From Candidatus Eiseniibacteriota bacterium (lineage in GTDB: Bacteria > Eisenbacteria > RBG-16-71-46): a DNA stretch of 64,000 nucleotides. Each line of letters opens with the position of its first letter. Positions within the stretch are counted from its first letter, which is position 1. This document shows positions 1-64,000 of the stretch, one piece after another. Location: contig CAVQXP010000004.1 in NCBI GenBank assembly GCA_963717935.1, forward strand, positions 960,001-1,024,000, given 5' to 3'. Made by a program: the position numbers and the translations under genes. The notes beneath the pieces are model-generated. The model was not told where the DNA came from. It saw only the letters and a program-made list of their open reading frames with translations, and made no database searches.

Positions 1-640
1 GGATCTCGCCGCCGCGCTCGCTGCCGGCCTCGGCCACGAACACGTGGCGTCCGCCCTCGAGCAGCTCGGTCAGGAGCAGGTCGTGCCCCGAGCGGACCCG
101 GGGGCCCGTGCCCATGGAGGCGCAGAAGCAGGTGCTGCCCGCGCGCCCGCACTGCACCGCGATCAGCAGGGCGCCTGCGCGCCGCGCCCGGTAGACCGGG
201 TCGGCCGGTTCGCCGCCGAGCAGGACGCGGTCCTGCACCGCGATGGCGGCCAGCTCGCAGGCGCGCAGGCCGAAGAAGGCCAGCTTCGCGGTCCGCGGGT
301 CGCCGTCCAGCAGCTGCAACCCGGTGCCCTCGCGGCGCGCGTTCAGCAGCGTGATCGCCGCCGGGTGCAGCGATGCCTTGGGCGAGGCCGGTCCCACGGT
401 CCAGTCGAAGAGCGCCGGTCCGTCGGAGCGTGTGAGCCGGTAACGCCCTGCCCCCTGCTCGTCGGTCCAGCCCGCGGGCAGTTCGCCTGCGTCCGAGACC
501 TCATCCCAGACGATGGCGCCGTCGCGGGCCACGGGTCCCATGACCGTGTAGCCGCGGGCGCGCAGGACCTCGAAAAGCCGGTCGAGATCCGTCCGCTCGA
601 TGGTGGATCGCCGTGTTGCCGCTGCCGGGCTTTGTTGCAT
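1..640 (-). CDS. Group 3b (sulf)hydrogenase beta subunit / AsrA-like Fe-S protein, 5' part (runs off the left edge)
   Basis: Not in the ORF track; manual translation MQQSPAAATRR..LDRLFEVLRARGYTVMGP..LPAGWTDEQ..FFGLRACELAAIAVQDRV..QCGRAGSTCFCASMGTGP. GAGGA directly upstream of the ATG at 640; alternative ATG at 658. Confidence 0.8.
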   Translation of the reverse strand, partial: MQQSPAAATRRSTIERTDLDRLFEVLRARGYTVMGPVARDGAIVWDEVSDAGELPAGWTDEQGAGRYRLTRSDGPALFDWTVGPASPKASLHPAAITLLNARREGTGLQLLDGDPRTAKLAFFGLRACELAAIAVQDRVLLGGEPADPVYRARRAGALLIAVQCGRAGSTCFCASMGTGPRVRSGHDLLLTELLEGGRHVFVAEAGSERGGEI

Positions 641-725
641 GGGTTCCTCGGGGCTCATGCGGGGCCGATGGCACCACCCCTGCGCGCGGGTCCTCCGTCC
701 CGCGGCGCGAAGCGGCGAAACTCAT

Positions 726-752
726 ATGAAAGGCACAACTTGTGCCGTTCAT
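726..752 (-). promoter_or_regulatory. Palindromic operator / possible sigma54 (-24/-12) promoter for the hydrogenase-like gene
   Basis: ATGAAAGGCACAACTTGTGCCGTTCAT is a near-perfect inverted repeat; the minus strand reads CGGCACAAGTTGTGC (GG-N10-GC). Confidence 0.45.
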
Positions 753-943
753 GCGCCCGCCCGAGGACCGCACCGCCGGGCGCGCGGGAACCCGCAAGTC
801 CCGGTCTCCTAACGAGTGCCGCCCGGCCTCCCGTCCGCGCGGGACGCCGGCCCGGGTCCGGTCCTGACGCCCGTGGCCAAGCCGGGCGGCAGGGCATGAC
901 GGGGCTGACAGGCCCCGCGGAGGAGGAGCGGGCCGAGCCCGGG

Positions 944-1983
<1,040 letters not shown>

Positions 1984-1987
<4 letters not shown>

Positions 1988-3516
1988 GGCGCGGTCGCTC
2001 CCAGCCGGCCGGTCATGTGGAGGCCGAGGGTGCGCTCGTCGGTCTCGGCCGGCCTCGTCTCGTGCACCAGGCGCCCCTCGTACATCACGAAGATGCGATC
2101 CGAGAGCGCCAGGATCTCGGACAGTTCCGAGGAGACCAGGAGCACCGCGCGCCCGGCATCGCGCTCGCGCAGCAGTCGCTGGTGAAGGAACGCGACCGCG
2201 CCGAGGTCCACGCCGCGCGTGGGGTGCGCGGCCAGCACCACGGCCGCGCCGCGGCTCAGCTCGCGCGCGGCGATGAGCTTCTGCTGGTTGCCGCCCGAGA
2301 GCTGACGCGCCGGCCGCCCGGGCTCGGGCGGCCGCACGTCGTACTCGGCCAGCACGCCCGCGGCCCGTGCCTCGAGCGCGCGGCGCGGCAGCAGCGGCCC
2401 GCGGCCCGAGTCCGGCTCGCGCTGGCGGCCCAGCACCAGGTTCTCGGCCAGCGTCATCTCGGGGACCAGCCCGCGGCGCAACCGGTCGCTGGGGATGTGG
2501 GCGAGGCCCGCGGCCGCCCGCCCCCGGGCCCCGAGCGCCGTGCAGTCGCGCTCGGCGATGGACAGGTCGCCGTGCTGCGAGCGCCTGAGCCCCGCCAGGC
2601 ACTCGACCAGCTCGTGCTGGCCATTCCCCTCGACGCCCGCCAGGCCGACGATCTCGCCCGCGTGGACCTCGAAGGAGACGCGCTTCACCGCCTGCAGTCC
2701 CCGGTCGTCGAGCACGTCGAGCAGGCGCACGCGCAGCAGCGGGACGCGCTCCTCGTGCTGCGCGCGGGCGTGCAGCGCCGGGATGGCGTGCCCCACCATG
2801 AGCTCGGCCATGCGCTCGACCGGGTGCTCCGCGATGGGCCCGCCGCCCACCACGCGCCCGGCGCGCATCACCGTGACGCGCTGCGCCAGCGCGGTCACCT
2901 CGGCCAGCTTGTGGGTGATGAGCACGATCGTCGTGCCCTGCGCCTGCAGCTCGCGCAGCACGTGGAAGAGGTCGTCCACCTCCTGCGGCGTGAGCACCGC
3001 CGTGGGCTCGTCCAGGATGAGCACCCGGGCGCCGTGGTAGAGCGCCTTGAGGATCTCCACCCGCTGCTGGGCTCCGACCGAGAGCGTCTCGATGCGCGCG
3101 CCGGGTTCCACGGGCAGGCCGTGGCGCCCGGCCAGCGCGGCCACCTCGCGCTCGGCCGCCGCCGGGCTGTAGCTCCCGAGGGCGCCGCGCGGCTCGCGAC
3201 CGAGCGTGACGTTCTCCGCCACGGTGAGCGAGCCCACCAGCATGAAGTGCTGGTGGACCATGCCGAGCCCGAGCCGCATCGCGGCCGCCGGGCTGTGGAT
3301 GCGCGCCACGCGGCCGGCGATCTCGATGGTGCCCGAGTCGGGCTGGATCAGGCCGTAGAGGACGCGCATGAGCGTGCTCTTGCCGGCCCCGTTCTCGCCG
3401 ACCAGGCCGTGGATCTCGCCGGGCCGCAGGTCGAGCGAGACATCGTCGTTCGCCACGACCGGCCCGAAGTGGCGGGTGATGTGGCGCAGCGAGATGGCCG
3501 GGGCGGAGGCGCTCAT
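1984..3516 (-). CDS. Nucleoside ABC transporter ATP-binding protein (two NBDs, NupA/YufO-like)
   Basis: Walker A GENGAGKS, LILDEPT, LSGGNQQK, PTRGVD, LLVSSELSE. Confidence 0.93.
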
Positions 3517-3630
3517 GGTGCGCGGAGCCTACCACGGCCCGGAGGGGTGGAGTGGGCAGCCCGCAGCGTCCTCGCGGAGGGCTTCCCGCCGACCGCTGCG
3601 GGCTGCCCCACGCGGCCTTCCCCCCGAACG

Positions 3631-4491
3631 TCAGGGCGGGCCGGGCTCCATCCGCTCCCACGCGATGCGCACGTTCTCCCGGTGGACGTCGTCCATGGGA
3701 TACGCGGCGCCCTTGCCGACGTAGTCCATGGACGCGAGCCGCGCCTGCGCTTCCTCGACCGCGAGCCCGGCGCGGCGCGCGGCCCGCACCTCCGCCTCGA
3801 GCGAATCGAGATAACCCAGGTCGCGGTGCAGCCGCTCGAGCACGACGGCTCTCCCACGGGCGATCGCGCCGTGGCCCGGAACCAGCGTCTCGATCTCCCC
3901 GGCGCTCGCGAGGGCCTCGATCCGCTCCAGCGTCCTGCGATAGGCCGCGGGCTCCCGGTCGAGCCACGGGATCTCGAGGTCCGAGAGCAGGTCGCCCGCG
4001 AGGAGCAGGCGGCGCGCCGGCAGGTGCGCGGTGATCTGGCTGTCGCAGTGGCCGGGCGCCCCGCGCAGCACGAGCTGCCACGGTCCCAGCGCGAGCGATC
4101 GCTCTTCCTCGACGGCGAGATCGGGCTCGAAGGGCTGGAAGCCGCGGCTCCACGACTCGCCGGCCCGGGCCGCGTGCCCGGATGCCTCGCCGAGGATCGC
4201 GCCCGCCTCGCGCCGCAGCTCGGCCGCGAGGCCCGCGTGCCCGACGGTGCCCGCCTCCGGCCACCAGGGCCGCCCGAGCACGTGGTCCCAGTGCGAGTGC
4301 GTGAAGACGAGCGTGACCGCGGGCGCACCGCCGCGGCTCACCGCCGCGGCCAGATCGTCCAGCTCGGAGGGAAGTACCCCCGGGTCCACGAGCACCGCGT
4401 GCTCGCGCTCGAGCAGCAGCGCGCTGTTCATCCAGAACACGCGGCTCTGCCGCACGTGCACGCCGCCGCCGAGGTCGGTCCAGGGGGTCAT
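3631..4491 (-). CDS. MBL-fold metallo-hydrolase
   Basis: THSHWDH motif, APGH, LAGD, VPGHG. Confidence 0.88.
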   Translation of the reverse strand: MTPWTDLGGGVHVRQSRVFWMNSALLLEREHAVLVDPGVLPSELDDLAAAVSRGGAPAVTLVFTHSHWDHVLGRPWWPEAGTVGHAGLAAELRREAGAILGEASGHAARAGESWSRGFQPFEPDLAVEEERSLALGPWQLVLRGAPGHCDSQITAHLPARRLLLAGDLLSDLEIPWLDREPAAYRRTLERIEALASAGEIETLVPGHGAIARGRAVVLERLHRDLGYLDSLEAEVRAARRAGLAVEEAQARLASMDYVGKGAAYPMDDVHRENVRIAWERMEPGPP

Positions 4492-4506
4492 GCGCCGGCG
4501 CGGGGC

Positions 4507-5538
4507 CTACTCCGTCGGGACGACGATCCGCCCCGCGACGATCTCGGCCTTGAACGAGTCCACGCGCGCCTTCACACGGTCCGGGACCAGCGCCCTGTTC
4601 CGGTCGTCGTAGACCCAGCCCACGCCGTCCTCCCTGAGGCCGAACTCGCGGATGCCGCCCTGCCAGCGCCCTTCTTCGAGCTCGCTGACCGTGTCGAAGA
4701 CCGACGTCTCCACGTGCTTCACCATCGAGGTGAGGATGAAGCCCGGCGCCTCGGCGTACTGGTCCGAGTCCACGCCGATGGCGAGCCGGTCCTTCTCGCG
4801 CGCCGCCTCGAACACGCCCAGGCCCGTCGAGCCCGAGGCGTGGAAGATGATGTCGGCTCCCTGGTTGTACTCCGCCAGGCCCAGTTCCTTGCCCTTGGTC
4901 GGATCCTTGAAGGCGGTGCCCGTCGTGCCCGCGTACTTCACCAGGACCTCGACCTTCGGGTCCGCCGCCTTCGCGCCGGCGCGGTAACCAGCCTCGAACT
5001 TCTTGATGAGCGGGATCTCCATGCCGCCGACGAAGCCCACCTTGCCGGTCTTCGTCAGGAGGCCCGCGAGCGCGCCCACCAGGAACGAGCCCTCGTGCTC
5101 CTTGAACTCGAGCGCCACGAGGTTGGGCGGGAGCGCCTGGCCTTCCTTCACGGTGTAGTCCACGCAGGCGAACTTCACGTCCGGGAACTCCTGCGCGAGC
5201 CCGTAGATGTCGTCGGAGAAGAGGAAGCCCACGCCGAAGACCAGTTGCGAGCCGCCCGCGGCGAGCTGGCGCATCTGGGCTTCGCGGTCCGCGCCCTCGC
5301 CCGTCTCGAGCGTGCTGAAGGTGATGCCCAGCTCCCGCTGCGCGCGCTCGAGGCCGGCGTAGGCCGCGTCGTTGAAGGACTTGTCCCCGCGCCCGCCGAT
5401 GTCGAACACCAGGCCGACCTTGAGTGCGCCCGCCGCGGCGGCCGGCGGCGCGGGCCTGTCAGCCTGCCTTGCGCACCCTGCGGCGAGGACGGCGACGGCG
5501 AGCAGGGCGAGCACGCGCGGGAACGGGGACGACCTCAT
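4507..5538 (-). CDS. BMP-family nucleoside-binding lipoprotein
   Basis: Lipobox [40 protein letters not shown]. Confidence 0.93.
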
Positions 5539-6145
5539 CGGAACCTCCGGGTGGGGGCGGCTCTTCGGGTGCGACGGCGCGGCGGCCCAGCTCGAAGCAG
5601 CGGCGGCAGCGCGCCTCGTAGAGATCAGCGCCCCCCACCACCACGCGGGCCGTGCGGCGCTTCTTGCGGTAGCTGCGATTGGCGGGGTTGCCGCACACCA
5701 CGCAGATGGCGAGCGTCTTGGTGATGTACTCGGCGATGGCGAGCAGTTGCGGCATGGGCTCGAACGGCTTGCCGAGGTAGTCCTGGTCCAGCCCCGCGAC
5801 GATGACGCGCTTGCCGCGCCGGGCCAGGCGCTCGCAGACCTTCACCAGGTCGGGGCCCAGGAACTGGCCCTCGTCGATGCCGATGACCTGGGCCTCGTGG
5901 GCGTGGCGCAGCACGTCCTTCGCGGTCTTGACCGCCCGCGAGGGGATGCGCAGCTCCGAGTGCGACACGATCTGGTCGCGGCCGAAGCGGTCGTCGATGG
6001 CGGGCTTGAAGATCGCGACCCGCTGGCGGGCGATCTGGGCGCGGCGCAGGCGGCGGATGAGCTCCTCCGTCTTTCCGCTGTACATGCTCCCGACGATCAC
6101 CTCGATCCAGCCGGAGTTGACGAACGGCAGGGTGGGTTCGGTCAT
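5459..6145 (-). CDS. tdk: Thymidine kinase (true stop probably near 5535)
   Basis: [26 protein letters not shown], zinc-binding CVVC and CRRC. The 80-bp overlap with the bmp gene disappears if one base is added in the G-run at 5553-5557. Confidence 0.95.
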
Positions 6146-6154
6146 GGCGGACGG

Positions 6155-6183
6155 ACGCTAACCACCGCGGCGGGCCGTGTCAA
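6155..6183 (-). promoter_or_regulatory. Sigma70-type promoter of tdk-bmp
   Basis: TTGACA-17 nt-TAGCGT; ATG 9 nt downstream with no SD sequence. Confidence 0.7.
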
Positions 6184-6220
6184 CGGGGCGTTCGGTCACG
6201 ACCGGGCGCCCGCGGCTGCA

Positions 6221-6273
6221 CCTTGATGCGTCCTTGATGCGCGCGGCCCGACTCTTGAGCCACCCCTGACGCG
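6221..6273 (+). promoter_or_regulatory. Putative KdpE (OmpR-family) binding direct repeats
   Basis: CCTTGATGCG at 6221 and 6232 (11-bp period), degenerate copies near 6253 and 6264, directly upstream of the kdp operon. Confidence 0.6.
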
Positions 6274-6313
6274 CGGCCGGGGTCTAATCAGGCAGGTCGA
6301 AAGGGAGGACCGC

Positions 6314-6400
6314 ATGCAGGACCTGGGTCTGGTCGCACTCGTGATCGTGTTCTTCGCGCTCTCGCTGGCCTTCGCCCGGCTGTGCGCGCGGCTGCGCTGA
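6314..6400 (+). CDS. 28-aa single-TM membrane microprotein upstream of kdpF
   Basis: Strong SD GGGAGG; MQDLGLVALVIVFFALSLAFARLCARLR; stop 7 nt before kdpF. Confidence 0.7.
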   Translation: MQDLGLVALVIVFFALSLAFARLCARLR

Positions 6401-6407
6401 GGCGGCG

Positions 6408-6497
6408 ATGAACGTCCTCTACGCGGTGGGCGCGGTCATCACGATCCTGTTGTTCGTCTACCTGGTCTTCGCGATGCTGCAGCCGGAGCGCTTCTGA
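6408..6497 (+). CDS. kdpF: K+-transporting ATPase subunit F
   Basis: MNVLYAVGAVITILLFVYLVFAMLQPERF with the hallmark YL..A...PERF end; TGATG overlap with kdpA. Confidence 0.92.
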   Translation: MNVLYAVGAVITILLFVYLVFAMLQPERF

Positions 6498-8245
6498 TGA
6501 CCGCCCATGCCGTGATCGAGCTGGCGGTCTGGCTGGCCGCACTGCTGGCGCTCGGGCCGCCGCTGGGCCGTTACATCGCGCGAATCCTCGAGGGTCGTCC
6601 GACCTGGCCGGGGCGGGTGCTCGGGCCGTTCGAGCGCCTGCTCTACCGGCTCGCCGGCGTGAGGCCGGAGGTCGAGACCGACTGGCTGCGCTACGCCCTG
6701 GGCATGCTGCTCTTCAACGCCGCCGGGCTGCTGCTGGTCTACGCGTTGCAGCGGCTCCAGGCCGTGCTGCCGCTGAACCCGCAGCACCTGCCGGCGGTCC
6801 CGCCGCACCTCGCCTTCGACATCGCGGTGAGCTTTGCCACCAACACGAACTGGCAGAGCTACCCGGGCGAGGCCACGCTGGGCTACCTGGTCCAGATGGC
6901 CGGGCTCACCGTGCAGAACTTCGTCTCGGCCGCCACCGGCATGGCCGTCCTGGCCGCGCTCGTCCGCGGGCTGGCGCGGCGCTCGGCCGTCACGATCGGC
7001 AACTTCTGGGTGGACCTCACGCGCTCGACGCTCTACGTGCTGCTGCCGCTCGCCATCGTGCTCGCGCTGGCGCTGGTCTCCCAGGGCGTGGTGCAGACGC
7101 TGGTGCCCACGCGCACGGTCGCGTTGCTGCAGCCGGTGGCCGCCGGGGATGGCGGGACCGTCACGGTGCAGCACATTGCGGTCGGTCCGGCGGCCTCGCA
7201 GGTCGCCATCAAGCAGCTCGGCACGAACGGCGGCGGCTTCTTCAACACCAACTCGGCCCACCCGCTCGAGAACCCGACACCGCTTTCGAACTTCCTCGAG
7301 TTGCTGGCCATCCTGCTCATCCCGGTGGCGCTGTGCTTCACCTTCGGCGAGATGGTCGCCGACCGGCGCCAGGGCTGGGCGGTGTTCGCGGCCATGGGGT
7401 TGCTCTTCCTGCTGTTCGTCGTCTCCTGCCTGGTCGCCGAGCAGGCTGGCAACCCGCGCCTGGCCGCCCTGGGCGTGGACATCCGTTCCGGCGCGCTGCA
7501 GCCGGGCGGGAACCTGGAGGGCAAGGAGGCCCGCTTCGGCGTCGTCGGCTCGGCCCTCTGGGCCACGGCGACCACCGCGGCCTCGAACGGCTCGGTCAAC
7601 GCCATGCACGACTCCTTCACGCCGCTCGGCGGCCTGGTGCCGATGCTGCTGATCCAGCTCGGTGAGGTGGTCTTCGGCGGGGTCGGCTCGGGGCTCTACG
7701 GCATGCTGATGTTCGTGATCGCCGCGGTCTTCATCTCGGGTCTCATGGTCGGACGCACGCCCGAGTACCTGGGCAAGAAGATCGAGGCCTTCGAGATGAA
7801 GATGGCCTCGCTCGTCATCCTGATCCCGCCGCTGACGGTCCAGGTCGGGACCGCCCTGGCGGTCGGTTCCGCCGCCGGCCGGGCCGCGGTGCTGAACCCC
7901 GGGCCGCACGGGTTCAGCGAGATCCTCTATGCGTTCTCCTCGGCGGCCAACAACAACGGCAGTGCGTTCGCGGGACTGGCCACGAACGTCCCGTTCTACG
8001 ACCTGGCGCTGGGGCTGGCCATGCTGGCCGGCCGCTACTGGCTCGCCGTCCCGGCACTGGCCCTCGCCGGTTCGCTGGCGGCGAAGAAGCGGCTCCCGGC
8101 CGGCCCGGGCACGCTGCCCACCCACACCCCGCTGTTCGTGATGCTCGTCGTGGCCACCGTCCTGGTGGTCGGAGCGCTGGCCATGTTCCCGGCCCTGGCG
8201 CTCGGACCGATCGTCGAGCACCTGATGGTCGTCGGCACGCATTGA
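6497..8245 (+). CDS. kdpA: K+-transporting ATPase subunit A
   Basis: [43 protein letters not shown]. Confidence 0.97.
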
Positions 8246-8265
8246 CGCGCGAAAGGACCGCACCG

Positions 8266-10335
8266 ATGTCGAAACCGAAGGTGCCGCCCCCGTTCGAGCC
8301 GCGGATCGTCCGCCGCGCGGCGGGCGAGGCGTTCCGCAAGCTCGACCCGCGGGTCCAACTCCGCAACCCGGTCATGTTCGTCGTGCTGGTGACCGCGCTC
8401 CTGACCACCGTGCTGGGCATCGAGGCGCTGTGCGGGCAGGGCGAGGCCCCGGCGGGCTTCATCCTCGGCGTGTCGATGTGGCTGTGGTTCACGGTGCTGT
8501 CCGCCAACTTCGCCGAGGCCATGGCGGAGGGCCGCGGCAAGGCCCAGGCCGAGGCCCTGCGCCAGGCGCGGGGCGACGTCTTCGCCAAGAAGCTCGAGGA
8601 CCCCGCCGAGCGCCTGGTGTTCTGGGCCGTGCCCGCGTCCACCCTGCGCAAGGGCGACTTCGTGGTGGTCGCGGCGGGGGACGTCATTCCCTGCGACGCC
8701 GAGGTGATCGAGGGCGTGGCGTCGGTGGACGAGAGCGTCATCACCGGCGAGAGCGCGCCGGTCATCCGCGAGAGCGGCGGCGACCGCAGTGCGGTCACCG
8801 GGGGCACGCGCATCCTCTCGGACTGGCTGGTGCTGCGCGTCAGCGCCGACCCCGGGGAGACCTTCCTCGACCGCATGATCGGCCTGATCGAGGGCGCGAA
8901 GCGGCAGAAGACGCCGAACGAGATTGCGCTCGCCATCCTGCTGGCCGCCCTGACCCTGATCTTCCTGGTGACGACCGCCACGTTGCTGCCGTTCTCGCTG
9001 TACGGCGTGCGCGTCGCTGGAGCGGGCACGCCGATCACGGTGACGGCGTTGAGCGCGTTGCTGGTCTGCCTGATCCCGACCACGATCGGTGGCCTGCTGT
9101 CGGCCATCGGCATCGCCGGCATGGACCGGCTCATCCGCGACAACGTCCTGGCGCTCTCGGGACGCGCGGTCGAGGCGGCCGGGGACGTGGACGTGCTGCT
9201 GCTCGACAAGACCGGGACCATCACGCTCGGCAATCGCCAGGCCACCGAGCTGGTGCCGGCCCCCGGCGTGACGCTCGAGCGACTGGCCGACGCCGCGCAG
9301 CTCGCCTCGCTCTCGGACGAGACGCCCGAGGGACGCAGCATCGTCGTGCTGGCCAAGGAACGCTACGGGCTGCGCGAGCGCGACCTGCACTCGCTGGGTG
9401 CCGCGTTCGTGCCGTTCAGCGCCCGCACCCGCATGAGCGGCGTCGACCTGGACGGCCGCGCGGTGCGCAAGGGCGCCAGCGAGGCGATCGAGCGTTTCGT
9501 GAAGGAGCACGGCGGCGAGCTGCCGGCCGCCGTGCGGAGCGCCGTGGACGCCATCGCGCGGGCGGGCTCGACGCCGCTGGTGGTGGCCGAGGACGGTGTC
9601 GTGCTGGGCGCGATCCAGCTCAAGGACGTCGTCAAGGGCGGCATCCGCGAGCGCTTCGCCGAGCTGCGCCGGATGGGGATCAAGACCGTGATGATCACCG
9701 GCGACAACCCGCTCACGGCCGCGGCGATCGCCGCGGAGGCGGGGGTGGACGACTTCCTGGCCGAGGCCACGCCCGAGGCGAAGCTCGCGCTGATCCGTCA
9801 GCAGCAGGCGGGCGGACGGCTGGTGGCCATGACCGGCGACGGGACCAACGACGCGCCCGCGCTGGCCCAGGCGGACGTGGCCGTGGCCATGAACTCCGGT
9901 ACCCAGGCCGCCAAGGAGGCGGGGAACATGGTGGACCTCGACTCGAACCCGACCAAGCTGATCGAGATCGTCGAGACCGGCAAGCAGTTGCTGATGACGC
10001 GTGGCGCGCTGACCACCTTCAGCATCGCGAACGACGTCGCGAAGTACTTCGCCATCGTCCCGGCGGCCTTCGTCGGCACCTACCCGGCGCTCGCGGCCCT
10101 GAACGTGATGCGGCTCGCGACACCCAACAGCGCGATCCTCTCGGCGGTCATCTTCAACGCCCTGGTCATCATCGCGCTCGTGCCGCTGGCCCTGCGCGGG
10201 GTGCACTACCGCCCGTTGGGCGCCGCGACGGTGCTCCGCAACCACCTGCTGATCTACGGGCTCGGTGGCCTGGTCGCCCCGTTCCTGGGGATCAAGGCCA
10301 TCGACCTGGTCCTGGTCGCGTTCCACCTCACCTAG
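8266..10335 (+). CDS. kdpB: K+-transporting P-type ATPase subunit B
   Basis: [22 protein letters not shown] at 8266 follows AAAGGA. Confidence 0.97.
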
Positions 10336-10344
10336 GAACCCCCC

Positions 10345-10935
10345 ATGCGCTCCGAGGTCCGTCCCGCGCTCGTCCTGCTGCTCGTGTTCACCGTGCTCAC
10401 CGGCCTGGTCTACCCGCTCGCCCTGACCGGCGTGGCGAAGCTCATCTTCCCGCGCCAGGCCCAGGGCAGCCTGATCGTGCGCGACGGCCACGGGGTCGGC
10501 TCGCGCCTGGTCGGGCAGCCGTTCTCCGATCCGCGCTACTTCTGGGGGCGGCTCTCGGCCACCGCACCGCTGCCCTACGACGCGGCCGCCTCGGCCGGCT
10601 CGAACCTGGGGCCCCTGAACCCGGCCCTGATCGAGGCGGCGCGGGCGCGCCTCGCGGCGCTGCGCGCGGCGGACCCCGGCGCCATCGGGCCCGTGCCCGT
10701 GGACCTGGTCACGGCCTCGGGCAGCGGCCTCGATCCGCACGTCAGCCCCGCCGCGGCCGAATACCAGGTGGGCCGGGTGGCGCGGGCGCGCGGGCTGGCC
10801 CCCGGAGAGGTGCGCTCGATCCTCCGGCGCCACACCGAGGGCCGCACCTTCGGCCTGCTGGGCGAGCCGCGCGTGAACGTGCTCGAGCTGAACCTGGCGC
10901 TGGACGCCCTTGGTCGCCCGGACGCGACGCGCTGA
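10345..10935 (+). CDS. kdpC: K+-transporting ATPase subunit C
   Basis: [26 protein letters not shown]. Confidence 0.97.
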
Positions 10936-11034
10936 GCGCCGGCCCGCCGGGCCCGTGGAGCCCTGTGCTACTGTCGTGCCACGCGGCGTGCGACGGGGGC
11001 GGGGCCTCCGCTCGTCCCGCGCGGAAGGCCCCGC

Positions 11035-13767
11035 ATGAACGAGCACCGTCCCGATCCCGACGAACTCCTGCGCCGCATCCGCGAGCAGGAGGAGCGCGAG
11101 CACCGCGCGAAGCTCAAGATCTTCTTCGGTGCTTCGGCGGGTGTCGGCAAGACCTACGCGATGCTGGTGGAGGCCCACGAGCGCCGCCGCGCGGACGTGG
11201 ACGCCGTGGTCGGCGTGGTCGAGACCCACGGCCGCCCCGAGACCGCCGCGCTGCTCGAGGGGCTGGAGTCCCTGCCTCCGCGCCCGGTCGAGTACCGCGG
11301 CGCCGTGCTGCGGGAGTTCGACCTCGACGCGGCGCTGGCCCGCCGTCCGGGCCTGCTGCTGCTGGACGAGCTGGCCCACACCAACGCCCCGGGCTCGCGG
11401 CACGCGAAGCGCTGGCTGGACGTCGAGGAGTTGCTCGCCGCGGGTATCGACGTCTACACCACGCTCAACGTCCAGCACGTCGAGAGCCTGTACGACGTGG
11501 TCGCGCAGATCACGGGCGTGGCGGTGCGCGAGATCGTGCCCGACTCGATCCTCGAACGCGCCGACGAGATCGAGTTGGTGGACCTGCCACCCGACGACCT
11601 GCTGCAGCGCCTGCGCGAGGGCAAGGTCTACATCCCCGAGCAGGCCGCGCGCGCGGCGGAGCACTTCTTCAAGAAGGGGAACCTGATCGCGCTGCGCGAG
11701 CTGGCCCTGCGCGTCACCGCCGACCGCGTGGACCAGCAGATGGAGTCCTACCGCCGCGAGCACGCCATCCGCGACACCTGGGCGGTGGGCGGGCGCATCC
11801 TGGTCGGCCTGGGCGAGCCCGTGGCGGGGCTGCGGCTGATCCGGGCGGCGAGCCGCATGGCGGCGCGGCTGCAGGCTGAGTGGCTGGTGGTGCACGTCGA
11901 GACCCCGGGTGAGTTCACGCCGACGGAGACGGCGCGCGACCCCCTCGTGGACCTGATGGGCTACGCCGAGGAGCTGGGCGCCGAGACCGCGATGCTCACC
12001 GGCACGCGGGTCGCCGAGCAGATGCTCGCCTACGCCCGGGAGCGCAACGTCTCTCGCATCATCGTCGGCAAGCCCACGCGCCCGCGCTGGCTCCGGCTGC
12101 TGCGCGGTTCCCTGGTGGACGCGCTGCTGGCCGGCAGCGGCGAGATCGACGTCTTCGTCATGAGCGGCGAGAGCGAGGAGGACGAGCGCCCGCCCGGCCC
12201 GGCGCCCGCCCGGCCGCTCTCGCTGCGGGCCTCGAGCTACGCGCAGAGCCTGCTGGCCGTCGCCCTGTGCACCGGGATCGCGTGGGTGGTGGACCTGCGC
12301 CTGCCCCCGGCCAACCTGCCGATGATCTACCTGCTGGGCATCATGGCGGTGGCGATGCGCCTGGGCCGCGGCCCGGCGGTCATGGCTTCGATCGTGAGCG
12401 TGGCCGCCTTCGACTTCTTCTTCGTGCCGCCGAAGCTGGCGTTCCACGTCCACGACACGCAGTACCTGCTGACGTTCGCGGGGATGCTGGTGGTGGCGCT
12501 GGTCATCAGCACCATGGCCTCGCGCCTGCGCCGGCAGGCCGACGCCGCCCGTGAGCGCGAGCACCGGACCGCGGCGCTCTACATGCTCAGCCGCGAGCTG
12601 TCGAGCCTGCGGGAGACGCAGGAGCTGCTGCGCGCGGCGCTGCGGCGGGTGACGGACGTGTTCGGGGGCCGCGGCGTGATCCTGCTGCCCGACGCCGCGG
12701 GCCGGCTGTCGGTCGTGGCCGGGGAGGTGTCCCTGCTGGGCGAGGCGGGGCACGACCAGGGCGTGGCCCAGTGGACCTTCGACCATGCGCAACCCGCGGG
12801 GGCCGGCACGCCGACCCTGCCGGCGGCGGGCGCCCTGTTCCTGCCCCTGCTCGGGGCGAGCGAGGCCGTGGGCGTGCTCGGCATCGTGCCGGACGAACCG
12901 GGACGCGTGCTGACCCGCGACCGCTTCCGCCTGGTCGAGACCTTCGCCTCGCAGGTGGCGCTCAGCCTCGAGCGGGCGCAACTCGCCGAGCAGGCCGAAC
13001 GCGCGCACGTGCTGGTCGAGTCCGAGCGCACCCGCAGCCTGCTGCTGAGCAGCGTCTCCCACGACCTGCGCACGCCGCTGTCGGTCATCACCGGGGCGAC
13101 CAGCAGCCTGCTGGCGGACGAGGCGGCGCTGCCCGGGCCGGTGCGCCGGGAGCTGGTGGAGACCATCGCCGAGGAGGCGCAGCGCCTGAACCGGCTGGTC
13201 GGCAACCTGCTCGACATGACGCGGCTCGAGTCGGGCGCGCTGGCGGTGCGGTGGGAATGGCACTCGCTCGAGGAGGTCGTGGGCTCGGCGCTGGGGCGGC
13301 TCGAGTCGCGCCTGCAGGGCCGGGAGGTGGTCGTGCGGCTGGCGCCGGGCCTGCCACTCGTCCAACTCGACGACGTGCTGATCGAGCAGGTGCTCTTCAA
13401 CCTGGTCGAGAACGCGCTCAAGTACACTCCGCCCGGCAGCCCGATCGGGATCGGCGCGACGCTGGTCGACGGCGCGTTGCGCATCGAGGTCGCGGACCGC
13501 GGCCCGGGGTTGCCGCCGGGACAGGAGGAGAGCGTGTTCGAGAAGTTCTACCGGGGCCGGCGCGAGGGGGACCCGAGCGGCGTGGGCCTGGGCCTGAGCA
13601 TCTGCCGCGGGATCATCGAGGCCCACGGGGGCGCGATCTCGGCCGCGAACCGTGACGGGGGCGGGGCCGTGTTCCGGGTGACGCTGCCGCAGCCGGAGAG
13701 CCCGCCCGCGGTGGCCCTGGACGAGGACCCGGGTGCGGGCGGCGACCCGGGCGCGGAGCCGTCGTGA
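11035..13767 (+). CDS. kdpD: Sensor histidine kinase KdpD
   Basis: GVGKTYAML, DELAHTN, Usp domain, 4 TM segments, GAF, SHDLRTPL, GLGLSIC. Confidence 0.97.
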   Translation: MNEHRPDPDELLRRIREQEEREHRAKLKIFFGASAGVGKTYAMLVEAHERRRADVDAVVGVVETHGRPETAALLEGLESLPPRPVEYRGAVLREFDLDAALARRPGLLLLDELAHTNAPGSRHAKRWLDVEELLAAGIDVYTTLNVQHVESLYDVVAQITGVAVREIVPDSILERADEIELVDLPPDDLLQRLREGKVYIPEQAARAAEHFFKKGNLIALRELALRVTADRVDQQMESYRREHAIRDTWAVGGRILVGLGEPVAGLRLIRAASRMAARLQAEWLVVHVETPGEFTPTETARDPLVDLMGYAEELGAETAMLTGTRVAEQMLAYARERNVSRIIVGKPTRPRWLRLLRGSLVDALLAGSGEIDVFVMSGESEEDERPPGPAPARPLSLRASSYAQSLLAVALCTGIAWVVDLRLPPANLPMIYLLGIMAVAMRLGRGPAVMASIVSVAAFDFFFVPPKLAFHVHDTQYLLTFAGMLVVALVISTMASRLRRQADAAREREHRTAALYMLSRELSSLRETQELLRAALRRVTDVFGGRGVILLPDAAGRLSVVAGEVSLLGEAGHDQGVAQWTFDHAQPAGAGTPTLPAAGALFLPLLGASEAVGVLGIVPDEPGRVLTRDRFRLVETFASQVALSLERAQLAEQAERAHVLVESERTRSLLLSSVSHDLRTPLSVITGATSSLLADEAALPGPVRRELVETIAEEAQRLNRLVGNLLDMTRLESGALAVRWEWHSLEEVVGSALGRLESRLQGREVVVRLAPGLPLVQLDDVLIEQVLFNLVENALKYTPPGSPIGIGATLVDGALRIEVADRGPGLPPGQEESVFEKFYRGRREGDPSGVGLGLSICRGIIEAHGGAISAANRDGGGAVFRVTLPQPESPPAVALDEDPGAGGDPGAEPS

Positions 13768-14480
13768 CCGGGACCGGGCCGCAGGAGGGGCTGGCCCCCC
13801 TCGTACTGGTCGTCGAGGACGAGGTGTCCATGGTGCGCCTGCTCAAGGCGGCGCTCGGCAGCCAGGGCTTTCGCGTGGTCGAGGCCTCGAGCGGCCAGGA
13901 GGCCCTGCGCCAGGCGGCCACGCGCTCCCCGGACGTGGTCGTCCTCGACCTCGGCCTGCCCGACCTGGACGGCCTCGAGGTCACGCGCCGGCTGCGCGAG
14001 TGGTCCGCCGTACCCATCATCGTGGTCTCGGCGCGCGGCCAGGAGGGCGACAAGATCAAGGCCCTCGACGCGGGCGCGGACGACTACGTCACCAAGCCGT
14101 TCGCAGTCGGCGAGTTGCTGGCGCGCATGCGGGTCGCGCTGCGGCACTCGGCCCAGACCGCGCAGGAATCCGGCGACACCGAGGTGACGGTGGGCGGGCT
14201 GCGGGTGGACCGGCTGCGCCGGCAGGTCTTCGTGGACGAGGACGAGGTCCGCCTGACGCCGATCGAATACCGACTGCTCTCGGCGCTCGCCCAGTACCCC
14301 GGCCGGGTGCTGACCCACGAGCACCTGTTGCGCCGGGTCTGGGGACCAGGCTGCACGCAGCAGCGCCACTACCTGCGCGTCTACATGGCGCAGCTCAGGC
14401 ACAAGCTCGAACCGGACCCCGCTCGGCCCCGCTACCTGCTGACCGAGCCTGGGGTTGGCTACCGCCTGCGCGATTCCTGA
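13764..14480 (+). CDS. kdpE: Response regulator KdpE
   Basis: LDLGLPDLDG, GADDYVTKPF, HYLRVYMAQLRHKLE..PARPRYLLTEPGVGYR. Confidence 0.95.
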   Translation: MTGTGPQEGLAPLVLVVEDEVSMVRLLKAALGSQGFRVVEASSGQEALRQAATRSPDVVVLDLGLPDLDGLEVTRRLREWSAVPIIVVSARGQEGDKIKALDAGADDYVTKPFAVGELLARMRVALRHSAQTAQESGDTEVTVGGLRVDRLRRQVFVDEDEVRLTPIEYRLLSALAQYPGRVLTHEHLLRRVWGPGCTQQRHYLRVYMAQLRHKLEPDPARPRYLLTEPGVGYRLRDS

Positions 14481-14677
14481 GGGGCCCGCCTGCAGGTCGG
14501 TCGGCCGCCGACTCTGGTAGCATCACAGCCGCTCTGCAGGTAGGATACCGCCGAACTGCCACGCGCCGGAACGGAAGCCTCGTCGGGGCGCGCACGGACT
14601 GCGACCAACGCCACCGTTGCCCCTCCGGCCCCGGTGCGCACACGGAAGACGAAGCTGCGATCACAGGGAGGAATCCG

Positions 14678-16780
14678 ATGAGTGACCTTTCCTATGGACG
14701 GGACCGGCTCGGCGATGTGGCGGCGTCCACTCGCCTGGAGTGGCTGGTCACCAACGGCATCGGAGGCTTCGCCTCCGGCACGGCCAGCGGGGCGCTGACC
14801 CGCCGCTACCACGGGCTCCTCGTCGCCTCGCTCAAGCCTCCGGTCGGCCGCACCCTGCTGCTCGCCAAGCTGGCCGAGCGCCTCGAAGTGAACGGGGCCT
14901 GGGTGGACCTCGACACGAACCGCTGGGCCGGCGGCAGCGTCTCCCCGGCCGGGCACCTGCACCTCGAGTCCTTCCGGCTCGACGAGACCGTGCCGGTCTG
15001 GACCTGGGCCATCGGTGACGCGCGCCTGGAGAAGCGCGTGTGGATGGAGCACGGCGAGAACACGACCTTCATCGAGTACCGGCTGGCCTCATCCAGTGTC
15101 CCGGCCCAACTCCACCTGCGGGCGCTGGCCAACCACCGCGACGCCCACGAGATCACCTCGATCGGCGCCTGGACCGCGTGCGTCGAGCCCGCCTCGGGCG
15201 GGGTCTGCATCGAGGCCTGGGACGGCGCCACCCCGCTGTGGCTGTTCGCCCCCGGGGCCGACGTGCGCCCGGTGAACGAGTGGTACCGCGGCTTCCACCT
15301 CGCGCTCGAGGCCGAGCGCGGGCTGGATTGCGTGGAAGATCACCTCTGCGCGGCCGAGATCCTCGCCACGCTCCAGCCGGGCGAGGCCATCGTGGTCACG
15401 GCCAGCACGCGGCGCCATGCTGGCCGCGACGCCGGCACGCCGCTGGCGCGGGCCTTCTCGCTGCAGCGCCGGCGCGCGCACGAGAAGAGCCTGCTCGACG
15501 CCTGGCGCAAGGCGCAGCCGAAGGCCTCGCGCACGGCGCCCGAGTGGGTGCGGCGGCTGGTGCTGGCGGCCGACCAGTTCGTGGTCGAGCGCGCCATCCC
15601 GGGCGAGCCGCAGGGCCGCAGCGTCATCGCCGGCTACCCGTGGTTCAGCGACTGGGGGCGCGACACCATGATCGCGCTGCCCGGCCTGGCGCTGGCGACC
15701 GGGCGGCCGGAGCTGGCGCGCACCATCCTCTCGACCTTCGCGCGCTTCGTGGACCAGGGGATGCTGCCCAACTACTTCCCCGACCAGGGCGAGCCGCCGA
15801 CCTACAACACCGTGGATGCGGCGCTCTGGTTCTTCCAGGCGGTGCGCTCGTACGTCGAGGCCACGCAGGACCTCAAGTTCCTGGCCGAGGTGTACCCCGC
15901 GCTCGAGGACATCGGTGCCTGGTACGAGCGCGGCACACGCTACGGCATCCACATGGACCCGGCGGACAGCCTCGTCGCCGCGGGCGACGACGGGGTGCAG
16001 CTCACCTGGATGGACGCCAAGGTGGACGACTGGGTCGTCACGCCCCGCCGTGGCAAGCCGGTGGAGGTGAATGCGCTCTGGTACAACGCGATGGCCGCCA
16101 TGGTGACGTTCGCGAACCGGCTCAAGCGGCCGGCCGAGGCGCACGAGCGGCGCATGCGCGAGATCGAGATGTCGTTCCAGCGCTTCTGGAACCCCGAGAC
16201 CGGTTGCCTCTTCGACGTGCTCGACGGTCCCGAGGGGAACGACCCGGCGATCCGCCCCAACCAGTTGCTCGCGGTCTCGCTGCCGGCGAGCCCGCTCACC
16301 CACGAGCAGCAGCGCGCGGTGCTCGAGACCTGCGGGCGCGCGCTCCTGACCTCGCACGGGCTGCGCAGCCTGGCGCCCGGCGATTCGCGCTACCACGGCG
16401 TCTACACCGGGGACCGGCGCGAGCGGGACGGCGCTTATCACCAGGGCACGGTGTGGACCTGGCTGCTGCCGCACTACGCGCTGGCGCATGCCCGCGTGCA
16501 CGGGCGGCGGGAAGAGGCCCTCGCGTTCCTCGAGCCGCTGGGAGAGTTGATGGGCGCCTGCGGCGTGGGCTCGTTGCCCGAGGCCGCCGACGGCGAAGCG
16601 CCGTTCACCCCGCGCGGCTGCATCGCGCAGGCCTGGTCGGTGGGGGAGACGCTGCGTGCCTGGCACATGCTCGTGACGGCCCGCCCCACGCCGGGGAAGG
16701 CCGCCCGGACCCCGGCGGCGCGCACCAAGTCGCGTGCCCGGACCGCGGCGCGTCCCCGGACGACGGCGCGCGCGCGGTAG
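14678..16780 (+). CDS. Glycogen debranching enzyme (amylo-alpha-1,6-glucosidase, GDE_N + GDE_C)
   Basis: EWLVTNGIGGFASG, IAGYPWFSDWGRDTMI, LTWMDAK, AYHQGTVW, QAWSVGE; SD GGAGGA. Confidence 0.92.
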   Translation: MSDLSYGRDRLGDVAASTRLEWLVTNGIGGFASGTASGALTRRYHGLLVASLKPPVGRTLLLAKLAERLEVNGAWVDLDTNRWAGGSVSPAGHLHLESFRLDETVPVWTWAIGDARLEKRVWMEHGENTTFIEYRLASSSVPAQLHLRALANHRDAHEITSIGAWTACVEPASGGVCIEAWDGATPLWLFAPGADVRPVNEWYRGFHLALEAERGLDCVEDHLCAAEILATLQPGEAIVVTASTRRHAGRDAGTPLARAFSLQRRRAHEKSLLDAWRKAQPKASRTAPEWVRRLVLAADQFVVERAIPGEPQGRSVIAGYPWFSDWGRDTMIALPGLALATGRPELARTILSTFARFVDQGMLPNYFPDQGEPPTYNTVDAALWFFQAVRSYVEATQDLKFLAEVYPALEDIGAWYERGTRYGIHMDPADSLVAAGDDGVQLTWMDAKVDDWVVTPRRGKPVEVNALWYNAMAAMVTFANRLKRPAEAHERRMREIEMSFQRFWNPETGCLFDVLDGPEGNDPAIRPNQLLAVSLPASPLTHEQQRAVLETCGRALLTSHGLRSLAPGDSRYHGVYTGDRRERDGAYHQGTVWTWLLPHYALAHARVHGRREEALAFLEPLGELMGACGVGSLPEAADGEAPFTPRGCIAQAWSVGETLRAWHMLVTARPTPGKAARTPAARTKSRARTAARPRTTARAR

Positions 16781-16801
16781 GGTCGCGGCGCGAAGGCGAA
16801 A

Positions 16802-16839
16802 CACGGCGGGCCGGTCCCTTCCGGGACCGGCCCGCCGTG
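16802..16839. repeat. GC-rich palindrome (REP-like or terminator), copy 1
   Basis: 17-bp perfect stem CACGGCGGGCCGGTCCC with TTCC loop; same core at 26150-26185. Confidence 0.75.
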
Positions 16840-16887
16840 CTCCCGCCCGCGAGGCCCGGGAGGCGGGCCAGGGAAGGAGGCTGCATC

Positions 16888-17823
16888 GTGGACGATCACG
16901 GGGTCGTGCGCCTGCGCGATGGGCGGGTGCTCGCCTTCGCGCAGTACGGCGACCCGAGCGGGATCCCGATCCTGTTCTTCCACGGCCTGCCGAGCTGCCG
17001 GTTGATGCACCCGGACGCGGAGGTCTCCCGCGCGCTCGGGGTGCGGGTGCTGGTCGCCGACCGGCCGGGCTTCGGCCGCTCGGACCCGCGGCCCGGGCGC
17101 GCGCTGCTGGACTGGGCCGACGACGTCGCCGACCTCGCGGACGCGCTCGGGCTGCCGCGATTCGCTGTCGTCGGGCCCTCGGGGGGAGCGCCCTTCGTGG
17201 CGGCCTGCGCCAGCCGGCTCGGGCCGCGCGTCACGCGCGCCGCGATCCTCGGCGGCTCCGGGCCGGTCGACGCGCCCGGAGCGCTCACGGGGATCACGTT
17301 CGAGCGTCGTGCCGGTTACTGGCTCGCCCGTCACGCGCCCGCCCTGCTGCGCGCGGTGCTGCGGCGACGTGGCGACCCGCGGCGCGACCCCGAGCGGTTC
17401 TTCACCCGCTACACGCGGCACAACCCCGCGGCCGACCAGGCCCTGCTCGCGCGTCCCGAGGTGCGGGCGATGTTCCTGGCGAGCTACGCCGAGGCGACGC
17501 GCCAGGGGCTCGAGGCGTTCGCCTGGGAGCTGCAGCTCGTCGCGCGACCCTGGGGATTCCGGCTGGAGGACGTGCGGGTGCCCACCGCGATCTGGCACGG
17601 CGCGGACGACCACCTCACGCCGGTCGGCATGGCGCGGGCGCTGGCGCGGGCCATCCCGGGGGCCACGCTCCAGGTCCTGCCGGGCGAGGGGCACCTGTTC
17701 TTCCTTTCGCGCTGGCGGGAGATCGTGGCCGGTCTGCTGGCGCCCGGGCAGGGCGCGACGCACGAGGAGCGCGGGGCGGGATCGAAGACCGCCGGCGGGG
17801 TTGTGGGATGTCCGGACGCGTGA
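16888..17823 (+). CDS. Alpha/beta hydrolase
   Basis: SD AAGGAGG then GTG; FFHGLP, DRPGFGRS, nucleophile elbow GPSGG, WHGADD, GEGH. Confidence 0.88.
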   Translation: MDDHGVVRLRDGRVLAFAQYGDPSGIPILFFHGLPSCRLMHPDAEVSRALGVRVLVADRPGFGRSDPRPGRALLDWADDVADLADALGLPRFAVVGPSGGAPFVAACASRLGPRVTRAAILGGSGPVDAPGALTGITFERRAGYWLARHAPALLRAVLRRRGDPRRDPERFFTRYTRHNPAADQALLARPEVRAMFLASYAEATRQGLEAFAWELQLVARPWGFRLEDVRVPTAIWHGADDHLTPVGMARALARAIPGATLQVLPGEGHLFFLSRWREIVAGLLAPGQGATHEERGAGSKTAGGVVGCPDA

Positions 17824-17887
17824 TAGTGCTCGCGAACGTGCCGTCCCTTGCCGGTGATTCCGCCGCCGTGAGCCCGCGGGTCGTGGA

Positions 17888-19877
17888 ATGCCACTGATCC
17901 TCGCCGGGCTGGGGCTGCTTGTGCTGGGCGCCGTCGCCGCGCTGTCGGTCGCTCGCGCGCCGCGCCTGGCGACCTGGCTGGGTGTCGGCGGCACGATTGC
18001 CGGGTGCATCTGCGCCCTGGTCCCGGTTGTGCGGGTCCTGCTCGGCGGCGCGCCCCTGAGCCTGCGGCTGCCCTGGAACGTCCCCTTCGGCACCTTCGCG
18101 CTCGGCCTGGACGGGCTCTCCGCCTTCTTCCTGCTGCCGATCCTCATGCTCTCCGCGCTCGCCGCGCTCTATGGGAGCGAGTACCTTGGCGCCTTCCGCG
18201 GGCGCGCCGTCCCCGCGCGCGCCTGGCCCTTCTTCGCGCTCCTCGTCGCGGGCATGGCGCTGGTGGTGTTGGCGCGCAACGGCGTGCTGTTCCTGGTGGC
18301 ATGGGAGATCATGTCGCTGGCGGCCTACTTCCTGGTGGTGCTCGAGGACGAGGAGCCGGCGGTGCGCTCCGCGGGTTGGACGTATCTCGTCGCCACCCAC
18401 CTGGGCACGGCGTTCCTGATCGTGATGTTCGTGGTGCTGGGGCATGAGGCGGGCTCGCTCGACTTCGAGCGCTTCGGCGCCACCCTGTTGCTGGCCGCGC
18501 CGCTGGCCGGCCTGGTCTTCGTGCTCGCGATGATTGGCTTCGGCACCAAGGCCGGTTTCATGCCCCTGCACGTCTGGCTGCCCGAGGCGCATCCGGCCGC
18601 ACCCAGCCACGTCTCGGCCGTGATGTCGGGCGTGATGATCAAGACTCGGCATCTACGGCCTGCTGCGCACGCTCACGTTCCTGGGCGCGCCGCCGGCCTG
18701 GTGGGGTTGGACCCTCGTGGCCGTGGGCCTGACCTCGGGCGTGCTCGGCGTGCTCTTCGCCCTCGCCCAGCACGACCTCAAGCGATTGCTGGCCTACCAC
18801 AGCGTCGAGAACATCGGGATCATCGCGCTCGGGTTCGGCGTCGGGCTGCTCGGCGTGCACTACGGGTCGGCGCCGCTGGCGGTGCTGGGCTTCGCCGGCG
18901 CGCTGCTGCACGTCGTGAACCACGCCCTGTTCAAGGGGCTGCTCTTCCTCGGCGCGGGCGCGGTCGTGCACGCCACCGGCACGCGCGAGATGGACCACCT
19001 CGGCGGGCTGCTCAAGCGCATGCCCTGGACCGGCTCGCTGTTCCTGGTCGGGGCCGCGGCGATCTGCGGCCTGCCGCCGCTCAACGGCTTCGCCAGCGAG
19101 TTCCTCGTCTTCCTCGGGGCCTACCAGGGCGTGCTCCACCCGGCGGCGGGCGTGGTCGGAGCGGCGCTGGTGGTGCTGGCCGGGCTCGCGCTCATCGGCG
19201 GCCTCGCGGCCGCGTGCTTCGCCAAGGTCTTCGGCGTGGTGTTCCTGGGCGAGGCCCGCAGCGGGCACGTCGCGCACGCGCACGACCCGGGCAGGGCGAT
19301 GCTGCTGCCCATGGTCGTGCTGGCCGCGGGCTGTGTGCTGGTGGGCCTCGTGCCCGCCCTGCTCGTGGGGCGCATGGCGGGCGCGCTCGAGCCGCTCACG
19401 CGGCTGCCGGCGGCCACGATCGAGCCGTCGCTCGCCTTCGCCGTCGTGCCGCTCACGCAGGTCTCGGTCGCGGCGGGCGTGCTGCTCGTGCTGGGCGGCG
19501 CGCTCGTGCTGTGGCGGCGCGCGCAGCTCGCCCGCCGGCCGGCGGGCGAGGCGCTCACCTGGGACTGCGGTTACGCCCGGCCGACGCCGCGCATGCAGTA
19601 CACCGCCTCGTCCTTCGCGCGGCCGCTCACGCTGCTCTTCGGCGGGTTCCTGCGCACGCGCACCACGCGCGTCGCGCCCGCCGGTCCCTTCCCGCGGCAG
19701 GCCGCACTCGCCACCGAGACGCCGGACGTCTTCCGCGACGCGCTCTTCCGTCCCGCATTCGTCCTGGCCGCCGGCGCGCTGAAGAAGCTGCGCTGGCTGC
19801 AGCACGGGCGCGTGCAGCTCTACGTGCTCTACATCCTGCTCACGCTTGTCGTGCTGCTGGTGTGGAAGCTGCGATGA
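17888..19877 (+). CDS. hyfB: HyfB/NuoL-like antiporter subunit of an Ehr complex (frameshift near 18645)
   Basis: FGTKAGFMPLHVWLPEAHPAAPSHVSAVMSGVMIK, then an extra base; continues GIYGLLR..DLKRLLAYHSVENIG..NHALFKGLLF..WDCGY..MQYTASSF. Confidence 0.88.
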
Positions 19878-20788
19878 GCGCGCTCTCCGTGCTGCCGCCG
19901 CTCTGCGCGCTGCTGCTGGCGCCCCTGTTGCCCGGGATCATCACCCGCACGCGCTGCTGGCTCACCGGCCGCGGGGGCCCGCCGCTGCTGCAGACCTACG
20001 CTGACCTCGGCAAGCTGCTGGCGAAGGGCGCCGTCTACAGTCGCACGACGACCGGCGTGTTCCGCGCCGGTTCGCTGGTGGGTCTCGCGGCGGTGGCGAC
20101 GGCCGCGGCGCTGGTGCCCTTCGGCACCGCGGCCGCGCCGCTGGCGTTCCCCGGCGACCTCGTCCTGCTCTGCGGCCTGCTGGCCCTGATGCGCTTCGTC
20201 ACCGTGCTCGCCGCCCTCGACACCGGCTCGGCCTTCGAGGGCATGGGCGCCAGCCGCGAGGTGCAGTTCGCGGCGCTCGCCGAGCCCGCACTGGTGCTGG
20301 CCCTGGCGGTGGTCGTGCGCAGCACCGGGAGCCTGTCGCTCAGTGGCGCGTTCGCGGCGCTGACGCCCGCCACATGGGCGCACGAGGGCGCGGCCCTGGT
20401 CCTGGTGCTGGGCACGCTGTTCGTCGTCTACCTGACCGAGAACGCCCGCGTGCCGGTGGACGACCCGGGCACGCACCTCGAGCTGACCATGATCCACGAG
20501 GTCATGGTGCTCGACCACGGCGGGCCCGATCTGGGGCTCATCCACTACGCCGCGGCGCTCAAGCTGTGGGTGCTGGGGGCGCTGCTCGTCGGCGTCGCGC
20601 TGCCCGTACAGGGCCTTGCGACCTGGGCGGGGCTGGCGGTCGCGCTGGCGGGGATGCTCGTGCTGGCCGTGCTGGTCGGCGTGGTCGAGACGGTGATGGC
20701 GCGGCTCAAGCTCGTGCGTGTGCCGCAACTGCTCGTGGGAGCGATGGCGCTCGCGGTGCTGGCGCTGGTGCTGGTGATGCGGGGGTGA
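19874..20788 (+). CDS. hyfC: HyfC/NuoH-like membrane subunit
   Basis: GPPLLQTYADLGKLL, FEGMGASRE, ENARVPVDDPGTHLELTMIHEVMVLD. Confidence 0.9.
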   Translation: MSALSVLPPLCALLLAPLLPGIITRTRCWLTGRGGPPLLQTYADLGKLLAKGAVYSRTTTGVFRAGSLVGLAAVATAAALVPFGTAAAPLAFPGDLVLLCGLLALMRFVTVLAALDTGSAFEGMGASREVQFAALAEPALVLALAVVVRSTGSLSLSGAFAALTPATWAHEGAALVLVLGTLFVVYLTENARVPVDDPGTHLELTMIHEVMVLDHGGPDLGLIHYAAALKLWVLGALLVGVALPVQGLATWAGLAVALAGMLVLAVLVGVVETVMARLKLVRVPQLLVGAMALAVLALVLVMRG

Positions 20789-20998
20789 GGGGGGCGCCTG
20801 GCGCGCGCGGAGGGATCCCATGTTCGAGACGATCGTGCCGCCGACGTGGGCCGCGGTGGGGTGAGATGCGTGGTATTCCTTCCGTCGAGTGGCCGGGCGT
20901 CGGCGGGCCGGTGGCGGCCGTTCATGAGAGTGTCATTCGTCGGACCGTCGTCGGTCGTCGGTTCCTGAAACGGAGACGAGAGTCAGCGTGAGCCGCCC

Positions 20999-21676
20999 AT
21001 GCAACTGACCATCCGCGAAGCGACCGTCTACCTCGGGGTCAACGAGGAGCAGGTGCGGCGCTGGATAAAGGGCCGCGGGCTGCCGGCGCACCGCATGAAC
21101 GAGCGGCTCATGCTCAACGCGATCGAGTTGTGGGAGTGGGCGACCGAGAACGGCATCGCGGTCTCGCGCGACCTGCTCGAGCAGGAGCGCGGCTCACCCG
21201 AGTCCGTCCCGTCGCTCGGCGACATGCTCGAGGCGGGGGGCATCCACCACGACGTCGGCGGCGAGGATCGCTCCGGGGTGCTGCGCGAGGTGGTGGCGCG
21301 GCTGCCGCTGCCGCCCGGGACGGACCGCGCGTTCGTCGAGGCGGTGCTCGAGGCCCGCGAGGCGATGGGCTCGACCGGCATCGGCGACGGCATCGCCATC
21401 CCGCACGTGCGCAACCCGCTGCTGCTGGGCGCGGGTGAGTCGCGGGTGATGCTCTGCCTGCTGTGCCATCCGATCGAGTTCGACGCGGTGGACGGGCTGC
21501 CGGTCTACGCGCTCTTCACCGTGGTGAGCTCGACGGTGCCGGCGCACCTGAAGATCCTGGCGCGGCTGGGCTTCGCGCTGCACGACCCGGAGCTGCGCGG
21601 GCTGCTGCGGGGCCGCGCCCCGGCCGCCGCCATCCTGGCCCGCGTGCGCGCGCTCGAACCGGCGAAGGACGCCTGA
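20999..21676 (+). CDS. Excisionase-like HTH fused to PTS EIIA (Ntr/fructose-type) domain
   Basis: N-terminal LTIREATVYLGV..VRRWI..LPA; C-terminal REAMGSTGIGDGIAIPH with the conserved phospho-His. Confidence 0.88.
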   Translation: MQLTIREATVYLGVNEEQVRRWIKGRGLPAHRMNERLMLNAIELWEWATENGIAVSRDLLEQERGSPESVPSLGDMLEAGGIHHDVGGEDRSGVLREVVARLPLPPGTDRAFVEAVLEAREAMGSTGIGDGIAIPHVRNPLLLGAGESRVMLCLLCHPIEFDAVDGLPVYALFTVVSSTVPAHLKILARLGFALHDPELRGLLRGRAPAAAILARVRALEPAKDA

Positions 21677-21678
21677 CC

Positions 21679-22320
21679 GTGGAACGGCTCGGCGACGCGC
21701 TCCTGTTGCTGGTGCTGCTCACGGACCTCTCGCTGCTGGTCACCGACCGGCTGAGCGCTTCCATCCGGCTGGTCGCGCTCCAGGGTGTGCTGCTCGGGCT
21801 GGCGCCGCTCACGCTGGCGCACGTGTTCTCGCTCCACCTCGCCGCCATCGTGATCGGCACGATCGCGATCAAGGCGGTGCTGCTGCCCCGCATCCTGCTG
21901 TGGGCCATCCGCGAGGCGGAGGTGCGGCACGAGCGCCAGCCCTCGATCGGGCATCTGCCCTCGCTGCTGCTGGGGCTGGCGGTGACCGGCATCGCCTTCG
22001 GCGTCGCTGGCCGCCTGCCGGCGCTCCCGGGCCACTCGCTGCCGCTGCTGATCCCGGTCGCGCTGTCCACGCTGATGATCGGTTTCCTGCTGCTCACCAG
22101 CCGGCGCAAGGCGCTCTCGCAGGTGCTGGGTTACCTGGTGCTCGAGAACGGGATCTACCTCTTCGGGCTCACGCTGGCGGACCGCCTGCCGCTGCTGGTC
22201 GAGATGGGCGTGCTGCTGGACGTGTTCGTGGGGGCGCTGATCATGGGTCTCGTGGTCTTCCAGATCCAGCGCGAGCTGGAGACCCTCGATTCACGCGAAC
22301 TGTCGCAGCTCACGGACTGA
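21679..22320 (+). CDS. hyfE: HyfE-like membrane subunit
   Basis: Hydrophobic; RRKALSQVLGYLVLENGI, EMGVLLDV. Confidence 0.88.
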   Translation: MERLGDALLLLVLLTDLSLLVTDRLSASIRLVALQGVLLGLAPLTLAHVFSLHLAAIVIGTIAIKAVLLPRILLWAIREAEVRHERQPSIGHLPSLLLGLAVTGIAFGVAGRLPALPGHSLPLLIPVALSTLMIGFLLLTSRRKALSQVLGYLVLENGIYLFGLTLADRLPLLVEMGVLLDVFVGALIMGLVVFQIQRELETLDSRELSQLTD

Positions 22321-23762
22321 TGCTCCTGCCCGCGCTGGTCCTGGTCCCGCTGCTCGGAGCGCTTGCGGCCTACCTCGACCGCTCCGCGGTACGGCGCTCG
22401 CTCTGGATCGTCGCCGTGGCCGTGGCCCACCTCGGCCTGGTGGCTCTGGCCTGGTGCGTGCGGCCCGCGCCCGCGGGACCCGGCTGGCTGGCGTTCGATC
22501 CGCTCGGCGGGCTGGTGCTCACGCTCACCAGTGTCGTGTTCCTGGCGGTCGCGCTCTACTCGGTGGGCTACCAGCGCCACGAGCCGCTGCGTGGGGGGAG
22601 GGCGTACGCGAGCTGCCTGCTGGCCTTCCTGGCCGCCGCGTCGGTCATCACGCTGACCCGCCACTTCGGGCTTCTCTGGGTGGCGATGGAGGCCACCACG
22701 CTCGCGACCGCACCGCTCATCTACGACCCGGCGGACCGCCGCTCGCTCGAGGCGGTCTGGAAGTACCTGGTGGTCTGCTCGGTGGGCATCGCGGTCGCGC
22801 TGCTGGGCGTGTTCTTCCTCGCCACCGCGCAGGTGGCGGGCGGCGCGGGCACCGGGCGCCCGCTGATGCTGGAGGACCTGCTCGCCGCGGGCCCGCTCCT
22901 GCACCCGGCCTGGCTGCGGGGCTCGTTCGTCTTCGTGCTGATCGGCTTCGGCACCAAGATGGGCCTGGCGCCGATGCACACCTGGCTGCCCGACGCGCAC
23001 GGCGAGGCGCCCTCGCCGATCTCGGCCCTACTCTCGGGGGCGCTGCTGAACCTGGCGTTCCTCGCGATCCTGCGCGAGCTGGCGGTGCTGCGGGCGGCGG
23101 AGCAGGGCGATTTCGCGGGGCCGCTGCTGGTGGGCTTCGGACTCTTCTCGGTCGCGGTGGCGGCCGCGTTCCTGTTCGGGCAGGGCAACTACAAGCGCAT
23201 GCTGGCCTACTCGAGCGTGGAGCACATGGGGATCCTCGCGGTGGGCGCTGGGTTGGCGGGGGTCGCGGCCTATGGCGCGCTGCTGCACGTGTTGAGCGCC
23301 TCGCTCGCCAAGGCGCTGCTCTTCCTGGTCGCGGGCAACGTGTGGCAGGGCACGGGCACGAAGCGCACGCGCGAAGTCACGGGCCTGGCGCGCCGGCTGC
23401 CGGTGAGCGCCGCGCTGCTGGTCGCGGGGTTCCTGGCCATCAGCGGCTCGCCGCCCTTCGGTCCGTTCCTGAGCGAGTTCACGCTGCTCACCGGCGCGGT
23501 GCGCTCGGGCGCCACGGGGACGGTCGTGGCGCTGCTGACGCTGCAGGCGCTGATCTTCATCTCGATGGGCTCGGCCATACTCGGCATGGTGCTGGGGCGC
23601 TCGCCTGCGGGGGCCGTGCCCGCGCCGCGCGAGAGCCTCTGGCTGGTCGCGCCGCCCGCGGCCCTGCTGGGGCTGGTGCTGCTGCTCGGCGTCTGGCTCC
23701 CGGAGGGCTTGCGGCAGACGCTGGCCGCGGCCGCCGCAGGCATCGGGGGCACGGCGCCATGA
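22320..23762 (+). CDS. hyfF: HyfF-like antiporter subunit
   Basis: WVAMEATTL, SLEAVWKY, GFGTKMGLAPMHTWLPDAHGEAP, KRMLAYSSVEHMG. Confidence 0.9.
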   Translation: MLLPALVLVPLLGALAAYLDRSAVRRSLWIVAVAVAHLGLVALAWCVRPAPAGPGWLAFDPLGGLVLTLTSVVFLAVALYSVGYQRHEPLRGGRAYASCLLAFLAAASVITLTRHFGLLWVAMEATTLATAPLIYDPADRRSLEAVWKYLVVCSVGIAVALLGVFFLATAQVAGGAGTGRPLMLEDLLAAGPLLHPAWLRGSFVFVLIGFGTKMGLAPMHTWLPDAHGEAPSPISALLSGALLNLAFLAILRELAVLRAAEQGDFAGPLLVGFGLFSVAVAAAFLFGQGNYKRMLAYSSVEHMGILAVGAGLAGVAAYGALLHVLSASLAKALLFLVAGNVWQGTGTKRTREVTGLARRLPVSAALLVAGFLAISGSPPFGPFLSEFTLLTGAVRSGATGTVVALLTLQALIFISMGSAILGMVLGRSPAGAVPAPRESLWLVAPPAALLGLVLLLGVWLPEGLRQTLAAAAAGIGGTAP

Positions 23763-25273
23763 GACTCCCCGGGCCCGAGGGTTTCCGCAACCGCCGCAGC
23801 ATCCCGTGGGCGGAAGTGCCGTGCCGCGAGGTGGCGGAGTTCCGCGGTGAGGTCGCGGGTGCGGTCGCCGCCGGCGCGCGGCTCATCTCGCTCTTCGGCC
23901 TGCCCGAAGACGATACGCGCACCCGCCTGGTCGCGGTGCTCGGCGACGACGAGCGGGCGGTGCTCGGGGTGAGCAGCGCGGTGGTCGGTACGAGCTATCC
24001 CGCCCTGACGCCGGAGTGCCCGCAGGCCCACCTGTTCGAGCGCGAGATCGCCGAGCAGTGCGGCGTCATGCCCGAGGGGCATCCGTGGCTCAAGCCGGTG
24101 CGACGCCACCCGCCCGATCACCTGCCGGCCGGACGCGCCGCAGTCGAGACCGACCGCGAGGCCTACCCGTTCTTCCAGGTGGCGGGGGAGGAGGTGCACG
24201 AGGTGGCGGTGGGGCCGGTACACGCGGGCATCATCGAGCCCGGGCACTTCCGCTTCCAGGCCCACGGCGAGGACGTGCTGTTCCTCGAGATCGTGCTGGG
24301 CTACCAGCACCGCGGGGTCGAGCGCCTGCTCGAGACGCTGCCGCCCGTGCGCGCCATGCAGGTCGCGGAGTCCATTGCCGGCGACACGGTGGTCGGGCAC
24401 GCCGAGGCGTTCTGCGGCGCGTTCGAGGCGCTCTCGCGCTGCCACAAGACACCGCGGGCGCAGGCCGTGCGCGGCTGCGCGCTGGAGCTCGAGCGGTTGG
24501 CGAACCACATCGGCGACCTGGGCGCGCTCGCCGGCGACGTGGCCTTCGCCCCCACAGCCGCGATCTGCGGGCGCGTGCGCGGCGACGTCCTCAACCTGCT
24601 CCTGGCGCTCTCGGGCAACCGCTTCGGGCGCGGCCTGGTGCGCCCGGGCGGCGTGGGCTTCGACCTGCCGGTGGCGCTGGCCGAGGCGATGCGCGCGCGC
24701 CTCAGCGCGATCGCCGCGGAGTTCGAGCAGGCAGCGGGGCTGTTCTTCGGCAGCGAGTCGGTGCAGGCGCGGCTCGAGGGCACGGGCGTGGTGCCGGCCG
24801 CGAGTTGCCGGGAGCTGGGCTTCGTCGGTCCCACCGCCCGCGCCTCGGCACTGGAGCGCGACGTGCGCCACGACCATCCCTGGGGGATCTACCGCTTCGC
24901 CCACATCCCGACCGCCACGGCGACGGGTGGCGACGCCGGGGCGCGCGCCATGGTGCGGGCGATCGAAGCACGGCGCTCGTTCGAGTTCCTGCAGGAGCAG
25001 TTGGCGGCGCTGCCGCGGGGCGAGGCGCTGTGCGCCACGCCCGGTGCGCTGGCGCCCGGCGAGTTGGTGGTGGCCCTGGCGGAGGGCTGGCGCGGCGAGA
25101 TCGCGCACGTCGCCGTGACCGACGCCGGGGGACGCGTGCGGCGCTGGAAGGTCACGGACCCGTCCTTCCGTGACTGGAGCGCGCTGGCCGTGGCGATGGC
25201 CGGCACGCCCATCTCCGATTTCCCGCTCTGCAACAAGAGCTTCAACCTGTCGTATGCGGGCCATGACCTGTAG
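23759..25273 (+). CDS. Ehr large subunit (NuoC+NuoD/HycE-like) lacking the NiFe-ligating CxxC motifs
   Basis: FEREIAE, VGPVHAGIIEPGHFRF, LELERLANH, EGWRGE; AESIAGD replaces RxCGxC and the C-terminus is SDFPLCNKSFNLSYAGHDL instead of DPCxxC. Confidence 0.9.
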   Translation: MRLPGPEGFRNRRSIPWAEVPCREVAEFRGEVAGAVAAGARLISLFGLPEDDTRTRLVAVLGDDERAVLGVSSAVVGTSYPALTPECPQAHLFEREIAEQCGVMPEGHPWLKPVRRHPPDHLPAGRAAVETDREAYPFFQVAGEEVHEVAVGPVHAGIIEPGHFRFQAHGEDVLFLEIVLGYQHRGVERLLETLPPVRAMQVAESIAGDTVVGHAEAFCGAFEALSRCHKTPRAQAVRGCALELERLANHIGDLGALAGDVAFAPTAAICGRVRGDVLNLLLALSGNRFGRGLVRPGGVGFDLPVALAEAMRARLSAIAAEFEQAAGLFFGSESVQARLEGTGVVPAASCRELGFVGPTARASALERDVRHDHPWGIYRFAHIPTATATGGDAGARAMVRAIEARRSFEFLQEQLAALPRGEALCATPGALAPGELVVALAEGWRGEIAHVAVTDAGGRVRRWKVTDPSFRDWSALAVAMAGTPISDFPLCNKSFNLSYAGHDL

Positions 25274-25333
25274 CGCGCGCCGCCCGACGGACGCTCGCGG
25301 CGCGCGGGCCCGGTGCGCGCAAGGGGGGCAGGC

Positions 25334-26107
25334 ATGCTGAGGTACCTGCTCGGTCGGTTCCGGCGCGGCAGCCACACGCTGCCCTACCCGCACACGGTCC
25401 CGGCGTTGCCGGAGCGCTACCGGGGCCGGCCCGTGCTCGATCGCGCTCTCTGCCCGGACGGATGCCGGGCGTGTGCGGCCGCTGCGCCCTCCGGGTTCCT
25501 GCGGCTGGGCGGCGACGGGGGGCCCGCGCTGGACCTGGGCGCCTGCCTCTTCAGTCCGGAGGAGGCCGCCGCGTGCCCGGCCGGCGCGATCCGCTTCAGC
25601 GGCGAGCACCGCATGGCCGCGTCCACGCGCGCTGCGCTCGTCACGGCCACGGGCGAGGTCGAGCTGGCGCACGCGCTGGAGGCCTCGGCGCGCCGGCTCT
25701 TCGGCCGCTCGCTCCGGCTGCGCTCGGTGGTGGCGGGCAGTTGCGGAGGCTGCGAGCCGGACATCGCGGTGCTGAGCACCGTGGTCTTCGACCTCGCGCG
25801 CTTCGGCATCCAGTTCGTGGCCTCGCCACGTCACGCGGACGGCATCGTGGTCACGGGTGCGGTCAACCCGAACATGCGCCTGGCGCTCGAGAAGACCTGG
25901 CAGGCCGTGCCCGGGCCGCGGCTGGTCATCGCGGTGGGCGCCTGCGCGCTCTCGGGCGGGCCGTTCGCGACGGGCCCGCAGGGCGGGACAGGCGTGCCGG
26001 CGGACCTGCCGGTGGACCTGTGCGTGCCGGGCTGCCCGCCGCATCCGCTCACGCTGCTGGACGGGCTGCTGCGCCTGCTGGGACGCCTCGAACGCGGCGA
26101 GCGCTGA
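25334..26107 (+). CDS. Ehr small subunit: degenerate ferredoxin-like domain + NuoB/HycG domain
   Basis: CPDGCRAC..LDLGACLF..CPAG; GSCGGCE, SPRHAD, VGACA, PGCPPHP. Confidence 0.88.
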   Translation: MLRYLLGRFRRGSHTLPYPHTVPALPERYRGRPVLDRALCPDGCRACAAAAPSGFLRLGGDGGPALDLGACLFSPEEAAACPAGAIRFSGEHRMAASTRAALVTATGEVELAHALEASARRLFGRSLRLRSVVAGSCGGCEPDIAVLSTVVFDLARFGIQFVASPRHADGIVVTGAVNPNMRLALEKTWQAVPGPRLVIAVGACALSGGPFATGPQGGTGVPADLPVDLCVPGCPPHPLTLLDGLLRLLGRLERGER

Positions 26108-26137
26108 CCGGAGGGCAAGACCGCGGCGGGAGACGGC

Positions 26138-26197
26138 GCGAGGACGAAGCACGGCGGGCCGGTCCGCAGGGACCGGCCCGCCGTGCTTCGTCCTCGC
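26138..26197. terminator. 28-bp perfect hairpin between convergent genes (REP-like copy 2, possible bidirectional terminator)
   Basis: GCGAGGACGAAGCACGGCGGGCCGGTCC-GCAG-exact reverse complement. Confidence 0.8.
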
Positions 26198-26845
26198 TCA
26201 GCGCGTGACGGTCACCTCGCCGCCGCGCTCGCGCAGCAACTCGCGGATCTTGGTCTTCACCAGGTCGATGGCCACCTTGTTGTGGCCGCCCTCGGGGATG
26301 ATGACGTCGGCCCAGCGCTTCGACGGCTCCACGAATTGCATGTGCATGGGCCGCACGCTCTCCTCGTACTGGCGGATGATGCTGTCGACCGAGCGCCCGC
26401 GCTCCACCAGGTCGCGCCGCAGGCGCCGGATGAAGCGCACGTCGGCATCCGCGTCGATGAACAGCTTGATGTCCATCAACTCGCGCAGCTCGGCGTCGGT
26501 GAAGATGAGGATGCCCTCGAGCACGATGATGAGGTGCTCGCCGATGTGGCGGGTCTCGTCCAGGCGGCGGTGCTCGGTGTAGTCGTAGATGGGCTGTTCG
26601 ACCGGCTCTCCCGACAGCAGCTCGCGGATGTGGCGCGTGAGCAGTCCGTTGTCGAAGGCGTCGGGATGGTCGAAGTTGCGGGACTCGCGGTCGCGGAAGG
26701 GGATGTTCTCGAGGTTCTTGTAGTAGGAGTCCTGGTCGATGATGACGACCCGGCCCGACCCCAGGTCGCGCACGATGTTCCGCGCGACCAGCGTCTTGCC
26801 GGAACCCGACCCTCCGGCGATCCCGATGAGGATTCGTCGCACCAT
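26198..26845 (-). CDS. udk: Uridine kinase
   Basis: GIAGGSGSGKT, DQDSYY, NFDHPDAFD, RRLRRD..ERGR, FVEPSKRWADVIIPEGG. Confidence 0.96.
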   Translation of the reverse strand: MVRRILIGIAGGSGSGKTLVARNIVRDLGSGRVVIIDQDSYYKNLENIPFRDRESRNFDHPDAFDNGLLTRHIRELLSGEPVEQPIYDYTEHRRLDETRHIGEHLIIVLEGILIFTDAELRELMDIKLFIDADADVRFIRRLRRDLVERGRSVDSIIRQYEESVRPMHMQFVEPSKRWADVIIPEGGHNKVAIDLVKTKIRELLRERGGEVTVTR

Positions 26846-26854
26846 CGGGACCGC

Positions 26855-26884
26855 AAGTTAGCATCCGGCTCGCGCAAGGGTCAA
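26855..26884 (-). promoter_or_regulatory. Sigma70-type promoter of udk
   Basis: TTGACC-18 nt-TAACTT with an extended TG; ATG 9 nt downstream. Confidence 0.65.
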
Positions 26885-26918
26885 CGAGGCGCCCGCCGGC
26901 CGCGGCCGGTCCCGCGCG

Positions 26919-28274
26919 TCAGCGCTTCGGCACGAGGAGCAGGATCGCGTGGTGCGCCGGATCCCTCAGCCAGTCCGCCCAGAAGTCGAACGCCGGCGAC
27001 ACGCTGGTGTCGAAGCGGCGGCGGTACTCGGCCCAGAACACGTCGTTGCCCCAGAGCGTCTGGGAGGCGAGCGAGGTGCAGAGCACGATGAGCGCCGCCG
27101 GGTCCTGCCGTACGCCGTCGACGAGCGCCTGGGGCATCGGCCCACCCATCATCCAGAGCAGGTTGTGGCGAATGTTGTCGTAGATCTCGCGCGGGATGGC
27201 CCCGTCGAGCAGGTCGGTGATGGTCTGTCTCAGGATCGCTGCGAGGCCCCGCGGGTCGGCGGCCTGCTGCGGGTCGGGTGGTGGGTAGAGGCGCGCGAAA
27301 CCCGGATCATCCAGCAGTGAGTACTGGAAGCGCGTGACGAGCGGACGGGTCGGCGGGCCCCAGTCCAGCTTGGCCTGCCCGCCCAGCAAGAGCGTGGCCA
27401 TGAAGAACGACGGGTGGAGCGTGTCCGAAAGCGCCGGCGCCATGAGGCCCAGGACGGCCACTGGCGCATCCACCCCGGGCTGCTTCAGGACGACCGTGAC
27501 CGAGTCGAGACGCGGAGCCTGGATGGCGGGGGGGCGGTCGCCCGCGGGCAGGTCGCCGAACTCGGTGGCGACGATGGAGTGCAGGTCGAGGCCCGAGAGG
27601 TCACCGGCCAGTGCGAGCACGCCGTTCGCGGGGACGTAGGCCCGGGCGATGGCCTGCTGCACGCTGGCGGGCGTCTCGCGGTCCAGGCCCTTCGCCGCGG
27701 TCAGCGCGGCGATGGCGTCCTTGTCCAGGCCGCGGGCGTACTCGCGCACCTGCCAGTAGAGCATCTGGTCCGCGGTGCCGGAGTACTTCTCCCGCACCAT
27801 CCGGTGCACCGTGGCGAGCGAGCTGCGCAGGTCTTCGTCGGTCACCGTCACGCCGCGCATCCGCATGGCCACCTGGTGAAGCATCCCGGGGAATTGCGAG
27901 GTCGTGCCGGTCTCGTTGAACAGGGTCTGGCGCTGGGTCACGCGCAGGCTCCAGCCCTGCGGCCGAAGGCTCTCCATCTCGCCGCGCGTGCGCTCCGGCG
28001 TGTCGCCCGCCGAGGCGGTGAAGGCCACCTCGGCCAATAGCGAGGCCAGCAGCGGCCGGTCGGCGGGATCGTGGTCCAGCCCGATGCGGTAACCCCAGGA
28101 GATGGAGATCGCGCGCGTGCCGGGCACGTCGCGCGCCACGACCTCGAGGCCGTTGGGCAGCGTCCAGCGGTCCACGGTCGTGCCGTCTTCGAGTTTGCTG
28201 GGCTCGGCCTGGGTGGCCCGCGCCGCGAACAGCACGCACAGGATCAGCAGGGTGCGGATTGCGTATCGGCTCAC
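26919..28274 (-). CDS. Exported M16 (insulinase)-like protein, probably catalytically inactive
   Basis: SD GAGGAG then GTG; signal peptide; WTLPNGLEV and YVPANGVLALAGD are M16 features; HxxEH is replaced by SLLAEVAF. Confidence 0.7.
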   Translation of the reverse strand: MSRYAIRTLLILCVLFAARATQAEPSKLEDGTTVDRWTLPNGLEVVARDVPGTRAISISWGYRIGLDHDPADRPLLASLLAEVAFTASAGDTPERTRGEMESLRPQGWSLRVTQRQTLFNETGTTSQFPGMLHQVAMRMRGVTVTDEDLRSSLATVHRMVREKYSGTADQMLYWQVREYARGLDKDAIAALTAAKGLDRETPASVQQAIARAYVPANGVLALAGDLSGLDLHSIVATEFGDLPAGDRPPAIQAPRLDSVTVVLKQPGVDAPVAVLGLMAPALSDTLHPSFFMATLLLGGQAKLDWGPPTRPLVTRFQYSLLDDPGFARLYPPPDPQQAADPRGLAAILRQTITDLLDGAIPREIYDNIRHNLLWMMGGPMPQALVDGVRQDPAALIVLCTSLASQTLWGNDVFWAEYRRRFDTSVSPAFDFWADWLRDPAHHAILLLVPKR

Positions 28275-28399
28275 GTGAACTCCTCGGCTGCGGCGGCCCG
28301 GGCCGCCGGGATGATCGTGGACGGGCTTCCATTCTAGAGGCTCCGGGCGCATCGCGCATCTCCGCCAGCCTCCGCGCTGGCGCGAGCGCCAGGGGGCAG

Positions 28400-28582
28400 G
28401 CAGGGATGGCCGGAGGGCGAGCAGGGACGGCCGAAGGTGGGCAGGGATGGCCGAAGGCGGGCAGGGATGGCCGAGGGACGGGCAGGGACGGCCGAAGACA
28501 GGCAGGGACGGCCGAAGGGTGGGCAGGGATGGCCGAAGGGCGAGCGTGTGGGTAATTAGCCGTCCTTCGGCCATCCCTGCCC
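28400..28582. repeat. Seven tandem 20/21-bp units (core GCAGGGAYGGCCG) plus one inverted copy
   Basis: Copies at 28400, 28421, 28441, 28461, 28482, 28502, 28523; inverted CCTTCGGCCATCCCTGCCC at 28564-28582. Confidence 0.92.
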
Positions 28583-28655
28583 GCCCCCCCCGTGCGATAC
28601 GTGCACTGTGCGACACGTGCGCCGTGCGGCACTTGCGCCGTGCCGCGCCGTGCGC

Positions 28656-28684
28656 TTGACCCCCCCGGTCGCGCTCCCTAGACT
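28656..28684 (+). promoter_or_regulatory. Sigma70-type promoter of the rpiB-add operon
   Basis: TTGACC-17 nt-TAGACT; ATG 9 nt downstream. Confidence 0.7.
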
Positions 28685-28693
28685 CGCGCTCCC

Positions 28694-29254
28694 ATGCACG
28701 AGCACGATGAATCCGAGGTCCGCCGTCTGGTGCGCGAGGCCGTGGACCGCGCGCTCGGCCCGGAGTCCGCCGCCGATCCGCGACCCGCGAGCCCCGCCTC
28801 CCGCCGCGTCGCCCTCGGCTCCGATCACGGCGGGTTCGAGCTCAAGGAGATCCTCCGCCAGTATGTCGCGGACGAGCTGGGCTGGGAGGTCCACGACTGC
28901 GGCACGCACTCCACCGACGCGGTCGACTACCCGGACTATGCCGCCGCGGTGGCGCGCGAGGTCGCGGCCGGCCGCTGTGCCCTTGGCATCGTGGTGGACG
29001 CGGCGGGCATCGGATCCGCGATGGCGGCGAACAAGATCGCCGGCGTGCGCTGCGCCGTGGGCCACGACGACCGCACCGTGCTCAACGGCCGCGAGCACAA
29101 CGACGCCAACATGCTCTCGCTTGGCGCGCGCGTCGTGAACCGGGGACTCGCGCAGCGCCTCGTGCGCCTGTTCCTCACGACCCCCTTCGCCGGCGGCCGT
29201 CACGAGCGCCGGGTGCAGAAGATCATGGCGCTCGAGCGCGGCTCCGGCCGGTAG
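28694..29254 (+). CDS. rpiB: Ribose-5-phosphate isomerase B (short N-terminal extension)
   Basis: LGSDHGG, VDYPD, GIGSAMAANKIAGVRCA, REHNDAN, FAGGRHERRV. Confidence 0.93.
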   Translation: MHEHDESEVRRLVREAVDRALGPESAADPRPASPASRRVALGSDHGGFELKEILRQYVADELGWEVHDCGTHSTDAVDYPDYAAAVAREVAAGRCALGIVVDAAGIGSAMAANKIAGVRCAVGHDDRTVLNGREHNDANMLSLGARVVNRGLAQRLVRLFLTTPFAGGRHERRVQKIMALERGSGR

Positions 29255-29292
29255 CGACGCCCCGGACACGACACCCCGACCCCACGAGGCCC

Positions 29293-30369
29293 ATGCGAAT
29301 CACCGAGCGAGTCATCCGGCGGCTGCCCAAGACCGACCTGCACTGCCACCTCGACGGCTGCCTGCGTCCGGGCACCGTCCTCGAGCTGGCCCGGGCGCAG
29401 GGCGTGAAGCTCCCGGCCCGCAGCCTGGCGCAGCTGACGAAGGTGCTGAAGGCGGGCAAGCGCACGCGCAATCTCGGCGAGTACCTCAAGATCTTCGACC
29501 TCACGCTGGCCGTGATGCAGGAGAAGGAGGCGCTCTACCGGGTCGCCTACGAGCTGGCCGAGGACGCCGCCGCGGAGAACGTCTGCCACCTCGAGGTGCG
29601 CTACTCGCCGATCCTGCACCGCAAGCGGAAACTCGACTTCGAGGACATCGTGGACACGGTCATCGCCGGCCTGCACGACGCGGGCAGCAAGTTCGGCATG
29701 ACCACGGGCGTGATCATCTGCGGCATCCGCTCGATGGACCCGAAGTTCTCGCTGGCGCTGGCCGAGCTGGCCGTGGCCTACAAGGGCAAGGGCGTGCTGG
29801 CCTTCGACCTGGCGGGGCAGGAAAAGGACTACCCGGCCAAGGCGCACCGTGCGGCGTTCGAGCTGATCCTCAAGAACAACATCAACTCGACCGTGCACGC
29901 GGGCGAGGCGTTCGGCCCGGCCTCGATCTCGCAGGCGCTCCATTACTGCGGGGCGCACCGCATCGGGCACGGCACGCTGTTGCTCGAGGACCGGGACCTG
30001 ATGCAGTACGTCAACGACCATCGCATCCCGCTCGAGATGTGCCTGACCTCGAACCTGCAGACCGGGGCGGTGCAGAACATCAAGGAGCATCCGCTCGGTC
30101 TGTACTTCCGCCAGGGCCTGCGCGTCACCGTGAACACCGACAACCGGCTCATGTCGGACACCACCGTGACGGACGAGATCAAGCTCGCCGCGAGCGCGTT
30201 CCGCCTCAGCCCCTACGAGGTCAAGCGGCTCATCATCAACGGCTTCAAGAGCTCCTTCCTGCCCTATGCCGCCAAGGCGCGCCGCCTGCGCGAGGTGAAC
30301 ATCGAGACGGACCGGATCTTCATGGAGGAGTTCCCGGACGAGTACGACCGGCGCCTGACGAGCTTCTGA
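29293..30369 (+). CDS. add: Adenosine deaminase
   Basis: LPKTDLHCHLDG, FDLAG, TVHAGE, RIGHG, CLTSN, NTDNRLMS. Confidence 0.93.
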   Translation: MRITERVIRRLPKTDLHCHLDGCLRPGTVLELARAQGVKLPARSLAQLTKVLKAGKRTRNLGEYLKIFDLTLAVMQEKEALYRVAYELAEDAAAENVCHLEVRYSPILHRKRKLDFEDIVDTVIAGLHDAGSKFGMTTGVIICGIRSMDPKFSLALAELAVAYKGKGVLAFDLAGQEKDYPAKAHRAAFELILKNNINSTVHAGEAFGPASISQALHYCGAHRIGHGTLLLEDRDLMQYVNDHRIPLEMCLTSNLQTGAVQNIKEHPLGLYFRQGLRVTVNTDNRLMSDTTVTDEIKLAASAFRLSPYEVKRLIINGFKSSFLPYAAKARRLREVNIETDRIFMEEFPDEYDRRLTSF

Positions 30370-32369
30370 TGGTTTCCCGTCCCGCCCTCCGGGCGCTCGT
30401 TCTCCTGTTGACGGTCCTGGTGCCCGCCACGGGCCTGGCCGCGTCCGCGGCGGCGGCGCCTTCCGCGGTGGCCGTGGACTCCATCCGGTATGCGACGACG
30501 CTCGCCGACGTCAACCAGGTCGGGCTCACCGTCACGAACTACGGATTCTTCGGCACCAACTTCACCTCGCGCTCGCCCTCCTTCGAGTACCCGCTCGGCA
30601 CGGGCTACGAGCACATGGCGCGCGGGGGCCTGTGGGTCGGCGCGCTGGCCCTCTCCGACACGGGTGCCTTCCTCGGGGTCTCGAGCGCCATCGTGGACAA
30701 CGCGCAGGGCACGGACGCCCTGTCCGAGACCGAGTTCACGCCGGCGAGCACGGGATTCGTGGAGTGGTCGCGCATCGCGAACAGCCCGGTCTTCTCTCCC
30801 GAAGCGGTCTCCGACCAGGATCTCAACTGCCTGTACTCGGACCAGCCGGGCCGCCCGCCGCGCGGGTACCAGGGTGAGGCCCATCGGCCGCTGCAGATCC
30901 TGGTCCGGCAGCGCACGCTGGGCTTCTCGCTGTCGGCGGCCAGCTCGTTCGTGATCCCGCAGTTCACCATCGTGAACCAGGGGCCGCCGCTGCGGGACGT
31001 CTACGTCGGGCTCTACGTGCAGCTCGTGAGCGGCGACAAGAACGCCTACGCCACCTGGCCACCCTCGGCCTCGAGCCCGGCGGGCTCCTGGTACTACAAG
31101 ACCCACTCCGAGTTCGACGCCCCGCGCCGGCTCTACAAGGAGCGCTACTGCGCGGCCGAGCCCTATCCGGCGAGCTGCAACATCGCCTACTGCCCGCCCT
31201 GGGCCGCGGTGAAGCTGCTGACCGTGAAGCCCGACACCATCGCCGGCAAGACGCTGAGCTTCCACTGGTGGAGCTACAGCCCGGGCGACACCGCGCGCGA
31301 CACCGATCGCAAGCGCTATGCCCTGATGAGCGACGGCGTGGTGGAGTCGGATTTCTCGAGCTGCGTGCCCGGGACCCAGAGTTGTTCGCCCATCATGGTG
31401 CTCTCGGTGGGGCCCTGGGCGCAGCTGGACCCCGGCGACAGCATCCGCGTGGATTTCGCCTTCGTCGGCGGCAACGACGAGCAGGCCCTGCTCGCGAACG
31501 CCGATTTCGCGCAGTTCACCTCGGACATCGACTACCGGCTGCCAGCTCCGCCGCCCTCGCCGCGGCTCCACGTCGGGAGCGGCGGCGGGCGCGTGGACCT
31601 CTACTGGGACGACTCGCCCGAGGGCGTCTCCGACCCGACGAGCCCCGCGCCGGACGGCATCGACTTCGAGGGCTACCGCGTCTACCTCGGCCTCGACCGC
31701 CAGAATCCCGGGCTGCTGGCGCAGTTCGACCGGTACGACGCGCCGCACGACACGATCGGCTTCAACACCGGGTTCGACGCCATCCGCCTGGCCACGCCGG
31801 TCACGCTGGACGGCGTGACCTATCGCTACAAGTACTCGATATCCGGGCTCAAGGACGGTTTCAACTACTTCGGCGCGGTCACCTCGTACGACCTCGGCGA
31901 CAGCAAGATCCCGAGCCTGGAGAGCGGCATCCAGCAGAACAAGTTCCAGGCCGTGCCCGCGCCCGCGCCGGGTGAGCGGGCCGGCGGGGTCACGGTGTTC
32001 CCGAACCCCTACCGCGTCGAGGCGCGCTGGGACGTGGGGCAGCGCGTGCGCGACCACTACCTGTGGTTCGCGAACCTGCCGAGGCGCTGCACGCTGCGGA
32101 TCTACACGCTCGCCGGCGACCGGGTCTTCGAGACGCGCTTCGAGGGCTCGTCCTACCGGGGCGAGGGCGCGCGCGGGCTCTACGATCCGCGCACCGACCG
32201 CGACGTGACGGCACCGTTCCTCTCGGGCGCCTCCTACGCCTGGAACATGATCACGAGCGAGGGGCAGGCGGTGGCGACGGGGCTCTACGTCTTCTCGGTC
32301 GAGGACCTCGACTCGGGCAAGGTGTCGCGGGGCAAGTTCCTGATCGTGAAGTCGGACCGCGAGGACTGA
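30369..32369 (+). CDS. Secreted protein with FN3-like region and T9SS-like C-terminal domain (paralog A)
   Basis: Sec signal; TNYGFFG, FEYPLG, PPPSPRL..DLYWDDSPE, DFEGYRVY, VFPNPY..LRIYTLAGD..TGLYVFSV..GKFLIVK; TGATG overlap with add. Confidence 0.8.
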   Translation: MVSRPALRALVLLLTVLVPATGLAASAAAAPSAVAVDSIRYATTLADVNQVGLTVTNYGFFGTNFTSRSPSFEYPLGTGYEHMARGGLWVGALALSDTGAFLGVSSAIVDNAQGTDALSETEFTPASTGFVEWSRIANSPVFSPEAVSDQDLNCLYSDQPGRPPRGYQGEAHRPLQILVRQRTLGFSLSAASSFVIPQFTIVNQGPPLRDVYVGLYVQLVSGDKNAYATWPPSASSPAGSWYYKTHSEFDAPRRLYKERYCAAEPYPASCNIAYCPPWAAVKLLTVKPDTIAGKTLSFHWWSYSPGDTARDTDRKRYALMSDGVVESDFSSCVPGTQSCSPIMVLSVGPWAQLDPGDSIRVDFAFVGGNDEQALLANADFAQFTSDIDYRLPAPPPSPRLHVGSGGGRVDLYWDDSPEGVSDPTSPAPDGIDFEGYRVYLGLDRQNPGLLAQFDRYDAPHDTIGFNTGFDAIRLATPVTLDGVTYRYKYSISGLKDGFNYFGAVTSYDLGDSKIPSLESGIQQNKFQAVPAPAPGERAGGVTVFPNPYRVEARWDVGQRVRDHYLWFANLPRRCTLRIYTLAGDRVFETRFEGSSYRGEGARGLYDPRTDRDVTAPFLSGASYAWNMITSEGQAVATGLYVFSVEDLDSGKVSRGKFLIVKSDRED

Positions 32370-32384
32370 GCGCCGGCTCCCCGG

Positions 32385-34646
32385 CTACGGCGACGGGGTG
32401 GCGGACGGCCGCCGCGCGACGGCCGCGGCCCAGCGGTTGAACAGCCGCAGCGCCCGGTCCGCGGTGCGGAAGGTGGGCACGCCGCCCGATTCGAGCAGCG
32501 CGGCCATCGGGTCGTAGAGGCTCCCCGCGTCCACCACCGCGACCCAGGGCTTCGTGGTCGCGTGATACAGGCGCACCAGGCGGTTCGCGATCGAGTCCTC
32601 GCGGGTCAGGTCCTCGCCGTGAACCTCGCCCTTCACCAGCGTGTTGAGCGCCATGGTCATGGGCACGCAGCCGACCAGCCCCGCGTCCACGCCCGGGTCG
32701 GCCAGCACCAGCCGCGCGATCTCCTCGTAGTCGGCGTCGCCGACGATAGGCGTGAGGTCCATCGGGTCGTGCACGCTGACGATCTCGGCGATGCGCGCGC
32801 GCTTCAGCACCTCGCCGAGCGCGGCGACCGTGGCGGGGGAGAAGTCGGCGAGCGTGAACGCGCCCAGGTTGTCGGCGATGGCCACGCACTCGAAACCGGC
32901 GTTGGAGAGCGCGCCGAACCGCCGGCCCGCGGGTCGACGGCCCCGCAGCGCGACGAACAGGCGCACCAGGTCCTCGAAGTCCTCGAGCGTGTCGGCCAGC
33001 ACGATGCCCGCGGTCTCGGCCAGCCGCCGGGTCACCGCGTAGTCGCCGGCGACCGAGGCGGTGTGGCTCGCGGCCGCGGCCGCGCCCGCGCTGGTGCGGC
33101 CCGCGCGGTAGAGGATGACCGTGCGCCCGCCGGCGACGATCCGGCGCGCGGTCTCGAGGAAGCGCAGCCCGTCGAGCGGGCGGAACCCCTCGAGGTACAC
33201 GGCGAAGATCTCGACGGCCGGGTCGTCCTGGAGGAAATCCAGGTAGTCGGCGGCGGTCAGGTCCATCTGGTTGCCGATGGTCAGGATGTAGCGCGGGTTC
33301 AAGGTCGCGAGCTTGTTCGCCTTCGAGACCGCGAAGGCGCCGCTGCCGGCGACGAACGCCACCGGGTGCTCGGCGCCGCGCGCCATCGGCATCTTGTGGT
33401 CGGGGATGAAGAGCGTGTTGTAGCGCCCGGGCACGGAGCGCACGCCCAGGCAGTTTCCGCCGTTGATGACCGGGCCGCCCCAGGCGGTGGCGCGCGAGCC
33501 GGCGATGGCCCGGCGCATGCGGGCGACGAGCGGTTCGCTCCCGGGCTTCTCCTCGAGCCCGCCGGGGATGAGGATGACGCTCTCGGCGTGCTGGCCCTCG
33601 GCGATCGCGGCGATGGCCTCGGGGGCCTGCGCGGCCGAGATGCTGAGGATGAGCAGGTCCTGCCGTGCGGGCAGGGCCTCGAGCGCGGGCACGCACTTCA
33701 CCCCGTCGATCTGCTCGGTCCCCGGCTTGACGATGGTGATGTCCGCGGGGGGGAAGCCGTCGCCGAGCAGGTTGCGCAGGATCTGCCGCCCGGGGTTCAT
33801 GCCCTTCTCCGACACGCCCATCACCGCGGCGGTGCGCGGCTGCAGCAGCCGCCCGATCTTCGCCACCGGACGCGGCGCCGGGAGCGCGGGTGCGGGGGGG
33901 CCGAGCTTGAGCAGGGCGTCGAGCGCGACGAAGCGCCCGTCCGCGAGCACGAGCGGGTTGATCTCGAACTCGGCGATGGGGTCGGGCACGAACGCCGCCG
34001 CCAGCTCGAGGAAGCGGCTCACGAGCTCCACGAGCCGGGCCAGCGGCACGAGCGCCGGGTGGCCGCGCCGCGGCTCGGTCACGAGTCGCACGACCGCGAC
34101 CTGCGCCAGCGCGCGCTCGATCTCCGCGGCGCCGGCGAGACCGGGCGAGAGCAGCGCGAGCGAGCGGTCGTCGCGGATGCTCTGCGCCAGGAACTCGGTG
34201 TGGATGCCGCCCGCGCCCAGCGTGACGACCGGGCCGAAATCGGCGGTCCAGCGCATGCCGAGCAGCAGCTCGTGGCCGGGCTCCGCCCGGTGGGGGATGA
34301 ACTCCATCAGCAGGAAGCCGTCCACGCCCTGCCCGGCGAAGCGCCGCTCCATCTCCGCGAGGCCGGCGCCCAGGGCTGCGGGCGTGTTGTCGAGGATGGC
34401 GACGCCGCGGGCCTCGGTCTTGTGGAGGATCTTCGGCGAGACCACCTTGAGCACCGCGCGCGTCCCCGGGAAGGGCGGCGGGCTCAGGCGCGCCGCATCC
34501 GCCGACCCCGCGAGCAGGATCCGCCGCGGGACGGGAAGGCCGGCGGCCTCGAGCAGGTCCATGCCCTCGGGTTCGGTCAGCACGCCCGCGGCGCGATGGC
34601 GGGCCGCCGCGAGCAGGTTCGAGACACGCGCCCGGTCGAGGCTCAC
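32385..34646 (-). CDS. ADP-forming acetate/acyl-CoA ligase, fused with the ATP-grasp domain N-terminal
   Basis: VLKVVSPKILHKTE, FGPVVTLGAGGI, EINPL; then CoA-binding GGNCLG and phospho-His AAASHTAS; GTGA overlap with iorB. Confidence 0.88.
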   Translation of the reverse strand: MSLDRARVSNLLAAARHRAAGVLTEPEGMDLLEAAGLPVPRRILLAGSADAARLSPPPFPGTRAVLKVVSPKILHKTEARGVAILDNTPAALGAGLAEMERRFAGQGVDGFLLMEFIPHRAEPGHELLLGMRWTADFGPVVTLGAGGIHTEFLAQSIRDDRSLALLSPGLAGAAEIERALAQVAVVRLVTEPRRGHPALVPLARLVELVSRFLELAAAFVPDPIAEFEINPLVLADGRFVALDALLKLGPPAPALPAPRPVAKIGRLLQPRTAAVMGVSEKGMNPGRQILRNLLGDGFPPADITIVKPGTEQIDGVKCVPALEALPARQDLLILSISAAQAPEAIAAIAEGQHAESVILIPGGLEEKPGSEPLVARMRRAIAGSRATAWGGPVINGGNCLGVRSVPGRYNTLFIPDHKMPMARGAEHPVAFVAGSGAFAVSKANKLATLNPRYILTIGNQMDLTAADYLDFLQDDPAVEIFAVYLEGFRPLDGLRFLETARRIVAGGRTVILYRAGRTSAGAAAAASHTASVAGDYAVTRRLAETAGIVLADTLEDFEDLVRLFVALRGRRPAGRRFGALSNAGFECVAIADNLGAFTLADFSPATVAALGEVLKRARIAEIVSVHDPMDLTPIVGDADYEEIARLVLADPGVDAGLVGCVPMTMALNTLVKGEVHGEDLTREDSIANRLVRLYHATTKPWVAVVDAGSLYDPMAALLESGGVPTFRTADRALRLFNRWAAAVARRPSATPSP

Positions 34647-35215
34647 GCGGAGGCCCTCCAGCCCGCCTCGAAGGCGGCGAGGTTCACCTCCAGCGCGCGG
34701 TCGCCCTTGGCCCCGAAGGTCTGGCGGATGGCGCCGTCGAACGACTCGCGCCGGAGCGGCAGCAGGTGCGCCGCGGCGCCGACCATGACGGTGTTCTTGC
34801 ACAGCGCGTCGCCGGCCTCGCGGGCGAGCCGCTCGGCCTCGACCAGCACGGCACGCGGCAGGCGCCGCACCTGGGCCACGATCTCCTCCTTCGGCGGGTA
34901 GTCCGGGATGTTGACGAACGGATCCGCCGCCGTGACCACGGCGGCCGTGGGCGAGAGGTACGCCACGTAGCGCAGGCTCTCGAGCGGCTCCATGGAGAGG
35001 ATCAGGTCGGCCGTGCCGAGCGGGATGAGGTCGCTCGCGATGACCTGGTCGGAGAGCCGCAGGTGGGAGAGCACCGCTCCGCCGCGCTGCGCCATCCCGT
35101 GCACCTCGGACTGCTTCACCTGGAGTCCCTCGGCCACGGCGGCCCGGCCGATCAGCGCGGCCAGGGACAGCACGCCCTGCCCGCCCACACCCGCCAGCAT
35201 GATGTCGTATTTCAT
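34643..35215 (-). CDS. iorB: Indolepyruvate:ferredoxin oxidoreductase beta subunit
   Basis: AGVGGQG, SEVHGMAQRGG, NTVMVGA, VNLAAF. Confidence 0.93.
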   Translation of the reverse strand: MKYDIMLAGVGGQGVLSLAALIGRAAVAEGLQVKQSEVHGMAQRGGAVLSHLRLSDQVIASDLIPLGTADLILSMEPLESLRYVAYLSPTAAVVTAADPFVNIPDYPPKEEIVAQVRRLPRAVLVEAERLAREAGDALCKNTVMVGAAAHLLPLRRESFDGAIRQTFGAKGDRALEVNLAAFEAGWRASA

Positions 35216-36828
35216 GACTTCTTCACCTCCACCTGCCTGCGCTTGCGGCGCGCCGTCTCGAGACACTCGCGCACGGCGATGACGACCGACAGGCCCCGGT
35301 GCGCGATCTCGCCGCGCAGCAGCTCGGCGATCTGCGGCACCTTGCGCGGCATGACCTCGACCACGTGCAGGTGCCCGGGTTTCACGCCCAGCCCGAGCAC
35401 GATGTCCTTCAGGCGTGAGGACGGCGCGATGGACTCCTGCCCGCCGGTCATGGCGGTGGTCTCGTTGTCGAGGATGATCAGCGTCATGTCGGTGTCCTCG
35501 TGCACGGCGTCGAGCAGCGGCGTGAGTCCGGAATGCAGGAACGTGCTGTCGCCGATGACCGCCACGGTGGGGCGGAAGCCGGCCTCCGAGGCGCCCTTGG
35601 CCATGCTGACCGAGGCGCCCATGCAGACGCACGACTCGATGGCGTCGTAGGGTGGCAGGGCGCCCAGGGTGTAACAACCGATGTCGGCGGTCACGATGCT
35701 CTCGGCCTGGCCCTCGAGCGCCTGCTTGAGCGCGTTGTACATGTGGCCGTGGGGACAGCCCTGGCAGAGCTGCGGAGGTCGCGTGGGGAGCGCCAGGTCG
35801 CCCAGGTCCGTGAGGGGCCGGGTCGGCAGTCCCAGCGCCGGGCGCACGTTGTCGGGCGTCAGCTCGCCCTCGGGGGGCACCTCGCCCGTCAGCTTCCCGA
35901 GGATGGGCAGCGGCGTGCCGAGCAGTCCGCGCAGCAGGCGCTCGACCAGCGGGTAGCCCTCCTCGAACACGAGCAGCCGCTTCACGTGCCCCGCCAGCCG
36001 GCGGATCAGGGCGAGCGGGAGCGGGTAGGCGCCGATGTGCAGGTGGGAGGGGCGGCTCTCGAGCCCGCTCACGTTCTCCTCGAAGTAGTTCCGCGCCAGC
36101 CCGGTGGTGATCACGCCCAGCTCGCGGTCGTCCGGGTTCAGCGTGAGCCGGTTCCAGCGGCAGTCCTCGCTCCAGGCGACCATCTCCTGCTGGCGGCCGA
36201 GCAGGTCGTGCCACTGGCGCCGGGCGTTGCTCGGCAGCAGGATCCACGACCGTGGCTGCGGGGCCTTGCGCACCGGGTTCTCGGGCCGCGGCTCGGCGGC
36301 CACCTCGATCGCGGTGCGGCTGTGCGCCAGCCGGGTCACCAGTCGCATCATCACCGGCACGCCGAAGCGTTCGGAGAGGTCGTAGGCCTCGAGCGTCATG
36401 TCGTAGGCCTCCTGCTGCGTCGCGGGCTCCAGGCACGGGACCCGCGCGAAATCGGCATAGAAACGGCTGTCCTGCTCGTTCTGCGAGGAGTGCATGCCCG
36501 GGTCGTCGGCGACCGCGACCACCAGCCCGCCGTGCATGCCCACCAGCGCCGCGTTCACGAACGGGTCGGCCGCGACGTTGAGCCCGACGTGCTTCATCGA
36601 GACCAGCGCCCGCCGTCCGGCGAAGCAGGCGCCGAGCGCCTCCTCCATCGCGGTCTTCTCGTTGGCGCACCAGGCCGCGAAGGGGCGGCCGTGCTTGCGG
36701 CGGTACTCGAGCAGGTACTCGAGGATCTCGGTGGCGGGCGTGCCCGGGTAGGCGTACGCCGAGGTCACCCCGGCGTGCACCGCGCCGAGCGCGACGCATT
36801 CGTCTCCTAGCAGGATCCTGCGGGGCAT
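35212..36828 (-). CDS. iorA: Indolepyruvate:ferredoxin oxidoreductase alpha subunit (no C-terminal ferredoxin domain)
   Basis: YPGTPATE, MKHVGLNVAADP, SSQNEQDSR, LCQGCPH, DIGCYTL, TPP motif IGDSTFLHSG..LDN. Confidence 0.93.
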   Translation of the reverse strand: MPRRILLGDECVALGAVHAGVTSAYAYPGTPATEILEYLLEYRRKHGRPFAAWCANEKTAMEEALGACFAGRRALVSMKHVGLNVAADPFVNAALVGMHGGLVVAVADDPGMHSSQNEQDSRFYADFARVPCLEPATQQEAYDMTLEAYDLSERFGVPVMMRLVTRLAHSRTAIEVAAEPRPENPVRKAPQPRSWILLPSNARRQWHDLLGRQQEMVAWSEDCRWNRLTLNPDDRELGVITTGLARNYFEENVSGLESRPSHLHIGAYPLPLALIRRLAGHVKRLLVFEEGYPLVERLLRGLLGTPLPILGKLTGEVPPEGELTPDNVRPALGLPTRPLTDLGDLALPTRPPQLCQGCPHGHMYNALKQALEGQAESIVTADIGCYTLGALPPYDAIESCVCMGASVSMAKGASEAGFRPTVAVIGDSTFLHSGLTPLLDAVHEDTDMTLIILDNETTAMTGGQESIAPSSRLKDIVLGLGVKPGHLHVVEVMPRKVPQIAELLRGEIAHRGLSVVIAVRECLETARRKRRQVEVKKS

Positions 36829-37015
36829 AGAACCTCCGACCGGTGTGCGGCCGGGCCCGGGGGCGCCGCGGGCCGCGGAGCGCGGCGCCGCTCCGCGGCC
36901 GAGACCGCTTCCGGACCCTTCGTGACTCGACGGCGGCATCCTACGGGACGGTCGGCCGCGGCAGAAGGATACCGAAGGATACCCTCGCTGCCCGCGCGTC
37001 TTCGCGTGACTTGAC

Positions 37016-37044
37016 TTGACCCGCGCGGGGCCGACGGGTAACGT
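37016..37044 (+). promoter_or_regulatory. Sigma70-type promoter of the TBDR operon
   Basis: TTGACC-17 nt-TAACGT. Confidence 0.55.
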
Positions 37045-37077
37045 CACGCACCCTACAATCACGGGCCCAGCCACCCT

Positions 37078-39872
37078 ATGCGTCTACCGAACCTCGCACT
37101 CCTCCTCGTCGTCCTCGCGCTGAGCGCGGCGCCCGTCGCTGCCCAGGATCGCGGGAGCATCGCCGGGAAGGTCTCCGACAAGCGCAGCGGCCACGCGCTC
37201 GCGTTCGCCAACGTGACGGTGGTCGAGGCCAAGCGCGGCGTGCTGACCGACTCCGAGGGGCAGTTCCTCCTCTCGGGCGTGCCGCCGGGCACCTACGAGG
37301 TCCGGGTCCAGTTCCTCGGCTACAAGCCCGAATCGCGCGCCGGCGTCGTGGTCGTGGGCGGCAGGACGGCCAGCGCCAACTTCACGCTCGAGGAGCAGGT
37401 GGTCGCGACCACCAGGACGGTCGAGGTCTCGGCCGAGCGCCGCCTGGTCGAGACGCGCCAGGGCGCCACGGTCCGCAGCGTGAACGCGACCGAGATGCGC
37501 AACCTGCCGGTGCAGACCATCGGCGAGGTGCTCCAGCAGCAGGCCGGCATCACCACCGAGAACGACCAGATCCACGTGCGCGGCGGCCGCGCCGACGAGA
37601 CCATCTTCGTGGTGAACGGCGTCGCCAACCGCGACCTGGTGACCGGCCAGTCCACGGCCGGTCAGTTGAACGCCCGTTCGGTGGCCGAGGTCAACGTCGC
37701 CACCGGCGCGTACGACGTGCGCTACGGCAACGCCCTGTCGGGCGTGGTGGAGATCAAGCTGAAGGAGGGCGGCGACAAGGCCACCGCCGGCGTGACGCTG
37801 ACCAGCGGCTCCTACGGCGGCCGCAACGTCCAGGCCGTGGTCGGCGGGCCCGATCCGCTGTTCGGACCGCTGTTCCGCGCGCTCCGCCTCCCGGGCCCGG
37901 TCACCGGGTTGCTCGACGTCTCGGGCAGCCTGTACCAGACGCGCTTCCTGTCGCCGGGGGGAACTCCTGGAACGTCTTCCAGAACGTCTTCATCCCCGAG
38001 GACCACCAGCGGCTGCGGACGAGCTACGAGGACAGCTTCCTGGGCACGAGCTTCCGCTACGGCGACGCGTTCTCACCTTCGCGCGACAACCGCTGGGCGG
38101 GGCGCTACGCGCTCCTGTGGAAGCCCGGGCAGCGCGACAAGGTGACGTTCGATTTCAGCAAGCGCATCGCCATCGACCAGGGCTTCAGCCGGACCTTCAT
38201 CACCGCCACCGGCGACCAGGGCGACCCGTCCTACCCGTGGATCTGGGATCACCGCATCGATCACGCCGGCACCACGTTCGAGGACAACGTGCAGTCCTCG
38301 GTGGAGTGGCGCCGCACGCTCTCGACCACCGGCTTCACCGTCCTGCAGCTCTCGCGTTACTTCTACGCGCGGCGCGAGGACGTGATGGGCAAGATGTGGT
38401 GGGAGTACGAGCAGCCCGACGACTACTCCCTGCCCGCGTTCCTGCCGGACGGGCAGCCGGACCCGCGCCGGACGGACTTCTTCATCGACACGGGCGACGA
38501 CAACACCTGGTCGGACCGCCGCAGCACGAGCTATGGCCTGCAGTGGGGCCTGACCCAGCGCGTCAATCGCCATGAGCTGGAGGTCGGGCTCGAGCACCAG
38601 TTCCAGACGGTGCAGTACGTCACCATCACGAACCCCTGGGTCTACGACCCGAACGGGCTGGGCGAGGCGCACGACCTGTGGCGGGTGCATCCCTGGGTGG
38701 GCGATTTCTACCTGCGGGACCGGCTGGAGTACGAGGGCTTCACCGCCAACATCGGCCTGCGCGCCGACTACTGGTTCGTGGGGCGCGAGGCCGAACGGGC
38801 CATCGCGGACACCGCCAACACGAACATCAGCACCGGCGTGCGCGAGGACTTCTACAACGACACGCACTCGCTCTTCGGCCGGCGCTACAAGCTGCGCATC
38901 TCGCCGCGCGTGATCGTGGCCCATCCGATCACGGCCAACAGCAGCTTCTTCTTCAATTACGGCGAGTTCACCCAGAATCCGTCGTACCGCTACGTCTATT
39001 CGAAGCTCGCCTCGATCTCGAGCGAGTCGTTCCCGCTGCTGGGGAACCCCGACCTGAACCCGCAGGTCTCCGTGAACTACGAGGTCGGGGCGAAGCACCA
39101 GTTCCTGTCCACCACGGCGGTCAACGTCACGTTCTTCCAGAAGGACATCTACGATTATCCCTCGGCGACGACCTTCAAGCGCTCGCAGGGCGCCAGCCTG
39201 GTGGACATCTTCGTCTACCTGAACGGGCATTTCGCGCGCTCGAAGGGCTTCGAGATCGAGATCGAGAAGCGGCGCAGCAACTACTGGTCCGGCAAGCTGA
39301 TCTACACCTTCCAGCAGACCAAGGGGAAGAGCAGCGACCCCAACGAGCAGCGCGTGGTGCAGGAGAACGGCGGCGATGCGGCCGAGACCCGGCTCTCGGA
39401 GACCTTCGTCTCGTGGAACCGGCCGCAGAAGCTGACGCTGGGCTTCGACCTGCGCTTCGACGACCGCGCGCCCGAGCGCTTCGGGTGGTTCAAGCACTCG
39501 GGCCTCAACGTCTACGTGCAGGGCCAGACGGGCCGCGCCTTCACGCCCATCAACCTCTATTCCACGCAGGCGGCCACGCCCTACTCGAGGAACGCGCCCT
39601 TCCAGATCACGACCGACGTGCGCCTGAACCACTACTTCCGGTTCAGCGGGCACCGGCTCGACCTGAGCCTGACCGGCCTGAACGTCTTCAACAACCACCT
39701 CATCTACCGCGTGGACCGGGTGACGGGGCAGGGGCGCGTCTGGGGCAAGGGCGAGTACGATCCGGCGCTGTTCCCGCGCGTCGACGAGTACACCTACGTC
39801 TCCCAGCTCCTCGACCCCTCGAACTACGGACCCGGCGCGCAGTACCGCCTGAGCCTCGACTATGACTTCTAG
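37078..39872 (+). CDS. TonB-dependent receptor with N-terminal carboxypeptidase-regulatory-like domain (frameshift in G6 run 37956-37961)
   Basis: Signal peptide; GSIAGKV..GQF..PPGTY; plug HVRGGR..YGNALSGVV; GNPDLNPQ..YEVG; ends YRLSLDYDF. Adding one G joins ORFs 37078..38145 and 38142..39872. Confidence 0.9.
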
Positions 39873-39882
39873 GGAGCGTCTG

Positions 39883-40869
39883 ATGCGCGGCCTCGTGCCG
39901 GCCCTCGTCCTCGCGGTGCTCCTCGCCGCGCCGGCGTCGGCGCAGTTCTCGCTCGGCCAGCAGCGCGCGGGCACGTCCTCGGGCACGTTCCTGAAGATCG
40001 GCATCGGGGCGCGCGCCGTGGGGATGGGCGAGTCGTTCGTGGCGGTCGCCAACGATCCGACCGCGATCTTCTGGAACCCGGCGGGGCTGGCCTCGATGCA
40101 GCGGCAGGAGATCTCCTTCAACCACCTGTCGTGGCCCGGTGACATCAACTACGAGCACGTCGCCTACGTGATGCCGGTGCGCCGGCTGGGCGGCTCGCTC
40201 GCCTTCCAGATGGGCGCGCTGTCGACGCAGATCGACGAGACCACCGAACTGCAGCCGTTCGGGACCGGGCGCTCGTTCTACTACTCGGACATCGTGGCGG
40301 GAGCGGCCTACGCGCGGCGCTGGACCGACAAGCTGCTCATCGGCGCCGGGCTGAAGTACGTGCGCGAGGACCTGGGCAGCGACGTGGGCGGCCCCGTGAC
40401 CAGCGCGCTCCTCGTCGACGTCGGTTCGATCTACTACCTGGGCTACGGCAGCGTGCGCATCGCCACCTCGCTCTGCAACTTCGGCGCCCAGCTCAAGCCG
40501 AGCGGCAATTTCATCTCGCCCGTGACCGGCGAGGAACGCTCCTACGACGGCTTCGACCCGCCCACGGTGTTCCGCTACGGCATCGCCTTCGAGCCGATCG
40601 AGAGCCAGCGCCAGAGGCTCACCACCTCGCTCGAGGTGAACCAGCCGTCCGACAACCAGCAGCTGGTGAAGCTCGGCCTCGAGTGGACCTGGGAGCGCCG
40701 GCTCGCCCTGCGCTCGGGCTACAACTTCAGCGCCGACGAGCTCAAGCTCTCGGCCGGCGCGGGCCTGTTCGCTTCGATCGGCCAGACCAAGGCCACGGTG
40801 GACTACAGCTACACCGACGGCGGATTCCTGGGTGGCATCAACCGGATCGCCCTGGGGATGAGGTTCTGA
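39883..40869 (+). CDS. PorV/PorQ-family outer-membrane beta-barrel
   Basis: FLKIGIGARAVGMGE, DPTAIFWNPAGLA, LALRSGY, C-terminal F. Confidence 0.88.
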   Translation: MRGLVPALVLAVLLAAPASAQFSLGQQRAGTSSGTFLKIGIGARAVGMGESFVAVANDPTAIFWNPAGLASMQRQEISFNHLSWPGDINYEHVAYVMPVRRLGGSLAFQMGALSTQIDETTELQPFGTGRSFYYSDIVAGAAYARRWTDKLLIGAGLKYVREDLGSDVGGPVTSALLVDVGSIYYLGYGSVRIATSLCNFGAQLKPSGNFISPVTGEERSYDGFDPPTVFRYGIAFEPIESQRQRLTTSLEVNQPSDNQQLVKLGLEWTWERRLALRSGYNFSADELKLSAGAGLFASIGQTKATVDYSYTDGGFLGGINRIALGMRF

Positions 40870-42068
40870 TGCGGCGCGCGCTCGCGGTCCTGGCCCTGTT
40901 CGTCGCGGCCGGCGGGTTCGCCGGCTGCGGCGGGAACTTCGCGCTGCCCACGGAGAGCCGCGACAAGGTCATCCCCAGCGACAAGAGCTACCAGATGGTG
41001 GCCACCTGGACCGAGATGAACGGCGTCCGCGACATCCTGCTGACGCAGGGGACGGGCACGCAGCTCTTCGTGCTCTTCAACCACGGCGGCACGGGCACGG
41101 CCTCGCGCGGCGAGGTGCTGGCCTATGCGCGCCTCAAGCCCACCGGACCGCAGACACCGCTCCCGGACATCGGGTTCCAGGGGCTCTTCAACCCGGTCGC
41201 GGTGTGCGCGGGCGGCGACGGCGCGGGCCGGTCGGCCAACCGCATCTTCATCCTGGACCAGGGCGACACCACCCTGGCGCGGGTCAACCCCCTGACGCAC
41301 ATCTACGGCGACCCGACCGGGATCGGCACCCCCGAGATGGGGAAGTGGTTGCTGAACGACGTCTCCGACTTCGGCCTCTACTGCCGCGTGCGCGAGTACG
41401 GCCTGCTCGGCGGGGACACGATCAGCACCTTCATCGACACGACGATGGCCATCGTGAACGGCATCGCGGCCGACGCCCAGGGGCGCGTGTACGTCTCCGG
41501 CGCCTCGATCGTCTTCGTGCGCGACGTCCTGAATCCGGTCTTCAGGGAGCGCACGCTCCTGTGGCGCGTCAACCGCTACCTGCGCGGGCCGCGCTACCCG
41601 GGGGTCTACGACTACTTCATGCCCGGTTCCAGCTGGCACCTCGACACGACCTGGGTGGTGAACGGCGGCAGCGGCGTCGGCACGGTTCGGGACCCGCGTG
41701 GCATCTTCTGGGGGCCCTACGGCGGCGGGGCGGTCTACGCCGCGGATTTCGGCAAGAACTGGGTCCAGAAGCTGAGCGACCTCTTCCCGAGCACGGGCTT
41801 CTTCGCCATCGACCAGGCCGGTTCGGCGCTGGTCGAGCCGCTGGACGTCACGGCCGACCCGCAGGGCTTCATCTACCTCACGGACACCGGCAACCAGCGT
41901 GTCCTGCGCTTCGACGGCACGGGTGGGTTCGTCCAGAGCGTGAACGTGGAGCTGGACGCCTTCGGCCGCTCCCTGCTGAGCCCCGTCACGGTCGCGGCGG
42001 ATGACTCGCTCGTGTTCGTGGGCGACGCCGGCCTGGCCGAGGTGATCCGCTACAAGAGGCGGCCGTGA
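40869..42068 (+). CDS. Lipoprotein with NHL/beta-propeller repeats
   Basis: Lipobox FAGC; GIAADAQGRVYV, PRGI..VYAAD, IYLTDTGNQRV, VFVGD. Confidence 0.75.
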   Translation: MRRALAVLALFVAAGGFAGCGGNFALPTESRDKVIPSDKSYQMVATWTEMNGVRDILLTQGTGTQLFVLFNHGGTGTASRGEVLAYARLKPTGPQTPLPDIGFQGLFNPVAVCAGGDGAGRSANRIFILDQGDTTLARVNPLTHIYGDPTGIGTPEMGKWLLNDVSDFGLYCRVREYGLLGGDTISTFIDTTMAIVNGIAADAQGRVYVSGASIVFVRDVLNPVFRERTLLWRVNRYLRGPRYPGVYDYFMPGSSWHLDTTWVVNGGSGVGTVRDPRGIFWGPYGGGAVYAADFGKNWVQKLSDLFPSTGFFAIDQAGSALVEPLDVTADPQGFIYLTDTGNQRVLRFDGTGGFVQSVNVELDAFGRSLLSPVTVAADDSLVFVGDAGLAEVIRYKRRP

Positions 42069-44119
42069 AGCCGTCCCTCCGGTCCGGCCTGGCTTCGGCG
42101 GCGCTGCTGCTGCTCTGTGCCCTGGCCCCGGCAGGGCCCGCGCGGGCCCAGGACGCCGTGGACCACCGTGGCCCGGCCCAGCCGGCGGCGGTCGCCGAGG
42201 TCATGGTCGACTCGATCCGCTACTCCACCAGGATCACCAACAACAACCTGGTGGGCATCACGCTCACGAACTACGGCTTCATCGGGAACAACTTCGTCTC
42301 CCGCTCGCCCTCGTTCGAATACCCGCTGGGCTCGAACAACGAGCACCTGGTGCGGGGCGGGTGGTGGATCGGGGCCCAGGCGATCGACGACCAGGGGGCG
42401 TTCACGGGCGTGTCCACCGGAGCGGTGGACGGCTCCCAGGGCAGCTCCGCGCAGGCGGCCACCGAGTACACGCCGGCGGGCCTCGAGCTCCGGGAGCGTT
42501 CCGCCCTCGCCAACAGCCCGGCCTACGACCCGACCGCCGTCAGCGAGGAGGACGTCATCGGTTTCTTCTCCGACGAGCCGGCGCGCCAGTTCAGCCCCGA
42601 GAACCACCGCCCGCTCAACCTCCTGCTGCGCCAGGAGAACTACGACTGGTCGTTCTCGGACTACGCGCACTTCAACATCTTCCACCTGGTCATCACGAAC
42701 ACGGGGCTGCCGCTGCGGAACGTCTGGGTGGGGATCTACGGCGAGCTGGCGAGCGGGACGCGGGCCGACTACAGCGTCTGGCCGCCGAGCTCGAGCTCGA
42801 GCACCACGGGCAGCTGGTTCAGGAAGAAGTGGGTCCAGTACGACGACTCGCTGCACCTCTTCCGCGAGCACTACTGCTTCAACCTGCCCGTGCCGGACGG
42901 CTGCAACCTGAGCCACGTGCCGGAGTGGGTGGGCTACAGCGTGCTGGGCGCCAAGCAGGGCGCCGGCACGGTCTCGGTGCTCCCGGAGAAGCAGGTGACC
43001 CTGGCGGCGTGGTCCTACGACCCGGGCAGCGCGCTGCGCGACCAGGATACCGAGCGCTATGACATCATGAGTTCGGGGCTGATCCAGGACCTGGCGGAGT
43101 CCCCCGATTTCCAGCCCTTCACGGGGGATCCCGTCGAGTTGCTCGCGGTCGGGCCGTTCGAGCAGATCGACCCGGGAGACAGCATCTCGGTGGACTTCGC
43201 CTTCGTCGGCGGCGCCGAGATCGAAGACATCCAGAAGCGCGCCAGGCTGGCCCGGCGCGCCTACGACCTCAACTACGTCGTGCCCGTGCCGCCGCCCTCG
43301 CCGCGCCTGAAGCTGGTGGCGCGCGAGCAGGCGGTGGATCTCTACTGGGATGATTCGCCCGAGAACGTCCCGGACCCGACCAGTCCCGACCCGCTCGACT
43401 TCGAGGGGTACAGGCTCTACCTCGGCGAGGACCGGCTGGATCTCAGGCGCATCGCCCAGTTCGACCTGGCGACGGCACCTCACGACAGCACCGGCTTCAA
43501 CACCGGCCTCGGCGCCTGCCGGCTGGCGGACCCGGTGACCATCGACGGCGTGCCCTACCAGTACCGCTACACGGTGCGCGGGCTGCGCGACGGCTTCCGC
43601 TACTTCGCCGGGGTCACCGCCTACGACCTGGGCACCCCGGACATCGAGCCGCTCGAGAGCGGCATCTCGCAGAACAAGACCCTGGTCATCCCCGGACTGG
43701 CGCCGGGGGAGACCGTGAGCGGCGTCACGGACAAGGTCATCGTCTTCCCGAACCCCTACCGGGTCGAGGCCCGCTGGGACGTGGGGCAGAGGGTCCGCGA
43801 CCACTACCTGTGGTTCTCGAATCTTCCCGAGCGCTGCGCGCTGCGGATCTACACGCTCTCCGGGGACCTGGTCTTCGAGACCGACTTCGACGGCGGCTCG
43901 TACGCGGGGCAGGGCGCGCGTGGCGTCTACGACCCGCGCCGCGAACTGGACGTGGAGGCCCCCACGCTCTCCGGCACGAGCTACGCGTGGAACCTGATCA
44001 CCCGCGAGGGCCAGGCCGCGGCCACCGGGCTGTACCTCTACTCGATCGAGGACAAGACCGGGAAGCGGCAGCGGACCGTGGGCAAGTTCCTGATCGTGAA
44101 ATCGGACCGGGAGGAATGA
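42065..44119 (+). CDS. Secreted protein with T9SS-like C-terminal domain (paralog B of 30369..32369)
   Basis: Colinear with paralog A along its length; identical FPNPYRVEARWDVGQRVRDHYLWF and GKFLIVKSDRE. Confidence 0.82.
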   Translation: MKPSLRSGLASAALLLLCALAPAGPARAQDAVDHRGPAQPAAVAEVMVDSIRYSTRITNNNLVGITLTNYGFIGNNFVSRSPSFEYPLGSNNEHLVRGGWWIGAQAIDDQGAFTGVSTGAVDGSQGSSAQAATEYTPAGLELRERSALANSPAYDPTAVSEEDVIGFFSDEPARQFSPENHRPLNLLLRQENYDWSFSDYAHFNIFHLVITNTGLPLRNVWVGIYGELASGTRADYSVWPPSSSSSTTGSWFRKKWVQYDDSLHLFREHYCFNLPVPDGCNLSHVPEWVGYSVLGAKQGAGTVSVLPEKQVTLAAWSYDPGSALRDQDTERYDIMSSGLIQDLAESPDFQPFTGDPVELLAVGPFEQIDPGDSISVDFAFVGGAEIEDIQKRARLARRAYDLNYVVPVPPPSPRLKLVAREQAVDLYWDDSPENVPDPTSPDPLDFEGYRLYLGEDRLDLRRIAQFDLATAPHDSTGFNTGLGACRLADPVTIDGVPYQYRYTVRGLRDGFRYFAGVTAYDLGTPDIEPLESGISQNKTLVIPGLAPGETVSGVTDKVIVFPNPYRVEARWDVGQRVRDHYLWFSNLPERCALRIYTLSGDLVFETDFDGGSYAGQGARGVYDPRRELDVEAPTLSGTSYAWNLITREGQAAATGLYLYSIEDKTGKRQRTVGKFLIVKSDREE

Positions 44120-45615
44120 TGCGGCGCCTCGTCGTTGCCATCGCTCTGCTGGGCGCCCTGGCGGCGCTGCTCGCGGGCTGCGGGCCGAAGGGCACGCTGA
44201 AGCCCAACGTGCCGCCGGTGGCCAGCATCTTCATCCAGGGGCCGGTGGACACGGTCAACCACAACGTCCACCTCTACTGGTTCGGCACCGACCCCGACGG
44301 CTACGTGACGGGCTTCGACATCCGTTTCCTCAACCCGAGCGCGCCCGCCGACACGCAGTGGTCGTTCACGACCAAGACCGACTCGCTCTTCTCGATCTAC
44401 ACGCCGGCCGGATTCGCCATGCCGGCCTTCGAGGTGCGGGCCATCGACGACGGGGGCCTCAAGTCGGCCATCGCGCGCCAGGACTTCAAGTTCAGCAACC
44501 TGCCGCCCGCGGTCACGCTCCAGGACCGTTTCGGTCTCACGGACACGACCTTCGCGTCCGCCACCCTGCGATGGACGGCGAGCGACCCGGACGGGGACGG
44601 GACGAAGCTCCGCTTCCGCATCTGGCTCGACGGGGACGAGGCGAATGCCAGCCTGGCCGCGGGCTCGAGCTTCACCGTGCCGACCGCCCAGTTCCTGCAG
44701 GGCGGGCAGTTGCTCTCGGGCTACCGCCAGGCGTTCATCCAGGCAGTGGATGACGGCGGCATGCTCAGCCCGGTCGACAGCGTTCGCTGGTACGTGCGCG
44801 CCCCGGCGACGGGGGGCCACTACCCGCATTTCGGCAGGCTGCTCATCATCGACGACGTGCCCCGGCTCTTCTCCGCGAACTTCACCACGGACACGATCTA
44901 CTACAACAGCGCCGCGCGGAACCTGCTCCCCGGGGAGTACAGCATCCTCCAGATGGACTTCACGCAGCCGTTCCGCTCGGCGAAGGACCTCGAGCAGACC
45001 TTCAAGCTCTTCGACGCGGTGGTCTGGTACATCGGCGGGACGGCCGATTTCCGCACCTACGAGACCACGCTGGCGAACTACCAGGCCGGGCTCGCGGCCT
45101 ACCTGGAGGCGGGCGGCAACGTCTACCTGGACGGACAGGACCTGATCAACGGCCTGCACGCCCGCGGTCCCCTGAGCGGGGACTTCGTCTCCCAGTACCT
45201 GGGCAGCGACTTCCTGTTCCAGTACTACAGCCCGCTGGTGCAGGACTCGACCGCGGGGTGGTCGAACGCCAATCCCTCGTTCTTCGTGAGCCGCTGGGGG
45301 GACTCCCTCCGGGTGCAGCAGCTGGCCGTGGCGACCGGGTACAGCCTGGGCGGGTTCCGGGCCTTCGGGGTGAGGGACAACCAGTTCACCCTGATCAGGG
45401 CCGCTCTGGCGCCGCTGGGGTCGCTCCTGCCCTCCGGCATCCTCCCTCCGGAGGTCCCGGTCGCGGTGTCCGTGCCCCAGCCCTCGGGGGGGCGGTTCGT
45501 CCTGGTCACGTTCCCGCTGCGGGCCGCCTCCACGCCGCCCCTGACGATGCCGCAGTACTATACCGTCCACCGGTTCATGGCCAAGGTCTTCCAGGAGTTT
45601 GGCCTCGCCCCGTAA
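44116..45615 (+). CDS. Lipoprotein with two Ig/FN3-like repeats and an alpha/beta C-terminal domain
   Basis: Lipobox LAGC; W.(G/A).DPDG twice, RAIDDGG/QAVDDGG, LLIIDD, VVWY, YLEAGGNV. Confidence 0.75.
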   Translation: MMRRLVVAIALLGALAALLAGCGPKGTLKPNVPPVASIFIQGPVDTVNHNVHLYWFGTDPDGYVTGFDIRFLNPSAPADTQWSFTTKTDSLFSIYTPAGFAMPAFEVRAIDDGGLKSAIARQDFKFSNLPPAVTLQDRFGLTDTTFASATLRWTASDPDGDGTKLRFRIWLDGDEANASLAAGSSFTVPTAQFLQGGQLLSGYRQAFIQAVDDGGMLSPVDSVRWYVRAPATGGHYPHFGRLLIIDDVPRLFSANFTTDTIYYNSAARNLLPGEYSILQMDFTQPFRSAKDLEQTFKLFDAVVWYIGGTADFRTYETTLANYQAGLAAYLEAGGNVYLDGQDLINGLHARGPLSGDFVSQYLGSDFLFQYYSPLVQDSTAGWSNANPSFFVSRWGDSLRVQQLAVATGYSLGGFRAFGVRDNQFTLIRAALAPLGSLLPSGILPPEVPVAVSVPQPSGGRFVLVTFPLRAASTPPLTMPQYYTVHRFMAKVFQEFGLAP

Positions 45616-45646
45616 GTGGTTGAGTCCTGCGGTCTAGCACCCCCGG

Positions 45647-45679
45647 ACGCCCGGGCCCGCTCGAAGCGGGCTCGGGCGT
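45647..45679 (+). terminator. Hairpin after the TBDR operon
   Basis: ACGCCCGGGCCCGCT-CGA-AGCGGGCTCGGGCGT followed by a T-richer tract. Confidence 0.55.
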
Positions 45680-45694
45680 TACTCGTTTATCCGC

Positions 45695-45723
45695 TTGGGA
45701 CTTAGCCCCAGTCCTGCTACAGT
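45695..45723 (+). promoter_or_regulatory. Sigma70-type promoter with a long leader for the 45877 gene
   Basis: TTGGGA-17 nt-TACAGT with an extended TG. Confidence 0.5.
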
Positions 45724-45876
45724 TACCGCGGTCTAGGTTCGTCTCGTTCCCCGCTTTCGCGGTTCCTCGGACCGCTTAAGACTCCGGCTTGGCCGCAGGG
45801 AGGTTAACGCCCGAGTTATATCCTGTCCCCCGACCTGCTCCGTTCGGACGTCCTGCTCAACAAGGGGTGTGACATC

Positions 45877-47883
45877 ATGACTAAGGCTGCAACCTGGATT
45901 CTCAGCGCACTGCTTCTCACCGCCCTCGTGGCGATGCCGGCTCTGGCGGGGCAGTATCCGCCGACCTGCGCGGACTCGATCAGCATCTGGAACATCCAGA
46001 ACCCCGCGGCGCCCTGTCATCCGGTCGACACGGACACCGTCTGGGTCGGCATCGGTGGCGTCGTCACGGCGCTCGACACCAAGACCTCGGGCGTGGGCTT
46101 CTACATGCAGCTCTCGGGCGGGGGCCCCTACACCGGCATCAACGTGTTCACCGCGAACACGATCTGGCCCGTCGCAGTGGGCGACAGCGTCATCGTCCGG
46201 CCCTCCAAGGTGACGGAGTACGGCGGCGAGACGGAGATCGCCGCGCTCGACGGCTCCTTCGGCGCCAACCTCAAGGTCTACAAGGTCCTCGGTCCGACCG
46301 CCCTCCCGCCGTTCTACGAGGGGACCACGACCGACTTCAACACCCTGGCGACCAATACCGCCCTCGAGCCGTACGAATGCGGCCTCGGCAAGGTCCTTCC
46401 GCGCGGCGGGCCGCTGCGCGTGGCCCGGGTCTACTACGCCGCGTTCTCGGTGGTGGACAGCGCGTGCACGAGCGGTATCTGCGACTCCGTGTACGTGAAC
46501 ATCACCACGCTCCCGAACCCCAGCCTCGGCGTGCCGCCGCTCAACACCACGCTCTCGTACGTCCAGGGCATCGTGAGCCAGAGTGCCGCCGGCTACGCGA
46601 TCAAGATGCGGGACGACAACGACTGGTATCCCTCGGTGAATCCGCCGGTGGTCGCGGACGCCTACGCGATCAAGGACGACAGCGTCCGCGTCGTCTTCGA
46701 CAAGCAGGTGACCCAGGCGAGCGCCGAGGACGCGAGCAACTACTCGCTGGCGACGTTCGGGGCGACCGTGAACTCGGCCACCCTCGAGCCCAACGGCTCG
46801 TGCGTGATGCTCAACATCACGAACGGTCTCGGCCACGGCGTCAAGGAGACGGTGAACGTCAGCGGCGTGGTGGCCGTGGTCAACGGCAAGGCCATGGTGG
46901 GCATCATGTCGAGGACCTTCTGGAATGGCCTCACGCCCATCGCGGACATCCAGGCGCCGGACCCCGCGAGCCTGCTGGCGGACCCCTGCCTGGATCGCTC
47001 GCTCTTCGCGGGCCTGGGCTCTGCAGCCGGCGCCGAGAAGGTCACGTACCGCGGAGTCTGCACGGCCGCCTTCCCCGGAGGCCTCTACTACGTGCAGGAC
47101 GCCTCGAGCCCGACGCGCGCCGGCCTGGCCACCTACGCGCCGATCATCCCGCTGGTCGTGGGGCGCCAGTACCTGCTGGTCGCCAACATCCAGGAGTACT
47201 ACGAGGAGACCGAGTCGCTGTACAACGTGTACGTGCGCGACGAGGGCGTGGCGACCCCGCCGACCCCGGTCGTCCAGACCGCCGCCGTGCTGCGTGACGC
47301 GACCTGCGATGCCTCCCAGTCCATCACCAACGGAGAGGACTACGAGGGCATGCTGGTCCGGATGAACTGGGTGATGTCGCTCGCCGACACCACCGTGCCC
47401 GGCTACGGCTTCGACGTGGCCGATCCTCCGTATTCCGCCTACACGGACTCGATCCACATCCGCAACGTGCAGTCCAGCGCGGGCTGGACCTACGCGGCCG
47501 TCCCGGACATGCTCCTGGACGTCACCGGCATCCTGACCTACAGCTTCGCCACGATGCAGGTGGCACCGCGCTTCGACTCCGACTTCGTGGATCACGGGGC
47601 GCTCGACGTGCCGCCGGGGACGCTCTCGAAGGTCTCCTTCTCGGCCTACCCGAACCCGGCCCGCGTCACCAAGGTGAGCTTCGCGCTTCCGAAGCAGTCC
47701 GTCGTGGACCTCTCGGTGTACGACCTGTCGGGCCGCAAGGTCGCCTCGCTTGCCAGCGGTTCCATGCCCGCGGGACAGTACACGCGTGACTGGGACGGCG
47801 GCGGCGCCGGTGCGGGCGTCTACTTCGTCCGCCTCCGGGTCGATTCGGAGACCTACAACATCCGCACCGTCAGCCTGAAGTAG
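45877..47883 (+). CDS. Secreted protein with tandem YhcR/ExeM-type OB folds, an Ig-like domain and a type A T9SS sorting domain
   Basis: GVVTA..GFYMQ..GINVF..VAVGDSV..VTEYGGETEI; GVCTA..YYVQD..IQEYYEETE; EDYEGMLVR; V.FDKQV...SAEDASNY; AYPNP..VYDLSGRKV..GVYFVRL. Confidence 0.78.
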   Translation: MTKAATWILSALLLTALVAMPALAGQYPPTCADSISIWNIQNPAAPCHPVDTDTVWVGIGGVVTALDTKTSGVGFYMQLSGGGPYTGINVFTANTIWPVAVGDSVIVRPSKVTEYGGETEIAALDGSFGANLKVYKVLGPTALPPFYEGTTTDFNTLATNTALEPYECGLGKVLPRGGPLRVARVYYAAFSVVDSACTSGICDSVYVNITTLPNPSLGVPPLNTTLSYVQGIVSQSAAGYAIKMRDDNDWYPSVNPPVVADAYAIKDDSVRVVFDKQVTQASAEDASNYSLATFGATVNSATLEPNGSCVMLNITNGLGHGVKETVNVSGVVAVVNGKAMVGIMSRTFWNGLTPIADIQAPDPASLLADPCLDRSLFAGLGSAAGAEKVTYRGVCTAAFPGGLYYVQDASSPTRAGLATYAPIIPLVVGRQYLLVANIQEYYEETESLYNVYVRDEGVATPPTPVVQTAAVLRDATCDASQSITNGEDYEGMLVRMNWVMSLADTTVPGYGFDVADPPYSAYTDSIHIRNVQSSAGWTYAAVPDMLLDVTGILTYSFATMQVAPRFDSDFVDHGALDVPPGTLSKVSFSAYPNPARVTKVSFALPKQSVVDLSVYDLSGRKVASLASGSMPAGQYTRDWDGGGAGAGVYFVRLRVDSETYNIRTVSLK

Positions 47884-47902
47884 CGCACAGGCTTCATCCC
47901 TG

Positions 47903-47930
47903 CGGCCGGGCCTCTTCGGAGGCCCGGCCG
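47903..47930 (+). terminator. Hairpin with C(UUCG)G tetraloop
   Basis: CGGCCGGGCCTC-TTCG-GAGGCCCGGCCG, 20 nt after the stop codon. Confidence 0.7.
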
Positions 47931-48004
47931 TCGGTCTTCCGGGCGGGCGGCGCCGCGCCGGCGGGGGCACGCGTCGCGGCCGGGCGGAGTCCCCGGCCGC
48001 CTGA

Positions 48005-48034
48005 TTGCGCCTGGCTTCGGGGCGCTCCTATAAT
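48005..48034 (+). promoter_or_regulatory. Sigma70-type promoter of the E2-lipB-iscA-nadA-lipA cluster
   Basis: TTGCGC-18 nt-TATAAT. Confidence 0.65.
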
Positions 48035-48152
48035 CCGTCGCTCGTGTCGGGGTCGGCGGGCTGCGGTCCGCCGGCGCCCGTCCGTTCGCCGCTCTCCGCT
48101 GCAGGAAGACCCTGACCCCCCTGGCCCAGGCGCCCGCGCTCCCGGAGGTCCG

Positions 48153-49478
48153 ATGCCCATCTCGATCGTGGTGCCCCAACTCGGCGAGAGCGTCGCGGAG
48201 GGGACCGTCTCGAAGTGGTTGAAGCAGGTCGGCGAGCGGGTGCGCAAGGAAGAGCCGCTGGTCGAGATCCAGACCGACAAGATCAACGTCGAGCTGCCCT
48301 CGCCGGCCGAGGGGGTGCTCGAGGCGATCACGGTGCCCGAGGGCACGACCGTGCTGGTGGGCACCGTGATCGGCGTGCTGGGGAGCACGGCCGCAGACGG
48401 CGCGTCCGCCCCGGCGAGCGCGGCGTCCGTCGCCGCGGCTCCCGCGCCCGCTCCGGCCGCAGCGGCGAGTGGCGCCGGGGCGGCACCGGCGAGCGCGCCC
48501 GCCGCCTCGGAACCCGCGGGGGATTCGGCGCGCGCGGGGAACCTCTCGCCCGCGGTGCGCAGACTCATGCGCGAGCACAACGTCGCGATGTCCGAGATCG
48601 CCGCCATCCGCGGCACCGGCCTCGCCGGCCGGGTGTCGCGCGACGACCTGCTCGAGTACCTGAAGGGCCGCACCACGCCGCCCGCGGCCACGCCCGCCGG
48701 GCCGCCGCGCCCGGCCGCCACGCCGCCCGCCGCGGCCCTGCCCGGGCTCGCCCCGGCCGCGCCGGGCGGGGCGGCCGGCCCCCGCGAGGAACTCATCCCC
48801 TTCAGCAAGGTGCGCAAGCTCATCGCCGAGAACATGATCCGCGCCAAGCACACCGCCGCGCACACGCACTGCTTCGACGAGGCGGACCTGAGCGCCATCG
48901 CGGCCCTGCGCCGGGAGTGGGCGCCGAAGCTCGATGCGCAGGGCGTGCACCTCACCTACATGCCATTCTTCATCAAGGCCGCGGTGCTGGCCCTGAAGGA
49001 GTTCCCCTGGGTGAATGGCGAGGTGCGGGGCGAGACGATGGTGGTCAAGCACTACTACAACATCGGCGTCGCGGTGGGGCGCGAGGAGAAGGGGCTCATC
49101 GTCCCCAACCTCAAGGACTGCGACAGGAAGAACCTGGTGCAGCTCGCCGGCGAGGTGAACGACCTCGCGGGGCGCGCCCGCTCCGAGCGGCTCAGGCCCG
49201 ACGAGATCGCGGGGGGCACCTTCAGCATCACGAACGCCGGCGTGTACGGGGCCCTGAACTCCGCGCCCGTGATCAACGTGCCCGAGGTGGCGATCCTGGG
49301 CGTGCACAAGATCGCGGAGCGTCCCGTGGCGCGCGGCGGGCAGGTCGTGATCCGCCCCATGATGAACGTGGCGCTCGGCTTCGACCACCGCGTGGTGGAC
49401 GGCGAGCTGGCGGTGAAGTTCCTGCGCCGCGTCTGCGAGCTGCTGGAGAGGCCGGAATTGCTCTGGTTCTACGCGTGA
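48153..49478 (+). CDS. 2-oxoacid dehydrogenase E2 (dihydrolipoamide acyltransferase), one lipoyl domain
   Basis: EIQTDKI lipoyl site, LSPAVRRL..GTGLAGRVS, GGTFSITN, FDHRVVDG. Confidence 0.93.
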   Translation: MPISIVVPQLGESVAEGTVSKWLKQVGERVRKEEPLVEIQTDKINVELPSPAEGVLEAITVPEGTTVLVGTVIGVLGSTAADGASAPASAASVAAAPAPAPAAAASGAGAAPASAPAASEPAGDSARAGNLSPAVRRLMREHNVAMSEIAAIRGTGLAGRVSRDDLLEYLKGRTTPPAATPAGPPRPAATPPAAALPGLAPAAPGGAAGPREELIPFSKVRKLIAENMIRAKHTAAHTHCFDEADLSAIAALRREWAPKLDAQGVHLTYMPFFIKAAVLALKEFPWVNGEVRGETMVVKHYYNIGVAVGREEKGLIVPNLKDCDRKNLVQLAGEVNDLAGRARSERLRPDEIAGGTFSITNAGVYGALNSAPVINVPEVAILGVHKIAERPVARGGQVVIRPMMNVALGFDHRVVDGELAVKFLRRVCELLERPELLWFYA

Positions 49479-50227
49479 GCGGGATCCTCTCCGTCTGCCA
49501 TCTCGGGCCCACGCCCTATCGCGAGGGGCTCGCGCTCCAGGAAGCGCTGGTGCGGCGGCGCGCGGCGGCGCGAGACGGCGGAGCGGAGGCGACGGACTGG
49601 CTGCTCTTCCCCGATCATCCGCCGGTGCTCACCGTGGGGCGGGGCGGGAGCGAGCAGAGCCTGCGCGTGAGCCGGGAGTCCCTCGCCGCGCGCGGCGTCG
49701 AGCTGTTCGAGGTCACCCGCGGCGGCGACATGACCTGGCATGGTCCGGGGCAGCTCGTGGGCTACCCCATCGTGGACCTCGAGGCCCGCGGGCGTGACCT
49801 GCACCGCTACCTGCGGGACCTCGAGGAGGTCCTGATCCTGGCGCTCGAGCGCTGGGGCGTCGCCGCCCGGCGCGTGCCCGGCCGCACCGGGGTCTGGGCG
49901 GGGGAGGAGAAGATCGCCTCGCTCGGGATCGCGGTGCGCCACTGGGTCGGCTACCATGGGTTCGCCCTCAACGTGGCGCCGGACCTGGGGTTCTTCGAAC
50001 TCATCCATCCCTGCGGGCTGCGCGGCATCCAGATGACGTCGGTCGCCGCGAGGCTCGGGGCCGCGACCCCGCCGCCGGGCGAGGCCCGCCGCGAGGTGGC
50101 CGGGCTCCTGGCCCGCCGCCTGGGCCACGAGGAGATCCGCTGGGTGCCGGCCGAAGAGGTCCGGAACCTGGCAGCCGGCATCGAAACCAGCACGCCCGCA
50201 CACACCACGGCACACCACGCCGCCTGA
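49475..50227 (+). CDS. lipB: Lipoyl(octanoyl) transferase
   Basis: HPPVLTVG, RGGDMTWHGPGQLVGYP, KIASLG, HGFALN, PCG. Confidence 0.94.
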   Translation: MSGILSVCHLGPTPYREGLALQEALVRRRAAARDGGAEATDWLLFPDHPPVLTVGRGGSEQSLRVSRESLAARGVELFEVTRGGDMTWHGPGQLVGYPIVDLEARGRDLHRYLRDLEEVLILALERWGVAARRVPGRTGVWAGEEKIASLGIAVRHWVGYHGFALNVAPDLGFFELIHPCGLRGIQMTSVAARLGAATPPPGEARREVAGLLARRLGHEEIRWVPAEEVRNLAAGIETSTPAHTTAHHAA

Positions 50228-50275
50228 GGCGGCTTCCCGACCACCGGGGCAAAGGACCCCCGAAAAGGAGAACGC

Positions 50276-50617
50276 ATGCTCACGATCACCGACGCCGCCA
50301 GCCGCAAGCTCACCGAGGTCATCCGCCAGCAGGGCGAGCACGGCGGCGAGGTCTACGGTCTCCGCCTGAGCGCCGCCCCCGGCTGCTGCTCGGGCGCCCA
50401 GTACGGCATGTCGCTCGCGAAGCAGGCCGAACAGGGCGACTGGGAGGCCGAGTTCGGCGGCGTGAAGGTGCTGGTGGACCCCGAGAGCGCTCCGTTCCTC
50501 AAGGGCGTGTCCATCGACTACGTCGAGACGCCCGAGGGCTCGGGCTTCACCATCAAGAACCCGAACGCCGTCGAGAATCCCGAGGGCGGCTGCGGGTCCG
50601 GCTGTTCCTGCGGTTGA
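50276..50617 (+). CDS. A-type Fe-S carrier (IscA/ErpA/HesB family)
   Basis: LTITDAA, GCCSGAQY, VLVDPES..IDY..GF.I.NPN, C-terminal CGSGCSCG. Confidence 0.9.
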   Translation: MLTITDAASRKLTEVIRQQGEHGGEVYGLRLSAAPGCCSGAQYGMSLAKQAEQGDWEAEFGGVKVLVDPESAPFLKGVSIDYVETPEGSGFTIKNPNAVENPEGGCGSGCSCG

Positions 50618-50627
50618 GGAGACGGCG

Positions 50628-51773
50628 TTGACCACCTCCCCGGATCCCGGATCGCGCGCGCTGCCCTTCGCCGGGTTCGCCGCGCTCCCGGCGGGGGAGA
50701 TCCGCGAGCGCATCCAGGCCGCGAAGCGCAAGCTCGGGCCGCGCCTCGTCATCCTGGGACACCACTACCAGCGTGAGAGCGTGGTCGAGTTCGCCGACTT
50801 CCGCGGCGATTCCCTCAAGCTCTCGCAGCTGGCCGCGGGCCAGCAGAAGGCGGAGTTCATCGTCTTCTGCGGTGTTCACTTCATGGCCGAGTCCGCCGAC
50901 ATCCTGCGCCGCCGGGGGCAGTCCGTGCTCCTGCCCGACCTCAAGGCCGGTTGCTCGATGGCCGACATGGCCGGCGGCGAGGACGTGGAGGAGGCCTGGG
51001 AGCGGCTCGTCGCGGCGCACGGCGACACGCTGCTGCCCGTCACCTACATGAACTCGACGGCCGAGCTGAAGGCCTTCTGCGGGGCGCGCGGGGGCGTGGT
51101 CTGCACCTCGTCCAACGCCCGCGCCGTGCTCGAATGGGCCTGGGAGCGCAGGCCGCGCGTGTTCTTCTTCCCCGACCAGCACCTCGGCCGCAACACCGCC
51201 TTCGCCATGGGCGTGCCGCTCGAGCACATGACCGAATGGGACTGGCGGTTCGAGGACCTGGACCACGTCAACGCCCCCTGCTACGAGGCGGACCGGCGTC
51301 TCATCCTGTGGCGGGGTTTCTGTTCCGTGCACACGAAGTTCACGAAGCAGGAGGTGGACGAGGCGCGCGCGGCGGACCCCGGCGTGAAGGTGCTGGTCCA
51401 TCCCGAGTGCCCGTTCGACGTGGTGCGCGCCGCGGACCTGGCCGGCTCGACGGAGTTCATCATCGAGCAGGTGCGGCAGGCGCCGGCCGGCACGCACTGG
51501 GTCATCGGCACCGAGATCAACCTGGTGCGCCGGCTCGCGCTCGAGTACCCGGAGCAGCGGATCCAGTCGCTCCAGAAGAACGTCTGCCCCTGCGCCACCA
51601 TGAACCGCATCGACCCCGCGCACCTGCTGTGGACGCTCGAGAACCTGGTCGAGGGGCACCTCGTCAACGTGGTGCAGGTGCCGGAGACCGTGAAGCACTA
51701 CGCCCGGGTGGCGCTCGACCGGATGCTGAGCCTCAAGGGCCCCGGCGCGTCCGGCCCGATGGCAAGGGACTAG
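50628..51773 (+). CDS. nadA: Quinolinate synthase A
   Basis: ILGHHYQ, GDSL, FCGVHFMAE, AGCSMA, CTSSNA, VHPEC, CPCATM. Confidence 0.96.
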   Translation: MTTSPDPGSRALPFAGFAALPAGEIRERIQAAKRKLGPRLVILGHHYQRESVVEFADFRGDSLKLSQLAAGQQKAEFIVFCGVHFMAESADILRRRGQSVLLPDLKAGCSMADMAGGEDVEEAWERLVAAHGDTLLPVTYMNSTAELKAFCGARGGVVCTSSNARAVLEWAWERRPRVFFFPDQHLGRNTAFAMGVPLEHMTEWDWRFEDLDHVNAPCYEADRRLILWRGFCSVHTKFTKQEVDEARAADPGVKVLVHPECPFDVVRAADLAGSTEFIIEQVRQAPAGTHWVIGTEINLVRRLALEYPEQRIQSLQKNVCPCATMNRIDPAHLLWTLENLVEGHLVNVVQVPETVKHYARVALDRMLSLKGPGASGPMARD

Positions 51774-51775
51774 AC

Positions 51776-52714
51776 GTGCCCGACGAACCGGTGAAGCCGG
51801 AGGCGCCGGCCGGCGCCGGGGTCGCGGGGCCCGGCTTCCGCCGGCTCCCGCCCTGGCTCAAGACCGCGCTGCCGGGCCGGGGCGAGTACGCGGAGACCCG
51901 CGCCCTGCTGCGCGCGCAGCGCCTGGCCACGGTGTGCGAGGACGCCCGCTGCCCCAACCTGGGCCACTGCTGGGAGCGCGGCACGGCGACCATCATGATC
52001 CTGGGCGAGTCGTGCACGCGGCGCTGCGGTTTCTGCGCCGTGGGCCCGGGCAAGCCCGATGGCTTCGTGGACTGGGATGAACCGCGCCGCGTGGGAGAGG
52101 CCGTGGCCGCGATGGGCCTGCGGCACACGGTCATCACGTCGGTGACCCGCGACGACCTGAAGGACGGCGGGAGCACGATCTTCGCGATGGTGGTCCGCGA
52201 GATCCGCCAGCGCTCGCAGGCCGCGATCGAGGTGCTCATCCCCGATTTCCTCGGGCACGCCGAAGACCTGCAGCGGGTGATCGAGGCCCGGCCCGACGTC
52301 ATCAACCACAACGTCGAGACGGTCGAGCGCCTGCACCCGACGGTGCGCCCGAGCGCGCGCTACCACCGCTCGCTCGAGGTCCTGCGGCGGGTGCGGGAGA
52401 GCGGTGCGGGGATCAAGACCAAGTCGGGGATCATGCTCGGCCTGGGCGAGACCGACGAGGAGGTCGAGCAGACGCTCGTGGACCTGCGCGCGCACGGCTG
52501 CGACCTGCTCACGATCGGCCAGTACCTGCGGCCGGCGCCGGACCGCCTGCCGGTGGTCGAGTACGTGCACCCGGACAAGTTCGCCTTCTGGAGATCGCGC
52601 GCGGCCACGCTGGGCTTCGAGAACACGGCGAGCGGCCCGCTGGTGCGCTCCTCGTTCCACGCGGACGAACTGGCGGGAACGGTGCGCGCGGGGGAGTCGA
52701 GCCGGCCGGCGTAG
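51776..52714 (+). CDS. lipA: Lipoyl synthase
   Basis: CEDARCPNLGHC, CTRRCGFC, PLVRSSFHA. Confidence 0.96.
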   Translation: MPDEPVKPEAPAGAGVAGPGFRRLPPWLKTALPGRGEYAETRALLRAQRLATVCEDARCPNLGHCWERGTATIMILGESCTRRCGFCAVGPGKPDGFVDWDEPRRVGEAVAAMGLRHTVITSVTRDDLKDGGSTIFAMVVREIRQRSQAAIEVLIPDFLGHAEDLQRVIEARPDVINHNVETVERLHPTVRPSARYHRSLEVLRRVRESGAGIKTKSGIMLGLGETDEEVEQTLVDLRAHGCDLLTIGQYLRPAPDRLPVVEYVHPDKFAFWRSRAATLGFENTASGPLVRSSFHADELAGTVRAGESSRPA

Positions 52715-52737
52715 CGCGTCGGGCCCGGTCCGGCGGT

Positions 52738-53223
52738 TCAGGCCGGCTCGAGGTCCTCGGGCGCCAGGGTCAGCAGGATCCGCCCGCTCCCCGGGCCCAT
52801 CCCCCGCGGGCAATGGATCCTCACGAGCATCCCCGGGGAGAGGCCCTGCTCGACGCCGGTCAGGTAGCCGGCCAGTTGGCCGAGAAGCGGCTGGTGCCCG
52901 ACGACGAGGATGTGGCCCGCCGTCACGCCCTGCCCGGTGAGCGCGTCCAGCACCTCCGGGGGCTCGCGCTCGGGCTCGAGGGCGCCGAGGATCTCGACCG
53001 CGACCGGCGGAGCGGCCGCCCGCGCCACGATCCCGGCGCTCTGCTGCGCACGCGCGTAGGGGCTCGAGAAGGCCCGGTCGGGGCGCCAGGCCTCGTCGGC
53101 GAGGTGCGTGGCGAGCGACGCGAGCCCGCGCACGCCCGCGGGCGAGAGGGCGCGCTGGCGGTCGCCGGCCGCCCCCGCGGGGAGCGCCTGGCCGTGCCTG
53201 AGGAGGTCGAGGACGATGGCCAC
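52738..53223 (-). CDS. sixA: SixA-type phosphohistidine phosphatase
   Basis: LLRHGQA, D..R.LS..G, SSPYARAQQSA, LVVGHQP. Confidence 0.8.
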   Translation of the reverse strand: MAIVLDLLRHGQALPAGAAGDRQRALSPAGVRGLASLATHLADEAWRPDRAFSSPYARAQQSAGIVARAAAPPVAVEILGALEPEREPPEVLDALTGQGVTAGHILVVGHQPLLGQLAGYLTGVEQGLSPGMLVRIHCPRGMGPGSGRILLTLAPEDLEPA

Positions 53224-53400
53224 GGCCCGAGCGTCGCGGGGGCGAAGCAGGTTGTCAAGGTCGGGCGTTGGGCCCGGCGCTCGGATCCCGCGCCACGCCG
53301 TCCGGAGGGCCCCCCACCGGTTGCGGCCCCGGGTGGCGTCCGATAGGTTCACGCGTGAGCCTTGTCCGTGGCCGCCTGACTCCGGGAGCGCGCCTTCCCC

Positions 53401-56400
53401 ATGACCAGCCGATTCCTCGACCTGCTGCGCGAGCGCGTACTGTTCTTCGACGGTGCCATGGGCACCCAGCTGCAGGCGCGCGAGCTGAAGGCCGGCGATT
53501 TCGGCGGTGCGCGCTGGGAGGGCTGCTTCGACCACCTCTCGCTGACCCGGCCGGACGTGGTCGAGGACGTGCACGCCGCCTACTTCGAGGCCGGCGCCGA
53601 CGTGGTCGAGACCAACTCCTTCCAGGCCTCGCGCGTGCGCCTCGAGGAATGGGGCCTCGGTGAGAAGACGCTCGAGCTGAACCGTGCGGCGGCGGCCATC
53701 GCGCGCCGCGTGGCGGACCGCTTCGAGCGCGCCGACGGCCGCCCGCGCTTCGCCGCGGGCTCGATGGGGCCCTCGGGCTACCTGCCCTCGTCGGAGGACC
53801 CGGAACTGGGCCGGCTCGGGCTCGAGGACCTGGTGGCCGCCTTCCTGCCCCAGGCGCAGGGCCTGGTCGAGGGTGGCGCCGACCTGCTCATCCTCGAGAC
53901 CAGCCAGGACATGCTCGAGCTGAAGGCGCAGATCCTGGCCGCGCGCGAGGCCTTCGCCGCCACCGGCCGGCGCCTGCCGCTGCAGTGCTCGGTCACGCTC
54001 GATCCGGCCGGACGCATGCTGCTCGGCACCGACATCGGAGCGGCGCTGGCGACGCTCGAGGCCATGGGGGCCGAGATCGTCGGTCTCAACTGCTCGACCG
54101 GCCCCGACCTGATGCGCGACGCGGTGCGCCACCTGGCGCAGAACGCCGGCACGTTCCTGCACGTCATCCCGAACGCGGGGCTGCCCATCAACGACGGCGG
54201 GCGCACCGTGTTCCCGATGCAGCCGGGCCCGATGGCCGGGGTGCTGCGCGAGTTCGTCGAGGAGTTCGGCATCAACCTCGTGGGCGGCTGCTGCGGCACC
54301 ACGCCCGAGCACACGCGCGCGATGGTCGCCGCCATCGGCCGGCGCGCGCCGGGGAAGCGCCCCGGCCGCTCCGGCTGGTCGCTCTCGAGCGGCATGACCG
54401 CGACCGCGCTGAGGCAGGAGCCGCGCCCGCTGCTGATCGGCGAGCGGCTCAACACCCAGGGCTCGCGCAAGGTCAAGGCCCTGGCGCTCGAGGACCGGAT
54501 CGAGGACATGGTCCCGATCGCGCGCAGCCAGGTCGAGGGCGGGGCGCACGTGCTGGACGTGTGCATGGCGTTGACCGAGCGCACGGACGAGGCCGCCATG
54601 CTGCGCCGGCTCACCCGCAAGCTCTCGCTCTCGGTCGAGGCCCCGCTGTGCTTCGACTCGACCGAGCCGCGCGCGCTCGAAGAGGCGCTCAAGGCCTGCC
54701 CGGGCGCGGCGCTGGTCAACTCCATCAACCTGGAGAACGGCCGCGAGCGCGTGGACGCCGTGATGCCGCTGGTCGTGAAGTACGGCGCCGCGGTCATCGC
54801 GCTGACCATCGACGAGCAGGGCATGGCGAAGAGCGCCGGGCGCAAGCTCGAGGTGGCGCGCCGCCTCCACGACCTCGTGACCCGCGAGTACGGGCTCCCC
54901 GCGGAGCGGCTGGTGTTCGACCCGCTCACCTTCACGCTGGCGACCGGCGACGCCGAGTTCCAGCGCTCGGCCCTCGACACGCTCGAGGGCATCCGCGCCA
55001 TCAAGGCCGCGCTGCCCGGCGTGCTCACCAGCCTCGGTGTCTCGAACGTCTCCTTCGGGCTCTCGAAGGAGACGCGTGCGGTGCTCAACTCCGTGTTCCT
55101 CTACCACGCGGTGCGGGCGGGGCTCGACATGGCCATCGTGAACCCGGCCGACATCACGCCCTATGCGGATCTCGCGGAAGACGACCGGCGGCTGGCCGAG
55201 GACCTGATCCTCGACCGCGATCCGCAGGCGCTCTCGAAGCTCATCGCTCACCTGGACGGCCGCTCGCCGGCCCTGCGCGTGCGCCAGGACGAGGCCGGGG
55301 AGGCCCTGCTGCCCGTCGAGCAGCGCATCCACCAGCAGATCCTCCACCGCCGGCCCGCGGGGATCGAGGCGCTGGTGGACGAGGCGGTGACGCGGCAGGA
55401 CGCCGTGACGGTGCTGAACAGCGTGCTGCTCCCCGCCATGAAGGAGGTGGGGGACAAGTTCGGCTCGGGCGAACTGATCCTGCCCTTCGTGCTGCAGAGC
55501 GCCGAGGTCATGAAGAAGGCCGTCGCCCGGCTCGAGACCTACCTCGAGCGGAACGCCGACGTCACGAAGGGCCGCGTGGTGCTGGCCACGGTCCACGGCG
55601 ACGTGCACGACATCGGCAAGAACCTGGTGAAGACCATCCTCTCGAACAACGGCTACACGGTGATCGACCTGGGCAAGCAGGTGCCGGTGCAGACCATCCT
55701 CGCGAAGGCGCAGGAGGTGGGCGCCGACGCCATCGGCCTGTCGGCCCTGCTGGTCTCGACCAGCAGGCAGATGCCCGCGTGCGTGGCGGAGCTGCACCGC
55801 GCCGGGCTCCCGTACCCCGTGCTCATCGGCGGCGCCGCCATCAACCGCAACTTCGGCCGGCGTGCCGCGCTGGTGGGCGACGAGCACGTCTACGAGCCGG
55901 GCGTGTACTACTGCAAGGACGCCTTCGAAGGCCTGGACACCATGAACGCGCTCATGGACCCGGCGCAGCGGGCGGCGCTGGTGGGGCGTGTGCGGAGTGA
56001 AGCGCTCGAGTTCCGCGCGAAGGCGCCCGGGCTCGCGGCGCGAGAGGCGGCGGCGGCGGCGAAGCAGGGCGACTTCCGGGTGAAGGTGTCGCGGGAGGCC
56101 GCCATCCCCGTGCCGCCCTTCTGGGGCGCGCGCGTCACGCCCACGAGCGGGGTCCCGTTCGCCGGGATGTTCGCCGGGATGGACCTGAAGACCCTCTACC
56201 GCCTGCACTGGGGCGCGCGTGGCAGCGGCGCGGAGTACGAGCGGCTCATCCGCGAGGACTTCGAGCCGCGGCGCCTGCGGCTCGAGCGCGAGGCCGAGAC
56301 GCGGGGCTGGCTCGAGCCGCGCGCCGTCTACGGCTACTTCCCCTGCCAGAGCGAGGGGCAGGACCTGGTCGTCTACGATCCGGCCGCATTCGCCCCCGGC

Positions 56401-56895
56401 GCGCCCGGCCCGCGGGGCAAGATCGAGGAACGGGTGCGCTTCACCTTCCCGCGCCAGGCCGGCCGCGAGGGGCTCTGCCTCTCGGACTATTTCCTGCCGG
56501 TCGAGAGCAGCCGCTTCGACGTGGTCGCCTTCCAGGTGGTGACCGTGGGAAGCGGCGTGGACGAGCTGGGCGAGCGCCTGAACGCGGCGGGCGAGTACGC
56601 CGAGGCGCTCTTCACGCACGGCCTCGGCGTCTCCGCCGCCGAGGGGCTCGCCGAGTGGCACCACCGCAAGGTGCGCGCGGAGCTGGCGCTCGGTGAGGAG
56701 CGTGGCAAGCGCTACTCGTTCGGCTACAGCGCCTGCCCGGACCTCGCCGACCAGCAGAAGCTCTTCCGCCTGCTGGCGCCCGAGAGCGCGATCGGCGTGA
56801 CGCTGACCAGCGCCTGGCAGCTCGTGCCCGAAGCGAGCACCTCGGCGATCATCGTCCACCACTCCGAGGCCATGTACTACATGGTGCGGGAGTAG
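53401..56895 (+). CDS. metH: Cobalamin-dependent methionine synthase
   Basis: DGAMGT, GLNC, GGCCGT, IGERLN, B12-binding DVHDIGKN, RYSFGYSACPD. Confidence 0.97.
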   Translation: MTSRFLDLLRERVLFFDGAMGTQLQARELKAGDFGGARWEGCFDHLSLTRPDVVEDVHAAYFEAGADVVETNSFQASRVRLEEWGLGEKTLELNRAAAAIARRVADRFERADGRPRFAAGSMGPSGYLPSSEDPELGRLGLEDLVAAFLPQAQGLVEGGADLLILETSQDMLELKAQILAAREAFAATGRRLPLQCSVTLDPAGRMLLGTDIGAALATLEAMGAEIVGLNCSTGPDLMRDAVRHLAQNAGTFLHVIPNAGLPINDGGRTVFPMQPGPMAGVLREFVEEFGINLVGGCCGTTPEHTRAMVAAIGRRAPGKRPGRSGWSLSSGMTATALRQEPRPLLIGERLNTQGSRKVKALALEDRIEDMVPIARSQVEGGAHVLDVCMALTERTDEAAMLRRLTRKLSLSVEAPLCFDSTEPRALEEALKACPGAALVNSINLENGRERVDAVMPLVVKYGAAVIALTIDEQGMAKSAGRKLEVARRLHDLVTREYGLPAERLVFDPLTFTLATGDAEFQRSALDTLEGIRAIKAALPGVLTSLGVSNVSFGLSKETRAVLNSVFLYHAVRAGLDMAIVNPADITPYADLAEDDRRLAEDLILDRDPQALSKLIAHLDGRSPALRVRQDEAGEALLPVEQRIHQQILHRRPAGIEALVDEAVTRQDAVTVLNSVLLPAMKEVGDKFGSGELILPFVLQSAEVMKKAVARLETYLERNADVTKGRVVLATVHGDVHDIGKNLVKTILSNNGYTVIDLGKQVPVQTILAKAQEVGADAIGLSALLVSTSRQMPACVAELHRAGLPYPVLIGGAAINRNFGRRAALVGDEHVYEPGVYYCKDAFEGLDTMNALMDPAQRAALVGRVRSEALEFRAKAPGLAAREAAAAAKQGDFRVKVSREAAIPVPPFWGARVTPTSGVPFAGMFAGMDLKTLYRLHWGARGSGAEYERLIREDFEPRRLRLEREAETRGWLEPRAVYGYFPCQSEGQDLVVYDPAAFAPGAPGPRGKIEERVRFTFPRQAGREGLCLSDYFLPVESSRFDVVAFQVVTVGSGVDELGERLNAAGEYAEALFTHGLGVSAAEGLAEWHHRKVRAELALGEERGKRYSFGYSACPDLADQQKLFRLLAPESAIGVTLTSAWQLVPEASTSAIIVHHSEAMYYMVRE

Positions 56896-56994
56896 GGTAG
56901 ACTCCCCTGGCATCGCCCCACCCGGAGTGATTCCCCGATGCCTCCGTCCGTGCCCCAGGACCCGATGTCGCCCCCGCACGAGGAGAAGAACCAC

Positions 56995-57201
56995 ATGACG
57001 TTCCGCGTCGAGGTCGAACGGGAGACCGACGGCCGCTGGCTTGCCGAGATCCTTGAGCTGCCGGGCGTGCTGGCCTACGGGCCTTCCGCAGCGGAAGCCG
57101 GAGCAAGGGCCCAGGCGCTGGCGCTTCGCGTCGTGGCCGACCGGCTGGAACACGGCGAGGCCGGCCCGGACCTGCTGAGCATCTCCTTCACCGCCGCCTG
57201 A
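56995..57201 (+). CDS. hicB: HicB-family antitoxin (short, no DNA-binding domain)
   Basis: SD GAGGAG; EVERETDGRWLAEILELPGVLAYG..EA. Confidence 0.82.
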   Translation: MTFRVEVERETDGRWLAEILELPGVLAYGPSAAEAGARAQALALRVVADRLEHGEAGPDLLSISFTAA

Positions 57202-57410
57202 TGCGATGGGGGAGCGCCCCCGCACGCCAGGTCCTCTCGGCCCTGCTGAGGACGGGGTGGATCATCAAGAGATCGTCCGGGTCCCACTTCGTCCTCGCCC
57301 GGCCCGGATGGGCGGACTTCGTCTTCGCCTTCCACCATCGCGAGGAGATCGGTCCGCGCATGCTCTCGAGGATCGCGAAGCACACGGGGTTGCGGCCCGA
57401 TGACCTCTGA
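57201..57410 (+). CDS. hicA: HicA-family mRNase toxin
   Basis: LLRTGW...RSSGSH, FH..EEIGPRML.RI.K..GL; TGATG coupling with hicB. Confidence 0.85.
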   Translation: MRWGSAPARQVLSALLRTGWIIKRSSGSHFVLARPGWADFVFAFHHREEIGPRMLSRIAKHTGLRPDDL

Positions 57411-57469
57411 CCCGGCGGGATGATCCGGGGATTGCCACGCGTGGGCGATTCCGTGCTAGCCTTTGCGCC

Positions 57470-58093
57470 ATGCGCATCGAACCGGTGACGCTCGAAGGCG
57501 CGCACGTCCGGCTCGAACCGCTCTCGCTCGAGCGGCACGCCGATGGGCTGCTCGAGATCGGCCTCGACCCGGAGTTGTGGCGCTGGACCATCGTGAAGGT
57601 CGAGACGGCCGCGGACCTGCGCCGCTACCTCGAGAGGGCCCTCCAGGACCAGGACGAGGGGCGCGCGCTGCCGTTCGCCACCGTCGAGCGGGCCAGTGGC
57701 CGCATCGTGGGGAGCACGCGCTTCATGGCGATTGCAGTCCCCCACCGGCGCGTCGAGATCGGCTCGACCTGGATCGCGAAGCCCTGGCAGCGCACCACGG
57801 TCAACACCGAGGCCAAGTACCTGATGCTCCGCCACGCCTTCGAGGCCTGGGGCTGCCAGCGGGTCGAACTCAAGACCGACTCCCGCAACGAGCGCTCGCG
57901 GCGGTCCATGCTGCGGCTCGGGTGCGTGGAGGAAGGCACCTACCGCAAGCACCTGGTCACCGAGCGGGGCGAGGTGCGCGACACCGTCTACTACAGCGTC
58001 GTGGACGACGAGTGGCCGGCGGTGAAGGCGCGGCTCGAGGGGCTCCTGCGGGCCCGTGGACCCACGCTGGAGGCGGGCCCGCAGGGCGGCTGA
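57470..58093 (+). CDS. GNAT (RimJ/RimL-like) acetyltransferase
   Basis: VEIGSTW..WQRT.VNTEAKYLML.HAFE, RVELKTD.RN.RS, RDTVYYS. Confidence 0.9.
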   Translation: MRIEPVTLEGAHVRLEPLSLERHADGLLEIGLDPELWRWTIVKVETAADLRRYLERALQDQDEGRALPFATVERASGRIVGSTRFMAIAVPHRRVEIGSTWIAKPWQRTTVNTEAKYLMLRHAFEAWGCQRVELKTDSRNERSRRSMLRLGCVEEGTYRKHLVTERGEVRDTVYYSVVDDEWPAVKARLEGLLRARGPTLEAGPQGG

Positions 58094-58099
58094 CGTCGC

Positions 58100-58129
58100 G
58101 CGGCCCGCCCGGTGCTTCGGGCGGGCCGC
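58100..58129. terminator. Hairpin between convergent genes
   Basis: GCGGCCCGCCCG-GTGCTT-CGGGCGGGCCGC. Confidence 0.6.
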
Positions 58130-58145
58130 CGCCGCTTCCGGTCCG

Positions 58146-60452
58146 TCAATCGCCCGTCGGACGCGAGACCGGGAGGTTCGTGGCGGGTGCGGGCCTGGCG
58201 GCCGCCGCGCTGCCAGCGCCCGGATCGCGCTGGAGCTGCCAGGCGCCCTGCAGCACCGCGTCCACCAGCCCGACGCAGTGCTGACGCGACCAGTTCCAGC
58301 AGTCGAACCCGCTGAACACCACCGAGCCGCAGTCGCGGCCACGGTAGAGGGTCATGACGGGGTTGACGATGCGGTCCTTCTCCGGGTGCGCGCCCGGCGG
58401 AGGCAGGTAGTCGCCGGTGGCGACCATGAGCGTGTCGAGCACGGACACGTCCCGGGCGCACCACGGTGCCGGGTTCCAGTCGTCGAGGATGCGGTTGGGC
58501 TTGCTCAGGTACTCGAGATAGAGCCCGCGCACGCTGTACAGCGGGTTGCCGACGTAGAAGTCGCCGGGCGTGCGGAAGGGCCAGATCGGATCGCTCGCCG
58601 GTTGTTTCGGGTACAAGGTCACCGGCAGGAGCCCGACCAGGGAGCCGCTCTGCAGGAACGGGGCCCGGTTGACCCTGAAGAACGACGGACCGAAGCACTT
58701 GAATTCGCTCTGCCAGTGGGCCAGGTCGTACATGAAGCGGCCAGGGCCCAGGTCGGGCAGCGTGCCGAACGACGAGTAGGTCCGCGTCTGGTTGGAGTCG
58801 TTGAGCATGCTGTTCCAGGCAGCGCTCGTCGCGTTGCCGAAGCCCCCGCCCACCGCCCAGAGCTTCCCGCCGCTCTCGACCCAGGTCGCGAGCGCGCTCT
58901 GCCGGTTCATCGCGGACATGTAGCGCAGGGCCGCTGCGGAGCCCGTGCCATCCACGATCCAGACGATGTGCCGGTAGCGCCCCAGGACTTCGAGCGGGAG
59001 GGTCGGGTCGGCCAGGTCCCGCCGCGTGCCCAGCGTATCGAACCGGTAGCCGTGGAAGATCCCCTGTGGGCTCAGGCAGCCCGGCGGCGTCATGCGCCAG
59101 GGCTTCCCGCCGACGGCGAACAGGAACGTGTCCAACTCGGCCGCGGTCGGCCAGGGACCGTACGGGGCCCGGAGCGTGTCGGGCCTCGAGACGGAGACGA
59201 TCTGGTCCGGGTTGAAGCGCGTGTCGTCCACGATCAGCAGGTCGCGGTCGAAGACGGGGTTCACCAGCGTGAACTCCACGACGCCGAGGCTCACCCGCTC
59301 GAGTCGGTCCCGGGCCTCGACGTAGAGCCGGTGCGTGCCGGTCAGGCGGTGCACGCCGGTCTGGTCCAGCGTGGCGGAGGTGGTGGCGAGATCCCACGCG
59401 CTCCAGTGCGCCAGGTCGAACCGGCCGCGCCGCGGGGTCTCGTCGTAGACGTCGGCGATGTCGAGCGCCCAGCGATAGCCGCTGGCCGCGTTGCCGTACC
59501 AGTTCACGGTCAACGGCCGGAGTGCGGATGCCTGGATGCGGACCACCTGGCTCGAATCCACGGCGTCGGGGGGCAAGCCCCACGCGTACTGGTAGTAGAA
59601 GGTCTCGTTGAACAACGTGAGCCGGGGGCCCGGGGCCCACCCCACGCTCATCAGCAGCACGTTCTTGTCGAGGCTGAAGACCGGGTCGTAGGCCCCGTCC
59701 CTGTCGAGCGCCGTGATGGCGAACAGATACTCCGTGTTGGGCGTGAGGCCCGTCAGCCGGAGGCTCGTCGAGCCGCCGTCGCACGAGTCCCATCCGGCGA
59801 ACGCGGGAGCGAACTGCCGGCGCAGCGAATCGGGGTCGATGAGCCATGCCTGCCAGGGGACCTCGGGGCCGCGCTTCCACAGCTTGTACTTGTACTCCGC
59901 GGGCAGTCCCCGGCGGCCGTCGGGGTCCGAGCCGGTCCAGTGGATCGGGAAGTCGGGAGGCACCGTGGCTGCCAGGAGCCGGCTCGGGTGAGGCGAGGTG
60001 ATCTCCACCGTCGGCGCGACGTTCTCGTCGAACAGCGCGACCGCGGCGGGCTCCGATACCGCGCCGCGGTCGTCCACCGCGCGCACGGCGAAGAACTCGA
60101 AGTCGTCACGGAGGGGCCGCGAGGCCGCGGCGGCGCTGCGCGCAGCGCGGCGGAAGCCGAGCGTCTGCTCGCGCTCGGTGACCGCGGTCCAGCCGCTCTC
60201 CCGGTCCAGGGCGGCGAGTTCCCGGGTCACGAGGTAGTGGTCCACGCGGCCGTCCGGGTCGGTGGCGGTCCAGTGAAGCCGGGCGGTGACGCTCTCGCCG
60301 TCCCCGCCGGAGACGGAGGGGCGCTCGATCCGGACTGCGGGAGGCTGATTCGGCGGCCCGATGGTGCTCTGGAGTCGCTTGCCGCAGCCAGGGGCGACCA
60401 CGGTCACCGCGATCAGGGCACAGAGCGCGGCTGGACGCATGGGATGGAGCAT
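58146..60452 (-). CDS. Large lipoprotein with FN3/Ig-like repeats, same family as 44116..45615
   Basis: SD AAGGAG; VVAPGC lipobox-like; HWTATDPDG, VRAVDDRG, HWTGSDPDG, LLIVDD, WVESGGKL. Confidence 0.72.
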   Translation of the reverse strand: MLHPMRPAALCALIAVTVVAPGCGKRLQSTIGPPNQPPAVRIERPSVSGGDGESVTARLHWTATDPDGRVDHYLVTRELAALDRESGWTAVTEREQTLGFRRAARSAAAASRPLRDDFEFFAVRAVDDRGAVSEPAAVALFDENVAPTVEITSPHPSRLLAATVPPDFPIHWTGSDPDGRRGLPAEYKYKLWKRGPEVPWQAWLIDPDSLRRQFAPAFAGWDSCDGGSTSLRLTGLTPNTEYLFAITALDRDGAYDPVFSLDKNVLLMSVGWAPGPRLTLFNETFYYQYAWGLPPDAVDSSQVVRIQASALRPLTVNWYGNAASGYRWALDIADVYDETPRRGRFDLAHWSAWDLATTSATLDQTGVHRLTGTHRLYVEARDRLERVSLGVVEFTLVNPVFDRDLLIVDDTRFNPDQIVSVSRPDTLRAPYGPWPTAAELDTFLFAVGGKPWRMTPPGCLSPQGIFHGYRFDTLGTRRDLADPTLPLEVLGRYRHIVWIVDGTGSAAALRYMSAMNRQSALATWVESGGKLWAVGGGFGNATSAAWNSMLNDSNQTRTYSSFGTLPDLGPGRFMYDLAHWQSEFKCFGPSFFRVNRAPFLQSGSLVGLLPVTLYPKQPASDPIWPFRTPGDFYVGNPLYSVRGLYLEYLSKPNRILDDWNPAPWCARDVSVLDTLMVATGDYLPPPGAHPEKDRIVNPVMTLYRGRDCGSVVFSGFDCWNWSRQHCVGLVDAVLQGAWQLQRDPGAGSAAAARPAPATNLPVSRPTGD

Positions 60453-60723
60453 CGGATTCTCCTTCGATCGTGTTCGACATGTCCCGGTCGTGGACATGGC
60501 AAGAAGGCAGGCAGCGCCCTCGATGAACCTCGCTTTCCCGCCCGGTCGAAGGTCATGACCCTGTCAAGAATCATATATCATCAGGGGCGCGTCGGATATG
60601 ACGATCTTCACTCCGCTGCGGGCGCAGGAGTCGCGCGAAGGGGCCCCGGAGCACGCGCCCTGCCACCCGACGCACTGCGGCCCGTCCCGGGTGCGGGGTG
60701 GGCCGCGGCGCTCGCAGGCGGGT

Positions 60724-63471
60724 CTACGTCTCGCGGGGCTCCGGCGCCTCGGGGTCGAGCCCGAGGTCCGCGATCGCCCGCGCCACGGCCGCCGGCTCGA
60801 CCTGGCCCTCGCGCGCGAGCGCCGCGAGCGTGGCCACCACGATGTGCTCGGCGTCCACCTCGAAGTGCCGGCGCAGGGCCTCACGCGTGTCGCTGCGGCC
60901 GAAGCCGTCGGTGCCGAGCGGGGTGAACGAGCGCGGCACCCAGCGGGACACCATGTCGGGCAGGGCCTTCAGGAAGTCCGAGGCTGCGATGACCGGGCCC
61001 GGCGCGTCGCCGAGCGTGGCCGTCACGTAGGGGATGCGCGGCGCCTCGAGCGGGTGAAGGCGGTTCCAGCGCTCGACGGTGAGCGCCTCGTTCCGGAGCT
61101 GCTGGTAGGACGTCACGCTCCACACGTCGGCCGCGACGTCGTAGCGCTCCGCCAGATCTCCTGCGCCCGCAGGGCCTCGCGCAGGATGACGCCGCTGCCG
61201 AAGAGCTGCGCGCGTCTCGCGCCGCTCGCCGCCCCTCGCGGAAGAGGTACAGGCCCCGGAGGATGCCCTCCTCCACGCCGTCGGGCATCGGCGGCCATGG
61301 GGTAGTCCTCGTTGTAGAGCGTCAGGTAGTAGAAGACGTCCTCGCCCCTGCGGTACATGCGCTCGAGGCCCTCGCGCACGATGACCGCCGTCTCGAACGC
61401 CCAGGCCGGGTCGTAGGCGAGCAGGTTCGGGATGACCGAGGCGAGCACGTGGCTGTGGCCGTCCTCGTGCTGCAGCCCCTCGCCGTTGAGCGTGGTGCGG
61501 CCCGCGGTGGCGCCGAGCAGGAAGCCGCGCCCGCGCGCGTCGGCGAAGGCCCAGGCGAAATCGCCGGTCCGCTGGAAGCCGAACATCGAGTAGAAGACGT
61601 AGAAGGGGATCATGGGCTCGCCGTGCGTGGCGTACGACGTGCCCGCCGCGGTGAACGAGGCCATCGAGCCGGCCTCGGTGATGCCTTCCTCGAGCACCTG
61701 CCCGTCGGCCTTCTCGAGGTAGGAGAGGTAGACGTTCGAGTCCACGGGCTCGTAGCGCTGCCCGCCCGCGGCGTAGATGCCGACCTCCTTGAACAGCACC
61801 TCGAGGCCGAAGGTGCGCGCCTCGTCGGGGATGATGGGCACGACGCGCCGGCCCCAGGCGGGATCGCGGATCAGGTTCCGCAGCAGCTTGGCGAAGGCCA
61901 TGGTGGTCGAGACGGCCTGGTCCGCGCGCGTGCCCTCGAAGAACTCGGCGAACACCGCGTCCTGCGGCTTCGCCAGCGGCTGCGCGCGCACGATGCGCCG
62001 GGGCAGGCAGCCGCCGAGCCGGCGCCGGCGCTCGATCAGGTAGCTTCACCTCGGGGCTCTCCGGTCCCGGGTGGTAGTAGGGCGCGTCCTTGAGCCGGTC
62101 GTCGGGGATGGGCAGCTGGAGCCGGTCGCGGAACTTGCGCAGCTCCTCCTCGTTCATCTTCTTCTGCTGGTGCGCGACGTTGCGCGCCTCGGTGGTCCCG
62201 CCCAGCGTCCAGCCCTTGACGGTCTTGGCGAGGATGACCGTGGGCTTGCCCTTGAAGTTCACCGCCGCCGTGTAGGCCGCGTAGAGCTTGCGGTAGTCGT
62301 GCCCGCCGCGGCGCAGCTTCTTCAGCTCGTCGTCGCTCAGGTGACTCCACCAGCTTGAGCAGCCGCGGGTCGCGTCCGAAGAAGTGCTGGCGGATGTAGG
62401 CGCCGTTCTCGATCGAGTAGCGCTGCCACTCGCCGTCCACGGTGTCGTTCATGGCCTCGACCAGCACGCCGTCGTAGTCCTGCGCGAGCAGTGGATCCCA
62501 CTCGCGGCCCCAGATGACCTTGATGACGTTCCAGCCGGCCCCGGTGTAGAGCGCCTCGAGCTCCTGGATGATCTTGCCGTTGCCGCGCACCGGGCCGTCG
62601 AGCCGCTGCAGGTTGCAGTTCACGACGAAGGTCAGGTTGTCGAGCCCCTCGCGGCCCGCGAGCGCGAGCCCGCCGGAGCGACTCCGGCTCGTCCGTCTCG
62701 CCGTCGCCGAGGAAGGCCCAGACGCGCTGCTTCGAGGTGTCGGCGAAGCCGCGGGCGTGCAGGTAGCGGTTGAAGCGCGCCTGGTAGACCGCGTTGAGCG
62801 GGCCCAGTCCCATCGAGACCGTGGGGAACTCCCAGCAGTCGGGCATGAGTCGCGGGTGCGGGTAGGAGGAGAGCCCGAGCCCGCCGACCTCCTGGCGGAA
62901 GTGGTCGAGCTGCTGCTCGCTGATGCGGCCCTGCAGGAAGCCGCGGGCGTAGATGCCGGGCGCGGCGTGGCCCTGGAAGAAGACCTGGTCGCCGGGCGCG
63001 TCGTCCTTGCCGCGGAAGAAGTGGTTGAAGCCCATCTCGTAGAGCGAGGCGCTCGAGGCGTAGGTGGCCAGGTGCCCGCCGAGGCCGGGGAACAGCGTGG
63101 TTGGCGCGCAGCACCATGACCACGGCGTTCCAGCGGATGATGCGGCGGATGCGGTGCTCCATCTCCTCGTCGCCCTGGAAGGGCGGCTCCTGCTCGGGGG
63201 AGATGGTGTTGATGTAGCGCGACTGCACCAGCCCCGGCAGCCCGATGTGCAGCATGCGCGCCCGCTTGAGCAGCTTGCGCAGCAGGAAGTCGGCCCGCTC
63301 GTGCCCGTGCGTCAGGACGACGCCGTCCAGCGCCGCGGTCCACTCGCGCGTCTCGACCGGGTCGGGGTCGGGCAGCTGCCGCTTGAAGCCGTCCAGCTGG
63401 CCGAGCCGGTAGCCCTCGCCGGGCTCGAGTTCGTCGTGCTCGCTCAGCGCCTCGTCGTCGGTGATGCCCAT
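60724..63471 (-). CDS. aceE: Pyruvate dehydrogenase E1, homodimeric type (about 7 frameshifts)
   Basis: [29 protein letters not shown] motif [47 protein letters not shown], spread across all three frames. Confidence 0.92.
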
Positions 63472-63648
63472 GGGGCCTCGTTCTCTTCCGGGTCTGCGCG
63501 GCCGTGTCCTTCGACGTTCGGATGCGGCGGGGGCGGTCCCGGCGCACGTTCCGGAGCCGGAGCCCGCAGGATAGCGCAGGAACCGCCCGGCCGCCCCCCT
63601 GCAGGCTGTCCGGGGCTGCCGGGCGGTGCCCCCGCCGCCCCCGCGGGC

Positions 63649-64000
63649 CTACGACGTCTGCGGCTGGTGCCGGTCGAGGGCCTCGCGCAGCTTCTGCGCG
63701 ACCTGCTGGATGCGATAGGGCTTGGCCACGAAGCTCATCGCGCCCGCCGCCACCCACGAGGACTGGCTCTCCACCGTGGCGTAGCCGCTCGCGATGACGA
63801 CCGGCAGGCCCGGCATCAGCTTCCGCACCTCGCGCAGGACACTCTCGCCCGAGATGCCCGGCAGGGTCAGGTCAAGGAGCATCACGTCCACGTGTGGCTC
63901 TCCCTGGCGGAGGATCTCGAGCGCCTGTTCCCCGGTCTCCACCGCCAGCACGTCGAAGCCGTGAAGTTGCAGGCCGGTGCGCGCCAGGGCCCGCAGACCC
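63649..64000 (-). CDS. C-terminal receiver domain, probably of a hybrid sensor kinase (runs off the right edge)
   Basis: [27 protein letters not shown]. Confidence 0.75.

Follow-up and report, generated by a model that had tools for sequence, protein, structure and literature searches.

A conserved six-gene cassette of Candidatus Eisenbacteria combines a TonB-dependent receptor with its own PorV-family barrel and has a predicted role in nucleic acid uptake

Bacteria of these lineages, abundant in sediment, soil, and water, encode many TonB receptors, but the Eisenbacteria genomes that we searched encode no SusD, and the route by which polymers are captured is therefore in question. We addressed this question with a locus in a window of 64,000 nucleotides from a Candidatus Eisenbacteria genome, in which a first-pass annotation had placed a TonB-dependent receptor (TBDR) and reported no SusD-like gene. 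That absence held: Pfam placed no locus protein in a SusD-like family, and PF07980 was found in 0/41 Eisenbacteria genomes, with the positive control detected.

Five tightly coupled genes followed by a gene for a type A CTD protein had been described here, and we confirmed both the genes and their junctions (Table 1; several proteins are named by the first coordinate of their gene). Ten nucleotides separate the TBDR gene from that of the PorV-family barrel. The barrel and NHL lipoprotein genes overlap by TGATG, the NHL lipoprotein and 42065 genes by GTGA, and the 42065 and 44116 genes by ATGA. The 45877 gene follows 261 nt after the 44116 gene, with a hairpin at 45646-45680 in between for which the evidence is weak, because one site was found versus 4.1 in shuffles, not above the shuffle expectation. 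Upstream, RpiB-family isomerase and adenosine deaminase (ADA) genes are translationally coupled to a paralog of 42065, and their linkage to the cassette recurs in many Eisenbacteria. Contigs from an RNA run cover much of the locus; since contigs cannot show transcription, we draw no conclusion about transcription from that run.

Table 1. Features of the locus, with coordinates counted from the first base of the window
Feature	Coordinates	Strand	Evidence
TonB-dependent receptor (TBDR)	37078..39872	+	Pfam/NCBIfam profiles, reading frames, intact ORF in relatives
PorV/PorQ-family small barrel, cassette-specific paralog	39883..40869	+	NF033709, 6H3I PorV match, tree
NHL-repeat beta-propeller lipoprotein, lipobox FAGC	40869..42068	+	PF01436, PDB profile matches, N terminus
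42065, secreted beta-supersandwich without catalytic barrel, FN3, PorZ-like variant CTD	42065..44119	+	AF2 model, fold searches, NF052228 weak match, CTD class
44116, lipoprotein, lipobox LAGC, two FN3/Ig domains and class I GATase-like alpha/beta domain	44116..45615	+	AF2 model, fold searches, column counts
Terminator-like hairpin ahead of last gene	45646..45680	+	Consensus match only
45877, secreted, two OB-fold modules (ExeM/NucH/DUF5689 type) around Big_5, type A CTD, no nuclease domain	45877..47883	+	9SF8, Pfam, NF033681, TIGR04183, module profiles
42065 paralog, order-level duplicate, same variant CTD	30369..32369	+	Identity, synteny, CTD class
RpiB-family isomerase and adenosine deaminase (ADA) genes	28694..30369	+	Pfam, synteny

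In the window, the TBDR appears as two ORFs (37078-38145 and 38142-39872) since the G run at 37956-37961 is one G short, an assembly error. The extra G was seen in 4/4 sequencing runs compared, and both halves lie in a single frame in 30 related ORFs (26 cassette orthologs and 4 trio-type receptors), which excludes a real split or a programmed frameshift. The receptor identity assigned at first pass stands, with the correction that the gene in this assembly is broken by a one-base error. The protein of approximately 930 amino acids comprises a signal peptide, a carboxypeptidase-regulatory-like domain, a plug (PF07715, 36.1 bits; cut-off, 23.9), and a barrel (PF14905, 31.5 bits; cut-off, 27), and intact orthologs have both plug and barrel. 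When the two halves were scanned separately against TIGR04056 (cut-off, 368), the N half scored 31 bits and the C half gave no match. We rejected SusCD membership on the basis of this score and the lack of SusD.

The small barrel matched the PorV structure 6H3I and the PorV/PorQ family NF033709 (168 bits; cut-off, 90) but fell below the equivalog cut-offs for PorV (NF033710, 62/250) and PorQ (NF033711, 79/220). In the tree, a branch (90/96) separates 31 cassette barrels from 7 trio-type barrels. Another PorV paralog of the host genome adjoins a gene for a C25 plus CTD protein, which we infer to be PorU-like, and this paralog falls outside the cassette-barrel group. The porU-adjacent paralog and the tree placement rule out the cassette barrel as the sole or housekeeping PorV. 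Profiles, neighborhood, and tree agree with the earlier proposal of a PorV paralog dedicated to the locus.

What would such a barrel hold? The protein 42065 had been noted for a variant CTD, and its tail does form a class of its own, with the uncleaved tail of PorZ as the closest solved structure in a fold search. Taken from an AF2 model with pLDDT 94.5, the tail aligned with PorZ 5M11 (residues 687-776) at Z 11.7 and rmsd 2.1 over 88 aligned residues with 26% identity. Only 4/53 CTD-like proteins in our rough proteome preferred the 42065-type tail profile. In the type IX attachment complex, PorQ pairs with PorZ and PorV with PorU (PMC10947112; PMC11285876), and cognate PorP/SprF shuttles are described for type B CTDs (PMC12618676). 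The PorZ-like tail therefore makes anchoring in the PorQ-PorZ manner plausible. By this analogy, it is quite likely that the cassette barrel holds 42065 at the surface by an uncleaved tail, as PorQ holds PorZ. In the cassette, as in the PorQ-PorZ and PorV-PorU pairs, the gene for a dedicated small barrel has as a neighbor one whose product ends in a non-type A tail; unlike those barrels, the cassette barrel is linked to a TBDR and to two lipoproteins, forms its own tree group, and scores below the equivalog cut-offs. The predicted cargo also differs, being a supersandwich protein and not the PorZ propeller.

At Z 17 to 19.5, the supersandwich of 42065 matched the domain that GH15, GH94, and GH116 enzymes carry at the N terminus. 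We rejected 42065 as a glycoside hydrolase, as neither the model nor the fold search revealed a catalytic barrel. NF052228 matched weakly, Atlas matches were unnamed clusters, and Pfam gave no match for 42065, its paralog at 30369-32369 (55% identical), or 44116. In several relatives, the gene immediately before the TBDR is a 42065 paralog; in the present locus, it lies 4.7 kb away.

The type A CTD reported for 45877 was borne out (TIGR04183, 40.6 bits; cut-off, 23), with the correction that the protein consists mainly of two OB-fold modules. Among NCBIfam profiles, NF033681 matched. The family profile matched the noncatalytic part of the EEP nuclease 9SF8 (E value, 1.2e-8), and module profiles matched PLD and EEP proteins in their DUF5689 region and also the middle of the host genome's endonuclease I protein. 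No catalytic nuclease domain was found in 45877. PF18942 was weakly detected in 3/27 family members, the modules did not match five DdbD-like lipoproteins, and Atlas matches scored below 0.9. We believe that 45877 is probably a DNA- or RNA-binding protein that takes the housekeeping PorV/PorU route. The data favor 45877 over 42065 as the binder, and nucleic acid is the substrate that they point to.

Both CTD proteins would depend on a type IX system, for which the first-pass annotation had proposed searching the genome for sprA, porKLMN, and porU. SprA is present in the host genome, where it is split into frames, and in 37/41 genomes; a gene for a PorU-like C25 plus CTD protein sits beside a PorV, as stated above. 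The motor was not recovered: GldM/PorM was found in 0/41 Eisenbacteria genomes, and GldL and GldN gave no match in the host genome in a search that had no positive control. The same GldM model scored above its cut-off in 36/151 genomes of another phylum but in 0/40 cassette genomes within that set. The cassette suggests that surface proteins are still delivered by a type IX system lacking the known motor and that importers have partners anchored by PorV-family barrels.

The NHL lipoprotein matched PF01436 at 37.1 bits. For 44116, previously called an Ig-repeat lipoprotein, the lipoprotein assignment and two FN3/Ig domains were retained, while fold searches added a class I glutamine amidotransferase-like domain that the earlier name had missed. 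Its AF2 model had pLDDT 83.7, column counts showed that Cys is not conserved at the elbow inspected in this domain, and a PDB sequence search returned weak matches only. Two acidic residues after the Cys are described as a surface-export mark (PMC12578637), and these occur in 1/30 and 1/29 of the two cassette lipoproteins. Because the sequences mostly lack this mark, both may face the periplasm.

To place the locus among its relatives, we compared 81 related loci, 44 from Eisenbacteria (with the TBDR in view) and 37 of the Ignavibacteria-type/Bacteroidota group. The order TBDR-PorV-NHL-42065-lipoprotein-OB was kept in 37/44 Eisenbacteria loci; of the other seven, five end at contig edges and two have no adjacent OB gene. 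A permuted order, 42065-OB-lipoprotein-TBDR-PorV-NHL, was found in 33/37 loci from the phylum of an Ignavibacteria genome. The barrel gene directly follows the TBDR gene in all 81 loci, one family (3 loci) lacks an adjacent OB gene, and, in the candidates that were scored, a genome usually has a single cassette. Two phyla share these six genes as a conserved unit. Lost synteny and a sole housekeeping PorV were two of three outcomes that the first-pass annotation had set against its own reading; synteny is conserved and the barrel is not the sole housekeeping PorV, and therefore neither speaks against it.

Five nuclease/phosphodiesterase queries, themselves drawn from cassette neighbors, identified EEP, tandem-HKD PLD, or NPP genes in 27/81 loci (in 26 of them within 3.6 kb and on the same strand) and gave no match in 54/81; these loci are kin and not independent, and the 27 perhaps represent five or six recruitments. 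The genes belong to three unrelated families in different lineages. Nuclease and nucleoside queries matched 0/6 trio-type loci, a small control. The present locus holds no nuclease gene. In 3/4 same-genus loci compared, an EEP-CTD gene lies directly upstream of the TBDR, and elsewhere the host genome encodes two EEP-CTD proteins and one LTD-OB-endonuclease I-CTD protein, its EEP Pfam scores being borderline (23 to 25 bits). Solved relatives of the neighboring PLD protein are Zucchini and Nuc. ADA, DeoC, or RpiB occurred in 29/44 Eisenbacteria loci and 0/37 Bacteroidota-side loci, and this linkage could be plain chromosome synteny. A 5'-nucleotidase adjoins one further locus, and a phosphoesterase and a patatin each flank single loci.

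Taken together, we lean toward a cassette that captures extracellular nucleic acid fragments and imports them through TonB as a nutrient. SprA would export 42065 and 45877, the former to be kept at the surface by the cassette barrel and the latter to pass through the housekeeping route and bind DNA or RNA. CTD-tagged nucleases encoded elsewhere in the host genome would cut the polymer, the TBDR would import oligonucleotides, and ADA, DeoC, and RpiB would process the products. That 42065 also caps the TBDR is possible yet doubtful; the cap may be one of the two lipoproteins, or there may be none. Having a predicted substrate, the conserved cassette can be tested, and its carriers in sediment, soil, and water become candidate recyclers of extracellular DNA. 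A further step, in which TBDR pore, type IX-derived barrel, anchored lid, and OB catcher form one ancient complex taking in polymeric DNA for both food and transformation, is unlikely; if true, it would be a ddb counterpart in Bacteroidota-Eisenbacteria lineages with SprA, PorU, and PorV and no GldLM motor, with secretion-system parts rebuilt into an importer.

Other substrates would fit some of these data. A glycan or another polymer, its oligosaccharides bound by the supersandwich of 42065 as a barrel-anchored TBDR lid, is unlikely. The fold is common to the sugar-active GH15, GH94, and GH116 enzymes, conserved polar residues of 42065 (His, Glu, Asp, and Trp) could form a ligand site, and lipoproteins are missing from trio-type loci that encode related proteins. 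However, catalysis in those enzymes resides in a domain other than the supersandwich, and no glycoside hydrolase was a conserved neighbor among the proteins scanned (one distant debranching enzyme and one CBM9 protein were seen), while nucleases and phosphodiesterases recur. Broader scavenging of phosphoesters (phospholipids, cell wall polymers, or organic phosphate), with the neighbors acting as phospholipases or phosphatases, is quite improbable. Lipids and other phosphoesters are also substrates of the EEP, PLD, and NPP families, EEP and NPP being promiscuous, the top PLD matches are entries named cardiolipin hydrolase, and the single phosphoesterase and patatin neighbors agree with this; against it, the neighbors' catalytic domains come as fusions with OB/DUF5689 modules, which endonuclease I carries as well, and nucleosides are what DeoC, RpiB, and ADA point to.

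Uptake of long DNA for natural transformation as the main role, as in the ddb-related Riemerella system, is equally improbable: a TBDR with an OB-like partner has been linked to transformation (PMC12478041), and the six core genes encode binders without a nuclease, usually in one copy per genome, but the recurring neighbors are nucleases and nucleoside-catabolic genes, and no competence gene was among the conserved neighbors scanned. Least probable is an envelope or secretion accessory, a BamG-like barrel scaffold on a large barrel (PMC12578637) that supports the GldLM-less type IX system, which would suit the missing GldM and the housekeeping-like conservation and low copy number, but the GldM pattern tracks lineage and does not count as independent evidence, four Eisenbacteria families, one of them with SprA, have no full-length cassette lipoprotein, and the nuclease neighbors are left unexplained.

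For the nucleic acid reading, the closest known system is ddbABCDEF of Bacteroidales, which, in the accessible text of PMC12478041, likewise has a TBDR, an OB-like DNA-binding partner, secreted nucleases, no SusD, and a PUL-like logic with nucleobase deamination downstream. As a proxy for B. thetaiotaomicron DdbC, we used five TBDRs beside DUF5689 lipoprotein genes, and these scored 20 to 32 bits against the cassette TBDR profile, over the N-terminal part only, versus at least 490 bits for cassette orthologs. We rejected ddb membership on these low proxy scores. The OB protein is a CTD protein here and a lipoprotein in ddb, nucleases are optional neighbors of the cassette, and the accessible passages of PMC12478041 name no PorV-like barrel or CTD protein, with 0 occurrences of PorV and T9SS in the main text. 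The cassette appears to work like Bacteroides ddb loci without being a member.

No description of the six-gene cassette was found in the literature searched, which covered main texts from mainly nonsubscription sources. As far as the accessible texts go, what is new is the combination, as SusD-free lids (bioRxiv 10.1101/2023.03.17.533168; PMC12478041) and an uncleaved CTD protein anchored on its own barrel (PMC10947112; PMC12618676) were each published before. BamG, a PorV/FadL homolog of the Bacteroidota BamA-BamG-BamH complex, docks on BamA and holds a surface lipoprotein on its loops (PMC12578637); the cassette likewise encodes a barrel of this family next to a large barrel, here a TBDR, which it may contact. 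SusC/SusD systems and those with alternative lids share with the cassette a long-barrel TBDR whose cotranscribed candidate surface partners include a beta-propeller lipoprotein. The alternative lids of Bacteroides are all lipoproteins in the accessible text of bioRxiv 10.1101/2023.03.17.533168, where PorV and type IX have 0 occurrences, and, unlike SusC/SusD PULs, the cassette has no carbohydrate-active enzymes among the conserved neighbors scanned. The PUL-like architecture outside SusCD that had been proposed keeps its SusD-free, conserved locus and dedicated barrel; non-SusD lids are already in print for Bacteroides, and the substrate looks like nucleic acid and not glycan.

The six genes of the cassette and their junctions lie in the window as the first-pass annotation had placed them. 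Our ORF calls split the receptor gene (37078) into two ORFs because one G is absent from the G run at 37956-37961. The extra G was found in all four runs mapped to the stretch, and both receptor halves share one frame in 30 related ORFs; SprA of the host assembly, which we assign to Ca. Eisenbacteria after the label borne by most close relatives, is likewise split across frames. Domain profiles identified 37078 as a TonB-dependent receptor (TBDR) and ruled out SusC. The neighboring 39883 belongs to the PorV/PorQ family (168 bits, under both equivalog cut-offs), and 40869 is a lipoprotein with an NHL propeller.

No Pfam family matched 42065. Its predicted model (pLDDT, 94.5) runs from a beta-supersandwich, resembling the N-terminal domains of GH15, GH94, and GH116 enzymes (Z, 19.5 at most) but lacking the catalytic barrel of these enzymes, through an FN3-like sandwich to a tail. 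The top solved match of the tail was the CTD of PorZ (Z, 11.7; rmsd, 2.1), and a GKFxIxK-type motif closes it in 65 of 76 orthologues. The lipoprotein 44116 combines two FN3/Ig domains with a class I GATase-like domain that has no conserved Cys at the elbow inspected. The protein 45877 carries a type A CTD, a Big_5 domain, and two mutually similar modules that match noncatalytic sequence of the EEP nuclease 9SF8 (E, 1.2e-8).

Eisenbacteria loci were picked by homology to 42065 or 44116; the 54 loci minus nine without a TBDR in view and one trio (the other TBDR-CTD-PorV locus type, our control) left 44. The window order of all six genes was kept in 37 of these and that of the first five in 43. 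By hand count, the 44116 profile matched 96 of 151 genomes of the phylum at E ≤ 2e-72; no more than weak domain matches came from four families (42 genomes), and therefore the cassette is not universal. With five candidates scored per genome, a search with the intact TBDR of a relative gave one clearly best match in each of 40 genomes, out of 151 from the phylum of an Ignavibacteria genome. We sampled 37 loci here (34 of the 39 other matched genomes plus three Ignavibacteria genomes), and 33 share the order 42065-OB-lipoprotein-TBDR-PorV-NHL, where OB is the 45877 orthologue. The remaining four were one gene short at the thresholds used, with NHL recovered by Pfam scan in one. The barrel lies immediately 3' of the TBDR in all 81 loci, and this survey shows synteny kept in two phyla. 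In one Ignavibacteria genome, cassette pieces are spread over three contigs (L102, L103, and L106), which reflects either genuine duplication or a mixed bin.

In the tree, the barrels of the cassettes from the two phyla formed one group (31 rows; 90/96, not starred), outside which fell the trio barrels and the porU-adjacent PorV. The tree and this second PorV bear out a dedicated paralogue rather than the genome's only housekeeping PorV. A quick tree placed 30369, a paralogue of 42065, as a duplication inside the order. The host genus has an insert between 30369 and the TBDR (table) that most of the family's other genera lack.

The sprA gene, for which a genome search had been suggested, was found in the host, together with nine PorV-family matches (about six genes) and 45 type A CTD matches. 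A C25-CTD gene immediately 5' of another, noncassette PorV is read as a putative porU-porV pair. Of 41 relatives, 37 have SprA_N. A search of 41 Eisenbacteria genomes found no GldM; with the same model, 36 of 151 genomes from another phylum scored over the cut-off. GldL and GldN gave no match in a host search that had no positive control. Apparently, the host and 40 relatives have a type IX system without the known motor. By hand comparison, none of the 40 cassette genomes had GldM over cut-off, an absence that tracks lineage and is not independent support. According to the available text of PMC11705866, Melioribacter and Ignavibacterium have PorV, SprA, and Plug but no further T9SS proteins. 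SusD (PF07980) was found in none of 41 genomes.

The first-pass annotation had the barrel docking 42065 as capture partner of the TBDR, without SusD; its architecture of the locus stands, with substrate capture a candidate role of 42065. On balance, we lean toward a cassette that captures and imports extracellular nucleic-acid fragments. SprA would most likely export 42065 and 45877, and the barrel would retain 42065 at the surface through the uncleaved tail of that protein, in the manner of PorQ with PorZ (PMC10947112 and PMC11285876, available text). 45877 would probably bind DNA or RNA, CTD nucleases would cut it, the TBDR would take in the fragments, and salvage enzymes would use them. Linkage and folds are established; every contact and the substrate we infer. 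By column counts, few members of either cassette-lipoprotein family carry the acidic export mark of surface lipoproteins, a Bacteroidota-derived criterion (PMC12578637, available text) that is perhaps invalid in the host phylum.

Because of the neighboring genes, nucleic acid is the more likely substrate than glycan. An EEP-CTD gene lies 5' of the TBDR in three same-genus loci. Located 3' of the cassette are EEP-CTD genes in further loci, an OB-FN3-PLD-PLD-CTD gene in one Eisenbacteria family and Ignavibacteria, and an NPP-family gene in 13 loci of one clade. Such nuclease/phosphodiesterase genes occur at 27 of 81 loci (26 same-strand, within 3.6 kb), and 54 gave no match to the queries, which were derived from cassette neighbors, with related loci not independent counts. 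Two HxKxxxxD motifs occur in the PLD neighbor, which is similar to Zucchini and Nuc. ADA, DeoC, or RpiB accompanied 29 of 44 Eisenbacteria loci versus 0 of 37 others. The same queries found nothing at six trio-type loci, and a Pfam scan that covered 24 of the 83 predicted genes flanking seven such loci found no secreted nuclease. Matches to the OB modules of 45877 fall in the DUF5689 region of both the neighboring enzymes and the host's endonuclease I-CTD protein. No nuclease was found in the window's own cassette locus; three candidates lie elsewhere in the host genome, and the rpiB-ADA genes, at a distance of 6.7 kb upstream, are coupled to 30369. Apparent nucleoside-transport and kinase genes share the 64 kb with ADA and RpiB.

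A glycan system with 42065, the protein of GH-like fold, as its lid is unlikely given these neighbors. General phosphoester scavenging is quite improbable, although EEP, PLD, and NPP families act on lipids too, and we hold transformation equally doubtful. An envelope or secretion accessory is the least probable.

The proposed import of nucleic acid would work similarly to the ddb DNA-utilization loci (PMC12478041, available text). Membership in ddb was rejected, as receptors adjoining DUF5689 genes reach just 20 to 32 bits against the cassette profile. Five GldM-bearing genomes (L151 to L155), none among the 40 cassette genomes, carry a ddb/Riemerella-type TBDR-DUF5689 lipoprotein pair. As far as the available texts go, non-SusD lids (bioRxiv 10.1101/2023.03.17.533168), cognate barrels for special CTDs (PMC12618676, PMC9143113), a scaffold role on BamA for a PorV homologue (PMC12578637), and multiple secreted nucleases in an Eisenbacteria genome (PMC11495043) are already known. 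We found no published description of the cassette's combination in a search whose coverage stopped short of subscription journals and supplements. The cassette is a real, conserved, and apparently undescribed system built on known principles.

Coordinates of further features in the window and host genome
Feature	Coordinates	Strand	Content
Window	944-6145, 26198-26845		Presumably BMP-type nucleoside ABC transporter, thymidine kinase, uridine kinase
Window	32385-36828	-	Indolepyruvate-oxidoreductase-like subunits, acyl-CoA synthetase
Window	58146-60497	-	Lipoprotein sharing N-terminal FN3 region with 44116 (54 bits)
L150:6024-10307	G000:C4:946024-950310		Second C25 peptidase, propeptide and CTD, 10 kb before window
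L144:5810-12609	G000:C5:17807-24609		Second trio: TBDR, 979-aa variant-CTD protein, PorV-family barrel
L143:4551-17224	G000:C4:872551-885224		CTD-protein cluster, fragment with 42065-type tail
L146:4517-8064	G000:C2:74517-78064		Short TBDR overlapped by 478-aa CTD protein

Among 53 CTD-like proteins in rough gene calls of the host, four preferred the 42065 tail profile: 42065, 30369, the barrel neighbor in the second trio (contig C5), and a fragment that lacks a neighboring barrel. Glycolysis genes follow the second trio, as does a GWxTD-like gene in a relative (L066). The L143 cluster includes two lipoproteins with the FN3 start common to 44116, and no TBDR or barrel was seen near it. The N terminus of the L146 CTD protein presumably resembles a YncE/BtuG-type propeller, making it a possible CTD-tagged lid of a vitamin receptor.
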